Part shown: positions 1 to 64,000 of the stretch, in pieces
How positions within the stretch are numbered: position 1 is the first letter of the stretch
Layout of the letters: the number at the start of each line of letters is the position of its first letter
DNA from: Gammaproteobacteria bacterium
Lineage (GTDB): Bacteria; Pseudomonadota; Gammaproteobacteria; Eutrophobiales; Eutrophobiaceae
NCBI GenBank assembly: GCA_016193395.1
Contig: JACPSH010000001.1
Coordinates: forward strand, 15,895-79,894
Length of the DNA stretch: 64,000 nucleotides
Reading direction: 5' to 3'
The notes under the pieces: model-generated
Told to the model about the DNA's origin: nothing
The model's input: the letters and a program-made list of their open reading frames with translations, nothing else
Databases searched by the model: none
Translations under genes and position numbers: made by a program

Positions 1-91
1 TGCATGGACGTGCCCTCGTTCACTGCAATTCCCTGCGAGAAAGGTACGAAAACAGATTCCAACCTCATGATTGTCCTCGCCTTCAGGCTAT

Positions 92-107
92 TGGCACGAA
101 TGATGCC
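92..107 (+). promoter_or_regulatory. candidate sigma-54 (-24/-12) promoter upstream of porin-glnK-amtB
   Basis: The sequence TGGCACGAATGATGC at 92-106 matches TGGCAC-N5-(T)TGC. It has GG at -24 and GC at -12 with the correct spacing, and lies about 55 bp upstream of the porin ATG. Nitrogen genes follow. Confidence 0.35.
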
Positions 108-162
108 ATACAGTATGGAAATTCCATTTCCGATTCGTTACTCAACTTGAGGAGACATCGAA

Positions 163-1317
163 ATGAAAGCGCTTGTCGTTTCATTCATGAGCGGACTGCT
201 GGCTTTGGGAAGCGCAGGGGTCGCCGCAGGGGAGGAGACCACACCGGGACCTGGACCGGAATTGCCCGGCTGGCTGAGCGAAATAGACGTTCACGCCTTT
301 CTTTCAGTCGGCTTCGTCCACGATTTCAACGACCCGGACAGTGACGTCATCAGTCAGCGCTTTTTCGATTTCAAGAATGACGAATTCCGCGTGGATGACT
401 TCCAGTTCAGCCTGCTCAAGGCAGCCGAAGCACCCGGTGAAGCGGGGTTTCGTTTCGATCTCGATGTCGGCTCCAATATCCCTGATGTCATTCAGTCCGC
501 GGGCCTGTTTGATGATCCGGACGGGGAGGACATCGACGTCCGCCAGGCCTACGTCACGTACATCGCCCCGCTCGGCAACGGCCTGACCATTGATTTCGGC
601 AAATACATCACGGCCTTCGGCCTGGAGGTGATCGAGGGATGGCCCGGGTTCAACGATAACTATTCCCACTCCTACGATTTCAGCTTCGCGATTCCATTTA
701 CCCACACCGGCCTGCGTCTGACGTATCCGGTCAATGATCAATTTTCATTGATGTTCATGGCGGTCAATGGTTGGGACAAGGTCGATGACAACAACGATGC
801 CAAGGGGTTTCACGGCCAGGTAGCGTTCTTCCCGATGGAGAACGTCTCGCTGTATTTCAATTATATGGGCAGCCCCGAGCAGGCTGACAACGACGATGAC
901 TGGCGGCATCTATGGAATGTGGTCTGGGTGGTGAAGCCGTTCCCGGCGACGATTCCCGCCCTGACTTTCTCCGGCGACTACACCCACGGCCGTGAAGACA
1001 ACGTGGGTATCGGCGGCCGCGAGGCGAAATGGCACTCCTTCGAGGGCGTGCTGCGCTATGACTTCACGGAGAAATTTTTCGTGGCGGTGAGAGGCGAGTT
1101 TATGAAGGACGAAGACGGGGCACGCATTTCGGCCGGCACCGAGCAGACCGTGTGGGCGTTCACGATCACCCCGACTTTCCTGGTCACCGATCACCTGGTC
1201 GTGCGGCCGGAATTCCGCTACGACGAATCCAACGCGGACGTGTTCGAAGATGATGATGGGGCGTTCACCGAAGACTCGCAGGCGACCATCGGTGTCAACG
1301 TGATTTACTACTTCTGA
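163..1317 (+). CDS. outer-membrane beta-barrel porin-like protein
   Basis: The 384-aa protein has an N-terminal signal peptide (MKALVVSFMSGLLALGSAGVAAG) and alternating hydrophobic and aromatic strands. It ends in a C-terminal aromatic residue (…VNVIYYF), which is typical of OMPs, and sits directly upstream of glnK-amtB. Confidence 0.55.
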   Translation: MKALVVSFMSGLLALGSAGVAAGEETTPGPGPELPGWLSEIDVHAFLSVGFVHDFNDPDSDVISQRFFDFKNDEFRVDDFQFSLLKAAEAPGEAGFRFDLDVGSNIPDVIQSAGLFDDPDGEDIDVRQAYVTYIAPLGNGLTIDFGKYITAFGLEVIEGWPGFNDNYSHSYDFSFAIPFTHTGLRLTYPVNDQFSLMFMAVNGWDKVDDNNDAKGFHGQVAFFPMENVSLYFNYMGSPEQADNDDDWRHLWNVVWVVKPFPATIPALTFSGDYTHGREDNVGIGGREAKWHSFEGVLRYDFTEKFFVAVRGEFMKDEDGARISAGTEQTVWAFTITPTFLVTDHLVVRPEFRYDESNADVFEDDDGAFTEDSQATIGVNVIYYF

Positions 1318-1689
<372 letters not shown>

Positions 1690-1711
1690 TTTCAATGCTG
1701 AGGAGCGAGCG

Positions 1712-3262
1712 ATGTCACGTATAACTAGCTGCCTTTCGAAGTTCCGCGGGGCTTCCGCCCTTTTCGTGGCCGCCCTGCTGTGGTTGCCGTCGATGTCCAT
1801 GGCCCAGGAAGAAGCGCCGGCCGGGGCCATGCCTGCGGCCGAAGCGCCGGCCACGGAGGAAATGGCCGCGGAAGCGGCGCCGGCCGGGGAGCCCGCCGCC
1901 GAAGCGGAACCGGAAGCAGCCGTCGCGCCGGCCCCGTCTGTCGACAAGGGAGACGTTTCCTGGATGCTGATCTCCACGGCCATCGTGCTGATGATGAGCG
2001 TGCCGGGGCTGGCCCTGTTCTACGGCGGCATGGTTCGATCGAAGAACATGCTCTCCATGCTGATGCAGGTGTTCGTGACCTTTTCGCTGATCGTCGTGCT
2101 CTGGTGCCTATACGGCTACAGCCTCGCCTTCACGGAAGGCAACGCGTATTTCGGCGGATTTGCCCGCCTGTTCCTCAATGGAACGTTTGATTCCTCGAGC
2201 GGCGTCTTTGCCATGGCTGCGACCTTCAGCAAGGGCGTGTACATCCCGGAACTGGTCTTCGTCGCGTTCCAGGCGACCTTCGCGGCCATCACCTGCTGCC
2301 TGATTCTTGGCGCCGTCGCCGAGCGCATGAAATTCTCGGCCGTGCTGATCTTCATGGTCCTGTGGTTCACGTTCTCCTATGCGCCGATCTGCCACATGGT
2401 GTGGTTCTGGATGGGACCGGATGCCTACAGCGATGCGGCGGTGGCGGCCGACATGACCTCCAAGGCCGGACTCATCTGGCAATGGGGGGCGCTCGACTTT
2501 GCGGGCGGGACGGTCGTTCACATCAATTCCGGCATCGCCGGACTGGTCGGCGCGTACCTGGTGGGCAAGCGCATCGGCTACGGTAAGGAGACGATGGCGC
2601 CGCACAACCTGCCGCTGACCATGATCGGCGCCTGCCTGCTGTGGACCGGCTGGTTCGGGTTCAACGCGGGATCGGCGCTCGAAGCCGGGAACTTCGCAGC
2701 GCTCGCGTTCATGAACACTTTCCTCGCCACGGCCTGCGCGGTGCTGTCGTGGATGTTCGGAGAATGGTTGTTCAAGGGCAAGCCGTCCATGCTGGGCGCC
2801 GCCTCCGGCGCAGTCGCCGGCCTGGTGGCGATCACGCCGGCCGCGGGCAACGTCGGCATCCCAGGTGCGTTCGTGATCGGGATCGTGGCCGGCCTGATCT
2901 GTCTCTGGGGCGTCAGCGGCCTGAAGAAACTCCTCGGCGCGGACGATTCCCTCGATGTGTTCGGCGTGCACGCGGTCGGCGGCATGACCGGCGCACTCCT
3001 GACCGGCATCTTCAATGCGCCGGCCCTGGGCGGACCGGGTTTGGTGGTGGACTGGGTGACGGTCGCGGGTGGCTACCCGGGCTACGCCACGCAGTTCTGG
3101 ATCCAGTGCAAGGCCGTATTGATGACTCTGATCTGGTCCGGTGTCGTCGCCCTGGTGGCCTACAAGATCGCGGACCTCGTGGTCGGTTTGAGACTGACCG
3201 AAGACGAAGAACGCGAAGGTCTGGATACCATCGAACACGGCGAGAGGAGTTACAGCCTCTAG
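1712..3262 (+). CDS. amtB: ammonium transporter Amt/AmtB
   Basis: The protein shows Amt family signatures (DFAGGTVVHINSGIAGL, WFGFNAGSA) across multiple TM segments. I set the start at the ATG at 1712, which has an AGGAG Shine-Dalgarno sequence 7 nt upstream; the ORF track's start at 1676 overlaps the glnK stop. The protein has a signal peptide followed by an unusual Ala/Glu/Pro-rich segment of about 45 aa before the first TM. Confidence 0.85.
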   Translation: MSRITSCLSKFRGASALFVAALLWLPSMSMAQEEAPAGAMPAAEAPATEEMAAEAAPAGEPAAEAEPEAAVAPAPSVDKGDVSWMLISTAIVLMMSVPGLALFYGGMVRSKNMLSMLMQVFVTFSLIVVLWCLYGYSLAFTEGNAYFGGFARLFLNGTFDSSSGVFAMAATFSKGVYIPELVFVAFQATFAAITCCLILGAVAERMKFSAVLIFMVLWFTFSYAPICHMVWFWMGPDAYSDAAVAADMTSKAGLIWQWGALDFAGGTVVHINSGIAGLVGAYLVGKRIGYGKETMAPHNLPLTMIGACLLWTGWFGFNAGSALEAGNFAALAFMNTFLATACAVLSWMFGEWLFKGKPSMLGAASGAVAGLVAITPAAGNVGIPGAFVIGIVAGLICLWGVSGLKKLLGADDSLDVFGVHAVGGMTGALLTGIFNAPALGGPGLVVDWVTVAGGYPGYATQFWIQCKAVLMTLIWSGVVALVAYKIADLVVGLRLTEDEEREGLDTIEHGERSYSL

Positions 3263-3278
3263 ATTCGAATGTCGAACC

Positions 3279-3310
3279 ATGCGCCCCGGTTGGGGGGACC
3301 CCGCCGGGGC
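3279..3310 (+). terminator. GC-rich stem-loop downstream of amtB
   Basis: GCGCCCCGG and CCGGGGCGC form perfect 9-bp arms. The loop is itself self-complementary (ttggggggaccccg). There is no clear T-tract. Confidence 0.35.
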
Positions 3311-3382
3311 GCATGGGACACGGATGCCAAGGGCAGGATAAACTGATAGCCTAGAAATGAAGAGATCTGAGGAGCCAATTGA

Positions 3383-3721
<339 letters not shown>

Positions 3722-4050
3722 TCCGGGCCGGGCGCCGTCGACCGCGACGGTGCCACAGCTTTAATTTCTTCCCGTCATAAACCCCACGCCGGCGCGCGCC
3801 TGCGTGCCAGAATAGTGCCGGCCTGTGGTGCACTGCCCGTCGGGCGCCACACATTCCGCATAACAACTGTTTGTTTCGTCTGGCTTTTCTGATTCTGCTC
3901 CATTTTGGAACCTGATCTGCCTAAAATCCGGGGCGCTCGAACCATTGTGGTGAAAAGCAAGTAGGGCGATCAGTGGCCTTGCGAGTTGCAGGCGCTTCTC
4001 GTCCGCGGCGCGAGGCGGAAAAAGCCATAACAAGAAGGTTAACGGGGGGA

Positions 4051-5367
4051 ATGATGAAAGCAGCGAAGCATTGGCCAGGCAGATTGGCGGTTGCAGGAAT
4101 GACGTTGTTGATCCCGGGGGCCGTCATGGCCCAGGACGCGCCCGGCCTGAATGGCGCCGACACCGCCTGGATGCTTACCTCGACGGCGCTGGTGCTGTTC
4201 ATGACCCTGCCCGGACTGGCCCTCTTTTACGGCGGCCTCGTGCGCATGAAAAACGTGCTGTCGGTGCTCATGCAGTGCCTGGTGATTGCCTGCTTCGTGT
4301 CGATCCTGTGGGTGTTGTATGCATACACGCTTGCCTTCGGCGCGGGCGGAGACTTCGTCGGAGGACTGTCCAGATTGTTTATGAGTGGCGTCACCGAGGA
4401 CGCGCTCTGGGGGACGATCCCGGAATCCGTGTTTGCGATGTTCCAGCTCACCTTTGCGATCATTACTCCGGCGCTGGTCGTCGGCGCCTTCGCCGAACGG
4501 ATGAAATTCACATCGATGCTGCTGTTTACGGCACTTTGGCTGACGCTCGTCTACGCGCCGATAGCCCACTCGGTCTGGGCCGCTGACGGCTGGCTGTTCA
4601 AGAAAGGCCTGCTCGATTTCGCCGGCGGCACGGTCGTTCACACCACGAGCGGCGTCGCCGCACTCATGTGCGCCCTCATTCTTGGCCCGCGCAACGGCTT
4701 CCCCGGCACACCCATGGCGCCGCACAACATGACCATGACCGTAGCCGGCGCCGGCATGCTCTGGGTGGGCTGGTTCGGATTCAATGCCGGCTCCGCGGTC
4801 GCGGCCAACGCCAATGCCGGCATGGCCATGCTGGTGACGCATACCTCAGCCGCGGTCGCCGCCCTGGCATGGATGACATGCGAATGGATCCGTTTCGGCA
4901 AGCCCAGCGTCCTGGGTGTGGCGACCGGTCTGGTCGCCGGCCTGGCGACCATTACGCCGGCTTCCGGATACGTCGGACCGGGCGGCGCGGTGGTCATCGG
5001 ACTGTTCGCGGGGACCGTCTGTTTCCTCGCCACCAATTTCATGAAGCGCTCGCTCAAGGTCGACGATTCCCTCGATGTATTTCCCGTGCACGGTGTCGGA
5101 GGCATGATGGGCACGCTGCTCTCCGGCGTATTTGCCTCGGCCTCGCTCGGGCTTTTCAGCGGCCAGGGCTATGCCGAAGGCATGGCCATGGGCAGCCAGA
5201 TCGGCGTCCAGCTTATCGGCGTCGTCGCCGTCGCGCTGTATACGGCGGCCGTCACGGCGCTCCTGCTCAAGCTCGTGGACGCGGTTTTCGGGCTGCGTGT
5301 GAGCAATGAGGAGGAGACCATGGGCCTCGACCTGGTGCTCCACAACGAGCGCGGCTACAACCTCTGA
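4051..5367 (+). CDS. amt: ammonium transporter Amt, second copy
   Basis: The protein has DFAGGTVVHTTSGVAAL and WFGFNAGSAVAANA and a signal peptide (…LLIPGAVMA|QDAPG). I chose the start at the ATG pair at 4051; the track ORF begins at 3973. It is separated from glnK2 by an unusual gap of about 330 bp. Confidence 0.85.
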   Translation: MMKAAKHWPGRLAVAGMTLLIPGAVMAQDAPGLNGADTAWMLTSTALVLFMTLPGLALFYGGLVRMKNVLSVLMQCLVIACFVSILWVLYAYTLAFGAGGDFVGGLSRLFMSGVTEDALWGTIPESVFAMFQLTFAIITPALVVGAFAERMKFTSMLLFTALWLTLVYAPIAHSVWAADGWLFKKGLLDFAGGTVVHTTSGVAALMCALILGPRNGFPGTPMAPHNMTMTVAGAGMLWVGWFGFNAGSAVAANANAGMAMLVTHTSAAVAALAWMTCEWIRFGKPSVLGVATGLVAGLATITPASGYVGPGGAVVIGLFAGTVCFLATNFMKRSLKVDDSLDVFPVHGVGGMMGTLLSGVFASASLGLFSGQGYAEGMAMGSQIGVQLIGVVAVALYTAAVTALLLKLVDAVFGLRVSNEEETMGLDLVLHNERGYNL

Positions 5368-5441
5368 GGAAAACTCTGAATAACCTGCTGCGCCGCCCAT
5401 CTGCGGCGTCGCGTGCTCGCTCGCGGCCCGCCTAACAGGTT

Positions 5442-5647
5442 GATGCAAAAGTCCGTCCATGGACTTTTGCATCTCGCTTCGGCCAAAGCGAAGCTTCGGC
5501 CTTGCTCCGTTTATCAAGCACTTAGGTGCTTGATAAACGATGCGTCCCATCCGACCGCCGGGGATGGCGGAAGTGCAGATTTCGCAGGAGCAGGAAATCT
5601 GCCCTGGGGCGCCACAGGCTGATGCAAAACTTAGTTTTGCATCAGCC
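5442..5647. repeat. cluster of four perfect hairpin/palindromic elements in a 530-bp intergenic region
   Basis: The four hairpins are:
- 5442-5473: GATGCAAAAGTCC…GGACTTTTGCATC
- 5508-5539: CGTTTATCAAGCAC ttag GTGCTTGATAAACG
- 5575-5602: GCAGATTTC…GAAATCTGC
- 5618-5647: GGCTGATGCAAAAC ttag TTTTGCATCAGCC
Two of them share the loop TTAG. Confidence 0.6.
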
Positions 5648-5896
5648 TGCTAACCGGCTGTTATGTCTCGCCGCTCGCTCCGCGCCTCCTTGCGGCTGGG
5701 CATGCTCGCGACGGTTCTTCAGCGTTTTCCCAAGCCGGCCCCGAATTGTGCAGGCGGGCGCTTTCGCACCTGCCTTGATTTACAGCAGGCCGATATTTTG
5801 GGCGATGCCAACTGCCTGTTTTAATGCAGGGCGTCTCAGAATAAAATTACGCGCTAGGATCACCATTTCTGACGGAACGCTGATCAAAGGAGAATC

Positions 5897-6958
5897 ATGG
5901 CCGACGCGAATCTGGTTGACCGCGCTTTGCTCAAGACATTTGTGCCGCCCAGCGCCTTGAATGCCGAGAATTTCCAGGAGCTCGCGGGGAAGGCGGTCAT
6001 CGAGGACCTTGCGGCGGGCAAGATGGTCTTCAAGGCCGGCGACCACGACCGCAAGACCGTCTACCTCATCGAGGGCGAACTGGAACTGACCGGCAGCAAG
6101 GGTGAAAAGACCGTGATCCGTTCCGGCACCGATATCTCCAGGCACCCGGTCGGCAATTTCCAGCCACGCAAGCATACTGCGGTGGCCAAGGCCCCGTGCA
6201 AGATCACCCGCATCGACAGCGATCTGCTCGATATCCTGCTGACCTGGGACCAGTTGTCGGGCATCGAAGTCGGTGAGATCTCGGTTTCGGAGGAACAGGG
6301 CAGCGAAGGCGGGGAGGATGGCGACTGGATGACCCGCATCCTGCAATCCAAGGCCTTTTTGCAGGTTCCCGCCGCCAACATCCAGGCGATATTCATGCGC
6401 ATGCAGGAAGTTCCCGTCAAGGCCGGAGACACGATTATCAAGCAGGGTGACGACGGTGATTTCTACTACATCGTCAAGAATGGAAAATGCAAAGTCACGC
6501 GCGCGTCGAAGACCGGCACGGAGTTGACACTGGCGACCCTCGGCGACGGCGACGCGTTCGGCGAGGAAGCGCTGCTGTCCGAGGCGAAGCGCAACGCCAA
6601 TATCATCATGACGACGGACGGTGTACTGATGCGCCTGGCGAAGGAGGATTTCAATACCCTGCTGAAGGAGCCCATGCTCAGTTGGGTAACGAGCGCCCAG
6701 GCGGAGGAAATGGTTAAGAAGGGCGAGGGCGTGTGGATCGACGTGCGCCTCGACAGCGAACACAAGAACAACGGTATCGCCGGCAGCCTCAATATCCCGC
6801 TCTTCATGCTGCGTATGAAGGCGGATTCCCTGGACCCGTCGAAGAAGTACATTCTCTATTGCGATACCGGCCGCCGCAGTTCCGCCGGGGCTTTCCTGCT
6901 GAGCGAACGCGGCTTGCAGGCCTTCTGCCTGAAAGGCGGGCTCCAGAGCGGGGGCTGA
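5897..6958 (+). CDS. tandem cyclic-nucleotide-binding domain protein with C-terminal rhodanese domain
   Basis: The protein has a strong Shine-Dalgarno sequence (AAAGGAGA) upstream of the ATG. It contains two CAP-like cNMP-binding modules (…GELELTG…, …FGEEALLSEAKRNANI…). The C-terminal rhodanese domain has an active-site Cys loop (LYCDTGRRSSAGA). Confidence 0.7.
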   Translation: MADANLVDRALLKTFVPPSALNAENFQELAGKAVIEDLAAGKMVFKAGDHDRKTVYLIEGELELTGSKGEKTVIRSGTDISRHPVGNFQPRKHTAVAKAPCKITRIDSDLLDILLTWDQLSGIEVGEISVSEEQGSEGGEDGDWMTRILQSKAFLQVPAANIQAIFMRMQEVPVKAGDTIIKQGDDGDFYYIVKNGKCKVTRASKTGTELTLATLGDGDAFGEEALLSEAKRNANIIMTTDGVLMRLAKEDFNTLLKEPMLSWVTSAQAEEMVKKGEGVWIDVRLDSEHKNNGIAGSLNIPLFMLRMKADSLDPSKKYILYCDTGRRSSAGAFLLSERGLQAFCLKGGLQSGG

Positions 6959-6990
6959 GCGCCGCGCCTGCGCGGCATCCCGGCGCCGCG

Positions 6991-7839
6991 ATGGCTGCCG
7001 AGTTGAAATCGAGTCGGGGCCACGGACGATACGCCGTGATGGGCAACCCCGTCGCGCACAGCAAATCCCCGCGCATTCATGCGGCTTTCGCCGCGCAGAC
7101 CGGACAATCCCTGGAGTACCGCGCCATCCTTGTGGAACCCGGCGGGTTCGATGCCGCCCTGGACGAATTTCAGCGGGATGGCGGCGATGGCCTCAATGTC
7201 ACCGTGCCGTTCAAGGCCGATGCCTGGCGCGCGGTCTCGGAGCGCACGCCGCGGGCGCAGCGCTGTGGCGCGGTCAATACCATCTGGTTTGGAGAGGGCG
7301 GCCGGCGCTTCGGCGACACGACCGACGGCATCGGCCTGGTCCGCGATCTGCGCCGCAACGGCGTGCTGCTCGCCGGCCGCAGGGTCCTGATCCTGGGCGC
7401 GGGTGGCGCGGTCGCCGGTGTCCTCGGTGAAATGCTGGATGAACGCCCGCAGTCCCTGACCCTGGTGAACCGCACGATTGGGAAGGCGGACGATCTGCGC
7501 AGGCGCTTTGCCGACGTCTCCTGCGCAATTTCTGTCGGGCCCTACGAGTCGCTGGGTTCAGAGCGATTCGATGTGGTCATCAATGGCACCTCGTTGAGCC
7601 TGCAGGGCCGCTTGCCGCCTCTGCCCGAACGCGGCCTTTTGAATGAGGGCGCCTGCTGTTACGACATGGTCTACGGTGACCGCGCAACACCGTTTGTCGA
7701 ATGGGCGGCAGGCCATCGCGTTGTTCGGGCGCTCGATGGCCTCGGCATGCTGGTTGAGCAAGCCGCCGAATCCTTCTTCATCTGGCGCGGAGTGCGGCCG
7801 GAGACGGAACCGGTGATCAGGATGCTGCGACGAAGCTGA
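6991..7839 (+). CDS. aroE: shikimate dehydrogenase
   Basis: The internal ATG at 6991 gives a protein of about 282 aa starting MAAELKSSRGHGRYAVMGNPVAHSKSPRIH. This is the AroE N-terminal motif, and an NAD(P)-binding stretch (LILGAGGAVAGV) follows. The longer track ORF has an arginine-rich, implausible leader. Confidence 0.85.
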   Translation: MAAELKSSRGHGRYAVMGNPVAHSKSPRIHAAFAAQTGQSLEYRAILVEPGGFDAALDEFQRDGGDGLNVTVPFKADAWRAVSERTPRAQRCGAVNTIWFGEGGRRFGDTTDGIGLVRDLRRNGVLLAGRRVLILGAGGAVAGVLGEMLDERPQSLTLVNRTIGKADDLRRRFADVSCAISVGPYESLGSERFDVVINGTSLSLQGRLPPLPERGLLNEGACCYDMVYGDRATPFVEWAAGHRVVRALDGLGMLVEQAAESFFIWRGVRPETEPVIRMLRRS

Positions 7840-7895
7840 CGATCTATTGGGGTGTTCTCTACCAGCCATGAGCCGCCAGCCCCTGTGACTTGTGG

Positions 7896-8720
7896 CTAGT
7901 GGCTGGTGGCTGGTGGTGGGTGATTGGTAACGGAACGCGTAGCAGCCAGCCGATTGGCGATCTTTCCGAACTGCTCCACCGTCAGCTCCTCCGCGCGTAC
8001 ACCCGGATCGATGCCGCAATCGGTGAGCAGTGTATCCGGCTGCGGCACGAGTTCCTTCAGGGCATTCCGTAATTTCTTCCGGCGCTGGCCGAAAGCCAGT
8101 TTCACCACCCGGTCAAACAGTTTTTCGTCTGCCAGCGCCTTCACATGGGTATCGGTGGGGACCAGACGCACCACGGCGGATTCGACCTGCGGCGGCGGAG
8201 AGAACGCGCCACGGCCGACGTCGAACAGCTTTCGCACTTCACTGCGTGCCTGGACCATGACGCTCAGGCGCCCATATTCGCGCGTCCCGGGGGTTGCGCA
8301 GATCCGATCCACGACCTCCAGTTGAAGCATGAAGATCATTTCCGACAGGCAATGTGCCTGCGCAAGGAGGTGGAACAGCAGCGGTGTGGATATGCGGTAG
8401 GGCAGGTTGCCCGCGACTTTCAGTCTGCGCGCGCCCAGGGAGCAGAAATCGAACTGCAAGGCATCCGCGACATGAAGCCTGAGGTCGCCGAACCCTTCGC
8501 AGCGGGTCGTGAGCTGGGCGGCAAGCGCAGGATCGACCTCAATGACGTGTAGCGTTTGGGTGCGCTTAAGGAGTGGGACCGTCAATGCGCCGTGACCCGG
8601 GCCGATCTCGACTAACGGCGCTTCGGGATTCGGAGCGATGGCCGCGACGATGCGGTCGATGACCCGGGGGTCACGCAGGAAGTGCTGACCCAGGCGCTTG
8701 CGGCGGCGGGCACCGGTCAC
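7896..8720 (-). CDS. rsmA: 16S rRNA (adenine1518/1519-N6)-dimethyltransferase
   Basis: The protein has LGQHFLRDPRVIDRIVAAI, the SAM motif EIGPGHGALT and NLPYRISTPLLFHLL. It has a GTG start that overlaps the pdxA stop. Confidence 0.9.
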   Translation of the reverse strand: MTGARRRKRLGQHFLRDPRVIDRIVAAIAPNPEAPLVEIGPGHGALTVPLLKRTQTLHVIEVDPALAAQLTTRCEGFGDLRLHVADALQFDFCSLGARRLKVAGNLPYRISTPLLFHLLAQAHCLSEMIFMLQLEVVDRICATPGTREYGRLSVMVQARSEVRKLFDVGRGAFSPPPQVESAVVRLVPTDTHVKALADEKLFDRVVKLAFGQRRKKLRNALKELVPQPDTLLTDCGIDPGVRAEELTVEQFGKIANRLAATRSVTNHPPPATSH

Positions 8721-9790
8721 GCATCCACGCCCGCGCTGGCCCGCGGGCGGGTCCCCGTCGGGGTCTGCATTGCCAGCCGCGCGGCGAGACGCGCGGCGCA
8801 GGCAATGGCCGCCAGCATACTGTCCGGACGGGCCTTTCCGGTGGCCGCCAGGTGTTCCGCCGTGCCGTGATCCACTGAAGTCCGGATGAACGGCAATCCC
8901 AGCGTGACGTTGACGATGCCGCCGAATCCCCGGGCCTTGAGCGCGGGCAGGCCCTGGTCATGGTACATCGCCACTACGGCGTCCATGCCCCGCAGGGATT
9001 CCGCGGTGAACGCCGTATCGGCCGCGACCGGCCCGGTGAGTTCCATTCCTTCCGCCCGCAACCGGGACAGAACGGGAGCCAGCACCGTCACTTCCTCGCG
9101 CCCCAGGTAACCCTGCTCCCCGGCATGTGGATTGAGGCCCAACACGAGCAGCCGCGGACGATCGATGCCGAAGCGCACACGCAGGTCGTGATCCAGGACG
9201 CGCAGGGTTCGATCGACGCGCTCCGGCGTGATTGCGGCGCTGACCTGCGCCAGGGGCAGGTGCGTAGTCACCAGTGCGACGCGCAATTCGTCGTTCATGA
9301 GCATCATCACGGGAAGCGCCCCGCCGGCGAGTTCGGCAAGGTACTCTGTATGGCCGGAAAACCCGAATCCAGCAGTGTTGATCACGGCCTTGTTGACCGG
9401 GCCGGTAACGACGGCGTCAAAGCCGTCGCGCTGGCAGGCATTCACGGCCCCACGGATGCTATCGAGCACGTGCCGCGCATTGGCGGGATCGGATTGGCCG
9501 GCATGCACCGGAGCAGCGAGCGGTACCGGGCTGACCATGATGAGTCCCGGGCGGTGAGGCTGGACCTCTTCCGGCGCGGCGACGGCAACCACCTCAACGA
9601 CATGGCCGAGCGTGGCGGCACGTTCTTCGATCAGGAGGGGATCGGTGAAGACTAGCAGCGAGGCGTCGATTTGGCGCTGCGCGATCTCCACGATCAGGTC
9701 GGGTCCGATCCCGGCGGGCTCGCCCGCGGTGAGAGCCAGCCGCGGCGGGCGGGGATCAGCTTTCGAGTCGGTATTCGACGTAGGCTTCAT
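8717..9790 (-). CDS. pdxA: 4-hydroxythreonine-4-phosphate dehydrogenase
   Basis: The protein shows PdxA family signatures (LALTAGEPAGIGPDL, GFSGHTEYLAE, NPHAGE). It sits in the conserved position between surA and rsmA. Confidence 0.9.
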   Translation of the reverse strand: MKPTSNTDSKADPRPPRLALTAGEPAGIGPDLIVEIAQRQIDASLLVFTDPLLIEERAATLGHVVEVVAVAAPEEVQPHRPGLIMVSPVPLAAPVHAGQSDPANARHVLDSIRGAVNACQRDGFDAVVTGPVNKAVINTAGFGFSGHTEYLAELAGGALPVMMLMNDELRVALVTTHLPLAQVSAAITPERVDRTLRVLDHDLRVRFGIDRPRLLVLGLNPHAGEQGYLGREEVTVLAPVLSRLRAEGMELTGPVAADTAFTAESLRGMDAVVAMYHDQGLPALKARGFGGIVNVTLGLPFIRTSVDHGTAEHLAATGKARPDSMLAAIACAARLAARLAMQTPTGTRPRASAGVDA

Positions 9791-11072
9791 CGCGCATTTC
9801 GCGCAGCCAGTTTTCGCGGGCCTCGTCGAGCTTCCTGCGGCGGATCGCCTCCCGCGCCTGCGAGCGCTTGAGTTCCTGGGAATTATCGTGCTGGCGGCGG
9901 TCGAGCACCTGGGCGATGTGCCAGCCGTAATCCGTATGGAATGGCTGGCTGATCTCGCCGGGAGCGAGGCTGTTCATGACTTCCTCGAAATCCCCGACCA
10001 GGTCGCCGGGGCTCATCCATCCGAGATCCCCGCCCTCCGCCGCGCTCACCGTATCGTTGGAGTTGCCGCGCGCGAGTTCCGCAAAGTCGGCGCCGCCGAC
10101 TATTCGAAGGCGGACCTGTTCCAGGCGCGCCTGTGCGTCATCCTCCGTCGTCAGTTCGTCCGACTTGATCAGGATATGCCGCACGTGGGTCTGCGTGATG
10201 ACGTGCTTCTCGCTGTCGCGGACTTCCTCGAGCTTGACGATATGGAAGCCGCCGGCATTGCGGATCAGGTCGCTGACGTCCCCCTTTTGCATGTGCGCGA
10301 CCACGTCCGCGAACAGGGTCGGGACCTGGCTTGCCTTGCGCCAGCCCAGGTTGCCGCCTTCCAGCGCCTGCGGCCCCTTGGAATAGGTCGCCGCCATGGA
10401 GGCGAAATCGGCGCCGGCCCTGAGATCGACGAGGACCTTCTCGGCCAGCTTCGTCGTCGCTTCGATGTCGCTCGACGACGCGGTCTCGGGCACGGCAATC
10501 AGGATATGCCGCAGCAGGTACTCAGCCTCGTCCTCGCCCTGGTGTTCCTGCGTGGCGAGGTAATTCTCGATTTCGCGCTCCGTGACCGTCACGCGGTTGT
10601 CCACCTGCCGCTGCTGCAGGCGCGAGACCAGAATTTCGCTGCGGATGTCCTCGCGGAATTTCTCGTAACTGTATCCGTCGCTTTCCAGCACTTCGCGGAA
10701 TTTCTCGAGACTCAGCTGGTTCTGCGCGGCGATGTTGCTGATGGTCCGGTTCAGGGTTTCGTCATCGACGCGGATCCCGGAGTGCTGCGCTTCCTGGACC
10801 TGCAGCTTGGTGAGGATCAGCCGATCCAGGACCTGCCGCTCCAGAATGGGTCCCGGGGGCAGGGGAGTGCCCTGCTCGGAGAGCTGGTTCTTCACGGTAC
10901 GCAGACGGTCGTCCAGCTCGCTCTGCATGATCACATCATCGTTGACGACCGCCACGATGCGATCCAGCGCTATGCCCGCGGAAACGGGTTGCCGCATGAA
11001 CAGGCACAGCAGCAGCGCCGCCACCAGCCGGAACGTACATTCCGGACGCCCGCGATTAAAATTCACTCTCAT
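9756..11072 (-). CDS. surA: periplasmic chaperone / peptidyl-prolyl isomerase SurA
   Basis: The protein has a signal peptide and a SurA N-domain (DRIVAVVNDDVIMQSELDDRL). It has two parvulin PPIase domains (…HILI…GGDLGW…). Confidence 0.9.
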   Translation of the reverse strand: MRVNFNRGRPECTFRLVAALLLCLFMRQPVSAGIALDRIVAVVNDDVIMQSELDDRLRTVKNQLSEQGTPLPPGPILERQVLDRLILTKLQVQEAQHSGIRVDDETLNRTISNIAAQNQLSLEKFREVLESDGYSYEKFREDIRSEILVSRLQQRQVDNRVTVTEREIENYLATQEHQGEDEAEYLLRHILIAVPETASSSDIEATTKLAEKVLVDLRAGADFASMAATYSKGPQALEGGNLGWRKASQVPTLFADVVAHMQKGDVSDLIRNAGGFHIVKLEEVRDSEKHVITQTHVRHILIKSDELTTEDDAQARLEQVRLRIVGGADFAELARGNSNDTVSAAEGGDLGWMSPGDLVGDFEEVMNSLAPGEISQPFHTDYGWHIAQVLDRRQHDNSQELKRSQAREAIRRRKLDEARENWLREMRDEAYVEYRLES

Positions 11073-13352
11073 ATCCAGGGATGTTCTGCGTCAGAAATTC
11101 CGTAGTCCGCTTGCCAATCCCGGCGAGGCCTTTCAATTCCACCTGCAGGTAGACACCGGTCGAGTGATCGCCATCGAGGTTATTGAGGAAACGCCGGGCC
11201 ACGGCGCGGACGCCGAAGCAGCAGCTCTCATATTCGATTCCGCCGAATATTTCAAGGGACTTGCCTTCGGGAACGGCATAGTTCCAGCGTCCCACCAACG
11301 CCCACTGCGGCGTCAGCGGCCACCGGAACGATATATCGCTCTGCTCGATGTCGGTCGGATTGCGGCGGAAGTCCCCGCTCGGGGAACGCCGCACGCGGTA
11401 GGCCAGGTTCAGGAGGCGGCCATCGAGGGGATGGTACAGCAGGCGCAGTGCCAGTTTCTCGGTTATGTTCTCGCTGGGCTGCCAATGGATTTCGCTGCGC
11501 AGGTTCCAGTCATTGAAGATGCGCATCCCGGCCTCGCCGATGATCGGCCCCAGCGGGTCGTCCGTCGTCGCGCCGAAGGGAACCAGTTGACCAGCCGGGT
11601 TGAACACCATGCTGACTACGTCAACGTCGGAAAGATAATAAGACTCAGCGATGCGAAAGTAGGCGAGCGGGTTGCCGCTCTCGGCGTCGAACAGGCGTTG
11701 GGTAAAAGCCAGCGTGAACCGGTTGGCGTCACCCAGCCGATCCGGCCCGGTAAAGCGGTTATTGCGGAACAGCCCTTCGTACGAAAGGTTGAAAATGCAT
11801 AGCCTGAACCGCTCATGTCGAAGTCCCGCTCGAAGTAGACGCCGCTGTCCACGCTGGCGATGGGCAGGAGCCGGCTGGGACTGGACTTGAAGGGCCCGGA
11901 TTCGTTGAGATCGTATTGCGTGAACTGCAGGCCCAGGCGCGGCGTCAGGTACGCACTCCGGCCCTGTAGCGGGTAACTGAGGAAAGGCTGGAAATCCAGG
12001 CGCGCTCCATGCACGTCCGGCACGATGTCATTGTCCTCCCGATCGAGATTATCAAACTGCACGTGCGCGTTGAAATTGAGCCGGTTCGGACCGCGCAGCG
12101 GGTAGGCGTTAAAGCGGACCTGGGGCAGGCGCTCGTAGGGTCTGGACGTCACCGGGACTGTCCGGTCCATGGTCTGGTAGTCCTGAACCCGAATCATGGA
12201 ATCCCACCACGCACCGCGGTAAGTGAGATCGGCGCGGCGCTCCAGGTAACGCGCGCTGGTGACCGCGAGCTGGCTGCCGAAGTCCTCCAGATAGCGCTCG
12301 TCGGACGCGCGGTTATAGGTCGCGTACAGCCGGCCGCTGCGCGCGAAGGTCTGCTCATGGACAAAGTTGATCAGGCTCCGATCCTTGTCGCCGAACTCAT
12401 TGTCGCTGGGCAGATACTCGCCGCCGAACTGTCCACGCGCGCGCGGGAACAGATAGCGGAATTCACCCATGGCCAAGACGCCGTTGTCGGTGAGCAGCCG
12501 GGGCGCCACGGTCGCATCGAACTGCGGAGCAATGTTCAGGTAATAAGGAGTGCGCACTTCGAAGCCATGGTTGCTGCTGGTCCCGAACGCCGGCATCAGG
12601 AAGCCGCTCTTTCGTTTGTCGCTCAGGGGAAAGCTGAGGAAGGGTGAGTAGAGTACCGGGATGTCCTTCACCCGGAGGACGACGTGCTTGGCGGTGCCGC
12701 GCTCCTCCTCGTGATCGAGGATGATTTCGCGTGCCGAGATTTTCCAGGCGTTGGAGGCAAGATCCGGCCCTTCCGCCTCCGGTTCGCAGGTCGAATACTC
12801 GATGTCAGTGCCGCGCGTCTCCTTGCCCACGTCCCAGAACAGTTCCGCGGCGCTGCCATGGCCCCGGTTGCCGAGCACGCGGTAGTCCGCTTCCTGCGCG
12901 CTGCCGGTTCCGTCCTCGAATTCCAGATGCGCCGACTTGCCTTGCAGGTAGACGCTTTCGTCCCAGTAACGGACATCGCCCCACAGGTCGGCGTTGTCGG
13001 CCGGCTCGCTGTAATCGACCTTGTCGGCGACGACCTGCTGCTGGTCGCGTGTCATCTGCACGTGGCCGGTCAGGTGGGAAATGTCGCCCTCCGTGAGATC
13101 GACGTCATCGGCCAGCACGTGAATGTCTCCCGGTTCGAGCACATCCTCGACCACCGGTCGCGGCGGTACGTCCAGCCCGGCGGGACAGAAAGGGAAACCC
13201 TTTTCCGCGGAGGCATCCTGGGGCCGGGCGCCTGGCGAGAGGAGCAGCAATATCGCGGCAGCTGCGCTGTGCCGGAGGCGGAGCTTCATGACACGGGGTC
13301 TCACCCTGAGTTCCGCAAAATCGTGGATTGGTTCAATGCGTTCAGTCCCCAT
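11056..13352 (-). pseudogene. lptD: LPS-assembly protein LptD, reading frame broken by an apparent 1-nt frameshift near 11,790-11,800
   Basis: Two adjacent ORFs together span an LptD of about 760 aa. The 578-aa N-terminal part (11616-13352) and the 184-aa C-terminal part (11056-11610) both look like LptD. The downstream frame reads SYEGLFRNNRFTGPDRLGDANRFTLAFTQRLFD … ESCCFGVRAVARRF, which resembles E. coli LptD (SSCCYAIRVGYERK), yet it is out of frame with the upstream part. The break lies near the short T-run in GGCTATGCATTTTCAACC. Confidence 0.8.
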
Positions 13353-13473
13353 CCATCGGGCCGATCCCCCTGGTCCGGGCCGGATCCGCCGCCGGCGTAA
13401 TGCGCCGACATTGTATCAGAGGGCCCGCGGGGCTCCCGACCAGCCCGGGTACTTCCGGAACGGCCAGCAGGTC

Positions 13474-13496
13474 GATGCAAAACCTCGTTTTGCGTC
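13474..13496. repeat. GATGCAAAAC…GTTTTGCGTC hairpin (third copy of a dispersed palindrome family)
   Basis: The sequence is GATGCAAAAC ctc GTTTTGCGTC. It shares its arms with the hairpins at 5442 and 5621 and lies between the rnfG end and the lptD start. Confidence 0.5.
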
Positions 13497-13502
13497 ACCC
13501 GG

Positions 13503-14120
13503 CTAGCGATAGAGCGAATCCTGATTGCGCCGGTAATACTCCAGGGTGCCCCGCACCGCCTGGATCAGGCCCCGCGGGGTAATGGTTGCGCCGCTGATCT
13601 GATCGAACTGGCCGCCATCGTGGCGGACCGCCCAGGCGCTCTCCGGAGTGTTGTCGAGCGAACGGCTGTCAAACTGCCGGATCCAGTCCGATTGCGACTG
13701 ATGCACCTGGTCGCCGAGTCCGGGTGTCTCCCCGTGGCGGGTTACCCGCACCCCAGTCAAGTCACCGGCCACCGACACGCCCACCGCCAGATCGATGCGG
13801 CCGTTGTAGCCCCTCGCGGGGACGGGCGTGAAAACCAGTCCCGCAGGCTGTCCGTTCCGGCGCGCGCGGAACAGGGACACGGGATCGGGGGATCCGAAGG
13901 CGGCCGCGTCCGAGATCTCGATGCGGTCGGCAAGCAGGTCGTTGTCGTGGTCGAGCGGCATGACGTCTCTCACGACAGCCAGCATCAGTCGCTCGCGGTT
14001 CATGCCGATACGCTGACCCGTCAGCGCGTGGAGCCCTGCAATGACCAGGCTGCTCACCATGGCGATCGCCGCCACGGGGAGGGCGATGCGCGCAAGACGA
14101 CCACGCGTTTCAAGCGCCAC
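13503..14120 (-). CDS. rnfG: Rnf electron-transport complex subunit G (FMN-binding)
   Basis: The protein has HGETPGLGDQV and DQISGATITPRG motifs. A GTG start at 14120 overlaps the rnfD stop (GTGGCGCTTGA) and is preceded by a GGGGGAA Shine-Dalgarno sequence. Confidence 0.8.
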   Translation of the reverse strand: MALETRGRLARIALPVAAIAMVSSLVIAGLHALTGQRIGMNRERLMLAVVRDVMPLDHDNDLLADRIEISDAAAFGSPDPVSLFRARRNGQPAGLVFTPVPARGYNGRIDLAVGVSVAGDLTGVRVTRHGETPGLGDQVHQSQSDWIRQFDSRSLDNTPESAWAVRHDGGQFDQISGATITPRGLIQAVRGTLEYYRRNQDSLYR

Positions 14121-15144
14121 TGCCTGATTCCCCCAAGACCCTGGGCCGGGTGTGATGGTCAATGAGCGGCGCGGCCGCGTTGCCCAGCAGCACCGCGAAG
14201 GCAATCCCATCCGGGTAGGCGCCCCAGACCCGGATCACGTACGTCAACGTTCCGATCAGCGCGCCGTAGATCAGGCGTCCGCGCGGCGTGGTGGACGCGC
14301 TCACCGGGTCGGTAGCGACGAAAAACGCGCCAAGCATGGTGGCCCCGCCGAAGAGGTGGAAAATCGGCGATGCGTACACGTCGGCGTCGTAGAGATGGAA
14401 TCCGGTGCTGACCGTGGTCAGCGCAATGAGCATTGCGGCCGGAATATGCCACTTGACGATGCCCATGACGAGCAGCGCTATCCCCCCGGCCAGGAATCCC
14501 GCGCTGATCCATTCCCAGCCCCGTCCGCCGAAGGTGCCGAATACGGGATCCGCGCGGATCTCGGAAATCATGCCCATCAATCCGAGCCGCGATTTCATGT
14601 AACCGAGCGCGGTCGCACCGCTGGTTGCGTCAACCATCTCGCGGCCGGGAAGAAAGATCGCGCGCAGGCTGTCGCCGAGCCCGAGGCCGGTTTCGAGAGT
14701 GCCCGGGGCCGCCGGCCAGGAGTTCATTTCGCGCGGGAAACAGAGCAGCACGAATACGAAACCCGCCATGGCCGGATTGAACGGGTTGTAACCGATGCCT
14801 CCAAACGCGTGTTTGGCGGCGGCGATGGCGAAGATGATCCCGGTAAGAACCATCCACCACGGCGTGGTCGGCGGGATGCACAGGGCAAGCAGCAGGCCGG
14901 TGACTACCGCGCTGCCGTCGCGGAGGAAGAGACCCACCGGCCGGCCGCGCAGCTTCAGCAGCAGCGCCTCCAGAGCAAGTGCGAAGCACGCCGCCAGCAC
15001 GCACTGGATCAGGATGCCGATGCCGAAATACCACGCATAGAGCAGGATCCCGGGCAGCAGCGCCAGCGCAACGCGCAACATCACCGCGGTGATCGTTGCT
15101 CCGCCATGGCGGTGCGGAGAGCTGATGAACGCCGCCTCAGTCAT
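14110..15144 (-). CDS. rnfD: Rnf complex subunit D
   Basis: Starting at [11 protein letters not shown] gives a 345-aa polytopic membrane protein (…KHAFGGIGYNPFNPAMAGFVF…). The ATG overlaps the rnfC stop (ATGACTGA). The upstream part of the track ORF has Arg/Ser-rich, implausible composition. Confidence 0.85.
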   Translation of the reverse strand: MTEAAFISSPHRHGGATITAVMLRVALALLPGILLYAWYFGIGILIQCVLAACFALALEALLLKLRGRPVGLFLRDGSAVVTGLLLALCIPPTTPWWMVLTGIIFAIAAAKHAFGGIGYNPFNPAMAGFVFVLLCFPREMNSWPAAPGTLETGLGLGDSLRAIFLPGREMVDATSGATALGYMKSRLGLMGMISEIRADPVFGTFGGRGWEWISAGFLAGGIALLVMGIVKWHIPAAMLIALTTVSTGFHLYDADVYASPIFHLFGGATMLGAFFVATDPVSASTTPRGRLIYGALIGTLTYVIRVWGAYPDGIAFAVLLGNAAAPLIDHHTRPRVLGESGSGA

Positions 15145-16648
15145 CGCCGCCCTGGTTCGGATCGCGCTGCAGGCGCCTGTCGCGCACGCGTTCCACCGCG
15201 TCGCTGATGTACGCACGTTTCTCCGCGATGTCGGCGCCTGCTGCGGCCGGCAACGCACCATTCCGCGAGCGCTCCTGCCGATCCAGCCTGGCATTGCGGG
15301 CGAGGAACCGCGTCCGCGCGTGGTCGGCGCCCTGGCGCTGGCGCTCCGCGGCGGCGATCCGCGATTTGGCGTGGCGGTAGTACTGCACAAGCGGAATGTG
15401 GCTCGGGCAGACATAGGCGCAGCAGCCGCATTCGATGCAGTCGAACAGGTGGTAGCGTTGGGCCTCATCCTGGTCGTCGGATCGGGCATGCCAGTAGAGT
15501 TGTTGCGGCAACAGCTTGATCGGACAAACGTCCACGCAGTCGCCGCAGCGAATGCAGGGCAGTTCCGCGGCCGGTTCCCGCGCCGGCTGGACCAACACGC
15601 AGTTGGTGGTCTTGATTACCGGGATGTCGAGCCGGCGCAGGTGCGTCCCCATCATTGGCCCGCCGAGGATAATGCGCGCTTCGCCGTCCTCGCGGAATCC
15701 GCAGGTCCTGAGGCAATCGTGGATCGGCGTGCCGAGCAGCACCTGGAGGTTGCGCGGCCGGTCGACATCGCCGGTCACCGTGACGTAACGGGAAACCTGG
15801 GGTTCGCCGCGGGTCACCGCGCGGTAGACAGCCGCAGCGGTCGCGACGTTGTGCACGACGATGCCGATATGGATGGAGAGGCCGCCGCTCGGGACCTCGA
15901 ATCCGGTGAGCATCTTGATGAGCTGTTTCTCGCCGCCGGCGGGATAGCGGGTCGGCACCTTCACGAGTTCGATGTCGTCCTCCACCAGCTTTTCCAGCGC
16001 CGCGAAGGACTGCGGCATGTCCTCTTCGACCGCGATAACGCAATGCTTCGCCTGCACCGCATGCGCAATCATGCGCGCGCCGGCGACGACGTAAGTCGCC
16101 TTTTCCTGGATCAGCCGGTCGTCACAGGTGATATACGGCTCGCATTCGACGCCGTTGATGATGAGCGTGTCCACGGCGTTTTCCACGCCTTCATTGAGCT
16201 TGACGTGCGTCGGGAAACCGGCGCCGCCAAGCCCGGCGATGCCGCAGTCGCGGATGACGGCCTGCAACTCCCTGGGGTCCACCGAGGCGTACTCGTGCAC
16301 CGGCTGGATCTCGAACCATTCATCCCGGCCGTCCGGCTCGATGACAATGCAACGCGCATCAGGCGTGGCGGGGTTGCCGACGGGATGGAGCCCGATGTCG
16401 ACGATCGTGCCGGACGTGCTGGCATGCACCGGGACGCTCACGTATCCACTGGCCCGCGCGATCATCTGTCCCTTGCGCACGCGTTCGCCCATGCCGACGA
16501 TGGGTTCAGCCGGCAGTCCGATGTGTTGCTGCAGCGGCAGCACGATGCGCTCGGGGAGGGGTTGCAGCAGCGACGACTCCGCGCAGGTCTTCTCCTTGTG
16601 CGTTTCCAGATGCAGTCCGCCTGGGAACGCGTGCAGCGCGCGCATCAT
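15137..16648 (-). CDS. rnfC: Rnf complex subunit C
   Basis: The protein has two 4Fe-4S ferredoxin motifs ([24 protein letters not shown]). It also has an NADH-binding [12 protein letters not shown] stretch. Confidence 0.9.
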
Positions 16649-17205
16649 GCAGCACGTCCATATGCCGGACCCGGCTTTGGCCAGACCGGTTTTCCCGGGG
16701 CCGCCACCGGAGGACGCAGGTCAATGCAGTCGACGGGGCAGGGGGCCACACAGAGACCGCAACCGGTGCAGAACTGCGGGATGACCGTGTGCATCTGACC
16801 GGCCGCGCCCAGGATCGCGTCCACGGGGCACGCCCGCACGCACTTGAGGCAGCCGATGCAGGCCGCTTCGTCGATATGCGCAAGGCGCGCATTCACGACA
16901 GGGGCAAGCGCGGGATCCAGCGTCTTCGGGACGGTGCCGAGGAGTTCCGCCAGCAATGTAATGGTGTGGTCTCCGCCCGGCGGGCAACGGTTGATGTCGG
17001 CGAGGCCGCCTGCGACCGCCTCGGCGTACGGCCGGCAACCGGAGTATCCGCACAGCCCACATTGCGTCTGAGGCAGCAATGCGTCGATGCGATCCGCAAG
17101 CCACTGCTTGCGTTGAAGGCCCCGACGGTTCAGCGGGTGTACCGCGCAGGCCAGGCCGCCGAGCAAGGCCATGACCAGCGCAACGACGAGTCCGACCCCG
17201 CTCAT
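16645..17205 (-). CDS. rnfB: Rnf complex subunit B
   Basis: The protein has an N-terminal TM segment. It has Cys clusters (CGLCGYSGC; [12 protein letters not shown]; [12 protein letters not shown]). Its stop overlaps the rnfC ATG. Confidence 0.85.
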
Positions 17206-17783
17206 AGTCTGGTCAGGCCGGTAAAGCCCATGAATGCCATGGACAGGATCCCCAGCGCCATGAGCAGCGCCGCGGCGCCTTGGAAGGGCCGCGGCACATC
17301 GGCCACGAGCAGGCGTTCATGCAGCGCGGCGACCAGGATCACGACGAGGCCAAACCCCGCCGCGGCGCCCAGACCATAAAACAATGAGCCGGCGAAGCCG
17401 AAATGTTGCCCGGCGTTGAGCAGGACGACGCCGAGCACCGCGCTGTTTCCAAGCACGAGGGGCACGAAGTCCCGGTAGCGGTCATGCCAGTCCGGCCGCA
17501 GGCGCGCCAGCACGGCGGCGCCGGACATCACTACTACAATGATCACCAGCACAAAGGCCAGTAGTTCGAGGTACGCGAGACCGGAAGCGCGCAGGACGGC
17601 ATGGCTGACGACCCACGTGACCGGCGTCGCTACGGTAAGCGCGACGGCGGTGACCAGGCTCATCCCGGCGGCCACGTCAATCTTTCTGGAGAGTCCGACG
17701 CCGGCGCCGACGCCGATCAGGTGGTGGAGTACGAGGTTGTTGACGAGAGACGCGCTGATAAAGATGAGGAGCAGGTCGGACAC
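17202..17783 (-). CDS. rnfA: Rnf complex subunit A
   Basis: A GTG start gives [19 protein letters not shown]… ending …[13 protein letters not shown], which can be aligned with E. coli RsxA. The stop overlaps the rnfB ATG (ATGA). Confidence 0.85.
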
Positions 17784-17868
17784 GGAGTGGCCCTGCGTGC
17801 GCTGGATTCGGATCAGTATGGAGCGAATCCGCAACCTCAACAAGCGCCGGCGGGGCCCGGCAGCGGCG

Positions 17869-19881
17869 CTACGTGATGCGCATCCCGGGCTCCGCGCCGG
17901 TGTCCGGGCTGAGCAGGAAAAGCTCCGTGCCGCCGTGGCCTGCCGCCAGCACCATGCCTTCGGACGTTCCAAAGCGCATCTTGCGCGGCTGCAGGTTGGC
18001 GACCACGGCCGTCAGCCTTCCGATGAGTTTCTCCGGCGCATAGGCCGTCTTGATCCCGGCGAAGACCGTGCGGGTCTCCGTGCCGAGATCGATCGTGAGC
18101 TTGAGCAGCTTGTCCGCCCCGTCCACGTGCTCGGCATTGACAATGCGCGCGACGCGCAAATCCACCTTGTTGAAATCGTCGATGGAAATGAATGCAGCGC
18201 TTTCCTGCGGCCTTGCTCCCGCTTTGTTTGCTTCCACCATGACCTCCACTTGCTTTGCGTCTATCCGCGTCATCAGATGTGAATAGGGGTTGACGCGGGC
18301 CGGTAGTTCCACCGCGTCCTCCCACGTGAAATCCTTTCCGAGCCCGAAGAACTCCCGCGCCGCGCGACCGCACAAAGCCGGCAGCACCGGCGCGAGCAGG
18401 ACCGACAACAGCTTGAAGCCCTGCAATGTCCGCGAACAGATATCCTGCAGCTCCGTACGTTTCGACGGATCCTTTGCAAGTTCCCAGGGTTGCGCGGCAT
18501 CGAACGCGCGATTGATCCGATCGGCGAACTCCATCGCGGCGCGGATCGCCTTTCCGAAATCCCGCGACTCGTAATGTTCAGCGACCTGGGCGAGCGCGAC
18601 CTTCGCCCCGGCGACCAGCGGCTTGGTATCGCCTGCATAGGCAAGCTGGCCGCCGAACTGCCGCGAGATGAAGCCCGCCGCGCGGCTCGCGATGTTCACG
18701 TACTTGCCGATGAGATCCGAGTTCACGCGCGCGACAAAATCCTCCAGGTTCAGATCGACGTCCTCCATCGTGCCGTTGAGCTTCGCCGCGTAGTAGTAGC
18801 GCAGGTACTCGGGATTGCCGACGTGATCCAGGTAGCTGCGCGCCGTGATGAAGGTGCCGCGCGACTTCGACATCTTCTCGCCGTTCACGGTGAGGAACCC
18901 GTGGGCGAATATCGAAGTCGGCTTGCGGTAACCGGCCCCTTCCAGCACCGCCGGCCAGAACAGGGCGTGGAAGTAGAGGATGTCCTTGCCTATGAAATGG
19001 TACAGCTCCACGGCGCTGCCCGGCGCCCAGAAATCCTCGAAGCGCAGGCCCGTCTTGGCGCAATGGTTGCTGAAACTCGCCATGTAGCCGATTGGGGCAT
19101 CCAGCCAGACGTAGAAGAATTTCCCCGGCGCATCCGGGATTTCAAATCCGAAATAGGGCGCATCGCGCGAGATGTCCCAGTCCCTGAGCCCGGCCGCGAA
19201 CCATTCATCGAGCTTGTTCGCCGCCTCCGCCTGTACGTGGCGCACGTCGGTGATATCCGGGAACAGCCACTTGCGCAGCCCGTCCTCGAAGTCGCCGAGG
19301 CGGAAAAACAGGTGCTCCGACTCGCGTTCCACGGGCGGCGCGCCGGAGAGGACGGAAACCGGGTTTTTCAGATCGGTCGGCGAGTAAGTCGCGCCGCAGG
19401 ATTCGCAGGCGTCTCCGTACTGGTCAGCCGCGCCGCAGCGCGGACATTCGCCCTTGATAAAGCGGTCCGGCAGGAACAGGTGCTTGACCGGGTCGTAGGC
19501 CTGCCGGATGGTGCGCGCGACGATATGGCCGCCCGCCTTCAGCCGCCGGTAAATCTCCTCGGAAAGCTGGCGATTCTCGATGGAATGCGTGCTGTGGTAG
19601 TTGTCGACGCTAATGTGGAAATCGGCGAAGTCCCGGCGGTGCTCGGCATAGATTCGCTCGATCAGCGCCTCCGGCGGGATGCCTTCGGACTCCGCGCGCA
19701 GCATGACCGGCGTGCCGTGCGTGTCGTCGGCGCACACGTAGTGCACGTCGTGTCCCCGCATCCGCTGAAAGCGCACCCAGACGTCGGTCTGGACGTACTC
19801 CAGGAGATGGCCCAGGTGGATCGGGCCGTTGGCGTAGGGCAGGGCGCTGGTGACGAGGAGGCGGCGTTTGTTTTCCGGCAT
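17869..19881 (-). CDS. metG: methionine--tRNA ligase
   Basis: The protein has the class I HIGH motif ([12 protein letters not shown]) and KMSKS. It has Zn-knuckle Cys residues and a C-terminal tRNA-binding (EMAP) domain. Confidence 0.9.
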
Positions 19882-20137
19882 GACGTTCTCTTTATATCGT
19901 ACGGACTAAGCTAGCATTTGCCGCCGAAAGCGTGAAGGTAATCACGGCGCGCCCCCCAATGGGAATCGGTATGCGAGCCCCCGGAATCGGGCCACAAAGC
20001 CCGCGCCGTGGCATATACTAACGGCACAGTCAGTCTGCCACCCGATATTCAATGTCGAAATCAACATGGTGCTTGGCGGACCGGAGCTTGCGGCATCCGA
20101 CATCCAGATCGTCGCCTGAGCACGATGCCCGCCGATT

Positions 20138-21229
<1,092 letters not shown>

Positions 21230-21231
21230 TT

Positions 21232-21275
21232 CGTTCCTCGTTCCTCGTTCCTCGTGCCTCGCGGCACGGGAATTG
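21232..21275. repeat. tandem TTCCTCG/CCTCGTGCCTCG repeats (left arm of inverted-repeat pair)
   Basis: The sequence here is TTCGTTCCTCGTTCCTCGTTCCTCGTGCCTCGCGGCACGGG. Its reverse complement recurs at 21648-21690. Confidence 0.6.
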
Positions 21276-21332
21276 GATACAGTATCAGTAGGTGTGTTGA
21301 AGTCGGCAGACGGAAAGCCCAGGGAGGGGTCG

Positions 21333-21689
21333 ATGAGCATACTAAACTACAGGGATCTCAAGATTTGGCAACTTGGCAAGCAGTTGGCCGTGGAGATTTA
21401 TCGTTGCACCGGCACATTTCCGAGTGCTGAAACCTTTGGAATGTCCAGCCAAATGAGACGGGCTGCGGTTTCAATTCCTTCAAACATTAGATATCTCTAC
21501 TTTGCGCTTGCTTCCTGTGCCGAACTGGAGACGCAGAGCGAATTGGCATTTGAGCTCGGCTATGTTGGCGAGAGTTGGAAGACAGATTGCGTGGAAATGA
21601 CGAACCACGAATCGCGGATGATTCGAAAACTGATCGCTCAGATGCAGCCTACGAGGCGCGAGGCACGAGGCACGAGGCACGCGGAATGA
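21333..21689 (+). CDS. four-helix-bundle protein (23S rRNA intervening-sequence protein family)
   Basis: The gene has an AGGGAGGGG Shine-Dalgarno sequence. The protein begins [23 protein letters not shown]…[17 protein letters not shown]…[10 protein letters not shown]. It appears to lack about 15 aa relative to typical family members, and its C-terminus runs into the flanking repeat. Confidence 0.7.
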
Positions 21690-21690
21690 G
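21648..21690. repeat. tandem CGAGGCACGAGG repeats (right arm, inverted relative to 21232-21275)
   Basis: The sequence here is CCTACGAGGCGCGAGGCACGAGGCACGAGGCACGCGGAATGAGC. Confidence 0.6.
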
Positions 21691-22252
21691 CGTCAAGTCC
21701 GACAAGTGGATCCGCCGCATGGCGAAGGAACACGGCCTCATCGAGCCCTTCGAGCCCGGCCAGGTCAGGCGCAACGGCGACCGGCGCCTGGTGTCGTTCG
21801 GCACCTCGAGCTATGGCTACGACGTGCGCTGCGCGGACGAGTTCAAGATCTTCACGAACATCAATTCGACGATCGTCGATCCGAAGGAATTCGACGAGCG
21901 TTCCTTCGTCGACTTCAAGGGCGAGGTCTGCATCATCCCGCCCAATTCCTTCGCGCTGGCGCGCACCGTCGAGTACTTCCGCATTCCGCGCAACATCCTG
22001 ACAATTTGTTTAGGAAAATCGACGTACGCTCGTTGCGGCATAATCGTGAATGTAACGCCATTGGAACCGGAGTGGGAAGGCCACGTCACGCTGGAATTCT
22101 CCAACACCACGCCACTGCCGGCGAAGGTGTATGCCAACGAGGGTGTCGCGCAGGTGATCTTCCTCGAGTCCGACGAGGAGTGCGAAACCTCCTACAAGGA
22201 TCGCGGCGGCAAGTACCAGGGCCAGAAGGGCGTCACTTTGCCGAAGACCTGA
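21686..22252 (+). CDS. dcd: dCTP deaminase
   Basis: The 188-aa protein begins [27 protein letters not shown]… and continues …VDPKEFDE…[11 protein letters not shown]…. Confidence 0.9.
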
Positions 22253-24170
22253 TCCTTGTAGGCGCCGCGCGTCGGCGGCGCGCGCCCGCACCCCTGATCT
22301 CGTCAACCGCGACGCCGGCTTGCACGTCTCCCGCCGCCGGTGGATCGGCGGCCTCGACGAGCGCATTCAGCTGCCCCGCCGCGACGCTGTAGGGCCAGCC
22401 GGACGCAAACGTCGCGATGGCATCGTCGAATACCTCTGGGAACGAGTGTCCGCCGGGCTCCGGAATGCCCAGCCACGGGCGCGTATCGAAGGTATGGAAC
22501 TCGACATGCGGCTGGCGGCGCGCCGGCTTGTGCAGCACGGAGTTGATGCGAGGATAGATATTCACGTCGAGGAAGACGGCGGCACCGTCCTTCCGCCGTC
22601 GCAGGAAGTCTACGGCGAAGAAGTCGAGACGAAGGGTCCTAGCGATCAGCCGGAGCTGCTCGACCTCCGCGGCCGGCATGTCGAAGGTGGGGAGGATTTT
22701 CGGCCGGTTCCTCAGGCACACGTTCCAATCCCGGCAGGCCAGGGCCTTGCTGGGGCGGACCGCGCCCGCGATGAAGAAGGCGCGGTAGCGCCAGTGGTTT
22801 CCGTGCTTGCCGCGCGAATCCACAAATTCAAAGGCGCGAAATCCCTCTCGCGGCCCGTCGAATGGCACGAGCACTTTTTCGGACATCTGCTGGCCCATAC
22901 GCTTGTAAACGACCTGTGTCCGGCCCAGCTCGGAGTCGGCGAAGGTCGCCCGCGGCACGCTGACGCCAGCCTCCGCCAGGCGCTGAAAGCAGTCCGGCTG
23001 ATGGTAGGCGTCGTAATGATCCGGGTGATTCATGACGCGGGCGCCGGGACGCATTTGCTGGAGCAGCTCGAGAATTTGCAGCCGCCTTGGGTCCCCCAGC
23101 GGATCCTGTGTAAACAGCCAGACGATGTCGGCGGTCTCGATGCCCCGGTTCACGGACGCCGAGCACCGGCGGCTGCGCTCGTTGATCCAGCGTGCCATTA
23201 ACGCCCCGAAGCGCGGCTCGGAATCCTGCTGTTCGAGCAGGCAGATGTGCAGCTCGCGTCGCCGCACCGGGTGCTTCTTCCTCCGGCCCGCCGTGCGGCG
23301 CGGCTGGTCGCGGAGCCGCCGGCAGGCATACAGCGGGTAATACCGGTACCAGTCTTCGCCGGCAAAGGCATGGCGCTTGAATGAGAATCCCGCCTCCGCC
23401 AGCAGCGTTTCCCACTCCGCGCGCGTCAGCAGCATGGTCCGGCCCCCGAAGTAGTAGCGGCGAACGAGCGCTCGCTCCTGCTGCGTCATCGCCCCCGACT
23501 CCACCAGGGCGTCAATCCGCTGGTAAACGACACGGTTGTCCAGTGCGCGGGCGGCCGGATCCCAGACCTGCTCGAAAAAGCCCCACAGCCTCATGCCGAG
23601 GCCGAAGCCAGCCTCGGAGAGCCCGCCGTCCCGGAATCTTGCGATTTGAACTTCGGCTCGACACGCCTCGGGATCGAAGCCGTCGGGAATCAACGCCTGC
23701 CGTAAAATGAGCACGCCGGAATTGGCGAGCGCTTCCGCCGCGGCGTTCAGCAGTTCCGCATGATCCTCCCGTGTCGCAAGGTTTCCGCACACGCCGTCCC
23801 CGAGGATCGCGTCCAGCTGACCCCTGTTGCGCCGCAGCTCCTGCGACCATTCTGCTTGCACGATCCGTTCGCGCCGGGACCACTCCTCGGGCACCCAGTC
23901 CCTGTACAGCGCGATGGCATCGGCGCTGCAGTCGATGCTGAGCAGCGCCGAGGCGACTTCCAGCACCGTGCACCGCAGTTCCGGCGTCATCCCCAGCACG
24001 GCCACGCGCGGCCGCCGGCCTGTGCGCATGGACGTGCCGGCCAACAGGAGATCCCTGTACCCGCGCAGCTCGGTCTCGTTGGGCGAACCCGCCGCAAACC
24101 GCTGTCGCGCGCGGACATCGCAAATGCGCGTCAGCAGCGTCTGGCGATTCCAGTCTTGTTCCCCGTCCAT
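22233..24170 (-). CDS. uncharacterised two-domain protein; C-terminal half ATP-grasp-like
   Basis: The 645-aa protein has no signal peptide. Its C-terminal approximately 300 aa resemble the ATP-grasp fold; the closing motif [10 protein letters not shown] matches the RimK/GshB-type xLEVNxxPG motif, with basic and Gly-rich segments upstream. The N-terminal half is alpha/beta-like and of unknown function. It is divergent from the Ehr operon. Confidence 0.55.
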
Positions 24171-24236
24171 TCAATCTTTCGGTCCGGCTCGGGTTGAAGG
24201 CCCAGTGCGTGGCGCCTTAGTGATGCGAATTGCTTG

Positions 24237-24256
24237 ATATATGATGTATCATATAT
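24237..24256. promoter_or_regulatory. AT-rich perfect palindrome (candidate operator) in divergent promoter region
   Basis: The sequence is ATATATGAT gt ATCATATAT, set in GC-rich DNA. It lies between the divergent genes at 24170 and 24298. Confidence 0.45.
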
Positions 24257-24297
24257 GGAAATATAGATTCCAAACTGCAGATCAAGGACTCAACGTT

Positions 24298-24543
24298 ATG
24301 CTCTCTGCCGGCCAAATGCGAGCCGCCCGCGCCCTGCTCGGCTGGGATCAGAAGCAGCTCGCGGAAGCGGCCGGCGTGTCGCTGCCCACGGTGCAGCGCA
24401 TGGAAGCGAGCGACGGCAACGTCCGCGGCAACGTGGATACGCTGGTGAAAGTCGTGGAGGCGCTGCGCGCGGCGGGCATCGAGCTTATTGGCCAGGGCGC
24501 CGCCAGCGCCACGGGAGGGCGCGGCGTTCGCCTGCGCAGTTGA
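24298..24543 (+). CDS. XRE-family helix-turn-helix transcriptional regulator
   Basis: The 81-aa protein begins MLSAGQMRAARALLGWDQKQLAEAAGVSLPTVQRME, which is a short HTH_XRE domain. Its stop overlaps the start region of the next gene. Confidence 0.7.
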   Translation: MLSAGQMRAARALLGWDQKQLAEAAGVSLPTVQRMEASDGNVRGNVDTLVKVVEALRAAGIELIGQGAASATGGRGVRLRS

Positions 24544-24551
24544 TCGCCTCC

Positions 24552-26597
24552 ATGTTCGAGTTCTCCCCGGCGATGCTCGTTTACGCGGCGGTATGTTCCA
24601 CGCTGGCCGGCGGCTTCGCGTCGCTGTTCGCGGATCGCTGGCCGGCGGTCCAGAAGTTCCTGGTATTCCCGTTGCTCGGCCTGTCCGGAGTCGTGTCGAT
24701 TGCCGCCTGCCTGGCGGCCCTTTCCGGCGCCCCGGCAGTCACCGACGAACTCGCGCTCGGCCTTCCGTGGCTGCAGTGGCATGTGCGTCTCGATTCGCTG
24801 TCCGGATTTTTCCTGGGCGTGATTGGGTTGATCACGCTGGCGGTCAGCGCGTTCGGACCGGGATACGTGCGCGAATATTCGAACAGCCACTATTCGCTCG
24901 CGCTGCTCGGCGTGATGACGGCGCTGTTCGTCGCCGGGATGCAGCTCGTGGTCGTGGCGGACGATGCCTTCGCCTTCATGGTCGCCTGGGAACTCATGTC
25001 GGTCGCGAGTTATTTCCTGGTGGCCTTCGAGCACGAAGAGGCGGCGAACCGGCGCGCCGCGTTCCTCTACCTGTTGATGGCCCAGGTGGGCGCGATCCTG
25101 ATCCTGCTGTCCTTCGGCGTGCTCGCCGCGCATGGCGGGGATTTCACCTTCGCCGCCATGCGGCACGCTGGACTGACGCCGCTCTGGGCCGCCGCCTCTT
25201 TCGGCCTCGGGCTCCTGGGCTTCGGCATGAAGGCGGGCATCGTGCCATTGCACGTCTGGCTGCCCGAGGCGCACCCGGTCGCCCCCTCGCACATCTCCGC
25301 GCTCATGTCCGGCGTCATGCTCAAGGTCGCGGTCTACGGCTTCATCCGGCTCGTGTTCGATCTGCTCGGCGATCCGCACTGGTCCTGGGGCGTCGTCGTG
25401 CTGGCGGTCGGCAGCGTCACTTCGCTCTATGGCGTGCTTTACGCGCTCGTGCAGCACGACCTGAAGCGCCTGCTGGCCTACCACTCGGTCGAGAACATCG
25501 GGATCATTTATATTGGTCTGGGCCTGGCCCTGATCTTCTTCAGCGCGAACCTGCCCGCGTTCGGCGTGCTGGGCCTGATCGCGGCGCTGTATCACACGTT
25601 GAACCATGCCCTGTTCAAGAGCCTGCTCTTTCTCGGCGCGGGCGCGCTGCTCCAGCACGGCCACGAGCGCGATCTCGAACACATGGGCGGCCTGATCCGG
25701 CGCATGCCGTGGACCGCGCTGTTCTTTCTCATCGGCTGCCTCAGCATCTCGGCGCTGCCACCGTTCAACGGCTTCGTATCCGAGTGGCTCACCTTCCAGA
25801 CGGCCTTGCAGGCCACGACCCTGGAAAGCGGTGTGTTGCGCGCGGTGATCCCGATTTCCGCCGCCGTGCTCGCGCTCAGCGGCGCGCTGGCGGCCACGTG
25901 CTTCGTCAAGGTCTACGGCGTCGCCTTCCTGGGGCAGGCCCGTAGCCGCAAGGTGCGCCATGCCCGCGAGGCATCGCACGGGATGGTGCTGGCGCAGGCG
26001 GTACTCGCCTGTCTGTGTCTGCTCTTTGGCGTGCTGCCGACCACCACGGTCGAGTTCCTGAGCCGAATCAGCGTGGATCTGACCGGTTTCGGCGTTACCG
26101 CGGCGACACGCCAGGGATGGCTGTGGCTCACACCCATTGCCCCTGAAGTCGCGAGCTACAGCGCGCCGCTGGTGCTGCTCGGCGTGCTGCTCGCGCTCGG
26201 CGCGTGGGCCGCCGTGTACTTTTCCTCGCGCAAGCGCCGCCTTGTCCAGCCCTTGCCGCGCCGCGACGCCTGGGACTGCGGTTTTGGCCCGCTGACACCG
26301 CGCATGCAGTATTCGGCGTCCGCCTTCGCCATGCCCATACGCCATATCTTCCGGCCGGCGTGGCGCCTGCATGAGGAAAAAGTACGCGAGATGGATCCGC
26401 AGTTGAGCACGCGCCCGCTGCAATTGCGCTACCTGATGCACGCGGACGACCTGAGCTGGCAATACTTCTATCTCCCGGTGGAGCGCTTCGTGCAGGGCGC
26501 CGCGCGCCGCGTCGGGCGGATCCAGACCGGTCACCTGCGCCACTACCTGGCGTACTCATTTTTCACCCTGATCGCGCTGCTATGGCTGATTACCTGA
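24552..26597 (+). CDS. HyfB/HycC-like (NuoL/Mrp antiporter-like) membrane subunit
   Basis: The protein has more than 15 TM helices and a NuoL/HyfB signature (WLPEAHPVAPSHISALMSGVMLKVAVYG). It has an ATG at 24552 and an alternative TTG at 24540. Confidence 0.85.
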   Translation: MFEFSPAMLVYAAVCSTLAGGFASLFADRWPAVQKFLVFPLLGLSGVVSIAACLAALSGAPAVTDELALGLPWLQWHVRLDSLSGFFLGVIGLITLAVSAFGPGYVREYSNSHYSLALLGVMTALFVAGMQLVVVADDAFAFMVAWELMSVASYFLVAFEHEEAANRRAAFLYLLMAQVGAILILLSFGVLAAHGGDFTFAAMRHAGLTPLWAAASFGLGLLGFGMKAGIVPLHVWLPEAHPVAPSHISALMSGVMLKVAVYGFIRLVFDLLGDPHWSWGVVVLAVGSVTSLYGVLYALVQHDLKRLLAYHSVENIGIIYIGLGLALIFFSANLPAFGVLGLIAALYHTLNHALFKSLLFLGAGALLQHGHERDLEHMGGLIRRMPWTALFFLIGCLSISALPPFNGFVSEWLTFQTALQATTLESGVLRAVIPISAAVLALSGALAATCFVKVYGVAFLGQARSRKVRHAREASHGMVLAQAVLACLCLLFGVLPTTTVEFLSRISVDLTGFGVTAATRQGWLWLTPIAPEVASYSAPLVLLGVLLALGAWAAVYFSSRKRRLVQPLPRRDAWDCGFGPLTPRMQYSASAFAMPIRHIFRPAWRLHEEKVREMDPQLSTRPLQLRYLMHADDLSWQYFYLPVERFVQGAARRVGRIQTGHLRHYLAYSFFTLIALLWLIT

Positions 26598-27544
26598 ACC
26601 TGGCCGGCTGGCTGGCCGCCCTGGCACAGACCGTGCTGTTCGTCGCGATCGCGCCGCTGTTCGCCAACTGGGTCAAGCGCGCCAAGTGCACGCTCCAAAA
26701 CCGCCGCCCGCCGCCATGGCTGCAGCCATACCGGGATCTGCGCCGGCTGTTCGGAAAGGAAGTGGTGCTCGCGCATACGGCTTCACACGTGTTCCGCATC
26801 GCTCCTTATATTGTCTTCGGGACCGCCGTGCTCGCGGCCTCCATCATCCCGTTCATCCTTGCCGAAATCCCGTTCGCCGCGATGGCGGACGCCATCGTGC
26901 TGGTCGGCACGCTCGCGCTCGGCAGGTTCTTCCTCGCGCTAGCCGGGCTCGACGTGGGCACGAGCTTCGGCGGGATGGGTTCGTCGCGGGAAATGACCTT
27001 CGCGGCGCTGGCCGAACCCGCGATGCTCATGGTCGTGTTCACTCTGGCGATGCTGGCCTCCAGCACCAACCTCTCCACCGTGGTCGGGTTCTTCCTGGAA
27101 CAGCCCCTGGCGCTGCGGCCGTCGCTCCTGTTCGGCCTCCTCGCGCTGCTCCTGGTCGGGATTGCCGAGACGGGGCGCATCCCGGTGGACAACCCGGCGA
27201 CGCACCTCGAGCTGACCATGATCCACGAGGCCATGATCCTCGAATACACGGGCCGGCATCTCGCGCTCATGGAGTACGCCTCGCAGCTCAAGCTCGCGAT
27301 ATACGCCGTGCTGACCGTCAACCTGTTCCTGCCGTGGGGGATCAGCCGCACGCTGGACCCCGCGTCGGTGGGCATCGCGGTCCTGGCCCTGACTGCCAAG
27401 CTTGCGGTGCTCGGCGCGCTGCTCGCGCTCGCCGAAACCCTCGTCGCGAAGATGCGGCTGTTCCGCGTGCCGACCTTCCTTGCCGTCGCCTTCACCCTGT
27501 CGCTCATCGGCATGCTCAGCTTCATCATGCTGGAGGGCCATTGA
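26582..27544 (+). CDS. HycD/HyfC-like (NuoH-like) membrane subunit
   Basis: The 320-aa protein resembles NuoH/HycD (…IAETGRIPVDNPATHLELTMIHEAMILEY…). Confidence 0.85.
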   Translation: MADYLNLAGWLAALAQTVLFVAIAPLFANWVKRAKCTLQNRRPPPWLQPYRDLRRLFGKEVVLAHTASHVFRIAPYIVFGTAVLAASIIPFILAEIPFAAMADAIVLVGTLALGRFFLALAGLDVGTSFGGMGSSREMTFAALAEPAMLMVVFTLAMLASSTNLSTVVGFFLEQPLALRPSLLFGLLALLLVGIAETGRIPVDNPATHLELTMIHEAMILEYTGRHLALMEYASQLKLAIYAVLTVNLFLPWGISRTLDPASVGIAVLALTAKLAVLGALLALAETLVAKMRLFRVPTFLAVAFTLSLIGMLSFIMLEGH

Positions 27545-28224
27545 TGACTGCTTATGCCGATCTGCCGCTGATCGAGCAGCTCATCCGCACCTTTGCGGCG
27601 CTGATCCTGGTCAGCTCCTTTGCCCTGCTGGCCCAGGCGCGCGTGGTCGCGGCCATCCAGGTATTCGCCTGGCAGGGTTTTCTGCTGTCCGCCCTGACGG
27701 CGCTGGTCGCCTGGAACTCCGGGCTCCCGCATCTCTACATTTCCGCCGTGCTGAGCCTCGTGCTCAAGGCCTTGTTCATTCCCTGGCTGCTCATCCGCCA
27801 GTCCCGGCGGCTCGGGATCCTGCGCGACTTTGACGCCGTGATCCGGCCGGGGTTGACGCTTATGGCGGCCGGAACGCTGGTCATCTTCTGCTACAACGTC
27901 GTCATACCGGTGCGGGAATTCACGCAGATCGTCACGCGCGACGCCATCGCGGTGAGCCTCGCGCTCGTCATGATTTCGCTGCTCATGCTGATCACGCGCC
28001 GCAAGGCGATCACCCAGGTCGTGGCCTTCATGTCGCTCGAGAACGGACTGTTTTTCGCGGCCGTGACGGCCACCCAGGGCATGCCCATGGTGGTGGAGCT
28101 CGGCATCGCCTTCGACGTGTTGATCGCCGCGGTCATCTTCGGCGTGTTCTTCTTCCACATCCGGGACAGCATTGAAACCCTCGACGTGGACCAGTTGAGC
28201 CGCCTGCGGGAGATGGACGAATGA
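27544..28224 (+). CDS. HyfE-like membrane subunit
   Basis: The 226-aa polytopic membrane protein has the size and position of HyfE. Confidence 0.75.
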   Translation: MTAYADLPLIEQLIRTFAALILVSSFALLAQARVVAAIQVFAWQGFLLSALTALVAWNSGLPHLYISAVLSLVLKALFIPWLLIRQSRRLGILRDFDAVIRPGLTLMAAGTLVIFCYNVVIPVREFTQIVTRDAIAVSLALVMISLLMLITRRKAITQVVAFMSLENGLFFAAVTATQGMPMVVELGIAFDVLIAAVIFGVFFFHIRDSIETLDVDQLSRLREMDE

Positions 28225-29699
28225 TCGCGCTCGTCATTACACTGTCGACGCCTCTCCTGGCCGCGTTGGTTCTTGCGGTGGTGCGCTCCCCGCGGATTGG
28301 CGGCTGGATCAACATCAGCGCGACGGCGGCCGGTTTTGCCGCCGCCACGTGGCTCGCCTGGACGGTGCTCGGGCAGGGCGCCATCCACGGCGATCAGTTC
28401 CAGGTGGATGCCTTCAACGTGTATCTCATTGCGTTGACTTCCCTCGTCGGGCTGTCGACCTCCATCTTTTCGCGCCCGTACATGGAACACGAGCTGGAAC
28501 TGCGCCGCGTGACGCCGCGCCGCATGCGGCTCTACCACGCGAGTTTCCAGGGATTCCTGTTCACGATGCTTTTGTCGCTTTCCACGAACAATCTCGGCGT
28601 GCTCTGGGTCGCGCTCGAGGGCGCCACGCTGGCCACGGTTCTGCTCGTCAGCCTGTATCGCACGCCGGAGTCCATCGAGGCTGCCTGGAAATATTTCATC
28701 CTTTGTGGCGTCGGGATCGCCCAGGCGCTGTTCGGCACGGTGCTGCTGTATTTCGCGGCCGCGCGCGTCGTGCCGGATCCGGAACGGGCGTTGCAATGGT
28801 CGGTGCTGTACGCGCATGCCGGCCAGCTCGAGCCGGTCGTGGTGGCCATTGCATTCATCTTCCTGCTTATCGGTTACGGCACGAAGGTTGGACTCGTGCC
28901 GCTGCACAACTGGCTCCCGGACGCGCACTCCGAAGGCCCAACGCCGATGTCCGCGGTGCTGTCCGGCCTGCTGCTGAACGTCGCCCTGTATGCCGTGGTG
29001 CGCGTCAAGATGATTACGGACGGCGCGCTGGCTGCCGGCGTGGCGCACGATCCACAGCTCGCCGGCCGGTTGATGATGGGGTTCGGGCTCACCTCTTTCC
29101 TGGTCGCCGGTCTGTTCCTGCACCGACAGAAGGACATCAAGCGCCTGTTCAGCTACTCCTCCATAGAGCACATGGGGCTGATGACGTTTGCTTTCGGATT
29201 GGGCGGGCCGCTGGCGACCTTCGGAGCGCTGCTGCACATGACCGTGCATTCGCTGACCAAGTCCGCCATCTTTGTCACGGTGGGGCATGCGAGCCAGATC
29301 GCCGGGACACAGCGCATCGAGCAGATCCGCGGCCTGATCCGCACCCAGCCGCAGGTCGGCTGGGGTCTGCTGATTGGCAGCATCGCCATCGCCGGTTTCC
29401 CGCCTTTCGGCGTGTTCACCAGCGAGTTCCTGCTGCTGACGGCCACCATGAAGAGTTCGCCCTGGCTGACCGTGCCCCTGCTGGCGGGTTTTGCGGTGGC
29501 CTTCTCCGGGCTGTTCCGCCATCTTCAGCCGATGGTGTTCGGCGCATTGCCGGCCGGCCAGAAGCCGATCAACATGAACCCGGTGCCGGTCACGCTGCAC
29601 CTCGCGCTGGTGCTCTGGCTTGGATTGTCGATCCCGCCGTCGCTCGCGCGCTGGTTTGACGATGCGACTCGGCTCATCAGCGGGAGTGGCCTGCTGTGA
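28221..29699 (+). CDS. HyfF/HyfD-like (NuoN/M antiporter-like) subunit
   Basis: The 492-aa protein has a NuoM/N signature (LHNWLPDAHSEGPTPMSAVLSG). Confidence 0.85.
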   Translation: MIALVITLSTPLLAALVLAVVRSPRIGGWINISATAAGFAAATWLAWTVLGQGAIHGDQFQVDAFNVYLIALTSLVGLSTSIFSRPYMEHELELRRVTPRRMRLYHASFQGFLFTMLLSLSTNNLGVLWVALEGATLATVLLVSLYRTPESIEAAWKYFILCGVGIAQALFGTVLLYFAAARVVPDPERALQWSVLYAHAGQLEPVVVAIAFIFLLIGYGTKVGLVPLHNWLPDAHSEGPTPMSAVLSGLLLNVALYAVVRVKMITDGALAAGVAHDPQLAGRLMMGFGLTSFLVAGLFLHRQKDIKRLFSYSSIEHMGLMTFAFGLGGPLATFGALLHMTVHSLTKSAIFVTVGHASQIAGTQRIEQIRGLIRTQPQVGWGLLIGSIAIAGFPPFGVFTSEFLLLTATMKSSPWLTVPLLAGFAVAFSGLFRHLQPMVFGALPAGQKPINMNPVPVTLHLALVLWLGLSIPPSLARWFDDATRLISGSGLL

Positions 29700-31273
29700 A
29701 ACCGGAAGAAGCCCTGCTGCCGTTTCTGGATGCCTGCCGCCGCAATGGCGTGGAGCCCGCGGCGATCGATTTTGTCGCTCTGGCGCCCGCGTCCATGCTC
29801 GTCGCCCAGCCGGCGCAGTGGCGCGAGCTGGCCTACGCCGCGAAGACGGCCACCATGCGCTGGTGCGCGTTCTGGGCGCAGGAGGCAGTGGGCGGTTTTG
29901 AGGCGTTTTCCTGTTACGAGTGGGGCGGCGAATACCTGGTGATCCGCTGCCGTCTCGCCCGCGACGAAGCGCTGCCGTCCGTGGCGTCGATTTACCCGTC
30001 GGCCGATCGTCCTGAGCGCCACGCGCACGATCTGCTCGGCCTCCACTTCAGCGAGCAGCCGGACCCGCGCCGATGGACCCGCCATCGGGCCTGGGACGAG
30101 CATGAATACCCGCTGCGATCCGATTTCGCTGCGATCCCCGCGAAGCCGACGCCGCCGGATCACGAATATCCGTTCGTCCAGGCCCACGGGGCGGGCGTGG
30201 TCGAGATCCCGGTCGGGCCGGTGCACGCCGGCATCATCGAGCCCGGCCATTTCCGCTTCCAGGCGCTGGGAGAGATCATCCTCAACCTGGAAGAGCACCT
30301 GGGCTACGTGCACAAGGGCGTGGAAAAGATTGCCGTCGGGCGCGATGCCGCGGGACTGGCGCGGCTGGCCGGCAGGGTCTCGGGCGATTCGACCGTGGCG
30401 CACGCCTGGGCCGCCTGCCAGGCGATGGAACGGGCAGCCGGGATCGAAGTGCCGGCGCGCGGCCAGTGGTTGCGCGCGCTGCTGGCCGAGCGCGAACGGA
30501 TCGCCAACCACTTGGGCGACATCGGCGCCATCTGCAATGACGCGGCATTCGCCTTCGCGCAATACCAGTTGACGCGGCTCAAGGAAGACTGGGTGCGCGA
30601 GAGCGGCGCCATTTTCGGCCACCGCCTGCTCATGGATCGGGTGGTGCCCGGCGGCACGGCCGACGATGTCACGGCCGAAAGTGCACGGCGCATGATCGAT
30701 TCGGCGCGCCGGATCGGGCCCGAGGCCGCGGAGATCGTGCGCATCCTGGAAGATTCCGAATCGCTGGAGGACCGGCTCATGCGCACCGGGCGTCTCGATT
30801 CGGAACTCGCCGCGGAGCTGGGCGTGGTCGGTTACGTGGGCAAGGCCTCCGGCCAGCTCTTCGACGTGCGCGCCGATGCCCCGTATGCGCCCTACGACAG
30901 CCTCGAAGTGCGCGTTCCCCATTACCGCGCCGGCGACGTCGCGGCGCGCGCCAAGGTGCGGGCGGAGGAGATCACGATCTCGCTGGAATTGATCGTGAAA
31001 TTGCTCGAGTCGCTTCCTGATGGTCCGCACCGCGCGGAGTGGCGGGCGCCCGATCGGGTCTGCGAAGGGATCGGGATGGTGGAGGGGTGGCGCGGCGAGA
31101 TCCTGGCCTACGTCCGCTTCGATGACTGCGGTCGCATCGCCCGCTTCTTCCCGCGCGATCCAAGCTGGCTCACCTGGCCGGCGCTGGAGCTCTGCGTGCA
31201 GGGCAACATCGTGCCGGATTTCCCCTTGTGCAATAAATCCATCAACGGTTCGTACTCGGGACACGACCTGTGA
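29696..31273 (+). CDS. [NiFe]-hydrogenase large-subunit/NuoC-NuoD-like protein lacking metal-ligating cysteines
   Basis: The gene has a GTG start overlapping the previous stop. An N-terminal NuoC-like region is fused to a NuoD/HycE-like region (GPVHAGIIEPGHFRF…LEEHLGYVHKGVEK). The L1 position reads RVSGDS where RxCGxC is expected, and the C-terminus reads DFPLCNKS where DPCxxC is expected, so three of the four Cys are replaced. Confidence 0.85.
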   Translation: MKPEEALLPFLDACRRNGVEPAAIDFVALAPASMLVAQPAQWRELAYAAKTATMRWCAFWAQEAVGGFEAFSCYEWGGEYLVIRCRLARDEALPSVASIYPSADRPERHAHDLLGLHFSEQPDPRRWTRHRAWDEHEYPLRSDFAAIPAKPTPPDHEYPFVQAHGAGVVEIPVGPVHAGIIEPGHFRFQALGEIILNLEEHLGYVHKGVEKIAVGRDAAGLARLAGRVSGDSTVAHAWAACQAMERAAGIEVPARGQWLRALLAERERIANHLGDIGAICNDAAFAFAQYQLTRLKEDWVRESGAIFGHRLLMDRVVPGGTADDVTAESARRMIDSARRIGPEAAEIVRILEDSESLEDRLMRTGRLDSELAAELGVVGYVGKASGQLFDVRADAPYAPYDSLEVRVPHYRAGDVAARAKVRAEEITISLELIVKLLESLPDGPHRAEWRAPDRVCEGIGMVEGWRGEILAYVRFDDCGRIARFFPRDPSWLTWPALELCVQGNIVPDFPLCNKSINGSYSGHDL

Positions 31274-31338
31274 GGATACGACTCAAGGCGGCCCGCGGGT
31301 GGCTCGGCCGGATTCATCCCAAGGGGGACAAATGAGAC

Positions 31339-31427
31339 AAATGGGGACAGATTTATTTTCCGGGAAGGAAAATAAATCTGTCCCCATTTTTCCACGGGAA
31401 GGAAAATAAATCTGTCCCCATTTTTCC
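31339..31427. repeat. AT-rich 23-bp perfect hairpin plus 2x33-bp tandem repeat inside the operon
   Basis: The hairpin is AAATGGGGACAGATTTATTTTCC gggaa GGAAAATAAATCTGTCCCCATTT. The unit CGGGAAGGAAAATAAATCTGTCCCCATTTTTCC is repeated twice (31361-31393 and 31395-31427). Confidence 0.65.
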
Positions 31428-31433
31428 GAAAGC

Positions 31434-31559
31434 GCCGTCATTCCGGACACACGAGCGTATGCGAGCGTCGCCCGGAATCCAGTCGAGTCGGAGAGCACTC
31501 GGCGCCGACTGGATTCCGGGTCGCGCCCCGGCTGCCGCCGGGGCTTGCCCGGAATGACG
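31434..31559. repeat. nested GC-rich palindromes (GTCATTCCGG … CCGGAATGACG; CCGGAATCCAGTCG … CGACTGGATTCCGG)
   Basis: The outer inverted repeat is CGTCATTCCGG/CCGGAATGACG. The inner pair is CCCGGAATCCAGTCG/CGACTGGATTCCGGG. CCCCGGC…GCCGGGG is also present. The motifs GTCATTCCGG and CCGGAATCCAG recur at 57258-57284. Confidence 0.6.
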
Positions 31560-31580
31560 ACATAACCAGGTGATCACGAA

Positions 31581-32123
31581 GTGTTGAAGCTGCTCGGCAA
31601 AATCATCCGCATCGGGGTCGTCACCGAGCCGCCGCCGGTCGCTGACGCGGAAGCGATGGAGCGCCTGGGCATCGAGGTACAGCGCGTGCTCGATCGGCGT
31701 TTTTCCGGAAGCCTCGCGATCCGCCACGTCGATGCCGGCTCATGCAACGGCTGCGAGCTCGAGATCCACGCCCTCAACAATCCCTATTACGACGTGGAGC
31801 GTTTCGGCGTCCACTTCGTCGCCTCGCCGCGCCACGCCGACTGCCTGCTGGTCACGGGGCCGGTGTCCAGGAACATGGAGGCCGCCCTGCGCCGCACCTG
31901 GGAGGCCTGCCCGGACCCGAAGCTCGTGATTGCCTCCGGAGATTGCGCCTGCAACGGCGGCGAGTTCGGCGTCTCCTACGCGAGTTGCGGCGCAGTGGAG
32001 AACGTCATTCCCGTGGATGTGCGCATTCCCGGCTGTCCGCCGACGCCGGGGCAGTTGCTCACGGGATTGCTGGCACTGTTCGGAAAGATGGAAGAGGAAA
32101 GGATCGTGGCTCGGGATTCGTAG
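31581..32123 (+). CDS. hydrogenase small-subunit/NuoB-like Fe-S subunit (HycG/HyfI-like)
   Basis: The protein has GSCNGCELEI, SPRHADCLLVTG, DCACNGG and IPGCPP, which are the NuoB/HycG 4Fe-4S ligands. It has a GTG start. Confidence 0.8.
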   Translation: MLKLLGKIIRIGVVTEPPPVADAEAMERLGIEVQRVLDRRFSGSLAIRHVDAGSCNGCELEIHALNNPYYDVERFGVHFVASPRHADCLLVTGPVSRNMEAALRRTWEACPDPKLVIASGDCACNGGEFGVSYASCGAVENVIPVDVRIPGCPPTPGQLLTGLLALFGKMEEERIVARDS

Positions 32124-32205
32124 CTTGGGGCTCGTGTCCCGAGTCCCGAGTCCCGTTTCTCCATATAATTACCTGCCGTCCCCGCGGCCATATCGCGTTT
32201 AAGCA

Positions 32206-33609
32206 ATGAATTCACTACCCGTCTTTCTCCGCCTGCAAGGCCGCACGTGCCTGGTCGTCGGCGGCGGCGAGGTCGCCGCGCGCAAAGTCGCCCAGCTTCT
32301 TAAAGCCGGCGGCGAGGTGCGCGTGGTGGCGCCGGAGCTTTGCCCCGCGTTGCAAGAGAGGGCGAGCCGTCGGGACATCCAGCACCGGGCAGAGGAATTC
32401 AGCGCGGAGTTCCTGGAAGGGTGTGTACTGGCGATCGCAGCGACGGACGATCGTGGGATCAACCGCCGGGTTTCGGATCTCGCTCAAGAGCATGGGATCC
32501 CGGTGAACGTGGTGGATGACCCCGAGCTGTGCACCTTCATCATGCCCTCCATCGTCGATCGAAGCCCGGTCGTGATCGCGATTGCAAGCGGCGGCGCCTC
32601 GCCGGTGTTGTCGCGGTTGTTGCGCGCCCGGCTCGAGACGCTGATCCCGTCAGGATTTGGACGCCTGGCCGAGTTGATGCGGGAATTCCGTGCCCGTGTG
32701 CGCGAGAAATTTCCCGTGATGAAGGATCGACGCCGGTTCTGGGAACAGATTCTGGAAGGGCCCGTCGCGGAAATGCTCTACGCCGGCCAGGACAAGGTGG
32801 CGCTGGCCGAGCTGGAGGAACGACTGCGCGAGGAGAAGCCGACCGTCGAACGGCATGGCGAGGTGTATCTCGTCGGGGGAGGGCCCGGCGATCCCGACCT
32901 GCTCACCTTCCGTGCGCTGCGGCTGATGCAGCGGGCGGAAGTCGTCCTCTACGATCGGCTGGTGGCGCCGGCGATCGTCGATTTGTGCCGCAAGGACGCC
33001 GAACGGATCTACGTGGGCAAGGAGCGCGATCGGCATGCAATTCCACAGGAGGAGGTGAATGAAATGTTGATCAAGCTCGCCGGCGAGGGAAAGCGCGTGC
33101 TCAGGCTCAAGGGCGGCGATCCCTTCATCTTCGGGCGCGGCGGCGAGGAAATTGACCGGCTGTCGGAGGCCGGTATCCCATTCCAGGTCGTGCCGGGCAT
33201 CACGGCGGCCGCGGGTTGCGCGGCTTACGCCGGCATTCCGCTCACGCACCGGGACTACGCTCATTCGTGCATCTTCGTGACCGGCCACATGAAGGACGGA
33301 AAACTGGAGCTCAATTGGGACGCACTGGTGCAGCCAAAGCAGACCATCGCGGTGTACATGGGCGTGAAGGGTCTCGATACGCTGTGCGAGGAACTGATCC
33401 GGCATGGTATGAAAAAGGAAATGCCGGCCGCACTGGTTGAGCGCGGCACCACGGCCAGACAGCGGGTGTATGTGGGCACGCTGGCGACACTGCCAAAACT
33501 CGCCGGGGATCACGAGATCGCGGCGCCTTCGATGGCCATCATCGGCGAGGTCGTCAAGCTGCACGAGAAACTGGCCTGGTACGACCCTGCCGGAGGTCCT
33601 CGCGGCTGA
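32206..33609 (+). CDS. cysG: siroheme synthase (multifunctional CysG)
   Basis: The N-terminal Rossmann domain (LVVGGGEVAARK) acts as a dehydrogenase/ferrochelatase. The C-terminal uroporphyrinogen-III methyltransferase domain has VYLVGGGPGDPDLLT and GGDPFIFGRGGEE. Confidence 0.9.
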   Translation: MNSLPVFLRLQGRTCLVVGGGEVAARKVAQLLKAGGEVRVVAPELCPALQERASRRDIQHRAEEFSAEFLEGCVLAIAATDDRGINRRVSDLAQEHGIPVNVVDDPELCTFIMPSIVDRSPVVIAIASGGASPVLSRLLRARLETLIPSGFGRLAELMREFRARVREKFPVMKDRRRFWEQILEGPVAEMLYAGQDKVALAELEERLREEKPTVERHGEVYLVGGGPGDPDLLTFRALRLMQRAEVVLYDRLVAPAIVDLCRKDAERIYVGKERDRHAIPQEEVNEMLIKLAGEGKRVLRLKGGDPFIFGRGGEEIDRLSEAGIPFQVVPGITAAAGCAAYAGIPLTHRDYAHSCIFVTGHMKDGKLELNWDALVQPKQTIAVYMGVKGLDTLCEELIRHGMKKEMPAALVERGTTARQRVYVGTLATLPKLAGDHEIAAPSMAIIGEVVKLHEKLAWYDPAGGPRG

Positions 33610-33627
33610 GCCGGCGGGCAAACCGGA

Positions 33628-35064
33628 TCAGCCGGTCTTGCCCGGGTCCGCGAGCCGCGAAATGCTCTCGGAGGACAGGAGTTTTTCGATCGCCGCCTCG
33701 TCCATCAGCTTTTCGGCGCGCACGATGTCGATGATGGTCCGGTTCGATTCGATCGCGAGCGCCGCGATCCTTGCCGCGGTTTCGTAGCCGAGGTAGGGAG
33801 ACAGCACCGTGGCGACGGCCGCGCTCTTCTCGACGTAGTCCCGGCAACGGTCCCGGTTCGCGGTGATCCCCTCGACGCAGCGTACCGCGAGGACGTTCAC
33901 GGCGTTGCGCAGCAGGGACGCCGACTCCAGCAGATTGAAGACCATCAACGGCTGCATGGCGTTCAACTGCAACTGTCCCGCCTGCGCCGCGAGCGTGACG
34001 GCCACGTCATTGCCCATTACCTGGAAGCAGGCCTGGTTGACGGCCTCCGGTATGACCGGATTCACCTTGCCGGGCATGATCGTCGAACCCGGCTGCATCT
34101 TGGGCAGGTTGATTTCGTTCAGGCCCGCCGCCGGGCCGCTGTTCAGCAGCCGCAGATCGTTGGCGACTTTCGATAGTTTCACCGCGACGCGCTTCAGCAT
34201 CGCGGACACCAGCACGAAGGCGCCCGGGTCCGATGTGGCTTCGACCAGGTGCGAGGCCGGCGTGACCGCGATGCCGGACAGTCGCGCAAGCTGGGACAGG
34301 GCGATCCACTGGTAGCCGCGGGGAGCGTTGATACCGGTGCCGATGGCGGTGCCGCCGAGGTTGACTTCCGCCAGCAGTTTCTCGAACTCGCGCAGCCGGT
34401 CGATGTCCTCCGACAGCATCACGGCGAAGGCCTGGAACTCGAGTTCCAGCGTCATCGGCACCGCATCCTGGAGCTGTGTGCGCGCCAGCTTGACGACGTC
34501 GCGGAATTCGCGCGATTTGCGCTCTAGGGCGGCGACCAAGTTGCCGAGTGCGTTGCGCAGCGCCCGCGAGGCGCGGATCACGGCCACGCGGGCGGCGGTC
34601 GGGTAGACGTCGTTCGTCGACTGGGACATGTTCACGTCGTTGAGCGGATGCACGACGTCGTAGCTCGCCCGCGGCACGCCCAGGATGTCGAGCGCGAGGT
34701 TGGCGATCACTTCGTTGGCGTTCATGTTGGTGGAGGTGCCCGCGCCGCCCTGAACCAGGTCGACGACGAAGTGTTCGTGGAATTCGCCGGCGGCGATCCG
34801 TTGGCAGGCACGGATGATCGCCTCGGCCTTGCGCGGGTCCAGCAGGCCCAGCCCCTGGTTCGCCAGCGCGGCCGCCTGTTTCACGATGGCCAGCGATTCC
34901 ACCAGTTCGGGGTAGCGGCGGATGGGAATGCCGGTGATCGGAAAATTGTCCACGGCGCGCTGCGTCTGGACGCCGTAGAGCGCGTCCCGGGGAACGCGTA
35001 AGGTTCCCAGGCTGTCGGTTTCCTCGCGGAACGCGTCGCCAGGTGAGTGTTGTTGCGATTTCAT
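33628..35064 (-). CDS. aspA: aspartate ammonia-lyase (fumarase/aspartase family)
   Basis: The protein has the GSTIMPGKVNPVIPE signature and a tetrameric lyase fold. I set the start at MKSQQHS. Confidence 0.8.
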   Translation of the reverse strand: MKSQQHSPGDAFREETDSLGTLRVPRDALYGVQTQRAVDNFPITGIPIRRYPELVESLAIVKQAAALANQGLGLLDPRKAEAIIRACQRIAAGEFHEHFVVDLVQGGAGTSTNMNANEVIANLALDILGVPRASYDVVHPLNDVNMSQSTNDVYPTAARVAVIRASRALRNALGNLVAALERKSREFRDVVKLARTQLQDAVPMTLELEFQAFAVMLSEDIDRLREFEKLLAEVNLGGTAIGTGINAPRGYQWIALSQLARLSGIAVTPASHLVEATSDPGAFVLVSAMLKRVAVKLSKVANDLRLLNSGPAAGLNEINLPKMQPGSTIMPGKVNPVIPEAVNQACFQVMGNDVAVTLAAQAGQLQLNAMQPLMVFNLLESASLLRNAVNVLAVRCVEGITANRDRCRDYVEKSAAVATVLSPYLGYETAARIAALAIESNRTIIDIVRAEKLMDEAAIEKLLSSESISRLADPGKTG

Positions 35065-35161
35065 CTCTGCCGCCACATTCTCGACGGCGCGTCTGGTGCT
35101 GTCCAGATGGTCGATACCAGCCAGGAAGCGCGCCTTGGGAGCTCGTTGCACCGCCACGGAA

Positions 35162-35665
35162 TCACAGGACGAGTTCCATGATGGCCACATCCAGCCAGCG
35201 TCCGAACTTGAATCCTGCCTCGCGCAGGTAACCCGCCTGTCGGAAGCCGAAGCGCTCCTGGAGCGCGATGCTTGCCGTCTGCGTCGTGCAGACGCCGCCC
35301 AGGATCGCGTGGTGCCCGAGCGCCTGCGCCCGTTCGATCAGATCGGAGAGCAGCGCGCTGCCGATGCCGCGGCGCAGCAGATCGTGCCGCACATAGATCG
35401 ATGCCTCGACCGTTCGCGCGTAACCCTCACGCGGGTTCCAGGGCGAGAGCGACGCCCAGGCGACTATTGTCCCGTCCGCCTCGGCCACGGTGACTGGATG
35501 AGCAGAGCCGCGCTTCGCAAACCAGCGGGCTCGCTTTTCCTCAGTGTCCGGCTCGATTTGGTAGGTACACGTCGAATGGACGACGTAGTAATTGTAGATT
35601 TCGAGGATCGCCGGCAGATCGGCGGCGTTCGCCGCGCGGATGGCGACTTGAAGCGATCCGCTCAT
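35162..35665 (-). CDS. GNAT family N-acetyltransferase (phosphinothricin-acetyltransferase-like)
   Basis: The 167-aa protein has a GNAT motif A (RRGIGSALLSDLIERAQALG). Confidence 0.75.
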   Translation of the reverse strand: MSGSLQVAIRAANAADLPAILEIYNYYVVHSTCTYQIEPDTEEKRARWFAKRGSAHPVTVAEADGTIVAWASLSPWNPREGYARTVEASIYVRHDLLRRGIGSALLSDLIERAQALGHHAILGGVCTTQTASIALQERFGFRQAGYLREAGFKFGRWLDVAIMELVL

Positions 35666-35686
35666 CGAGCGAACGGAGGACGTTAA

Positions 35687-36091
35687 TTACTTCTCTTCGC
35701 GGTCGAGCTTGAGCGAAACGGAATTGATGCAGTAGCGCAGGCCCGTGGGATCCGGGCCGTCGGGGAACACGTGGCCGAGATGCGCGCCGCACTGGCTGCA
35801 CGTGACTTCCGTGCGGGCCATCCCATGGCTCTGATCCTCTTCGGCGGCCACTGCGTCTGCCTTTGCCGGCTGGTAGAAACTCGGCCAGCCGGTGCCCGAA
35901 TCGAATTTCGTTTCCGAGCTGAACAGTTCCGCCCCGCAACACGCGCAGCGGTACACGCCTTTGTCGTGACAGTCGTAATACTCGCCGGTGAAGGCTCGTT
36001 CCGTGCCCTTCTGGCGGCACACGGTATACTGCTGTGGCGTCAATTCTTCACGCCACTCCGCGTCATCTTTCTGTACGGCTTTCTTAGTCAC
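35687..36091 (-). CDS. msrB: peptide-methionine (R)-S-oxide reductase
   Basis: The protein has two CxxC pairs ([21 protein letters not shown]) and an RYCINS active site. A GTG start at VTKKAVQK is the likely true start. Confidence 0.85.
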
Positions 36092-36581
36092 GGCCCTTGG
36101 GGATGATAATGTCCTTGACGATATCCGCGACCTGGCCGGTGGCCTCATCGATCAACACAACCACGGCCTGATCCACGTCGTCGACGACGCGCCGGGTGTA
36201 ACCCTTGGGCGGCGGAGGCAACTGCTTCTCCAGATCATCCGGCAGGTTGCGCTTCGCCAGACCCGGGGGGAGCGTATCGCGCTTGGCCAGCCCGGGCGGA
36301 AGTTGATCTCGTTTCGCCAGTCCCGGGGGCATGTCCTTATTGCTGCCCTTGTCCTTTCCCTTTTTGCCGGACTTGTCCTTGCCGGAATCTGTTTCCCTTT
36401 CCCGTGTCTCTTCCACCGGCTGCGGCCGCTTGCCGTAATACTTCTCGATCAGTTGCCGCTCGAATTCCGTGAATCCCGCGTCCACCGCGGCCTCGATGGA
36501 TTTCTCCGCCATCTCCCCCGCGATGGCCGCGACGGGCAGGACAAACAGGCTGAGCATGCAGGCATGGATGAATCTGTTCAT
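36084..36581 (-). CDS. secreted hypothetical protein with triple LPPGLAKR repeats
   Basis: The protein has a signal peptide ([23 protein letters not shown]), a Lys/Gly-rich linker and the repeats [30 protein letters not shown]. Confidence 0.55.
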
Positions 36582-36754
36582 GGTTATTTCTCCCGGCATC
36601 GAAAATCCGATTTCGCGACTTTGATACCCGGATTGGATTGGGAATTCACCGCGATCTGCCCGTATTGTGAGGCAGGCCCGGAAATCGTACCAGCCAGGGC
36701 GCAAACCGGGTTGTGGCCGGTTTTCTCTCCGCTCTGCCACATCCCCAGTTGAAA

Positions 36755-36800
36755 GTTCTCTTTAAGTTCTCTATTCTTTGTCCGAGAACTTGTGGAGAAC
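36755..36800. promoter_or_regulatory. two GTTCTC-N5-GTTCTC direct-repeat motifs immediately upstream of lexA (candidate SOS operator)
   Basis: GTTCTCTTTAAGTTCTC lies at 36755-36771. The reverse complement of GAGAACTTGTGGAGAAC at 36784-36800 is GTTCTCCACAAGTTCTC. The GTTC-N7-GTTC form is the known LexA-box type of some proteobacteria. I saw no CTGT-N8-ACAG box. Confidence 0.4.
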
Positions 36801-36804
36801 TTTC

Positions 36805-37398
36805 ATGCTGACGAAGCTAGAGGAAAAGGTACTTCAGCACATTACCCATTACATCGCCCAGACGGGCCATGGGCCGACTCTCATGGAAATCGGCAACGCG
36901 CTCGGGATCCGTTCCAAAGGCACGGTACATCGGTATGTTGAGGGGCTGGTGGCCAAGGGCCATTTGCGCAAAACCGGCCGTGGCTGGCGCGGCATCCGCC
37001 TGGCCGGGGAATATGACCGGCGACTGACCATCCTGCCGCTCGCGGGGCGCATCGCCGCCGGTCGGCCTATCGAGGCCATTCCGGATCAGCAGGAAGTGAA
37101 TTTTTCGGAATTGCTGCTCGGTCCGGACCGCTACGCGCTCAAGGTCGCAGGCGATTCCATGAGGGACGCGGGCATTCTGGACGGGGATCTGGTCATCGTT
37201 CGCCGCTCGGACAGCGCCGAAACCGGCGCAATCGTCGTCGCGCTTATCGACAACGACGAAGTCACGCTGAAACGCCTGCGAAAGCACGGCGATCGCATCG
37301 AGCTGCTGGCGGCGAACCCGGCCTTCACCGCCCTGATCTATCCGGCCAAGCGGGTCATGATCCAGGGAGTGGTCATCGGCCAGGTACGTATGTACTAG
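36805..37398 (+). CDS. lexA: LexA repressor
   Basis: The protein has an N-terminal winged HTH. It has the Ala-Gly cleavage site (RIAAGRPIEA) and the S24 peptidase Ser/Lys dyad (GDSM…KRL). Confidence 0.85.
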   Translation: MLTKLEEKVLQHITHYIAQTGHGPTLMEIGNALGIRSKGTVHRYVEGLVAKGHLRKTGRGWRGIRLAGEYDRRLTILPLAGRIAAGRPIEAIPDQQEVNFSELLLGPDRYALKVAGDSMRDAGILDGDLVIVRRSDSAETGAIVVALIDNDEVTLKRLRKHGDRIELLAANPAFTALIYPAKRVMIQGVVIGQVRMY

Positions 37399-37501
37399 GA
37401 AGGCGATTTGTCAAGTTGAAGGTGCGCAAAACCGACGTCTATACTCCTATCAGGCTGTTGAAAAAGCCTTTTCAACAAGCGGTTAGACAGAGGCGTCGCT
37501 C

Positions 37502-38203
37502 ATGGATTCACCCAAGCGCATAGAGAATTCCACGGGTCAGGTGGTGGAGTACCTGAAGTCCCATCCGGATTTTTTCCGCGAATATCCCTCCCTTCTGCGC
37601 GAACTCTCCATTCCTCACGAGGTCGGCGCGGGCGTCGCCAGCCTGATCGAGCGCCAGGTGACCATGCTCCGGAGCCATTGCACGCAGCTCCAGCAGGAGC
37701 TGGATCTGCGCAAGACGCGCGCCGGCCTTCAGCGCACCATGCTGCAGAACCTGCAGAATGCCATGCTGCGGTTGCTGCGCTGTAATACGGCCGGCGAGAT
37801 TTACGCCAGCGCGCTCAAATCCATCAAGCGCGACTATGACGTCGATGAGTTCCGCATTTTCATCTTTTCAGATGAGGTCGCCTCCCAGGTCGTGGACGGC
37901 GTGAAGTTCCTCGCGCGCACGGCCAAGCTCAAGTACCTGTTCATCGAGCTCCTGAGCCGGAGCAAGCCGCTGTGCGGCAGCCTTCAGGATGAACACATCC
38001 GCATGCTGTTCCAGGCGGCGGGCGGGCACGTGAATTCCACCCTGATCATCCCGCTGCGCCACGCGCGGTGGGAAGGGCTGGTCGCGCTCGGCAGCCATGA
38101 GCGCGGCCGCTACAGCCGCGGGCTGGAAATGGAGATGCTGCAGCACCTGTTCGTGGTGCTGGGAATACGGCTGGATCAGATCATCACCCAGCCGACTGCC
38201 TGA
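37502..38203 (+). CDS. DUF484/GAF-like protein (YigA family)
   Basis: The 233-aa protein has an N-terminal coiled-coil and a GAF-like C-terminus, a pattern typical of YigA-like proteins. Confidence 0.55.
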   Translation: MDSPKRIENSTGQVVEYLKSHPDFFREYPSLLRELSIPHEVGAGVASLIERQVTMLRSHCTQLQQELDLRKTRAGLQRTMLQNLQNAMLRLLRCNTAGEIYASALKSIKRDYDVDEFRIFIFSDEVASQVVDGVKFLARTAKLKYLFIELLSRSKPLCGSLQDEHIRMLFQAAGGHVNSTLIIPLRHARWEGLVALGSHERGRYSRGLEMEMLQHLFVVLGIRLDQIITQPTA

Positions 38204-40043
38204 CGCCGTACAGTTTCGCGAACAGGCCGTTCTGCGCCAGCAGTTGGTGGTGGCTTCCTTCCTCGCTGATCGTCCCTGATTCGAATACATAGACGTGATC
38301 CGCCTGCTTGATGGCGCTCAGGCGGTGCGCAACGATCAGCGTCGTGCGGCCCTCGAGGAATTCCGCCAAAGCGATGTGCAGTCGGTACTCCGTCTCCGCG
38401 TCCAGGGCAGAGGTCGCCTCATCGAGGATCACGACGCTCGGGTTGGTGAGCGCCATGCGCGCGATGGCAAGGCGCTGGCGCTGTCCGCCGGAGAACCGCA
38501 CGCCGTCGCGGCCGACGATGGTATCGAGACCGGCGTGCAGGGCGCGCACGGTGGGGCCGAGTTGCGCTACTTCGAGGGCCTCCCAAAGATGCGCGTCCGG
38601 CAGCTCGCGGCCGAGCGTGAGATTGTTGCGGATCGTGTCGTTGAACAGCGCCGGGTGCTGGAGCACGGTCGCGACATGTTCGCGCACGACGTCGAGCCCG
38701 ACACGGTTCACCGGCACGCCGTCGTAATACACCATCCCGCTCTTCGCCGGGTACAGGCCAATCAGTACCGAGACCAGCGTCGACTTGCCGCCGCCGCTGG
38801 CACCGACGAGCGCCACGCGCTTGCCGGCGGGGATGTCTAGGTTTACGCCGCGCAATATGTCCGGCCCGTCGCCGTAGGCGAAGTGCAGGTCCTCTACACG
38901 CACGCCCACTGTCACCTTGCCGGCGAACGGGTTGACCTCGTGCACGTAGACGGGTTCCCGCGGCAGGCTGCACAGCTCATCGAGCCGCTGCAGCGCGGAG
39001 CTCGCGGCGAAGTAGCCGTATTGGATATTCAACACCTCCTGCACCGGGCCCATCATGAACCAGAGATAACCGAACACGGCGAACATCTTGCCGATGGTGA
39101 GCGTGGAGAACAGGACGAGCAGCAGGGCGACGCCGCGGAACAGGTCGATGCCGATCACGAAAACGAGGAAGCTCAGGCGGCTGGCCGCATCCGAGCGCCA
39201 GGCGTAGTTGACGCCGTGATCGCGCACGTCGCGCGCTTCGTCGATCATGCGCAGGACATAATGCCGCTCGCGGTTGCTGGCGCGGAGCTGGTGCACCGAC
39301 TCCAGCGTTTCGGTCAGCGACTGCTGGAAGATCTCGAACGCCGCGTTCTCCTTCTGCTTCATCTCTTTCACGCGCTTGCCGAGCACTACGGTGAAGTAGA
39401 TGACGATAGGATTGGCGAACAGGATGAAGAGCGCCAGTTCCCAGTGGATCCAGAGCAGGACGACCGCCATGCCCGCGATGCTGAGCAGCGCCACGAGCAG
39501 CCGGCTCATGGTCGTGCCGACGAAGTGATCCACGGTCTGCATGTCCACCACCAGGCGCGAGGCGACCGTGCCGGTGCCCAACGTCTCGAACTCCGCCATG
39601 GAGACCTTTTCCAGCCGCCGCAGGAGCGCAGCGCGCATGCGGTAGATCACGTCTTTGGAAATGCGCGTGAACTGGCGCGAGGTCCAGACGTTGAACCCGA
39701 GCGTGAGAATGCGCAGCAGCATGGTGGCCGCGAGGACGAGCGCGATATACCACACCGGTCCGTGCCAGGATTCCGGCGCCAGGGCATCGATGAAAGCGAC
39801 GACCGGACCCGGTTGGTGCAGCAGCACCTCGTCCACGAGCAGCGGGAGCAGCAGGGGGACCGGCACCGCCGCGGCGGTGGCCAGGAGGGCGGTCAGGTTC
39901 GCGAACGTCAGGTCACGGCGGTGCTCGCGCGCGATCTCCAGCACGTAGCGCCAGTTCAACGCGCCGATACCGGCGCCGGATACCCGGTCCCGGCCGCTCT
40001 CACGGGCGGCGACATTGAGCGTGGATGCAATCGGACTGGTCAT
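38184..40043 (-). CDS. ABC transporter, fused permease/ATP-binding exporter (MsbA-like)
   Basis: The protein has six N-terminal TM segments. It has a Walker A motif (GASGGGKST), the signature LSGGQRQRLAIAR and a Walker B motif (ILDEATSALD). Confidence 0.85.
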   Translation of the reverse strand: MTSPIASTLNVAARESGRDRVSGAGIGALNWRYVLEIAREHRRDLTFANLTALLATAAAVPVPLLLPLLVDEVLLHQPGPVVAFIDALAPESWHGPVWYIALVLAATMLLRILTLGFNVWTSRQFTRISKDVIYRMRAALLRRLEKVSMAEFETLGTGTVASRLVVDMQTVDHFVGTTMSRLLVALLSIAGMAVVLLWIHWELALFILFANPIVIYFTVVLGKRVKEMKQKENAAFEIFQQSLTETLESVHQLRASNRERHYVLRMIDEARDVRDHGVNYAWRSDAASRLSFLVFVIGIDLFRGVALLLVLFSTLTIGKMFAVFGYLWFMMGPVQEVLNIQYGYFAASSALQRLDELCSLPREPVYVHEVNPFAGKVTVGVRVEDLHFAYGDGPDILRGVNLDIPAGKRVALVGASGGGKSTLVSVLIGLYPAKSGMVYYDGVPVNRVGLDVVREHVATVLQHPALFNDTIRNNLTLGRELPDAHLWEALEVAQLGPTVRALHAGLDTIVGRDGVRFSGGQRQRLAIARMALTNPSVVILDEATSALDAETEYRLHIALAEFLEGRTTLIVAHRLSAIKQADHVYVFESGTISEEGSHHQLLAQNGLFAKLYGVRQSAG

Positions 40044-40167
40044 GGATACGGCCTGCGCAGCCCCGGCGTATCACCCGGGACTGCAAAGGGTATATGCTTT
40101 GCGGGTCCAATCAAAGCGTCTAGCCCGAGCCTTTTTCTCGATCGACGTGGCTGCCGATCTCACCAGA

Positions 40168-41403
40168 ATGGCAATGGCCGCCCAGGCCGGGGACGCGTAC
40201 GCGCAACTCGAACTCGCCGAAATCTTTGCCGGGGGCGCCGGTGTCCCGGTCGACCATACCCAGGCGGCATTCTGGTACCGGAAGGCGGCCGAGCAGGGCA
40301 TCGCGAAGGCGGCGACGCGCATGGGACAATTGCATCTGCGCGGAGCCGGCGTGCCGCAGGATTACGCGGAGGCGATCCGCTGGCTGCGGGTCGCGGCGGA
40401 ACAGGCCGAACCCGGCGCGCAGGCGACCATCGGCTGGTGCTACCAGGAAGGCATGGGCGTCGCGCGCGACTATTCGCAGGCGCTGGTGTGGTACCAGCAA
40501 GCCGCGGATCTGGGCCATGCGGGGGCCCGTTACAACCTGGGCTACATGCACGCACAGGGGATCGGCACGGCGCGAAACGATGCCGAAGCGATGCGGTGGT
40601 ATGCGCGGGCGGCCGAGCAGGGCCACGTTCGCGCGCAACTGAACCTGGGCCTGATGCACGCGCAGGGCGTGGGGACGGAACGCGATCTCCAGTCCGCCAT
40701 TCGCTGGTACGCCGCGGCGGCTAAACAGGGGTACGCCAAGGCGCAGTACAACCTGGCGTTGCTGTACGCCGGCGGGCAGGGCGTGGAACCCGACGAGGAG
40801 CTGGCCTGCCTCTGGTACCGGAAGGCCGCCGAGCAGGGCTACCACAAGGCGCAGTACAGCCTCGGCCTGCACTATCTCTACGGCATCGGCGTCGAACGCG
40901 ATCTCGATCAGGCCCTGCGCTGCTTCACGCAATCCGCCGCGCAGGGATACGCCAAGGCCTGGTACCAACTCGGCAGAATGCATGCGCGGGGCACGGGGAC
41001 GCCGGCCGATCCCGCGGAGGCGCTGCACTGCCTGCGCAAGTCGGCGGACGGCGGATACGCGCGGGCGCAGTACCGCCTGGCATGCAAATATCAGCGCGGC
41101 GACGGCGTTCCGCACGACGAAATCGAGGCCGCGCGCTGGCTGGAGATGGCAGCCATGCAGGGTTATCCCGCGGCGCAATACACACTCGGCACGGCCTACG
41201 CCCACGGCCGGGGCGTGAACGTCGACCGGGTTTGCGCGTACGCGTGGCTCGTGCTTGCCGCGGAATCGGCCGATCCACGCACGCTCGAGGCCGCCGATCG
41301 CCTGCGCGAATCGTTGACACGGGAGGAGAGGCGGGAGGCCGAGCGGCTGTCGCGCGAATGGCGCGCGGTATACGGGGAGCGAACTACAGCAACGACTGCG
41401 TAG
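40168..41403 (+). CDS. Sel1-repeat (TPR-like) protein
   Basis: The protein has at least nine tandem Sel1 repeats of about 36 aa (A.WYRKAAEQG.A.AQ..LG..Y..G.GV..D). Confidence 0.75.
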   Translation: MAMAAQAGDAYAQLELAEIFAGGAGVPVDHTQAAFWYRKAAEQGIAKAATRMGQLHLRGAGVPQDYAEAIRWLRVAAEQAEPGAQATIGWCYQEGMGVARDYSQALVWYQQAADLGHAGARYNLGYMHAQGIGTARNDAEAMRWYARAAEQGHVRAQLNLGLMHAQGVGTERDLQSAIRWYAAAAKQGYAKAQYNLALLYAGGQGVEPDEELACLWYRKAAEQGYHKAQYSLGLHYLYGIGVERDLDQALRCFTQSAAQGYAKAWYQLGRMHARGTGTPADPAEALHCLRKSADGGYARAQYRLACKYQRGDGVPHDEIEAARWLEMAAMQGYPAAQYTLGTAYAHGRGVNVDRVCAYAWLVLAAESADPRTLEAADRLRESLTREERREAERLSREWRAVYGERTTATTA

Positions 41404-42790
41404 CCGGTTCCGCCTCGACAATCTGCTGCTCTTCGAACGCAGGTTGCGTCGCGTGCACGAGGACGTCGTAGTACTTCTCTATTCGATCCACGAAGCGGAC
41501 CGGTTCCCAGCCGCGCGCATAGCCGTGCCGGGTCTGCTCGTACCAGTTTCTGTGACTGAGCAGTGGGAGGCGCTGGCGCACGTCCAGCCAGCGATCGGGG
41601 TCGCCGCCCTGTCTCTGCGTCAGGACCCGCGCGTCCTCGAGATGGCCAAAACCGACGTTGTAGGCGGCGAGCACGAACCAGGTCCGGTCCGGCTCGCCGA
41701 TGCGCGCCGGCATCTTCCTGTCGAGCTCCTTGAGATACATCGCACCGCCGCGCAGGCTCTGCAGGGGGTCCAGTCGATCTTTCACGCCCAGGAGGCGTGC
41801 CGTGTCGTTGGTGAGCATCATCAGGCCGCGCACGCCGGTGAATGAGCGCGCATCGACGTCCCAGTGCGATTCCTGGTAACTGATCGCGGCCAGCAGCCGC
41901 CAGTCCAGCCCGAATTCCGAGCCGGTCTGTTCGAACAGTCCGCGATAGGGCGGCAGCCGCTCCGTCATGCGATCGACGAACTGGCGCGAATCGGCGTAAT
42001 CGAACGACTGCACCCTGCCATAGAAGCGGTCGATCAGGGCGGCCAGCTCGCCGTTCCCGTCGATGCGCTCGATGAACGCATCCGCGGCGCGAAGCAGGGA
42101 GAGATCCTTTGACTTGCGCGCCGCCCAGACCAGCGGTTGCGGCGGCGTCAGGTTGAGCGCCGCGCGGATCTCGGGCCGGATCTGGCGCGCATGCGCCAGT
42201 TCATTCGACGGCAGCACGGTGTAGGCGATGCGTCCTTCCTCGACCATGTCCATCAGATCGGCGCTGTCCAACCCCCTGTGGATGTACCAGGACAGGCCGG
42301 GGTGTCTGGCGCGGAGCTGCTCCAGCAACGCGATGGGGATCGTGCCTTCCGCGACGTGCAATTGATCCGGGGCGATCTCGTCGAGGTTTTTCGGGAGCCG
42401 GCCGCCGTTGCGGTACAGGACCTGCCAGGTGACCCAGTGGTAGCTGCGGCCTGCCGCGAGCGGACCGCCTGCGACGGAATCGCGGGTCAATCCCGCGGCG
42501 GCCAGATCGACCCGGCCGCTCAACACGGCGTCGACGATCTCCAGCGGGTTGTTCGCGACGATGACCCGCAGTTGCACGCCGAGGTTGCGCGCGAAGTTCC
42601 ACGCCATCTCGTATTCGATGCCGGTCTCGCCGTCGCGATCGATAAAATACGTGGTCGGGCCGTTGCGCGTGACGATACGCAACTCGCCGCGTTCGAGGAT
42701 CTGCTGGAGTTGCGACTTCGGGGGCGCGCATGCCGCCAGGAACAGACTGGCAAGGAGCGCCAGGGAATGAAGCGGCCGGGTCGATGACAT
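41384..42790 (-). CDS. mltF: membrane-bound lytic murein transglycosylase F
   Basis: The protein has a lipoprotein signal (LFLAAC). It has a PBP-like domain followed by an SLT domain (ISYQESHWD…GLMMLT…AYNVG). I set the start at MSSTRPLH. Confidence 0.8.
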   Translation of the reverse strand: MSSTRPLHSLALLASLFLAACAPPKSQLQQILERGELRIVTRNGPTTYFIDRDGETGIEYEMAWNFARNLGVQLRVIVANNPLEIVDAVLSGRVDLAAAGLTRDSVAGGPLAAGRSYHWVTWQVLYRNGGRLPKNLDEIAPDQLHVAEGTIPIALLEQLRARHPGLSWYIHRGLDSADLMDMVEEGRIAYTVLPSNELAHARQIRPEIRAALNLTPPQPLVWAARKSKDLSLLRAADAFIERIDGNGELAALIDRFYGRVQSFDYADSRQFVDRMTERLPPYRGLFEQTGSEFGLDWRLLAAISYQESHWDVDARSFTGVRGLMMLTNDTARLLGVKDRLDPLQSLRGGAMYLKELDRKMPARIGEPDRTWFVLAAYNVGFGHLEDARVLTQRQGGDPDRWLDVRQRLPLLSHRNWYEQTRHGYARGWEPVRFVDRIEKYYDVLVHATQPAFEEQQIVEAEPATQSLL

Positions 42791-42937
42791 CGGGATGGGT
42801 CCCCCGCTGTAGATGAGTTGCCGCCAGTGGAGAATACTCTCCTGTTTAGAACCCCCGGAAGCGGTTTTTCTGCGTGCGCTGAAAATCTCCCGATCTGTCA
42901 ACGGTTTCGGCCAACCGTTACAATGCGCGCCAGTCTC

Positions 42938-43106
42938 GGAGAGGTGCCAGAGCGGCTCATCATTAGGCGGTCTCGACAAATCGTCAGGATGGACGATTTG
43001 CACGGCCGCAGGCCGCCCGGAGGGCGAGCGACAGAGAAGTCGCGAGTGAAAACCGTTGTGCTCGCGGCGGACGCAGTCCGACGCGCTGTCGAGTGTGGCA
43101 GTACCC
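42938..43106 (+). other. tRNA-Ser-derived fragment (pseudo-tRNA)
   Basis: The first 19 nt, GGAGAGGTGCCAGAGCGGC, are identical to the 5' end of the intact tRNA. GGCGGTCTCGA with a CGA anticodon follows. A 9-bp hairpin (CAAATCGTC…GACGATTTG) is inserted right after the anticodon. GAAAACCGTTGTGC follows, and there is no T-arm or acceptor 3' end. Confidence 0.45.
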
Positions 43107-43196
<90 letters not shown>

Positions 43197-43240
43197 AAAT
43201 CAAAACGGGACCCGAAGTGGTCCCGTTTTGATTTTGAAGA
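43197..43240 (+). terminator. rho-independent terminator
   Basis: The hairpin AAAATCAAAACGGGACC cgaagt GGTCCCGTTTTGATTTT is followed by a T-rich tail. Confidence 0.6.
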
Positions 43241-43330
43241 TGAGCTGGGATTCGAACCCGAGTAGAGGATGACGAATCCCATTGCACAGGAGGTGCAGGT
43301 GCCGCGGCGGCCAGGGATGGCCGGGAGCGG

Positions 43331-43346
43331 CCTCCCTCTCCGCCAA
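43331..43346 (+). repeat. 16-bp direct repeat of the tRNA-Ser 3' end (att-like)
   Basis: CCTCCCTCTCCGCCAA is identical to tRNA positions 43183-43198. Between them, at 43251-43266, lies an inverted T-arm-like GGGATTCGAACCCGAG. Confidence 0.6.
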
Positions 43347-43510
43347 TTGTGATGAATAAATCTGCGTTTTTCGCTGGCCTATCCTCCTGAAGTATCCCCT
43401 GTTATAAAATTGCAAATGGACGTATCTCGTACCCCTATTTCGTGTTTCCGTTGCGCTCATACCCCATTCAGGGGACGACAAGCCATCTGGACGGCGGTAA
43501 GTTCCGGAAT

Positions 43511-43840
43511 ATGAATGCAGATCCGAAGAGAGTTGCAGCATGGCTTGTAATGATTGTCGTGCCTGTCGTTCTGGGTGTTGCCCTGATTATGGCGTTGGCA
43601 CGTATCCCCATTGAGACAGTCGTACGGATTGTTGAAAACCACTTCGCGGCGATTGTCGGATTGCCGGCCGCTGGCCTGGCCTCTGCGTTTGTAGTCATCG
43701 CCTTTGAGTATTCAAGTGGCCCGGTCAAGCTTAAGGGCGCGGGGTTTGAATTTGAGGGGGCAGCAGGGCAGGTGGTCCTTTGGGTATTGTGCTTCCTCTC
43801 TCTTGCCGGGACGATCCGGCTCGTTTGGAATATCGGATAG
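43511..43840 (+). CDS. small hypothetical membrane protein
   Basis: The 110-aa protein, starting at MNADPKR, has three predicted TM segments. It lies in an AT-richer region just downstream of the tRNA locus. Confidence 0.4.
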   Translation: MNADPKRVAAWLVMIVVPVVLGVALIMALARIPIETVVRIVENHFAAIVGLPAAGLASAFVVIAFEYSSGPVKLKGAGFEFEGAAGQVVLWVLCFLSLAGTIRLVWNIG

Positions 43841-43924
43841 GCCATTTGTCGTGGCGCCTTTCGCGATATTTCAGTTGAGAACCTTATAGGGTGGTGATGC
43901 GTGGTAAAGAATAGGCGGTGGGTT

Positions 43925-44794
43925 CTACCCCGTTTCCACGGACAGTTGAGTTAAGACTAATTGTCTCTGTTTGGCGGCCATAAGCTGGCGCCGCCGGCGC
44001 GGATTATGGAACCGCGCGATGTAATCGAAGACATCGGCTCGGGCTTCCGCCCGAGTCTGGTAAATGCGGCGATTGACCCGCTCGCGTTTCAGCAGGCCGA
44101 AGAACCCCTCCATGGCTGCGTTGTCCGCGCAACTGCCCACGGCGCTCATGCTGCACACCAGGTTATGGCCCTTGAGAAAGCGCTGGTACTCACTGCTCGT
44201 GAACTGGCAGCCGCGGTCTGAATGCAGCACCACTGTTGAGCGATCGTCCCGTTGCCACAACGCCATCAGCACCGCCTGCAACACCAGCTCCCGCGTCTGT
44301 CGCGGACCCATGGACCAGCCCACGATAATGCCGGTGCACAGGTCGAGGACAGCGCTCAGATACAGCCAGCCCTCCGCCGTTTCAATATAGGTGATGTCCG
44401 TCACCCATTTCCGGTTCGGTTCACCGGCGCTGAAGTCACGGTCCAGATGATTGGCGATGCCCATTGGCCGCTCGCCCGCGCCCTTCTTGCGCCAGCGCCG
44501 CTGCTGGGGAACACCCCGCAGACCGTGCGCTCGCATCAGTCGCGCCACCCGGTTCTTGCTGCAGTGAACCCCCGCATAGCTGAGGTCCTCCCAGATCCGG
44601 GGCGCGCCCATGACGCCATCACTCTCTTCGTGCAACTTCTTGATACGCCCCAGCAAGTCTTCGTTGAACCTGGCCCGGGCACTCGGCGGCCGTTCCCGCC
44701 AGCCGTAGTACCCGCTCGTAGAGACCCGCAGACACCGGCACATCAGGCGGATGGGGAAGGCTTCGCGGCAACACTCCAGCATGCGGTACTTCAC
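43925..44794 (-). CDS. IS3 transposase OrfB (DDE integrase core)
   Basis: The protein has rve-domain motifs (WVTDITYI…HSDRGCQF…). Confidence 0.85.
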   Translation of the reverse strand: MKYRMLECCREAFPIRLMCRCLRVSTSGYYGWRERPPSARARFNEDLLGRIKKLHEESDGVMGAPRIWEDLSYAGVHCSKNRVARLMRAHGLRGVPQQRRWRKKGAGERPMGIANHLDRDFSAGEPNRKWVTDITYIETAEGWLYLSAVLDLCTGIIVGWSMGPRQTRELVLQAVLMALWQRDDRSTVVLHSDRGCQFTSSEYQRFLKGHNLVCSMSAVGSCADNAAMEGFFGLLKRERVNRRIYQTRAEARADVFDYIARFHNPRRRRQLMAAKQRQLVLTQLSVETG

Positions 44795-45078
44795 TTCGAC
44801 GCTTTCGCGAAGAACGCCGCCGCTTCTTGCAAAAAATCCCGCTCCTTCCGCACCCGCGCCAGCTCACGCCTGAGATTCGCCAGCTCCTCGTCCCGGGCCT
44901 TCCCATGGCCTTGGAACGCCTCCTCTCCAGCGCCCGTCACTTCCCGGCACCAGCGGCTCAGCATGGTCGAGTTGATGCCCAGCTCCTGGGCCACCTGTCG
45001 GGCCGATACGCCGGGACTGCTCGCCAATTCCACCGCTTCCCGCTTGAACTCCGCAGAGTATTTCCTTCGTCTCGACAT
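44791..45078 (-). CDS. IS3 transposase OrfA (HTH)
   Basis: The protein begins MSRRRKYSAEFKREAVEL…. It has a leucine-zipper tail and overlaps orfB in the -1 frame. Confidence 0.85.
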   Translation of the reverse strand: MSRRRKYSAEFKREAVELASSPGVSARQVAQELGINSTMLSRWCREVTGAGEEAFQGHGKARDEELANLRRELARVRKERDFLQEAAAFFAKASK

Positions 45079-45150
45079 GACACACCTCCCGGGCCATTAT
45101 TGCCCTTTCGGATGTGTCCGCGAAATCGGGGTAGAACCCTGGGGGTGTGG

Positions 45151-45350
45151 TTAAGCGTAGGTGACAACCAGAAATGCTACGCATTTGCCACGTCCGATGT
45201 TCTCGATACAGTGACGTACATCCGCCCGATAGTGAGCGGAGAATCCCTTTTTCAGGATGCACTGCTCAGCATTTGAAGTGACACGCACGGATGAGCCTGT
45301 AATGAACAAAGATATTCGCGACCCAGCTGCTTTTTTCGAGTGGGCAGGAG
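45151..45350 (-). pseudogene. 3' fragment of an XRE-cupin regulator paralogue
   Basis: The fragment encodes …[45 protein letters not shown]. This is near-identical to the C-terminus of the regulator at 54267-54863, and the DNA identity includes AGGATGCACTGCTCAGCATTTGA. The N-terminal HTH part is absent. It lies 12 bp from the IS3 end. Confidence 0.55.
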
Positions 45351-45738
45351 CCCCAAGTGTGGGACAGGGACATGATGCGGTGCCCAGCCGGAGGACCAAT
45401 CCCCAGTAGCGAGGAGTGGCATTCACCTGGAAAACGCATCGTATCGCTCATCAAGGCAGCGGTTAAGGCTGCCGCTTCCTCACCGTTATCGAGTTCTTCC
45501 TTCATTTCAAGTGGCTGCAGACGGACAGAACATTGCGGGTCGGATCCCAAAGGCCCGATGGGCCGGTTCACCTCCGGGTAAGGGCGCTTCCGGGCAAAAA
45601 GTTGGAAGCCGAAATACTTCCGTTAATTCATGGGTTTATGCCATCGTATGGGTGGGCTTAAGAATCCTAATCACGGAAAAGGCCACCTCACTCGTCTATT
45701 AGGGCTAGGTTTACCCAAGAGCTAGATTCGAGGATCGC

Positions 45739-46311
45739 ATGGCGCGCGAGGACACGATCTACAGCGCTTTCCTATCATGGCGCGACTACCTCGCCCGCAT
45801 CGTCTCGCGCATCGTCCCGCCGCATGATATCGAGGACATAGTCCAGGAGACCTACGTCCGCGCCTGCCAGTTTCAGTCGAAACATGCGATCAAGTCGCCA
45901 AGCGCGTTCATGACCAAGATCGCACGAAATCTGGCCTTAGATTACGTCAAGCGCGCCGAGTGGCGCCTTACTTCTTCCATCGACGGCGATGCTGAGTCGC
46001 AGCTGGTCCAGATCCAGCAGCCGGCAGACGAGCCTTTTGACAAAGTCGCCTCGGGCGAAGAATTCGCACATTTCTGCGAGGCGGTGCGCCAGTTGCCGAT
46101 CCATTGCCGCAGGGTGTTCGTACTGAAGAAGGTCTACGGTCATTCCCAGCGGGATATCGCCCGGGAGTTGAACCTGAGTGAGAACACAGTCGAAAAACAC
46201 GTCGCACAGGGCATCAAGCACTGCACGCATTACATGCGCAAACGGTTGGGGACGGACAGGCGCGGCTCGCCCCTCAGACGACGGCCTGTCCTCCGGGAAG
46301 GAGGTCGATGA
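45739..46311 (+). CDS. ECF (sigma-70 family) sigma factor, FecI-like
   Basis: The protein has region 2 (IVQETYVRA) and region 4 (HSQRDIARELNLSENTVEKHV). Its stop overlaps the fecR-like start. Confidence 0.8.
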   Translation: MAREDTIYSAFLSWRDYLARIVSRIVPPHDIEDIVQETYVRACQFQSKHAIKSPSAFMTKIARNLALDYVKRAEWRLTSSIDGDAESQLVQIQQPADEPFDKVASGEEFAHFCEAVRQLPIHCRRVFVLKKVYGHSQRDIARELNLSENTVEKHVAQGIKHCTHYMRKRLGTDRRGSPLRRRPVLREGGR

Positions 46312-47423
46312 TGAGCAACGTTTATCAGATGCCCGAGCGCCGGTACCCCATTGATGAAGCCGGAGACTGGCTGGCCAAGCTCGACCGGGGGCTGAACGAG
46401 CAGGAGGAAGCAGCACTACGGGAATGGCTGGCTGCGGATCCAAGGAACCCGATGGCGCTGATGGAATCGGCGAGTGTATGGGACAAGATGGATTCGCTCT
46501 CGCGCCTGGCCGAGCTGTTCCCGCAGCCGGTGGCTCGCTCTGCTGATGCCACTGCGGCGTTTCCCGCCTCTTCGAGGGGAATGCTCATGAGGGTCGCATA
46601 CGCAATCGCAGCAACGGTCGTCATCGCTATGCTCGCGGGCTATTGGGCTGTCGCATACTACACGCCAGAATCAAGCATACCGGCCGTTGCCGAGGACACG
46701 AACGAGCGAATATTCCAAACCGCGGTCGGCGAGTATTCCACGGTTATGCTGGCGGACGGGTCGCAGGTGACTCTGAATACCAATAGCCTCGTCCGGGCAA
46801 GGTCCACGGCGCGTCGGCGTATGTTGTCCCTCGAACGCGGCGAAGTCTACGTCCAGGTCGCACACGACCCGTCGCGACCCTTTAGCGTTTGGGTCGGCGA
46901 CCGGCTTGTGGAGGCGGTGGGCACTGCCTTCAGCGTCGCGATTACCGAAGATCAGCGCATAGAGCTAATTGTCACGGAAGGCAAGGTTGTCGTCGGCCTA
47001 GCCGACAAGAAGCCAGCGAAGGCCCCAGAGAAATTCGAACGTGCTCCTGCGCCGCCGGAACCCGCTGGCGTGGCTAATTCGGCAGTTACGGTCTCCGCCG
47101 GCGAGCGGCTCGTGCTGGATGAGGATAGCGGCAAAGTTGAGGCCGTCGAGCCCGAGGAACTGGAGGTCCGGCTCTCTTGGCGCGGTGGCAACCTGGTCTT
47201 CCGCGGCGAGTCCCTGGCGGAGGCGCTCGCTGAAATCGAGCGCTACACCCGCGTGGAATTTGTCATTCAGGATGAAGCCCTGAAGAAAGTGCGAATCGTC
47301 GGTATGTTCAAGGCTGGCGACGTGGACGGCTTGTTGGCGACGCTCCGCCAGAACTTTGACATTGCATATCAGCGCGTGAGCGAAGAAAAAGTCATCCTGA
47401 CGAATAGCTCTGCGCATCCGTAA
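46308..47423 (+). CDS. FecR-like anti-sigma/sigma regulator
   Basis: The protein has an N-terminal cytoplasmic domain, one TM segment (VAYAIAATVVIAMLAGYW) and a periplasmic FecR domain (LADGSQVTLNTNSLV). Confidence 0.8.
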   Translation: MMSNVYQMPERRYPIDEAGDWLAKLDRGLNEQEEAALREWLAADPRNPMALMESASVWDKMDSLSRLAELFPQPVARSADATAAFPASSRGMLMRVAYAIAATVVIAMLAGYWAVAYYTPESSIPAVAEDTNERIFQTAVGEYSTVMLADGSQVTLNTNSLVRARSTARRRMLSLERGEVYVQVAHDPSRPFSVWVGDRLVEAVGTAFSVAITEDQRIELIVTEGKVVVGLADKKPAKAPEKFERAPAPPEPAGVANSAVTVSAGERLVLDEDSGKVEAVEPEELEVRLSWRGGNLVFRGESLAEALAEIERYTRVEFVIQDEALKKVRIVGMFKAGDVDGLLATLRQNFDIAYQRVSEEKVILTNSSAHP

Positions 47424-47519
47424 TTCTCACGAGGGCTGGTGAGCTGGCCATGCGATCATGCGACGGGCCAGTAGAACCGCTCCACCTTCGGCAGGGTACA
47501 AGGGGAAGGGGGTTGCGTA

Positions 47520-50159
47520 TTGAGGCCGTTGCCCTTTCAGTTCATTTTCGTCTCTCGGCGGAAACCAAGTCCTGATTCGTCTATCTATCCAGCGCGCAAA
47601 AGACGCGCTGTCGTGGGAAGTGATAGGGGACTTGTCCGATCCCTCGGTATCGGTTTGCTGTTGGCTGTCGCACAGCTCTCAGCGACGATGGCCAGGGCAG
47701 ATGATGCCGATCCAAGCGAGAAAGTCTCCTTCGATATCCCGCGGCAACGAGCGGACTTAGCGCTCATCGAATTCGCCAAGCAGGCGGATGTGACCTTCAT
47801 CTTCCCACTCGATGAGGCACAACGGAAGACATCCAATCGCGTTGTTGGGGATTACACCCGCGACGAGGCGATTCGCATCCTGCTCAAGGGCACGGGCTTG
47901 CGGCCGGAATTCGATGAGCATGGTGCTTTGGCAGTCCGCTCTAATCGTGATGCTGACACTACTAAGGGGAACGCCATGGGCAGAAGCGAGCGGAAAAGGT
48001 TCTCAGGCATCGCTGCAGCGATACTGTCTATATTCAGCAGCCAGGGTGTTGTTGGACAGGAAGCAGAAGCAAACCAAGGTTTGGGCACGGTCGAGGAGGT
48101 AATCGTTACCGCTCAGAAGCGAAGTGAAGACATTCAGGACGTCCCCGTACCCGTTACCGCTGTCGACGCAACCAGTCTTATCTCCAAGAATCAAGTTCGC
48201 CTCCAGGACTATTTCAGCAGCATCCCGGGACTGAATCTCACGACTGCCGACTTTAGCCGCGCCCAAGTATTGACGATTCGTGGACTTACCACTGGAGGAT
48301 ACTCGAATCCGACAGTCGGAATCACTGTGGACGATATACCCTATGGTTCATCGACCTCATGGGGGTTGGGTGTCGAGGCCCCAGACATCGATCCGAGCAT
48401 ACTGGATACGATCGAAGTCTTGCGTGGACCGCAAGGTACGCTGTACGGAGCCAACACCCTCGGCGGATTGCTCAAATACGTCACCATCGCCCCGTCAACG
48501 GATCTATTCACTGGTCGTTTGCAGGCGGGAGTTAGCAGCGTCAAGAACGGTGATGATGTCGGATACAGCATTCGTGGCGCGGCCAACTTGCCGATCAGCG
48601 ATTCTCTGGCTGTTCGTGCTAGTGGATTTACTCGAGGTGACTCGGGGTATGTAGACAATATTCGAAATGGAGATGAAGGTCTTAATCAGGTAGCTGTTAT
48701 TGGTGGACGGATCTCTGCATTGTGGCAACCATCTGAGTCTGTCTCGTTGCGTTTAAGCGCTATGGGTCAGGAAACGGATGCAGATGGAAACTCTGAGGAA
48801 TACCTCGCGGCAACTTTGGGGCGATTTGACCAGGACGCTGTGCCTGGAACAGGGCGATACAAGAAGACGGTCGAAACCTATGGAGCTAACCTCAACGTAA
48901 GGATTGGTAGCATCGATGTTACATCGCTAACAGGTTACAACATTAACTCGCTGAGAGACGATTGGATAGACTTCTCTCCCGCGTTTGGAGGGGCAGCCCT
49001 CGCCACATTTGGCGTCGCCGGCGCCCCGCTTGTCGAGGATATCGAGACAACCAAACTCACCCAGGAGGTTCGGATTTATGCACCGATCGGGGAGCACTTC
49101 GAGTGGTTGATTGGGGGTTTCTACACCGATGAGGAGAGCGACATCGTACAAGATGCGATGGCTGCAGATCCGGTGACAGGCTCGATCGTCGGTTCGCTAC
49201 TTCATTTGCCCTTTACCGCCACGTACGAGGAGATCGCGGCATTTACGAACCTGACGATTAACGTGACCGATCATTTCAATGTCCAGATAGGTGGGCGGTA
49301 CGGTACCAATGATCAAACATTCAATCTGAGCTTGAGCGGACCCCTAATCGGCGGGTCGACGATTGTACAGCCGGAAATCCAGACGGACGACAGCTCATTT
49401 ACGTACCTAGTTACGCCACAATATCGGTTTTCACAGGATGTCATGGTATACGGGAGATTTGCGTCGGGTTACAGACCCGGCGGACCGAACTCTACGATCG
49501 GCGCACCATCGAGCTTTGGGCCCGACACAACTCAAAACTACGAAATGGGCGCGAAGGGCAGTGTCTTTGATGACAAGCTAACCTTCGATGCATCGCTCTA
49601 CTATATCAATTGGAAGGACGTTCAAATCCACCTTGTGGAAGGCGGATTCGGGTATTTTGCAAATGCCGGTCGCGCTCGCAGCCGTGGCGTAGAACTTTCG
49701 TTCACGGCGATTCCGCGTACCGGTCTGACAGTTTCGGGATGGGGCTCGTGGAATGACGCGGAGCTAACGGAGGACTTCCCGAGTACCGCAGACGCCTTCG
49801 GAGAATCTGGAGATCGCCTGCCTGGGAGCACACGGTATTCCGCGAACCTGTCGATGGACCAGGAGCTTCCCTTGCCTAGCAACCTTATCGGGGTGATTGG
49901 TGCATCGATTAGCTACGTAGGCAAACGTTCGGGTTTGTTCGGACCCGTCAGCGCCCCACAAAGGCAGATCTATCCCGCCTATACGAATGTCGATGTGCGC
50001 GCAAGTGTGAAGTATGAGTCCTGGTCGGGAGATTTCTTTGTAACAAATGTGACTGACAAGCGCGGTGAGCTTGGAGGAGGACTAGTTACACTTCACCCGA
50101 CTGCGTTCACCTACATACAACCGCGAACGTTTGGTTTCTCATTGTCGAGGGACTTTTAG
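47520..50159 (+). CDS. TonB-dependent transducer (receptor with N-terminal STN signalling domain)
   Basis: The protein has a TTG start with an AAGGGGAAGGGGG Shine-Dalgarno sequence; a GTG at 47613 is an alternative. It has a signal peptide and an STN domain (FDIPRQRADLALIEFAKQADVTFIFP). A plug with a TonB box follows, then a 22-strand barrel ending …FSLSRDF. Confidence 0.8.
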   Translation: MRPLPFQFIFVSRRKPSPDSSIYPARKRRAVVGSDRGLVRSLGIGLLLAVAQLSATMARADDADPSEKVSFDIPRQRADLALIEFAKQADVTFIFPLDEAQRKTSNRVVGDYTRDEAIRILLKGTGLRPEFDEHGALAVRSNRDADTTKGNAMGRSERKRFSGIAAAILSIFSSQGVVGQEAEANQGLGTVEEVIVTAQKRSEDIQDVPVPVTAVDATSLISKNQVRLQDYFSSIPGLNLTTADFSRAQVLTIRGLTTGGYSNPTVGITVDDIPYGSSTSWGLGVEAPDIDPSILDTIEVLRGPQGTLYGANTLGGLLKYVTIAPSTDLFTGRLQAGVSSVKNGDDVGYSIRGAANLPISDSLAVRASGFTRGDSGYVDNIRNGDEGLNQVAVIGGRISALWQPSESVSLRLSAMGQETDADGNSEEYLAATLGRFDQDAVPGTGRYKKTVETYGANLNVRIGSIDVTSLTGYNINSLRDDWIDFSPAFGGAALATFGVAGAPLVEDIETTKLTQEVRIYAPIGEHFEWLIGGFYTDEESDIVQDAMAADPVTGSIVGSLLHLPFTATYEEIAAFTNLTINVTDHFNVQIGGRYGTNDQTFNLSLSGPLIGGSTIVQPEIQTDDSSFTYLVTPQYRFSQDVMVYGRFASGYRPGGPNSTIGAPSSFGPDTTQNYEMGAKGSVFDDKLTFDASLYYINWKDVQIHLVEGGFGYFANAGRARSRGVELSFTAIPRTGLTVSGWGSWNDAELTEDFPSTADAFGESGDRLPGSTRYSANLSMDQELPLPSNLIGVIGASISYVGKRSGLFGPVSAPQRQIYPAYTNVDVRASVKYESWSGDFFVTNVTDKRGELGGGLVTLHPTAFTYIQPRTFGFSLSRDF

Positions 50160-50204
50160 TATCGCAGACTTCAACGACGGCTTGACGTACGGCTAGGAAC
50201 CACT

Positions 50205-51803
50205 GTGCAACCAGACGTTTCGGTCTCCCACCGCGGCGCCACATCCGTAAACTTTTCCGAGGCGACGACCGACAGGATCTTTGCGCATCTCAAAGACACC
50301 ACAGCTCCTGGCGCCGCGGTTGGAATCGCCGTTGAAGGAAAGGTTGTATACAGGAAGGGATTTGGGCTCGCTAACATGGAAATGCCCCTAGTGCTCTCTC
50401 CAAACGTTCGCATGCGCATTGGGTCTATCTCAAAACACTTTACATCGCTTGCGTACTTGTTGTTGTGCGAACGTGGACAAGCAAGAGCTACAGAACCAAT
50501 CCAGCGCTATCTGCCTGAAGTACGCAGCAATGCGAACACGATTACTCCGCTTCATCTGATGGGTCATATTAGCGGACTCAGAGATATATTCGATGTCGTG
50601 TGGAACTTCTCGGGCACGGGCCGAGCTAGTTCGAGCGCTGATCTATTGCGTCTCTATCGTAGGATTGAGGACATCAATGCATCTCCAAGCATAGAGTGGC
50701 GATATAACAATGGTGCCTATCTACTCTTGACAACCCTAATCGAACGTACCACCGACCGGTCTCTAGAGGAGGTACTGAGAGAGTCACTTTGTGAACCACT
50801 CGGCTTGTACGACACGTTGCTACGGCGGTATGACAACGACTTTCTACCAAACTGTGCGACGCTTCACATGACCACACATTCCGGCGAGTTCTCCAAGTCA
50901 TATCTTGGGGTTGCACTCGCAGGTGAAGGAGGCTTGGTATCAACCGTGGACGACCTGCTTCGCTGGCTTAGACACATGAACTCGCCGACGGTCGGAAATG
51001 GAACGACATGGAAGCTTATGAAAACTCCACTTGTGTTGAAAAATGGCACGTCAACTGGCTATGGACTAGGCCTTATCACTGGCGAGTACCGCGGTGTGGA
51101 GACATTATCTCACGGCGGATCAGTTATGGGTGGCAACGCACATATGTTGAAGGTTCCTTGTGTTGACCTTGATATTGTAGTGATCGCCAATCGACATGAC
51201 ATTGTATCTGCGGACTTGGTCGAGCGCGTAATGGATGCGTGCATTGAGGGGTTAACGCCGCTCTGTGAAAGTGACTGTCCATTGTCAGAGGGAACTTTCC
51301 ACTCGCCAGCGACTGGCCGGCTTGTGCAGCTTTTCGGCAAGGGAGGAAAGCAATTCGCTTCAGTCGATGGATGGGACTTTCAGGTCGTTCGGAATAACAA
51401 CGGAGAGCTCATTCCCATCTCTAGACTGTCATTCCTCAAACTGACGATTAATCTAACAGGACCGGTTGAAAGACCCCATACTCTCCACCTAGTAGAGTTC
51501 GGTAATCGTGATGAGTTGCTTGCAGTCTCTTGCAACCCCGGAACGAAAGAACCAGATGAATTCGCTGGTTGCTACCGGTCCTCCGCTGTGGACGCAGAAC
51601 TCACGTTTCATGCAGACGGATTGAGGGCGTCTGGGCCGTTCGGCTCGGTTGACTATGACCTCGAGCATTTAGCAGAAAACATCTGGCGGGCCAAGTCAAG
51701 GACGCCTATGCCATGGGGAGGGATTCTCACGTTTGATTCAAGGAAGTCCAGTGTGCTGTTCTTCTCGCCTCGTACGCGAGCACTCCCCTTTCACCGTTTG
51801 TAA
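50205..51803 (+). CDS. S12-family serine hydrolase, D-aminopeptidase (DAP)-like
   Basis: The 532-aa protein has no signal peptide. It has the SxxK motif (RIGSISKHFT), HISGLRD, HGGSVMGG and a C-terminal beta-domain extension. Its length and domain order resemble the Ochrobactrum D-aminopeptidase. It has a GTG start. Confidence 0.65.
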   Translation: MQPDVSVSHRGATSVNFSEATTDRIFAHLKDTTAPGAAVGIAVEGKVVYRKGFGLANMEMPLVLSPNVRMRIGSISKHFTSLAYLLLCERGQARATEPIQRYLPEVRSNANTITPLHLMGHISGLRDIFDVVWNFSGTGRASSSADLLRLYRRIEDINASPSIEWRYNNGAYLLLTTLIERTTDRSLEEVLRESLCEPLGLYDTLLRRYDNDFLPNCATLHMTTHSGEFSKSYLGVALAGEGGLVSTVDDLLRWLRHMNSPTVGNGTTWKLMKTPLVLKNGTSTGYGLGLITGEYRGVETLSHGGSVMGGNAHMLKVPCVDLDIVVIANRHDIVSADLVERVMDACIEGLTPLCESDCPLSEGTFHSPATGRLVQLFGKGGKQFASVDGWDFQVVRNNNGELIPISRLSFLKLTINLTGPVERPHTLHLVEFGNRDELLAVSCNPGTKEPDEFAGCYRSSAVDAELTFHADGLRASGPFGSVDYDLEHLAENIWRAKSRTPMPWGGILTFDSRKSSVLFFSPRTRALPFHRL

Positions 51804-53137
51804 TGAGCCGAGAGGCGATATCTGTTCACGCGCGCTGGGCAGCGCGAGACGTGCAGTTCGCACTACTCATAGTCGCAGCAAGTGTCGCGCTGTACTCACG
51901 TACCGCAATTGGCCCGCTCCAAGAGGCCATTAGGATCGCTCTTACCCTTAGTGACAACCAGATGGCGATACTGCAAGGTTCTGCATTGTCTTTACCGACA
52001 CTAGTAACGGCAGTCCCTCTCGGCCTCGCCATCGATCGCTACTCGCGGGTGCGGCTGCTAGTTGTAATGGCCGCGCTTGATATTCTTGGCAGTGTTATGA
52101 CTTCCTTCGCGGACGACTTCACGATTCTAGTCGTCGGCCGATGCATAGTCGGATTTGCCGTCGGTGCAATTTGCACGGTCGTCTTTTCACTAGTGGCTGA
52201 TTTGTACATTCCGAGCCAACGAGGACGAGCGGGCATGGTTGTGGTAATCGGCCAGTTCGTTGGAATGTCCGCAGCATTCGGGATTGGGGGTTTTCTGCTT
52301 TCCACTCATGCGCCGGAATACTGGCGCGTGGCAATGCTGTGGTTAAGCGCACCGCTGATACCAGCATGTTTGTTAATGCTGATACTCAATGAGCCAGCTC
52401 GTGCGGAAGTAATCATAGAGCGACCATCGATTCGTCAAACATGTAGGCAGCTATGGGCGTATCGTGGAGTGATCGGCACGCTTGCTGCCGGCATTGTGAT
52501 GGTGGAGGTCGGCGTAGGTGCCGCACTGACGTGGTCCGCCCCTGCACTGCTGCGAAAGTTTGCGATGTCACCAGCCCAAGTGGGCTCGACGGTCGCAATG
52601 GGCCTGTTGATCAGTGGTGTTCTAGGCCCCGTGGTCGGAGGCATGGTCTCAGATATGTGCCAAAGAGCTGGCGGTCCTAGTGCAACACTCCGGGTGATGG
52701 CGGCCCTAGCACTGAGCGCAGCTTCGGTCGGCTGCTTCGCCATTGCATCAACCGTAGCATTGGCAAGCACGCTTCTCATCGTGTTCATGACAGTCGTGTC
52801 CGCGCTAGCAGTAATGGGGACGGTGATATTTACAATCCTTATGCCAAACGAGATCCGTGGTTTGTGCTTAGCGCTATTGTTCGGGATGTGCCTGTTGTTC
52901 GGCCTTGGCCTCGGTCCGTTAGCCGTTAGTGTAGTGTCGGGAGCTATCGGTGGTCCGGAGAACATCGGGAGGGCGTTGGCAATTGTTTGCGTGATGGCGG
53001 GGCTCCTTGGTGCGGCATTGTTTGCGACTGGCAGGCAAGCGGTTTCGGCGCAATCCAAGCGCATGTTGGGTGCTGGCTCCGCGGGGCGTAATGGTGATCT
53101 TGTTTCTCGCGGGGTATCGGTTCAAGGGTCGGTGTAA
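51803..53137 (+). CDS. MFS transporter
   Basis: The protein has 12 TM segments and the MFS motif (PLGLAIDRYSRVRLLVV). Its ATG overlaps the preceding stop (TAATG). Confidence 0.8.
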   Translation: MSREAISVHARWAARDVQFALLIVAASVALYSRTAIGPLQEAIRIALTLSDNQMAILQGSALSLPTLVTAVPLGLAIDRYSRVRLLVVMAALDILGSVMTSFADDFTILVVGRCIVGFAVGAICTVVFSLVADLYIPSQRGRAGMVVVIGQFVGMSAAFGIGGFLLSTHAPEYWRVAMLWLSAPLIPACLLMLILNEPARAEVIIERPSIRQTCRQLWAYRGVIGTLAAGIVMVEVGVGAALTWSAPALLRKFAMSPAQVGSTVAMGLLISGVLGPVVGGMVSDMCQRAGGPSATLRVMAALALSAASVGCFAIASTVALASTLLIVFMTVVSALAVMGTVIFTILMPNEIRGLCLALLFGMCLLFGLGLGPLAVSVVSGAIGGPENIGRALAIVCVMAGLLGAALFATGRQAVSAQSKRMLGAGSAGRNGDLVSRGVSVQGSV

Positions 53138-53241
53138 GGGATCTAGTTAGTTGAATTCTGTGCCGACCAAATCTTGTTCTCAGCGGGCTATCCGGTGAGC
53201 GTGAGATGTTGGGCGCGAGCAATTATCGGAGGATAAAGAGG

Positions 53242-54231
53242 TTGAAGAGATCGATACGACTTAGCTTGCACATCGAAACGTGGCCTGCGAATCGGCCGTT
53301 CCGTATCACAGGCAAGACTTGGCAAGCGTTCGAGGCTGTTGTAGTCGAAGTTGCTGACGGTTCCTATGTAGGGAGGGGAGAGGGACTGGGTGTTTACTAT
53401 TTCGGTGAGACCGCGACGAGCATAACCAAGCAGATCGAGGACGTAGCGGCAAATATCGAGGCGGGGATTAGCCGTGATGAGCTCCAAACCTTACTGCCGC
53501 CGGGCGGCGCGCGGAATGCTGTCGATTGTGCACTATGGGATCTGGAGAGCAAACGGCTCGGAGCGAGTATATGGCAACTCACGGGAGTGCATGCTCGACC
53601 GGTGACGACTGTTTACACTATCGGAATCGAGGAGAATTGTCAGCTTATGGCCGCACATGCAGCGGAGGCTGCGAAGTATCCAATTCTTAAGGTCAAACTT
53701 GACGGTCACGAGCCCCTTCAGCGCGTCCAAGCCATCCGTCGGGTCCGACCTGATGCACGCCTAATAGTTGACGCTAACCAAGCATGGACATTTACCCAGC
53801 TCACAGAGTTGTTGTCGCCATTGTTGGAAAGCGGGGTTGAGATGATCGAACAACCGTTGGCACTCGATGCAGATGACCAGCTCGAAGGATTCAAGGCAGC
53901 GATCCCGCTTGGTGCAGATGAGTCCTGTCAAGATCGACGGGACTTGAATCGGGTAGCGAAACGTTACCAGGTCATCAATATCAAATTGGATAAGACCGGT
54001 GGGTTGACCGAGGCGTTACTCTTGGCAGATGAGGCGCGGGCTCTTGGGCTGGACCTGATGGTCGGGAGTATGGGGGGCACATCGCTGAGCATGGCACCAA
54101 GCTTTGTCATCGCCCAGATGTGTCGGTTTTTCGACTTGGACGGTCCACTGTTGCTCAAGCACGATCGGTTGCCAGGCATGAAGTACGATGGAGTCAATGT
54201 CAGCCTCCCGGACCCAACGTTCTGGGGCTAA
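53242..54231 (+). CDS. enolase-superfamily dipeptide epimerase / N-succinyl-amino-acid racemase-like
   Basis: The gene has a TTG start with an AGGAGG Shine-Dalgarno sequence. The protein has the catalytic residues of the MR/MLE subgroup (KVKLDG, DANQAW, EQPL, GADES, KLDKTGG). Confidence 0.75.
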   Translation: MKRSIRLSLHIETWPANRPFRITGKTWQAFEAVVVEVADGSYVGRGEGLGVYYFGETATSITKQIEDVAANIEAGISRDELQTLLPPGGARNAVDCALWDLESKRLGASIWQLTGVHARPVTTVYTIGIEENCQLMAAHAAEAAKYPILKVKLDGHEPLQRVQAIRRVRPDARLIVDANQAWTFTQLTELLSPLLESGVEMIEQPLALDADDQLEGFKAAIPLGADESCQDRRDLNRVAKRYQVINIKLDKTGGLTEALLLADEARALGLDLMVGSMGGTSLSMAPSFVIAQMCRFFDLDGPLLLKHDRLPGMKYDGVNVSLPDPTFWG

Positions 54232-54266
54232 TCAGGCTGATCGACTCCTCGTCATGGGGCAAGGCT

Positions 54267-54863
54267 CTATGCGTAGGTTACGACGAGAAAAGCAATGCAC
54301 TCTCCGCGACCGATATTTTCGATGCAGTGAGGCACGTCTGCGCGATAGTGCGCCGAAAACCCCTTCTTAAGGATGCACTGCTCAGCATTTGAGGTGACAC
54401 GCACGGCACCGCATTGCACCGTTAGAAACTCCCGTGTCCCATTGAAGTGGGGAGCGCTTTTTAGCGCGGCACCACGCTTAAGCCGAAGTTCATAGATCTC
54501 GATATCCTTTTCCATGTGAAGTGGCGAAAGTGTGCGGATGTGGCAATTGCTATCTGATCGATACAGGTAGGCAGGATCATCGGCTGAAACTACCTCGATC
54601 TGAGACCTGCGGGAGGGTTCATCTACCAGTTCCCCCAATGAAAGGGAGAACGCTTGGGCAATGCGGGAGGCCACGGCAACGGTGGGATTGGCCTCTCCAC
54701 ACTCGATCTGGCTCAGCCTAGACCGGCTAACCCCACTTGCCGCTGCGAGTTGGTCCAGCGTCCAGCCACGTTCTTTGCGTTGCTGCTTGACCCGTGCACA
54801 AAGTCGCCGGGCGAACTCATCACCCTTAATGACTTCGGCAGACTTCCTTTCTCTACGCGGCAT
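54267..54863 (-). CDS. XRE-family HTH + cupin-domain transcriptional regulator
   Basis: I set the start at MPRRERKS. The HTH is [22 protein letters not shown] and the C-terminal cupin is …[17 protein letters not shown]. The protein is convergent with the cluster. Confidence 0.75.
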
Positions 54864-55005
54864 CCGGACTCTCGGGGGATAGCAGTCCAGTATATAGGAA
54901 AGTTGTCTTGTATATCGCCGGGCGCCGAGCGTACAATCTGTCAAACTTATATCCACGATACAGGAACTCACCCAACCCAACCAAACGTTGGGAGGAACCC
55001 CCCTT

Positions 55006-56029
55006 GAAAGCGCTCGTCAAGCGTCGTGCGGAGCCTGGGCTATATCTGGAGGACGTCCCGGAACCCACAACGGGACCAAATGACGTGCTGATCCGCGTCA
55101 AGCGCGCCGCCATCTGCGGGACCGACCTGCACATCTATAACTGGGACGCCTGGGCGCAGGAGACCATTCCCGTGCCCATGGTGGTGGGCCACGAGTTCGC
55201 CGGTGAGATCGTTGAGGTCGGCGAGAACGTCAACGACTACCGGCCCGGGATGATCGTGTCCGGCGAGGGGCACATCGTCTGCGGGCGCTGCCGCAACTGT
55301 ATGGCGGGCCGTCGCCACTTGTGCCCGCACACCAGCGGCATCGGCGTCAACCGCGCCGGCGCCTTTGCCGAATTCATCGCCATCCCCAATGCCAACGTCT
55401 GGCAGCACAGCAACGGCATTGATCTGGACATCGCCGCCATTTTCGATCCCTTCGGCAATGCCGCGCACACGGCCCTGCAATGGGATCTGCTGGGAGAGGA
55501 CGTCCTCATTACCGGCGCAGGTCCCATCGGCATCATGGCCTGCTCCATTGCGCGGCATGCGGGTGCGCGGCACGTGGTGATTACCGATGTCAATGATTAC
55601 CGGCTGGAACTGGCCCGGAAACTCGGCGCAACGCGCACCGTGAACGTGCAGCGGGAGAAACTGGCCGACATTCAGAAGGAGCTGGGCATGCTGGAAGGCT
55701 TCGACGTGGGCCTCGAGATGTCCGGCAACGAGCAGGCATTCCGCGACATGGTGAACAATATGTGCCATGGCGGCAAAATATCCATGCTCGGCATTCCCGA
55801 GAAGACCATGGCCATCGACTGGCGCAAGGTGGTATTCAACATGCTCACCATCAAGGGTATCTACGGCCGCGAGATTTACGAGACCTGGTACAAAATGTCA
55901 GTGATGGTGCGCTCGGGCCTGGACCTCTCGCCGGTCATCACGCACCGCTTCCACTATACGGAGTTCCAGCAGGGCTTCGACGCCGTGCTGTCCGGTCAGT
56001 CTGGCAAGGTCGTGCTGAATTGGGAGTGA
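55006..56029 (+). CDS. tdh: L-threonine 3-dehydrogenase
   Basis: The gene has a TTG start with a GGGAGGAA Shine-Dalgarno sequence. The 341-aa protein can be aligned end-to-end with E. coli Tdh ([12 protein letters not shown]…GHEFAGE…GAGPIGIMA…GKVVLNWE). Confidence 0.9.
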
Positions 56030-56047
56030 CTGGCACACCTCCTTTTC

Positions 56048-57235
<1,188 letters not shown>

Positions 57236-57257
57236 ATAAGGTATCAGGTTTATTTCG

Positions 57258-57350
57258 GTCATTCCGGCGAAGGCCGGAATCCAGTAGAAATTATCCACTG
57301 GACCCCGGCTTTCGCCGGGGTGACGGCTTCTTTCGCCGGGGTGACGGCTT
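57258..57350. repeat. GTCATTCCGG…CCGGAATCCAG hairpin plus 2x21-bp tandem repeat
   Basis: The hairpin GTCATTCCGGCGAAGGCCGGAATCCAG shares motifs with 31434-31480. CCCCGGCTTTCGCCGGGG forms a hairpin. CTTTCGCCGGGGTGACGGCTT is repeated twice (57309-57329, 57330-57350). Confidence 0.6.
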
Positions 57351-57380
57351 AAGTAAGTGCCATTGGCGAGTTTGTAATCC

Positions 57381-58532
57381 ATGTCTATAGCGCCAACGCT
57401 TGAAGCGGATCGACCGAAGCGGACCGCGCTGTATCCACTTCTTGAGTCTGCGGGCGCGAAGTTCGTCAGTTTTGCGGGCTACTGGATGCCGCTGCAGTTC
57501 CCGCAGGGGATCCGGCACGAACACCTGCACACACGCAGTCGGGCCGGTCTATTCGATATTTCCCACATGGGGCAGATCCTGATCACCGGAGCCGATCCGG
57601 CCACGAGCCTGGAAGCATTGGTCCCGGGCGACATTTGCGGTCTGTCGGGATACCAGCAGCGCTACACCCAGTTCACCAACGATCGCGGCGGCATCAGGGA
57701 CGATATCATGGTCACGCGGCTGCCGGAGGGATTGTGGCTGGTTGTGAATGCCGCGACGAAGGCAGCCGATCTGACGTACCTGGATGGGAACCTGGAAGGC
57801 CAGTGCGCCGTCAGCGCGCAGCAGCGCGCCCTGCTTGCATTGCAGGGTCCGGAAGCAGCCAGGGTGATGGAGAGTCTTTGCCCGGGTGCGGAACGGATCC
57901 CGTTTTTGCATTGCACCCGGTTGCTGCTTGCCGGCGCGCCGGTGCTGGTGCACCGCTGCGGATATACGGGCGAGGATGGCTTTGAGATCTCAATGGAGGA
58001 AGAGAATGCGGAATCCTGCGCCCGGGCGCTGCTGCAAATGCCGGGTGTCGAACTCGTCGGACTGGGCGCCAGGGACACGCTGCGGCTCGAGGCCGGCATG
58101 TGCTTGTATGGACAGGATCTGGACGAATCCACCACGCCCGTGGAGGCACGGTTGGGCTGGACGATTGCCCGCAGGTTCAGGCAGGAGCCCTCAGCCGCTC
58201 GCTTTCCGGGCGCATCCATCGTGTTGAAGCAATTGCTTGAAGGCACGGTGCGTCTGCGCGTGGGATTACTTCCGGATGGCCGGACTCCGGCCCGGGCAGG
58301 CACGCAACTGTTCGATGCGGATGAATCCACCGGCGGGCAGGTGACCAGCGGTGGATTCAGTCCGACCCTGGACCGGCCTTGCGCCATGGGATACGTTGCG
58401 ACGCGCTTCTCAAAGCCCGGCACGCGGCTGCTGGCGAAAGTGCGCGATCGGCTGCATGAAGTCGAAGTATCACCGCTGCCATTCGTTCCCCACCGTTATT
58501 TCACTCCAGCCTCGACGAAGGAAACCCTATGA
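57381..58532 (+). CDS. gcvT: glycine cleavage system aminomethyltransferase T
   Basis: The protein shows GcvT family signatures (…FAGYWMPLQF…LFDISHMGQI…CGYTGEDGFEIS…). Confidence 0.9.
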   Translation: MSIAPTLEADRPKRTALYPLLESAGAKFVSFAGYWMPLQFPQGIRHEHLHTRSRAGLFDISHMGQILITGADPATSLEALVPGDICGLSGYQQRYTQFTNDRGGIRDDIMVTRLPEGLWLVVNAATKAADLTYLDGNLEGQCAVSAQQRALLALQGPEAARVMESLCPGAERIPFLHCTRLLLAGAPVLVHRCGYTGEDGFEISMEEENAESCARALLQMPGVELVGLGARDTLRLEAGMCLYGQDLDESTTPVEARLGWTIARRFRQEPSAARFPGASIVLKQLLEGTVRLRVGLLPDGRTPARAGTQLFDADESTGGQVTSGGFSPTLDRPCAMGYVATRFSKPGTRLLAKVRDRLHEVEVSPLPFVPHRYFTPASTKETL

Positions 58533-58906
58533 GTCAATTCAGGTACAGCAAGGATCACGAGTGGTTGCGCGAGGAGACCGCGGGAATTGCAACCGTGGGG
58601 ATCACCGAGTACGCGGCGCAACAACTGGGCGATGTCGTCTTTATCGAGCTGCCTGAGATCGGGAAAACGGTGTCCGGCGGCGACGTCCTCGCCGTCATCG
58701 AGTCGGTCAAGGCCGCCGTGGAAGTCTACGCGCCGGTGAGTGGAGAGGTCGTGGCAATCAATGACCGGCTGGTCGACGAACCGGAACTGGCAAACAAGGA
58801 TCCCCGCAGTCAGGGGTGGTTTCTAAAGCTGCGGATCGCGAATCCCACGGAACTGAATGGTCTCATGGACGATGACGCCTACGCGAAATACATCGCCGGC
58901 TTGTAG
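58529..58906 (+). CDS. gcvH: glycine cleavage system protein H
   Basis: The protein has the lipoyl-lysine motif ([17 protein letters not shown]). Confidence 0.9.
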
Positions 58907-58937
58907 ACGAACTGCCAACGAACGGGAAGTACCACAC

Positions 58938-61850
58938 ATGAATGAGCGGGCAATTGCACTGGACGACCTCGAAATGCGCGGCGACTTCATTCGCCGGCAC
59001 ATCGGTCCTGATCGGCAGCAGATTGCGGAAATGGTGGGTTTTCTGGGGCTGGAATCCCTCGACGGGATCGTGGAGGCGGCGGTACCGGAAAGCATCATGC
59101 TGCAGAAACCACTGGCGCTGACGGACGCAAGCAGCGAACGCGAGGTCATTACACACTTGCGGGAGATGCGCGAACGCAACCGCATTTTCATTTCCATGAT
59201 CGGCATGGGCTACTACGGCACGATCATGCCGGCCGTCATCAAGCGCAACGTACTGGAGAACCCGGGCTGGTACACGGCGTATACGCCTTACCAGGCGGAA
59301 ATCAGCCAGGGGCGCCTCGAGGCGCTGTTGAATTTCCAGCAATTGATCACCGACCTCACGGGCATGGAAATCTCCAACGCCTCCATGCTCGATGAGGCGA
59401 CCGCCGCGGCGGAAGCGATGGCCATGTGCAGACGGGCTTCAAAATCAACCAGCTATCGCTTCCTGGTCGATTCGGGATGCCATCCGCAGACGCTCGCGGT
59501 CGTGAGAACGCGCGCCCGGTATTTCGGTTTCGAAATCATCGTCGGCGATCCGGCCGGGGACTTGGCGGCGCAAGAGGTGTTCGGCGTCCTGTTCCAGTAC
59601 CCGGACACCAATGGCCGGGTGCGGGACCTCAGTCCGGCCATCGCGGCGGCGCATCGGCAGGGCGCGTTGGCCGTCGTGGCGGCCGACCTGTTGGCCCTGG
59701 TATTGCTGAAGTCGCCGGGCGCGATGGGCGCGGACATCGTCGTCGGCAGCGCGCAGCGTTTCGGAGTGCCGATGGGTTACGGCGGTCCTCATGCCGCGTT
59801 TTTCGCAACGCGTGAACGGTATGTCCGGCAGATGCCGGGACGCATCATCGGTGTGTCCAGGGACAGCAATGGCGATGTCGCGCTGCGCATGGCCCTCCAG
59901 ACCCGCGAACAGCATATCCGCAGGGAAAAGGCCACCAGCAACATCTGCACGTCCCAGGCCCTGCTCGCCATCATCTCGGGATTCTATGCCATCTACCATG
60001 GTCCCAGAGAACTGAAGACCATCGCCCTGCGAACGCATCGGCTGATGCAGATTTTCGTGCTGGCGTTGCGGGACCTGGGGTACGAAGTCGTGACGGAAGC
60101 GTTCTTCGATACCATCAAGGTGCGCGTGCCGAATCGCGCGCGGCGACTCGCCGCCAAGGCCCGCGGCGCGCGGATCAACCTGCGGGTCCACGATGCCGAT
60201 CACTTAGGGATCAGTTTTGATGAGACGACGCGCCGGAAGGAACTGTATGCCTTGTGGCGGGTATTCGCGCCGCAGGGCACAGGATCATTTGATCTCCCGG
60301 CCGTGGATCGAAAGGTCACGGAATGTATCCCCGAATCCCTGCTGCGCAGCGACCAGATCCTGACGCACCCGGTGTTTTCGATGTACCACTCGGAAACGGA
60401 AATGATGCGTTACATGCGTTGGCTGGCGCGACGGGACATTGCCCTGGACAGGGCAATGATTCCACTTGGCTCATGCACGATGAAGCTGAATGCGGCAACC
60501 GAGCTTGCGGCCCTGTCCTACCGTGAGTTCAACGCCATGCATCCCTTTGCTCCGCTGGAGCAGGCCCAGGGTTACCAGCAGATGTTCGAAGAGCTGGAGG
60601 ACATGTTGTGCGACCTGACCGGGTTTCATGCCTTCTCCTTGCAGCCGAATGCCGGCTCCCAGGGTGAATACGCGGGTCTGCTGGTGATCAGGAAGTATCA
60701 CGAAGTGCGGGGCCAGTCACAGCGCGATGTCTGTCTAATCCCGGCCTCTGCCCATGGGACCAATCCCGCCAGCGCGACAATGGCCGGTCTGAAGATCGCC
60801 GTCGTCGCCTGCGACAAGTCCGGGAACGTGGACGTGGACGACTTGCTCGCCAAGGCGAAGCAGCATGCGAACCGGCTGGCGGCGTTGATGATTACCTATC
60901 CCTCCACGCACGGCGTGTACGAGGAGTCGATCCGCCGACTCTGCGACGTCGTCCATGAGCACGGAGGACAGGTTTACTTGGACGGGGCCAATATGAATGC
61001 CCTGGTGGGGATCTGCAGGCCGGCGGAGATCGGGGCCGACGTCATGCACATCAATTTGCACAAGACCTTCGGAATTCCGCACGGCGGGGGCGGTCCCGGA
61101 ATGGGACCCATCGGAGTGAAGGTGCATCTCGCGCCTTTTCTTCCCGATCATCCGTGCGTGGACGGGGTCAACCCGGCGGCCGGGCCGGAGGGAACCATCG
61201 GCACGGTGTCCGCGGCTCCCTGGGGTTCGGCCAGCATCCTGGCGATCTCCTGGGCGTACATTGCAATGATGGGCGCCCATGGCCTGCGCCGGGCGACGCT
61301 CGTGGCCCTGCTCAACGCCAATTACATCGCGCAACGGCTCCGGACTTGCTATCCAGTCCTGTATACGGGCAAGAATGGAATGGTCGCGCATGAATGCATC
61401 ATCGATCTGCGTCCCATCAAGGAAAAGACCGGCATCACGGTGGATGATGTCGCAAAGCGGCTAATCGACTACGGTTTCCATGCTCCGACCATGTCCTTTC
61501 CGGTACCGGACACTCTGATGATCGAACCCACCGAGAGTGAGAACAAGCGCGAGCTGGATCGGTTTTGCGAGGCCATGATTTCGATCCGGAAGGAAATCGG
61601 GGAGATCGAGCAGGGCCTGGCGGACCGCGAAAACAACCTGCTCAAGAACGCGCCGCACACCCAGCAACTCTTGTTGGCGGAATCCTGGGATTATCCCTAT
61701 TCGAAGCAGCGGGCTTTTTCGCCATCGCCGGTCCTGCGCGAGGATAAGTACTGGCCACCGGTCGGCAGGGTGGACAACGTCTACGGCGACCGGAACCTGT
61801 TCTGCAATTGCGTGCCTGCCGAGGATTACGCGTACGCATTAATTCCATAG
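58938..61850 (+). CDS. gcvP: glycine dehydrogenase (decarboxylating), P protein
   Basis: The 970-aa protein has a PLP-lysine region ([22 protein letters not shown]). I set the start at MNERAIAL. Confidence 0.9.
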
Positions 61851-61932
61851 AAACCCTTGTGCCGCGCAGGCCAGGATGGCGTTGACTGTGGTGATACACC
61901 AGTGTTACTCTCAATCGTTGCAGGGAGGTCAT

Positions 61933-62154
61933 ATGCCCACATCCAAGAAACGAATCAATATTACGGTGAACGACGACGTGTACGAAGCTTTGGAGCGCCT
62001 TTCGAAAAAACGCGATGAACCTGTCGCCGGCGTCGGGTTGGATCTGATTGAGGAGGCGCTGGAGTACCAGGAAGATCTTTACTTTTCACGGGTTGCGGAT
62101 GAACGACTCAGCAGGAAGGAAAAACGAATTGCACATGCGAAGGCCTGGGGTTGA
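61933..62154 (+). CDS. RHH/RelB-DinJ-like antitoxin
   Basis: The 73-aa protein begins MPTSKKRINITVNDDVYEALERL, which is a ribbon-helix-helix N-terminus. The gene has a GGGAGG Shine-Dalgarno sequence and overlaps the toxin start. Confidence 0.65.
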   Translation: MPTSKKRINITVNDDVYEALERLSKKRDEPVAGVGLDLIEEALEYQEDLYFSRVADERLSRKEKRIAHAKAWG

Positions 62155-62414
62155 GCTTTCGGATCGAATACTTGGAAAGTGTTGTTCGGGAAGATATCCC
62201 TCGCCTGTCCAAATCGGCGAAGGAACAGGTTCGTAAGGCTGTTGAACGCAAGCTCACCATACACCCTTTCGAGTTTGGGAAGCCCCTCCGGTATAGTTTT
62301 AAAGGGGCCCGACGTCTGCGGGTTGGCGATTATCGAGTGATCTACAGAATTGAACCTCCCGACGTTGTCTTGATTGTGAAAATCGGGCATCGTCGAGAGG
62401 TCTACGAAGACTAA
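62151..62414 (+). CDS. RelE/ParE-family toxin
   Basis: The 87-aa protein reads …RLRVGDYRVIYRIEPPDVVLIVKIGHRREVYED. It has a TTG start overlapping the antitoxin stop (TTGA). Confidence 0.65.
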   Translation: MSFRIEYLESVVREDIPRLSKSAKEQVRKAVERKLTIHPFEFGKPLRYSFKGARRLRVGDYRVIYRIEPPDVVLIVKIGHRREVYED

Positions 62415-62453
62415 AAGCTTGGCCCCGAATGTGTGTTCACGGGGAGAAAAATC

Positions 62454-63002
62454 TCAAGTCCTCCAGAACCGTTCCATCTCCAGGAAAGTGAAGGACGCCG
62501 ACCAGGTGATCAGCACGAATCCGGATAGCGCTTCCACGCCCGCCAGGAACCGCACCGCCCCCGTCGGCACCACGTCGCCCAGGCCGAGCGTCGTGTAGCA
62601 CACCGCCGAGAAATAGATGGAATCGAGGAAGCCGACTGTGTAACCGGCGACCAGCGCGCCGTAACCCTGAAAGGCAGTCAGAACGTAGTACGCACTGCCG
62701 AACACCCAGATATCCGCGACGTGGATCAGCAGGATCGAGAAAATCAGAAGCAGGATCTTCGGCCGCTGCGGCATGTGCACGCGTTTGAGGAGGCCGGTCA
62801 AAAGGCTGAACGCCTCGTAATGCATCAGGACGCAGAGGACGACCACGAACGTCGTGACCGCGACGACTACCCAGCGGTTTCCCCAGGTTTCTCCCTGCAT
62901 GGCCTGTGCGACGGCGGCGAACGACACGGTGCATAGCAGAAACGCCGCCGGGAGGCTCGACAGGGCGCGCGGACCGCGGGCTTGCCGTTTGTCAGTGTTC
63001 AC
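62454..63002 (-). CDS. two-TM potassium-channel-like protein
   Basis: The protein has a selectivity-filter-like TTLGLGD between two TM helices. The start is uncertain; it could be the GTG at 63002 or the ATG at 62900. Confidence 0.55.
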   Translation of the reverse strand: MNTDKRQARGPRALSSLPAAFLLCTVSFAAVAQAMQGETWGNRWVVVAVTTFVVVLCVLMHYEAFSLLTGLLKRVHMPQRPKILLLIFSILLIHVADIWVFGSAYYVLTAFQGYGALVAGYTVGFLDSIYFSAVCYTTLGLGDVVPTGAVRFLAGVEALSGFVLITWSASFTFLEMERFWRT

Positions 63003-63026
63003 GGGAGTCGCCTCGCCGTAGTGGAT

Positions 63027-64000
63027 TCAGTTGCGAGCGGGAACCGCGGGCAGCGCGGTCTCCATGATGTCGCGATCGATGCCGATGCTCTTCACCAGTG
63101 CATACACCTCGCATCCGGTCGCAAGCTGCAATTCCCGCACCGAGGGACGCGTCACGCGCGCCACCAGCGTGGCATGGCCCACCGCCATCTTGATCTCGGC
63201 GAATGCGCCGACCGTATCCGCCAGTTCGACGATCCTGGCGCGCAGGATGTTGCGGATGCTGATCCCCGCCGGGCGCTCCGTCGCGATGGAGACGTCGCGC
63301 GCCCGGATCCTCACCCGGAACGGGGCGCCGACCGGCAGCGCGATGCGCGGGACCTGCAGGACGCCGCCGTCAAAACGCAGCATGGTGAGGCCGTCCTCGT
63401 CGGCATGCGCTTCCACGATCGTATGGATCAACGCGCCGGCTTCCTGCCGGCCCGCGATTGCATACAGATCGATCCGGCCGAGCACGTCCTCCGCTGACCC
63501 GACTCCGGTGACGGCGCCATCGTGCAGCATGACCACCGTGTCGGCCAGCCGCGCGACCTCCTCGAGCATGTGGCTGACATAGACGATCACGAGCTTGAAC
63601 TCGTCGCGCAGCCGTTCGATATAGGGAAGGATTTCCGCCTTGCGCGGCGCATCCAGGGAGGCCAGCGGTTCGTCCATCAACAGGGCCGCCGGACTGCTGA
63701 GCAGCGCCCGGCCGATGGCGACTCGCTGCTGTTCGCCGCCCGAGAGCGCGCCCGGCCTGCGCTGGAGCAGGGGAGCAATGCCGAGCAGTTGCACGACCTG
63801 ATCGAAATCGACATAACGCTCCGCGGGTGGTGCAAGACGCCAGCCGTACAACAGGTTGCCGCGCACGGTCAGGTGCGGAAACAGACGCGCGTCCTGGAAC
63901 ACGCAGGCGAGGCGCCGGACGTGGACCGGCACATCAACGCCGGATCCACTGTCGAAGAGCACCCGCCCATTCACTTCGACGCGCCCGCGATCGGGCCGCA
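63027..64000 (-). CDS. modC: molybdate ABC transporter ATP-binding protein (partial; N-terminus beyond window)
   Basis: The protein has the signature LSGGEQQRVAIGRAL and a Walker B motif (LLMDEPLASLD). It has a C-terminal TOBE/Mop domain. The reading frame stays open to the window edge. Confidence 0.8.
   Translation of the reverse strand, partial: RPDRGRVEVNGRVLFDSGSGVDVPVHVRRLACVFQDARLFPHLTVRGNLLYGWRLAPPAERYVDFDQVVQLLGIAPLLQRRPGALSGGEQQRVAIGRALLSSPAALLMDEPLASLDAPRKAEILPYIERLRDEFKLVIVYVSHMLEEVARLADTVVMLHDGAVTGVGSAEDVLGRIDLYAIAGRQEAGALIHTIVEAHADEDGLTMLRFDGGVLQVPRIALPVGAPFRVRIRARDVSIATERPAGISIRNILRARIVELADTVGAFAEIKMAVGHATLVARVTRPSVRELQLATGCEVYALVKSIGIDRDIMETALPAVPARN

Follow-up and report, generated by a model that had tools for sequence, protein, structure and literature searches.

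Six genes run in one direction between positions 24540 and 32123 of the window (the whole stretch analysed, 64,000 nucleotides from an uncultured gammaproteobacterium), with a small XRE-family regulator gene 5' of them, as defined by ORF calls and family assignments. The preliminary description of the genes as co-directional and mostly overlapping holds: five gene junctions overlap by 4–16 bp each, the sole exception being a 308-bp gap between hyqG and hyqI. The locus is very probably an intact copy of the widespread seven-gene hyqRBCEFGI ('Ehr' class) operon, with the following genes and elements:

24237..24257, no strand assigned: AT-rich palindrome ATATATGATGTATCATATATG, candidate HyqR operator/promoter region read from the sequence
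24298..24543, plus strand: hyqR, XRE-family HTH regulator, 81 aa (alternative ORF start at 24241)
24540..26597, plus strand: hyqB, HyfB/NuoL-type antiporter-like membrane subunit, 685 aa
26582..27544, plus strand: hyqC, HycD/NuoH-type membrane anchor, 320 aa
27541..28224, plus strand: hyqE, HyfE-like small membrane subunit, 227 aa
28221..29699, plus strand: hyqF, HyfF/NuoM-type antiporter-like membrane subunit, 492 aa
29696..31273, plus strand: hyqG, fused NuoC-NuoD/HycE-like large subunit without NiFe ligands, 525 aa
30374..30391, plus strand: L1-equivalent motif RVSGDS, HyqG residues 227–232, replacing RxCGxC and aligned to RVCGIC of HycE
31244..31270, plus strand: L2-equivalent C-terminus NGSYSGHDL, HyqG residues 517–525, replacing DPCxxCxxR
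31342..31427, no strand assigned: inserted hairpin element, a 20-bp stem and trailing T-run, with a 33-nt half copy in tandem
31436..31559, no strand assigned: second nested inverted repeat, REP/MITE-like, in the same hyqG–hyqI intergenic gap
31581..32123, plus strand: hyqI, NuoB/HycG-like small subunit with an N2-type [4Fe-4S] site, 180 aa

HyqR matches Pfam HTH_3 (E = 6.8e-8). At 65% identity (E = 4e-33), its Rhizobium johnstonii counterpart is the HTH gene located 5' of hyfB on pRL11, and the 4-bp overlap between regulator and next gene is common to both loci. An XRE gene occupies the equivalent position in 11 listed loci as well as in L081, L082/L083 and L084. The XRE gene noted earlier at the head of the operon is therefore not incidental but a conserved first gene, translationally coupled ahead of the structural genes. 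The palindrome 5' of hyqR recurs across unrelated hosts: its core, ATATGATGTATCATATA, is also found 5' of the XRE gene in a Nitrospinota locus (L055), and similar TGAT...ATCA palindromes are present in L084, L009 and L086. It is a putative HyqR operator/promoter through which HyqR probably autoregulates the operon. No sigma-54 −24/−12 match was found in the 127 bp upstream.

Family matches recover the HyfB-, HycD-, HyfE- and HyfF-like membrane subunits and the large and small subunits recognized previously. HyqB and HyqF exceed the NCBIfam equivalog cut-offs for HyfB and HyfF (NF005086, 'hydrogenase 4 subunit B', 849 bits versus 667; NF005045, 733 bits versus 543). Channel positions E151, K231, K262 and E415 of HyqB are kept in 57–61 of 61 aligned sequences (59 orthologs, the window copy and the Rhizobium copy), and E133, K222, K347 and E402 of HyqF in 72–74 of 74 (72 orthologs and the same two copies). 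The top solved relatives of HyqF are subunits of MBS, Mrp (MrpD) and MBH, together with NuoM. HyqC (Pfam NADHdh, E = 2.1e-36) has its closest solved structure in HycD of FHL (7z0s_D, E = 2.3e-41) and is much nearer to it than to NuoH of complex I (Nad1, ~5e-7). HyqE matches NF008556, 'hydrogenase 4 membrane subunit', under the model cut-off (E = 3.3e-26), and weakly Pfam Oxidored_q2 (NuoK-like). HyqI is assigned to Oxidored_q6 (E = 2.8e-32) and to NF005012 (128.5 bits versus a cut-off of 116); its Cys55, 58, 122 and 152 pair with the residues that ligate the cluster in HycG and MbhJ, in agreement with the earlier observation that all four 4Fe-4S cysteines are retained. HyqG contains Complex1_30kDa, Complex1_49kDa and the N-terminus of NiFeSe_Hases. 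The operon product, of six subunits, is a pared-down relative of formate hydrogenlyase, hydrogenase-4 and complex I.

Alignment of HyqG to E. coli HycE by phmmer (7z0s_E, E = 3.4e-60) confirms that L1 reads RVSGDS in place of RxCGxC. The C-terminal motif had been given as DFPLCNKS, which is mis-registered: this string lies upstream of the true motif, NGSYSG (517–522), which pairs with DPCYSC of HycE, and its Cys512 pairs with Ile-Ile of HycE 'PLIIGS', no ligand position. With RVCGIC changed to RVSGDS and DPCYSC to NGSYSG, none of the four NiFe ligands remains (C to S, C to S, C to S and C to G), whereas three of four had first been counted as lost; no canonical Cys pairs are present at the aligned motifs. 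Furthermore, HyqG ends exactly where mature HycE ends, so it carries no protease-cleaved extension. Scaffold residues R227, H236, E182-P-G-H-F-R, Y520 and D524 are kept, R227, S229, G230, D231 and H236 are invariant in 27 aligned homologs, and all 120 of the 120 closest homologs terminate in CNKS[VIM]N[GA]SY[SA]Gx-D[LM]. Judged from these alignments, all four NiFe cysteines are replaced by a conserved Ser-Gly-Asp-Ser/Ser-Tyr-Ser-Gly pocket, and the Hyq complex would be no conventional [NiFe] hydrogenase. The AlphaFold model has pLDDT below 50 at residues 156–207, 229–232 and 488–525, i.e. it is unreliable exactly at the pocket.

Loss of the catalytic cysteines, together with the 308-bp repeat insertion and its terminator-like hairpin, could be taken to mark a decaying pseudo-operon, a former Hyf hydrogenase on its way out. 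The hairpin element is terminator-like on both strands, and a 19-mer of it occurs three times in the gap and nowhere else in the window; the predicted fold of 31274–31580 reaches −149.5 kcal/mol (z = −6.5). In relatives the hyqG/hyqI junction spans only 5–20 bp, and a related CGTCATTCCGG...CCGGAATCCAG element is found at this junction in locus L014. Because the hairpin splits hyqG from hyqI, HyqI may not be synthesized in step with the other subunits. However, all six structural frames are intact and free of frameshifts; GC3 is of coding type (0.84–0.90) in the five genes scored (hyqE was outside the gene set), and HyqI is 87% identical to the small subunit of its nearest relative. Moreover, most of the best 150 cluster representatives (50% identity) carry the replacement motifs [SA]GD[ST]...NSY[SA]GD, while 19 keep the cysteines (CGxC...CYxCD), and nearly all of 80 related genome loci preserve the order of the six genes. 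Across classes of proteobacteria and in other phyla alike, the replacement motifs and channel residues are conserved, which contradicts decay, and a test for relaxed selection or frameshifts in most orthologs revealed none. Decay is scarcely credible; the shared motifs and kept gene order point to selection instead.

Among the called genes of the 64-kb window, scanned with Pfam except for the second glnK copy, a partial gene (63027–63998) and a handful of short ORFs, there was no formate dehydrogenase, hyp or hycI and no ferredoxin subunit of the HycF/HyfH/NuoI type, as had been reported, nor any hyc gene; ferredoxin domains occur only in RnfB and RnfC, ~7 kb upstream. The gene for siroheme synthase, cysG, begins 82 bp downstream in the same orientation and had been singled out as an unusual partner, which would tie the operon to siroheme, sulfur or nitrogen assimilation. 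Such a tie is very improbable, since none of 87 related loci has a CysG homolog within ~10 kb and the downstream genes vary between all genomes inspected; cysG is a chance neighbour. Given that flanking genes differ in every genome inspected and that recurrent partner genes are confined to one methanotroph subclade, the operon appears to be a self-contained module.

Loss of the NiFe ligands and absence of HycF/NuoI and of maturation genes uphold the assignment of the locus to Ehr-type (energy-converting/Ech-hydrogenase-related) group 4 hydrogenase/complex I-like operons. Like GSU0739–0745 of Geobacter sulfurreducens, it encodes NuoB-, NuoD- and NuoH-like subunits together with antiporter-like and HyfE-like ones, and lacks the NiFe cysteines. 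Ehr is, however, a broad umbrella defined by absences, within which the window locus falls into the subgroup of hyfBCEFGI syntax, which has an XRE regulator and a NuoC-NuoD fusion subunit. The class is reportedly that of Coppi 2005 and Marreiros et al. 2013, the criteria of the latter being second-hand here. Ehr complexes are described in the literature as lacking NiFe ligands and as being of unknown function (PMC6349859, PMC10284858, PMC7304191, PMC7894505), and the large subunit of Acidithiobacillus hyfBCEFGI is a non-hydrogenase by HydDB (PMC7735108). HycE, HycG and HycD of E. coli Hyf/Hyc (7Z0S; HydDB group 4f) are the best solved relatives of HyqG, HyqI and HyqC, and HyqG keeps the hydrogenase-type EPGHFR loop. 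Unlike Hyf/Hyc, the window locus has no NiFe ligands, HycF/HyfH, HyfA/HycB ferredoxin subunits or HyfD, and no formate dehydrogenase, maturation genes or C-terminal cleavage peptide. With the Q- and P-modules of complex I (NuoB, C, D, H, L and M) it shares fold families, Glu/Lys channel residues and an N2-type cluster, but NuoA, E, F, G, I, J and N are missing. In complex I, His38 and Tyr87 of Nqo4 grip the quinone head-group; these NuoD Q-site residues pair with Ile181 and Gly230 of HyqG.

Sequence comparison identifies the locus, gene for gene, as orthologous to hyqRBCEFGI, the 'endo-hydrogenase' operon of Azorhizobium and Rhizobium. Each of its seven proteins is 39–65% identical to its counterpart on pRL11 of R. 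johnstonii 3841 (HyqB 46%, HyqC 54%, HyqE 39%, HyqG 46%, HyqI 58%), where the seven genes have the same order and the same regulator/hyfB overlap. R. leguminosarum (bv. viciae) was named as a carrier of an orthologous hyq operon by Ng 2009 and Sprecher 2012 (PMC2650096, PMC3357923); the copy meant is presumably that on pRL11 of strain 3841, formerly classified as R. leguminosarum bv. viciae. The operon of A. caulinodans ORS571 comprises AZC_4355–4360 and hyqR, with orthologs in Rhizobium, Bradyrhizobium, Xanthobacter, Azospirillum and Rhodopseudomonas. As in the window, HyqG lacks both CxxC motifs, HyfA, D, H and J are absent, and HyqI has Cys55/58/~122/152. The conserved Cys258 and Cys491 of HyqG correspond to C280 and C512 in the window, whereas Gly518 takes the place of Cys497, the third of the 'completely conserved' cysteines; in the gamma clade this position is always Gly or Ala. 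The window locus further differs in its gammaproteobacterial host and in the repeat/hairpin insertion between hyqG and hyqI, and it has neither a NifA box nor a sigma-54 promoter, so it is not visibly within a nif regulon.

Deletion of hyq in A. caulinodans raised net H2 10–15-fold at 20 µM O2 and, in a hup background, lowered H2 by ~80% at <1 µM O2 (PMC3357923); diazotrophic growth was slower (PMC2650096, PMC3357923). These effects, read by the authors as H2 recycling and H2 evolution (PMC2650096, PMC3357923), were overlooked, together with hyq itself as the closest system described, when the locus was called Ehr with no assigned function. The H2 phenotypes point to H2 itself, and coupling of FeS redox to ion movement explains them only indirectly. 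Accepted at face value, these genetics, the nodule data (PMC2930871), the orthology and the strong conservation of the HyqG pocket would make Hyq a true 'endo-hydrogenase' that metabolises H2, the proposal made for A. caulinodans, with H2 oxidised or evolved on the cytoplasmic side, in the HyqG pocket or elsewhere, and the HyqI cluster relaying electrons between this site and the quinone pool. We consider this quite unlikely. All four NiFe ligands and the C-terminal processing extension are absent, and no hyp or protease genes were found among the called genes of the window by Pfam. The hyq authors had themselves remarked on the missing CxxC motifs (PMC2650096, PMC3357923) and called a NiFe site 'uncertain, if not unlikely', with no cell-free assay (PMC3357923). 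The phenotypes could moreover be indirect, for example through altered electron flux shifting the H2/N2 partition of nitrogenase, and, besides the lack of NifA/sigma-54 control here, the family is widespread in organisms and contexts with no nitrogenase link.

The full Glu/Lys channel set of HyqB and HyqF, with MrpD and MrpA among the best solved relatives of the antiporter-like subunits, might instead indicate a redox-independent, Mrp-like cation/proton antiporter or pH/ion-homeostasis device, capped by HyqG/HyqI as a structural plug or transport-gating redox sensor. The absence of an electron-input subunit, of a recurrent redox partner gene and of the quinone-ligating His and Tyr would fit such a device. 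We regard it as unlikely: the FeS cysteines, found also in the Rhizobium copy, and the pocket residues, including the C-terminal motif of the 120 closest HyqG homologs, are conserved beyond the needs of a passive plug, and the Mrp-specific small subunits MrpB, E, F and G are not present.

Overall, we favour, with a probability of about 0.55, an Ehr/Hyq complex that acts as an FeS-dependent, ion-translocating module and is no conventional hydrogenase. Complex I, MBH and FHL serve as models for a tentative sketch of how redox at the FeS cluster would be coupled to ion movement. The HyqG/HyqI/HyqC junction, beside the cluster, would be the site of a redox or protonation event, to which the passage of H+ (or Na+) along the conserved Glu/Lys chain of HyqB and HyqF would be coupled. 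As NuoI/HycF is missing, a soluble carrier such as ferredoxin or flavodoxin would exchange electrons directly with the HyqI cluster, although we know of no precedent for cluster access without a NuoI-like subunit. The other partner may be a membrane or pocket-bound acceptor; quinone is the default guess, but the missing quinone-gripping His/Tyr and the proximity of HyqC to HycD rather than NuoH both argue against it. The reaction may go either way. The hyq operon itself has already been described; the window adds a gammaproteobacterial copy with loss of all four cysteines.

Judged from its sequence, the locus is a gammaproteobacterial hyqRBCEFGI operon, since its gene order, protein identities, HyqG motifs and tree position agree with those of the Rhizobium copy, the hyq operon on pRL11 of R. 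johnstonii 3841. ORF listing and profile searches bore out the gene descriptions of the preliminary description, and the six hyq genes that together encode NuoB-, NuoD-, NuoH- and antiporter-like homologs were all matched by Pfam and NCBIfam. Neighboring genes overlap by 4-16 bp at five junctions, and a gap of 308 bp separates hyqG from hyqI. The start at 24298 originally proposed for hyqR is favored by the lengths of its relatives (75-98 aa).

Features of the hyq locus (positions within the window)
24241-24543, + strand: ORF of the XRE-type HTH protein (hyqR); ORF listing and profile search
24540-26597, + strand: HyfB-type subunit (hyqB); NCBIfam 'hydrogenase 4 subunit B', 849 bits (cut-off, 667)
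26582-27544, + strand: HycD/NuoH-type subunit (hyqC); ORF listing and profile search
27541-28224, + strand: HyfE-like subunit (hyqE); ORF listing and profile search
28221-29699, + strand: HyfF-type subunit (hyqF); profile search, 733 bits (cut-off, 543)
29696-31273, + strand: 525-aa fusion of NuoC-like and NuoD/HycE-like domains (hyqG)
31342-31386: bidirectional terminator-like hairpin, a 20-bp stem followed by a T-run, with a tandem 33-nt half copy
31436-31559: second, nested inverted repeat in the same gap
31581-32123, + strand: NuoB/HycG-like small subunit (hyqI)
32206-33609, + strand: cysG, on the same strand as hyq and followed by aspartate ammonia-lyase on the other strand

The lead to the 'hyq' genes of alphaproteobacterial diazotrophs came from PMC4758237. 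In Azorhizobium caulinodans, hyqRBCEFGI was described as seven tightly packed genes (Ng et al. 2009, PMC2650096), and an ortholog was named in Rhizobium leguminosarum bv. viciae (Ng et al. 2009; Sprecher et al.); the pRL11 copy is presumably the one that these papers mean. Its annotation, under RL_RS31230-31260, runs HTH regulator, hyfB, nuoH-like, hyfE, hyfF, nuoC-like and nuoB-like, which is the R-B-C-E-F-G-I order of the window, and in both operons the regulator overlaps hyfB by 4 bp. By blastp, the window proteins are 65% (R, E = 4e-33), 46% (B), 54% (C), 39% (E), 55% (F), 46% (G) and 58% (I) identical to their Rhizobium counterparts. Rhizobium HyqG reads GRTSGDSTVAY... DFPLCNKSFNCSYSGHDL. 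In HyqG of the window, C280 and C512 are the equivalents of A. caulinodans Cys258 and Cys491, and Gly518 occupies the position of Cys497; two of the three conserved Hyq cysteines are therefore kept, without either CxxC, whereas Rhizobium retains the third in FNCSYSG. Rough neighbor-joining of cluster representatives places the two HyqG proteins among each other's nearest Cys-less clusters, with Cys-containing clusters far from both. Loci of this type are also covered by the Ehr umbrella of comparative genomics (PMC6349859, PMC7304191, PMC10284858, PMC7894505): Ehr complexes combine a large subunit free of NiFe-ligating cysteines with NuoB, NuoD, NuoH and antiporter homologs, and the window operon has both properties. 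The equivalent large subunit of Acidithiobacillus hyfBCEFGI falls into the HydDB class of non-hydrogenases (PMC7735108). By contrast, the locus lacks what defines [NiFe] hydrogenases (the metal ligands) and complex I (the NuoD His/Tyr residues and NuoI). Four features set it apart from the Hyq operons described so far: its host class, the lack of nif-type control, the loss of the third conserved cysteine and a repeat insert between hyqG and hyqI. Overall, the locus belongs to the Hyq/Ehr family, a kind of operon that is already described, and works like its other members.

The best solved relative of HyqG is E. coli HycE (7z0s_E, E = 3.4e-60). In the alignment, RVCGIC of HycE corresponds to RVSGDS of HyqG (227-232) and DPCYSC to NGSYSG (517-522), so that, measured against the [NiFe] group 4 motifs RxCGxCxxxH (L1) and DPCxxCxx[HR] (L2, C-terminal), HyqG has none of the four ligand cysteines; they are likewise replaced in all 120 closest homologs. 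The cysteine loss noticed earlier is thus real, and aligning the protein to HycE, the check then proposed, left no canonical ligands at the ligand positions, although all four cysteines are replaced rather than the three originally counted. The stretch DFPLCNKS was at first taken for the C-terminal motif; its Cys lies upstream of that motif and pairs with PLIIGS of HycE. CNKS[VIM]N[GA]SY[SA]G-x-D[LM] is the C-terminal sequence of every one of the 120 closest database proteins (59-100% identical), and residues S229, G230, D231, H236, C241, C280, C512 and N513-G522 are invariant in a 27-sequence alignment. Parts of the hydrogenase scaffold are retained, namely, R227, H236, the EPGHFRF loop, Y520 and D524. 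HyqG ends where mature HycE ends and has no C-terminal extension, so a maturation protease would have no peptide to cleave off. NuoD alignments did not reveal the quinone-head-group ligands His38 and Tyr87 of Nqo4, whose positions are taken by Ile181 and Gly230. An AlphaFold2 model of HyqG built from the 27-sequence alignment has a mean pLDDT of 72.5, with values below 50 at the pocket (156-207, 229-232 and 488-525), and was rejected as a basis for site analysis.

Searched exhaustively, the 50%-identity cluster representatives yielded 6651 HyqG relatives at E<=1e-3 and 896 at E<=1e-30. Most of the best 150 among the 6651 carry [SA]GD[STNE]... NSY[SA]GD; the 19 with CGxC... CYxCD are true hydrogenases, about 38-40% identical. 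We further collected 80 loci from Gammaproteobacteria (Sulfuricaulis, Acidiferrobacterales, Thiohalomonadaceae, Thiorhodococcus, Methylobacter and others), Nitrospinota, Methylomirabilis, Desulfuromonadales and Comamonadaceae, and the order B-C-E-F-large-small is kept wherever the contig is long enough. Hosts of hyq/Ehr operons include rhizobia, Burkholderia, Cupriavidus, methanotrophs, sulfur oxidizers, Nitrospira and Nitrospinota. Because the replacement motifs, the gene order and the channel residues are conserved across relatives, the hyq operons form a functional family under selection and do not represent the degraded pseudo-operon that the preliminary description had named as the way in which its reading could fail. 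An extra small ORF lies inside the operon in Falsiroseomonas and on a Ca. Methylocalor plasmid (loci L085, 11591-11827, and L087, 8500-8811), at the hyqG-hyqI or hyqF-hyqG junction.

The ion-channel Glu and Lys residues of both antiporter-like subunits, HyqB and HyqF, are kept in 57-74 orthologs, and the membrane anchor HyqC resembles that of formate hydrogenlyase (FHL) more than that of complex I (HycD, E = 2e-41, versus Nad1, about 5e-7). That the complex is a redox-independent antiporter is unlikely in our estimate. In HyqI, Cys55, 58, 122 and 152 fall on the positions at which HycG and MbhJ bind their [4Fe-4S] cluster, so the four cysteines of an N2-type cluster are present. Since these FeS ligands and a polar pocket at the former NiFe site are conserved, we propose that either chemistry or a redox-linked conformational trigger would take place at the HyqG/HyqI/HyqC junction, and that this event would be coupled to ion movement, as its driver or as its result, in the manner of complex I, MBH and FHL. 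A ferredoxin subunit of the HycF/HyfH/NuoI type was absent from the operon, from the genes scanned across the 64-kb window and from the operons of relatives. Without such an input subunit, the simplest electron donor would be a soluble ferredoxin or flavodoxin that docks directly. We tentatively assign this FeS-dependent mechanism a probability of about one in three. Pfam likewise detected no hyp, hyc, formate dehydrogenase, specific endopeptidase or free-standing ferredoxin genes among the called genes of the window (a few short ORFs fell outside the scan); the absence of HycF-type, formate dehydrogenase and maturation genes noted earlier thus holds for the Pfam-scanned genes.

Hyq has been published as an 'endo-hydrogenase', and genetic data from A. 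caulinodans, the only organism concerned, support a role in H2 recycling or evolution (PMC3357923). However, these data come from deletions of the whole operon without a cell-free assay, and the phenotypes may have arisen indirectly: by supplying or withdrawing low-potential electrons, the complex may alter electron flux to nitrogenase and thereby shift H2 output. We regard H2 turnover by the complex as distinctly improbable. A slimmer chance still is given to the invariant Ser-Gly-Asp / Asn-x-Ser-Tyr-Ser-Gly-x-Asp pocket at the former NiFe site being a new catalytic site, for nickel-free activation of H2 or for another small molecule; about one FeS cluster separates the pocket from the machinery of membrane coupling. 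Were it catalytic, the nif-independent gammaproteobacterial copy would show that the activity serves the bioenergetics of aerobes in general and is no mere accessory of nitrogenase.

HyqR is the sole conserved companion of the operon in the window's clade. An AT-rich palindrome, ATATATGATGTATCATATATG, lies at 24237-24257, about 40 bp upstream of hyqR, and its core recurs unchanged in front of the hyqR gene of Nitrospinota locus L055. Similar TGAT...ATCA palindromes are present in other hosts, including Rhizobium; in loci L084, L009 and L086 they precede the XRE genes. The 24237-24257 palindrome is likely an operator of HyqR. Azorhizobium hyq is linked to nif, whereas hyq of the window has no sigma-54/NifA signature: TGGCAC-N5-TTGCW has no match with <=2 mismatches in 24171-24297, the sigma-54 pattern is not more frequent than expected by chance, and the window has no nif gene. 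In a sigma-70 scan, neither hyqR nor hyqI was preceded by a promoter. In Methylococcales (loci L020-L080), the operon has no XRE gene and stands in another regulatory, possibly functional, context.

The gap between hyqG and hyqI (31274-31580) consists of 308 bp of repeats, compared with 5-20 bp in relatives. Folding of the whole gap gave -149.5 kcal/mol (z = -6.5). Other REP-like hairpins occur at the same junction in L010, L012 and L014, the last with the same CGTCATTCCGG/CCGGAATCCAG arms. The HyqI ORF is intact and 87% identical to that of the nearest relative. Rfam returned nothing at E<=0.1 in 23500-34000 and one tRNA only in the whole window.

The order in the window is metG-rnfABCDG (13.5-19.9 kb, minus strand), apbC, dcd, a 645-aa ORF, hyq, cysG, aspA, GNAT and msrB. 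The flanks of hyq are different in every related genome inspected, from which we conclude that the module is self-contained. cysG, once singled out as an unusual partner, adjoins the operon in none of the 87 related loci, and the same is true of aspA and the 645-aa ORF. The latter (22233-24170, minus strand) is divergent from hyqR, has a coding-type GC3 of 0.82 and matches no Pfam or NCBIfam profile. The metG-rnfABCDG block (13503-19881, minus strand) lies about 7 kb from hyq; in a relative with 68% identity, the same block immediately precedes hyqR and shares its strand (L082, 121-4429). rnf adjoins the operon in this one relative only, represented by two contigs (L082 and L083) with an identical large-subunit protein, and Rnf was rejected as a conserved partner, being absent from the other 85 loci. 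The proximity probably reflects synteny within a lineage, not a tie in function. In the Methylococcales subclade (L020-L080), one or two SulP transporter genes lie upstream and an outer-membrane protein and a histidine kinase/sigma-54 response regulator pair downstream (about 2500-4700 and 12000-16000 of the 21.5-kb loci); confined to this subclade, they were dismissed as general partners.

Elsewhere in the window, lptD, an essential gene that is normally in one piece, is represented on the minus strand by two adjacent ORFs, 11616-13352 and 11056-11610, of which the first matches the N-terminal and the second the C-terminal part of the LptD profile; the split (11056-13352) could reflect an in-frame stop, a frameshift or a MAG assembly error. 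The region 43107-54231 looks like an acquired island: it comprises a tRNA (43107-43193), an IS3-type transposase (43925-45078) and a stretch of lower GC content (52-55% versus about 64%) with ECF sigma, FecR, TonB-dependent receptor, beta-lactamase-fold, MFS transporter and MR/MLE enzyme genes.

The window adds little new biology and no testability beyond that of the cultured rhizobial, Cupriavidus and Burkholderia copies. What it does show is that the operon takes HyqR and its probable operator along, both between proteobacterial classes and into Nitrospinota, and that the linkage of hyq to nif in Azorhizobium is not general. Furthermore, it connects Ehr, known from comparative genomics, with Hyq, known from rhizobial genetics, whose literatures seldom refer to one another. 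Few relatives of complex I without a known reaction are as widespread as the Hyq/Ehr complexes, and their usual mis-annotation as 'Ni,Fe-hydrogenase III large subunit', 'HypE' or 'NuoC' inflates inferences about H2 metabolism drawn from metagenomes.

Follow-up and report, generated by a model that had tools for sequence, protein, structure and literature searches.

A six-gene operon of about 9 kb was delimited in the 64-kb window (the whole stretch of DNA that was analysed) and is taken, with slightly more confidence than doubt, to be a horizontally acquired, mosaic system for the inducible import and cytoplasmic breakdown of a D-amino-acid-containing oligopeptide, most likely one with N-acylated or peptidyl D-glutamate. 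If this holds, the operon may allow peptides that contain D-amino acids to be used as food. An extracellular peptide would be bound by a TonB-dependent transducer, whose N-terminal signalling domain would relieve a FecR-like anti-sigma factor, and the ECF sigma factor would then fire two GGAAA-N13-CGTCT promoters, one for its own gene and the other for the receptor, hydrolase, MFS permease and epimerase genes. The peptide would reach the periplasm via the receptor and the cytoplasm via the MFS permease, and would be cut at a D-residue by a three-domain S12 peptidase of the D-aminopeptidase/MlrB fold. The alpha-carbon of D-Glu in X-D-Glu or N-acyl-D-Glu would be inverted by the DgcA/YcjG-family epimerase, and the remaining breakdown would fall to ordinary L-specific peptidases or deacylases. 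The sequence-only reading, which had proposed an island for scavenging D-amino-acid peptides, was supported in its parts and in its peptide context, but not in its inclusion of an XRE-cupin regulator, its YcjG-type epimerase or its uniqueness, and the function that it proposed is retained as a probable one. What was established directly is the identity and fold of the gene products, the structure and borders of the locus, its promoter motifs and its conserved surroundings; the substrate, the D-specificity, the signalling and the co-expression are inferred.

Organization and borders of the locus

All six open reading frames (6/6) were found on the + strand, closely packed and co-directional as first described, in the order ECF sigma factor, FecR, TonB receptor, S12 hydrolase, MFS_1 permease and enolase-superfamily gene, and the identities initially given to them proved right in Pfam and NCBIfam domain searches. 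The features of the region are the following.

43107..43196, +, tRNA-Ser(CGA) (Rfam tRNA, 47.4 bits; ARAGORN)
43920..45139, -, IS3-family insertion sequence (NCBIfam transpos_IS3, 312 bits; HTH_Tnp_1; inverted repeat)
45152..45296, -, left direct repeat, truncated XRE-cupin 3' fragment, last 57 codons (tblastn, repeat search)
45675..45697, +, ECF-type promoter motif GGAAA-N13-CGTCT, 42 nt upstream of the sigma gene (pattern search)
45739..46311, +, ECF (FecI-like) sigma factor, 190 aa (Sigma70_r2, r4_2)
46308..47423, +, FecR-like transmembrane anti-sigma factor, 371 aa (DUF4880, FecR, FecR_C)
47560..47582, +, ECF-type promoter motif GGAAA-N13-CGTCT, upstream of the receptor gene (pattern search)
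47613..50159, +, TonB-dependent transducer, revised GTG start (Plug; FecA/FpvA alignments)
50205..51803, +, cytoplasmic three-domain S12 serine hydrolase, D-aminopeptidase/MlrB fold, 532 aa (Beta-lactamase family)
51803..53137, +, MFS permease, 444 aa (MFS_1, 75.1 bits)
53206..54231, +, enolase-superfamily N-acyl/peptidyl-Glu epimerase, DgcA clade, 341 aa (MR_MLE_N/C; NF042940)
54268..54406, -, right direct repeat, 3' end of the intact XRE-cupin gene (repeat search, alignment)
54267..54863, -, resident XRE-HTH and cupin regulator (HTH_3, Cupin_2)

The sigma stop and the FecR start are joined by an ATGA overlap, and the S12 and MFS genes by the TAATG overlap from which translational coupling had been read, while the largest gap among the cargo genes, before the epimerase, is 68 nt. 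No terminators were found inside the operon. These overlaps and short gaps, the lack of internal terminators and the ECF promoter of the receptor gene fit a predicted co-expression of the genes. The AT-richness of the block was likewise confirmed, no other 9 kb of the window being as rich in AT: the GC content is 0.554 in 45297-54412 versus 0.633 in the remainder, and the lowest-GC 9.1-kb stretch begins at 45500. Moreover, GC3 was atypical (0.53-0.60) only from the receptor to the epimerase, whereas the sigma (0.75) and FecR (0.71) genes were host-like, a composition that suggests differing histories for sigma/FecR and the cargo genes.

On its left, the low-GC variable region is bounded by the tRNA-Ser(CGA) gene, whose final 15 nt are repeated at 43331-43345 in what looks like a remnant att site. 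The IS3 element, with orfA (44791-45078), orfB (43925-44794) and 25-nt terminal inverted repeats, is separated by 13 bp from the left direct repeat. The direct repeats flanking the block (139 nt, 81% identity, spacing 9116) share at their inner edge a core of ~37 nt that is nearly identical in the alignment, with one mismatch. In particular, tblastn found the C-terminal 57 aa of the XRE-cupin protein a second time, at 45324-45154 (- strand) with 79% identity, and it is by this duplication of the 3' end that the insertion borders are marked. The truncated copy noticed in the sequence-only reading is therefore real, but the regulator itself does not belong to the system. Because its homologues (62-63% identity) are divergently paired with tdh-kbl in unrelated genomes (L093 and L094), and tdh-kbl is divergent from it in the window too, it is taken to be the resident tdh-kbl regulator and the target of the insertion, not cargo.

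Conserved neighbourhoods in related loci

A neighbourhood survey, as had been suggested beforehand, was run on 83 related loci, and its conserved partners lend independent support to the peptide and D-residue idea. The core recurs in dozens of bacterial genomes, the hydrolase being accompanied by a TonB receptor in 71 loci, an MFS permease in 54, an epimerase in 30, an M81 MlrC-like peptidase in 27, DAO in 19, M19 in 13 and S9 in 7, with aldehyde dehydrogenase also among the partner genes. The receptor was co-directional with the hydrolase and at most one gene from it in 55 of the 83 loci, and where it was absent it was replaced by Opp-type peptide-binding proteins, SBP_bac_5 (Fisher p 2e-6). 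The regulators alternate among FecR, XRE-cupin and TetR types. Furthermore, the hydrolase's nearest relatives (L003, L004 and L006) keep the sigma-FecR-receptor-S12-MFS-epimerase arrangement with extra S9, S15, M24, M19 and DAO genes, and L003 has the identical six-gene order, with the epimerase placed after the MFS.

Signalling trio, receptor and promoter motifs

The sigma factor matched the sigma70-ECF superfamily at 75.6 bits, over the cut-off of 42.9. As an ECF promoter motif lies upstream of the receptor gene, the receptor start was moved from TTG 47520 (original ORF 47520-50159) to GTG 47613, most likely the correct one. The receptor then comprises a signal peptide ending in ATMARA (followed by DD), an N-terminal signalling domain, the TonB box EEVIVTA, a plug (63.7 bits) and a barrel. 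The STN domain assigned to it is under the Pfam cut-off (18.3 vs 28.4 bits), but its N-terminal region does align as a signalling domain to FecA (E 7e-11) and to FpvA residues 43-290, and the receptor is 44-45% identical to the STN-bearing receptors of L003, L006 and L007. The pattern GGAAW-N13-CGTCT occurs three times in the window versus 0.22 expected, two of the three directly preceding the sigma gene and the receptor gene, and the paired motif is in the same positions in 7 of 8 Variovorax loci, L082 having no exact match upstream of the receptor. Autoregulation of the sigma gene through its upstream motif is predicted.

FecI/FecR/STN-transducer sets are classic iron systems, and uptake of a peptidic xenosiderophore was weighed, in which the trio would sense a ferric siderophore with D-residues, the MFS would bring it to the cytoplasm, and the S12 enzyme, with the epimerase, would take its backbone apart, freeing iron. 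The receptor's top solved-structure matches are FyuA, FpvA, FhuA and FoxA, and among NCBIfam subfamilies TonB-siderophore fits it best, although at 133 bits, under the cut-off of 223.5; NRPS genes adjoin two of the epimerase's closest relatives, and a PF00756 esterase (Fes/IroE family) is present in six related loci. However, no Fur box with up to 3 mismatches was found in the whole window, and a siderophore-type MFS, a reductase and a periplasmic binding protein are all absent from the locus. The related loci also speak against it, with catabolic partners (M81, M19, DAO, S9, aldehyde dehydrogenase), Opp/Dpp-type binding proteins beside the hydrolase where there is no receptor, and an alternation of XRE-cupin and TetR regulators typical of catabolic loci. 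Iron acquisition is thus considered unlikely.

Epimerase

The epimerase scored 414 bits with NF042940 (DgcA), over the cut-off of 400, and 260.8 bits with PRK15129 (YcjG), under the cut-off of 343, its best solved match being PDB 4gfi and the second-best 1jpd (YcjG). Its catalytic set is complete, with the KxK, D, E, D, K and DxD residues conserved, and its loop reads FRITGK where YcjG and 4gfi have I(A/S)RG(S/T). The dipeptide epimerase first proposed therefore stands as to its catalytic residues but not as to its L-Ala-D/L-Glu YcjG type, and the enzyme is assigned, by its HMM score, to the DgcA type (N-acetyl-D-Glu racemase family). Two identities named at the outset as contrary to that proposal, muconate cycloisomerase (87 vs 335 bits) and o-succinylbenzoate synthase (OSBS; 76 vs 201 bits), were ruled out.

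DgcN-adjacent DgcA enzymes score 408-427 bits on the DgcA HMM, a range that includes the window epimerase, versus 325-384 for the epimerases of other S12 clusters. Its identity is 57-62% to DgcN-linked DgcA and 45-49% to the epimerases beside the hydrolase's closest relatives, and the tree places it among DgcN-linked sequences. Being nearer to these enzymes, it may have been paired with the hydrolase as a recent mosaic. The same scores and tree, the width of the gap before the gene and the existence of TonB receptor-DgcN-DgcA loci would also suit a true DgcA that uses N-acetyl-D-Glu from a DgcN encoded elsewhere and landed behind an unrelated receptor-hydrolase-MFS module. Such an uncoupled mosaic is judged improbable: no DgcN homologue was found in the 64-kb window, the stretch separating the MFS and epimerase genes yielded neither a terminator nor a sigma-70 promoter, and an epimerase follows the MFS in L003 and accompanies the hydrolase in 30 of the 83 loci. 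Moreover, DgcA-clade epimerases without DgcN were also found within peptidase/MFS/receptor operons, a 58%-identical one lying in another operon with an STN receptor, M14, MFS, S9 and S15.

S12 hydrolase and MFS permease

Cleavage at a D-residue, as proposed for the preferred peptide-breakdown reading, would depend on the S12 hydrolase, in which no signal peptide was found. Its S12 motifs are invariant in 20 homologues (SxxK, S74/K77; YxN, Y167/N169; HxG, H303/G305). The D-aminopeptidase-like architecture attributed to it was upheld by its best full-length fold match, D-aminopeptidase 1ei5, the only one spanning all three domains (479 residues aligned vs at most 350 for esterases), and the next-best folds were the D-specific peptidases Lip3 DL-peptidase, Pab87, SurE, R61 and alkaline D-peptidase. 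Its identity to D-aminopeptidase is 20%, with 118.7 bits versus a cut-off of 443 for the NCBIfam equivalog, and Pfam DAP_B and DAP_C gave no match at E <= 0.001. A class C beta-lactamase was ruled out (45 bits vs a cut-off of 415), a conventional beta-lactamase being one of the outcomes foreseen as contrary, none of which was encountered. No paper describing the hydrolase's family or cluster type was found in the literature. The permease gave no match to the AmpG, POT or siderophore MFS families (weak NCBIfam matches only), no recognisable peptide-transporter signature was found in it, and it is weakly similar to anion:cation symporters (aromatic-acid, organic-anion).

That similarity, the esterase IS11 as top score in the solved-structure sequence search, and the many esterases, besides amidases, sharing the S12 fold could be accommodated if the substrate were a xenobiotic of a non-peptide kind (an amide, an ester or a beta-lactam-like compound) on which the S12 enzyme would act as an esterase/amidase (cf. 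EstB, NylB and IS11). This is very improbable, given the three-domain alignment, a conserved neighbourhood dominated by peptidases and Opp-type binding proteins, and an epimerase family that works on N-substituted glutamate. Ordinary proline-rich L-peptides (e.g. collagen- or extensin-type) instead of D-peptides, with the S12 enzyme as one more exopeptidase and D-stereochemistry incidental, are hinted at by accessory genes that the closest related loci contain (S9 prolyl-oligopeptidase-family, S15 PepX, M24 Xaa-Pro and Pro_racemase). They are given little credence, as none of these genes lies in the window, D-residues are indicated by the epimerase, DAO and M19 partners and, to our knowledge, characterised S12 peptidases are D-specific.

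Comparison with known systems

The FecI/FecR/FecA signalling systems (E. coli ferric citrate; Pseudomonas FpvI/FpvR/FpvA and FoxI/R/A) have the same three-part design and gene order, with a sigma factor translationally coupled to the anti-sigma factor, then a transducer with an N-terminal signalling domain, and an ECF-type promoter upstream of the receptor gene. In contrast, the window proteins are far under the FecI, FecR and FecA equivalog cut-offs (45/260, 90/385 and 41/1100 bits), no Fur box was found, and the downstream genes encode a peptidase, an MFS permease and an epimerase in place of periplasmic-binding-protein/ABC iron transport. Bacteroidota PULs (ECF sigma/anti-sigma/SusC) and the RagAB peptide importer also carry out TonB-dependent import of non-iron nutrients, including peptides, some under trans-envelope ECF signalling as proposed here; the window has no SusD/RagB lipoprotein, its receptor is of the proteobacterial FecA type, and its processing would be cytoplasmic and apparently D-specific.

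E. coli murein-peptide recycling (AmpG, LdcA, MpaA, YcjG and PepD) is alike in its MFS import, cytoplasmic peptidases and epimerization of X-D-Glu to X-L-Glu. In the window, however, the MFS does not resemble AmpG, an S12 enzyme stands in place of LdcA (S66) and MpaA (M14), the YcjG cut-off is not reached by the epimerase, and passage across the outer membrane would be through an inducible TonB receptor. DgcN-DgcA is the D-glutamate catabolic pathway of marine Proteobacteria, with which the name of NF042940 agrees; the window epimerase scores as a DgcA equivalog and has the identity given above to DgcA beside DgcN (DUF1611), but is encoded without DgcN and downstream of receptor-hydrolase-MFS. 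Ochrobactrum anthropi DAP (PDB 1ei5), despite its distance in sequence, is likewise cytoplasmic, with SxxK/YxN/HxG and three domains (a catalytic beta-lactamase fold and two beta-barrels).

The mlr cluster of sphingomonads (MlrA, MlrB, MlrD and MlrC) acts on a non-ribosomal peptide with D-residues, including D-Glu, and from microcystin-LR stereochemistry the Ala-Leu bond cut by MlrB joins D-Ala to L-Leu. According to the paper on mlr, MlrB is a 541-aa S12 enzyme of DAP fold, modelled on 1ei5, whose cut in linearised microcystin falls between Ala and Leu and whose partners are an MFS and an M81 peptidase. Compared by motif spacing and fold, this ~540-aa peptidase is like that of the window (S77/K80/Y171/N173/H307 vs S74/K77/Y167/N169/H303), an MFS permease is present in both, both are low in GC and island-borne, and M81 MlrC-like peptidases pair with the window-type hydrolase in related loci as in mlr. 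MlrB is periplasmic and carries a signal peptide, which the window hydrolase lacks; the window has no MlrA, its MFS is not of the POT (dipeptide/tripeptide) type, and mlr has the M81 peptidase where the window has the epimerase, and neither a TonB receptor nor a sigma/anti-sigma pair. The combination, for which no described system had been known to the sequence-only reading, is not unique, given the six-gene order of L003 and the wide recurrence of the core, and mlr is a described partial analogue; the locus is assembled from already known parts.

Operon layout and composition

The reading best supported by what was observed here, namely the identities of the genes, the protein folds, the layout of the operon with its promoter motifs and insertion borders, and the synteny, is the inducible TonB-dependent import and cytoplasmic breakdown of a D-residue peptide, with the substrate, the D-specificity, the signalling and the co-transcription being predicted. 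To begin with, the six co-directional genes described in the sequence-only reading were recovered as ORFs on the + strand, the identity of each being backed by Pfam and NCBIfam:

45739-46311, +, ECF sigma factor, regions 2 and 4 (Sigma70_r2 41.4 bits, r4_2 51.5 bits)
46308-47423, +, FecR-type anti-sigma factor (DUF4880, FecR and FecR_C domains)
47520-50159, +, TonB-dependent receptor (Plug), with a more likely start at 47613
50205-51803, +, 532-aa Beta-lactamase/S12-family protein (Pfam, NCBIfam)
51803-53137, +, MFS_1 permease, not PTR2 (Pfam, NCBIfam)
53206-54231, +, enolase-superfamily MR_MLE protein (Pfam, NCBIfam)

The sigma factor and FecR genes share an ATGA overlap, the hydrolase and MFS genes are joined by the TAATG overlap previously taken as translational coupling, and the remaining intergenic gaps in the operon measure 45-96 nt, with an AGGAA ribosome-binding site preceding the GTG of the hydrolase. 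Moreover, the AT-richness of the block was borne out by a G+C content of 0.554 at 45297-54412 compared to 0.633 elsewhere, the lowest-GC stretch of 9.1 kb in the window beginning at 45500. At third codon positions, the sigma factor (0.75) and FecR (0.71) genes were close to the host genes (0.72-0.83), while values from 0.53 to 0.60 were found for the receptor, hydrolase, MFS and epimerase genes, a split by which the regulatory pair and the cargo genes may differ in origin or age. Scans for simple terminators and sigma-70 promoters gave results not above those of shuffled sequence.

Borders of the operon

A truncated copy of the XRE-cupin regulator had been reported at the left border, and the 57 codons at the 3′ end of the intact gene (54267-54863, −) do reappear at 45324-45154 (−) with 79% amino-acid identity; the ORF at 45266-45571 (−) was ruled out as this fragment for being in the wrong frame. 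Furthermore, a direct repeat of 139 nt (45152-45290 and 54268-54406, 81% identity, spacing of 9116 nt) was detected, whose inner edge carries a nearly identical core of ~37 nt with one mismatch. Thus, a copy of the 3′ end of the XRE-cupin gene lies on either side of the operon, the signature of integration by recombination at this gene. Two further features were located on the left side:

43920-45139, apparently intact IS3-family element with orfA and orfB, whose 25-nt inverted repeats show 88% complementarity, separated by 13 bp from the left repeat
43107-43196, tRNA-Ser(CGA), beyond the IS3 element

The tRNA gene was the sole match in an Rfam scan of 40-64 kb, and a perfect hairpin follows it directly (43195-43236). 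Its last 15 nt (CCTCCCTCTCCGCCA) occur again 149 nt downstream (region 43107-43345), and this second copy of the tRNA 3′ end has the appearance of a scar left by an integrative element at an earlier time. As an att site of the island the tRNA 3′ end was ruled out, since the single nearby copy lies 149 nt downstream and the operon is not flanked. The mltF-like long ORF at 41384-43282 (−) overlaps the tRNA gene, so its real start must be further downstream. Overall, the region between the mltF-like gene and tdh-kbl-gcvT-gcvP is variable and integration-prone. Among plasmids no close relative was found, the best match reaching 39% identity.

On the other hand, the inclusion of the XRE-cupin regulator in the island did not hold, as its homologues in two unrelated genomes (62-63% identity) stand in divergent orientation beside tdh-kbl, with unrelated genes on the other side. 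Its role as the island regulator was rejected, the XRE-cupins present in 24 of the related loci being members of another family (no tblastn match of at least 70 bits). The genes tdh-kbl-gcvT-gcvP (54908-61850), adjoining this regulator, run in one direction, and no glycine riboswitch was found upstream of gcvT (57236-57380) at the Rfam gathering threshold.

Signalling module and promoter motifs

The sigma factor scored 75.6 bits on the sigma70-ECF superfamily model, above its cut-off of 42.9. The Pfam STN match of the receptor was below the cut-off (18.3 vs. 28.4 bits); receptor residues 43-147 align to residues 8-108 of FecA (E 7e−11), residues 66-343 align to residues 43-290 of FpvA, and orthologous receptors (44-45% identity) do have a Pfam STN match. 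When the stretches between the FecR and receptor genes were compared among related loci, a shared ECF-type motif emerged, GGAAW-N13-CGTCT, with three matches in the window against 0.22 expected, a number reached in none of 100 shuffles. Two of them were found by pattern search in front of operon genes:

45675-45697, predicted promoter motif GGAAA-N13-CGTCT, 42 nt upstream of the sigma factor ATG
47560-47582, predicted promoter motif GGAAA-N13-CGTCT, upstream of the receptor gene and downstream of the TTG of the long ORF

Because the latter lies downstream of the TTG opening the long ORF, GTG 47613 is the more likely start of the receptor, which would then begin with a classical signal peptide (...ATMARA|DD) and continue with the signalling domain and the TonB box EEVIVTA. 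The third match, at 21456-21478 (−), lies inside a + strand gene of the 23S_rRNA_IVP family and was set aside as a probable chance occurrence for this reason. The same motif was present upstream of both the sigma factor and the receptor in seven of eight Variovorax loci (L075-L082), L082 having no exact match upstream of the receptor. The Variovorax loci also present a third, divergent copy of the motif upstream of the sigma factor gene on the opposite strand, and an ExbB-like gene downstream of the cluster, from which their regulon may be larger than the operon.

Uptake of a peptidic xenosiderophore was considered as an alternative, as it would fit both the FecIR logic and the NRPS genes found beside relatives of the epimerase. 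However, no Fur box with up to three mismatches was found across the window and the partner genes are catabolic, both of which speak against it.

Epimerase

The catalytic residues attributed to the epimerase, those of the MLE subgroup (KxK, D, E, D and K) together with the DxD motif, were all present in LKVKLD, VDANQ, IEQPL, ADES, NIKLDKTGG and FDLDGP. The assignment to the L-Ala-D/L-Glu type stood as regards this catalytic set but not as regards the family models, since the protein fell short of the YcjG model (PRK15129, 260.8 vs. 343 bits) and passed that of DgcA (NF042940, 414 vs. 400 bits). Its 20s loop is FRITGK, as in the DgcA clade, compared to the I(A/S)RG(S/T) of the YcjG type. A muconate cycloisomerase or o-succinylbenzoate synthase, which had been named as the outcomes that would overturn the proposal, was not indicated (scores of 86.8 and 76.2 bits, with cut-offs of 335 and 200.7, respectively).

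A second alternative considered was a mosaic without functional coupling, in which the epimerase would simply be a DgcA. The nearest relatives (57-62% identity) include proteins adjoining DUF1611/DgcN, the DgcN-adjacent DgcA proteins score 408-427 bits on NF042940, and the neighbour-joining tree placed the epimerase of the window within the DgcN-linked clade. No DgcN homologue was found in the 64-kb window by tblastn with two DgcN queries. Moreover, one relative with 58% identity and no DgcN appears in an operon of STN-receptor, Abhydrolase_3, M14, MFS, S9, S15, S9 and epimerase genes, and another with 60% identity and no DgcN adjoins NRPS genes and an S15 peptidase. Such equally close relatives in contexts without DgcN indicate that the epimerase clade is not restricted to the DgcN pathway.

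Arrangements of TonB receptor, DgcN and DgcA also recur, with DgcN-DgcA directly downstream of the receptor (locus L086, 4556-8975; locus L090, 153-3539), which suggests that the D-Glu pathway, too, is supplied by TonB-dependent uptake. L086 also harbours an XRE-cupin regulator, a 654-aa beta-lactamase-family protein and an Amidohydro_3 enzyme. In two other loci (L091, 1-9856; L095, 10001-14063), two of the closest relatives of the epimerase of the window adjoin S15 peptidases and NRPS genes (with MbtH/FkbH, or a single A-T-C module), so that a link of the epimerase to non-ribosomal peptide metabolism may exist.

Hydrolase

The hydrolase motifs S74/K77 (SxxK), Y167/N169 (YxN) and H303/G305 (HxG) were invariant in 20 homologues, and no signal peptide was found, in line with the predicted cytoplasmic location. 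The structural modelling that had been advised (AlphaFold2, pLDDT 80.8, pTM 0.83) gave the Ochrobactrum D-aminopeptidase (DAP) 1ei5 as the best full-length match, with Foldseek TM scores of 0.77/0.78; the family profile aligned DAP residues 3-474 (E 7.5e−39), and the three-domain DAP layout, with a catalytic and two C-terminal beta-barrel domains, is present. With an identity of 20% to 1ei5 and 118.7 bits on NCBIfam PRK13128 (cut-off 443), the hydrolase shares the DAP architecture and is not a DAP orthologue. A conventional beta-lactamase, another outcome named as adverse, was not supported by the class C model (44.9 bits, cut-off 415).

Hydrolysis of a xenobiotic ester or amide was considered as a third alternative. 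Lip3 DL-peptidase, Pab87, SurE, R61 and alkaline D-peptidase, the other strong structural neighbours of the hydrolase, are peptidases with D-specificity. The Lip3/Lip7 DL-peptidases were discarded as counterparts for being, although of the same family, secreted and not clustered in such a locus. At E ≤ 1e−30, the hydrolase family comprised 2,982 representatives of 50%-identity clusters.

Related loci

The neighbourhood survey that had been recommended was carried out with a hydrolase-alignment scan taking one genome per species (80 loci), to which metagenome contigs and the window were added for a total of 83 loci. The ORFs lying up to 9 kb from the hydrolase were all clustered and the cluster representatives annotated, which gave the partners listed below.

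Partners of the hydrolase in the 83 loci (number of loci)
TonB receptor: 71 (co-directional and at most one gene from the hydrolase in 55)
MFS: 54
YcjG/DgcA-family epimerase: 30
M81 MlrC-like peptidase: 27
FecR: 27
ECF sigma factor: 24
XRE-cupin regulator of a family other than that of the window: 24
DAO-type oxidoreductase: 19
M19 dipeptidase: 13
TetR: 11
S9 peptidase: 7
Amidohydrolase: 6

The epimerase and M81 were nearly mutually exclusive, with two co-occurrences (Fisher P-value of 1.7e−4), and the FecR, XRE-cupin and TetR regulators tended to alternate, which together point to a single locus family divided into several subtypes, each specific for its own substrate. SBP_bac_5 (Opp/Dpp-type) binding proteins appeared in six loci, all without a TonB receptor (P-value of 2.4e−6). 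The picture from these sequences would be that of a modular peptide-utilisation locus, with a constant core of receptor and hydrolase and interchangeable regulators and finishing enzymes. In one MAG labelled Actinomycetota, at least four hydrolase paralogues were present (L005, L008, L009 and L011), each with SBP_bac_5, S9 or amidohydrolase genes and no TonB receptor.

The combination had been presented as one without a described precedent. Its exact order of sigma factor, FecR, receptor, S12, MFS and epimerase was found again in locus L003, so it is not unique, while the literature search returned no account of the cluster. The S12 enzyme of L003 is 52% identical to that of the window, L004 and L006 are close variants of this order, and the S12 tree placed the enzyme of the window within the Steroidobacterales-like clade of these three loci. 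S9 and Pro_racemase genes follow the epimerase in L003. Scavenging of ordinary proline-rich L-peptides was considered as the last alternative, without displacing the import and breakdown of a D-residue peptide as the best-supported reading.

Discussion

In soil and in the sea, peptides with D-amino acids, which stem from peptidoglycan debris and from non-ribosomal peptides, hold a large stock of organic nitrogen that turns over slowly, and, to our knowledge, routes for their uptake across the Gram-negative outer membrane are essentially undescribed. In the proposed mechanism, a D-residue peptide would be taken up by inducible TonB-dependent import, reach the cytoplasm via the MFS permease and be cleaved there by the DAP/MlrB-fold peptidase, after which the epimerase would invert terminal or acylated D-Glu. 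A more specific proposal is advanced tentatively, the balance lying somewhat against it: non-iron cell-surface signalling would sense extracellular D-glutamate peptides (peptidoglycan stem-peptide fragments or non-ribosomal peptides) and drive TonB import and stereochemical salvage, as part of a ‘D-peptide utilisation locus’ widespread in Proteobacteria, in which regulators and finishing enzymes (epimerase, M81, M19 and DAO) would be exchanged around a constant core of TonB receptor and cytoplasmic DAP/MlrB-fold S12 peptidase.

If the reading is right, a dedicated TonB-dependent importer and signalling receptor for D-amino-acid peptides would have been identified, a role would be assigned to unstudied DAP/MlrB-like hydrolases that make up about 3,000 sequence clusters at 50% identity, and FecIR-type signalling would reach beyond iron. 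Moreover, DgcA-type epimerases might act on peptidyl- or acyl-D-Glu besides the products of DgcN. Cultured carriers (Peristeroidobacter soli, Variovorax, Novosphingobium and Brevundimonas) make the proposal directly testable, and the enzymes could find use as D-specific biocatalysts.

The locus family is widespread and uncharacterised, and nothing specific on the cluster, or on the uptake of D-peptides through TonB-dependent receptors, came up in the literature search. All components are of known families, with partial analogues in FecIRA signalling, the mlr pathway, the recycling of murein peptides in E. coli and DgcN-DgcA. As in FecIRA-type signalling, there is an ECF sigma factor, a coupled FecR-type anti-sigma factor and, on motif evidence, a putative sigma-dependent promoter upstream of the receptor gene. 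In contrast to FecIRA-type iron control, the window has no Fur box and the cargo consists of peptidase, MFS and epimerase genes instead of iron-carrier genes.

Regarding the mlr pathway, the Ala-Leu bond of microcystin-LR joins D-Ala to L-Leu. The linearised-microcystinase MlrB, which cuts this bond, is a periplasmic S12 enzyme of 541 aa, modelled on 1ei5 at 96% coverage, with the MFS MlrD and the M81 peptidase MlrC as partners. The hydrolase of the window agrees with this published description in length, fold and motif positions, the spacing of the MlrB residues S77/K80/Y171/N173/H307 being almost the same as its own. However, MlrB has a signal peptide and the hydrolase has none, and the window is devoid of a CPBP-type (MlrA) protease, of M81 and of a POT-type MFS.
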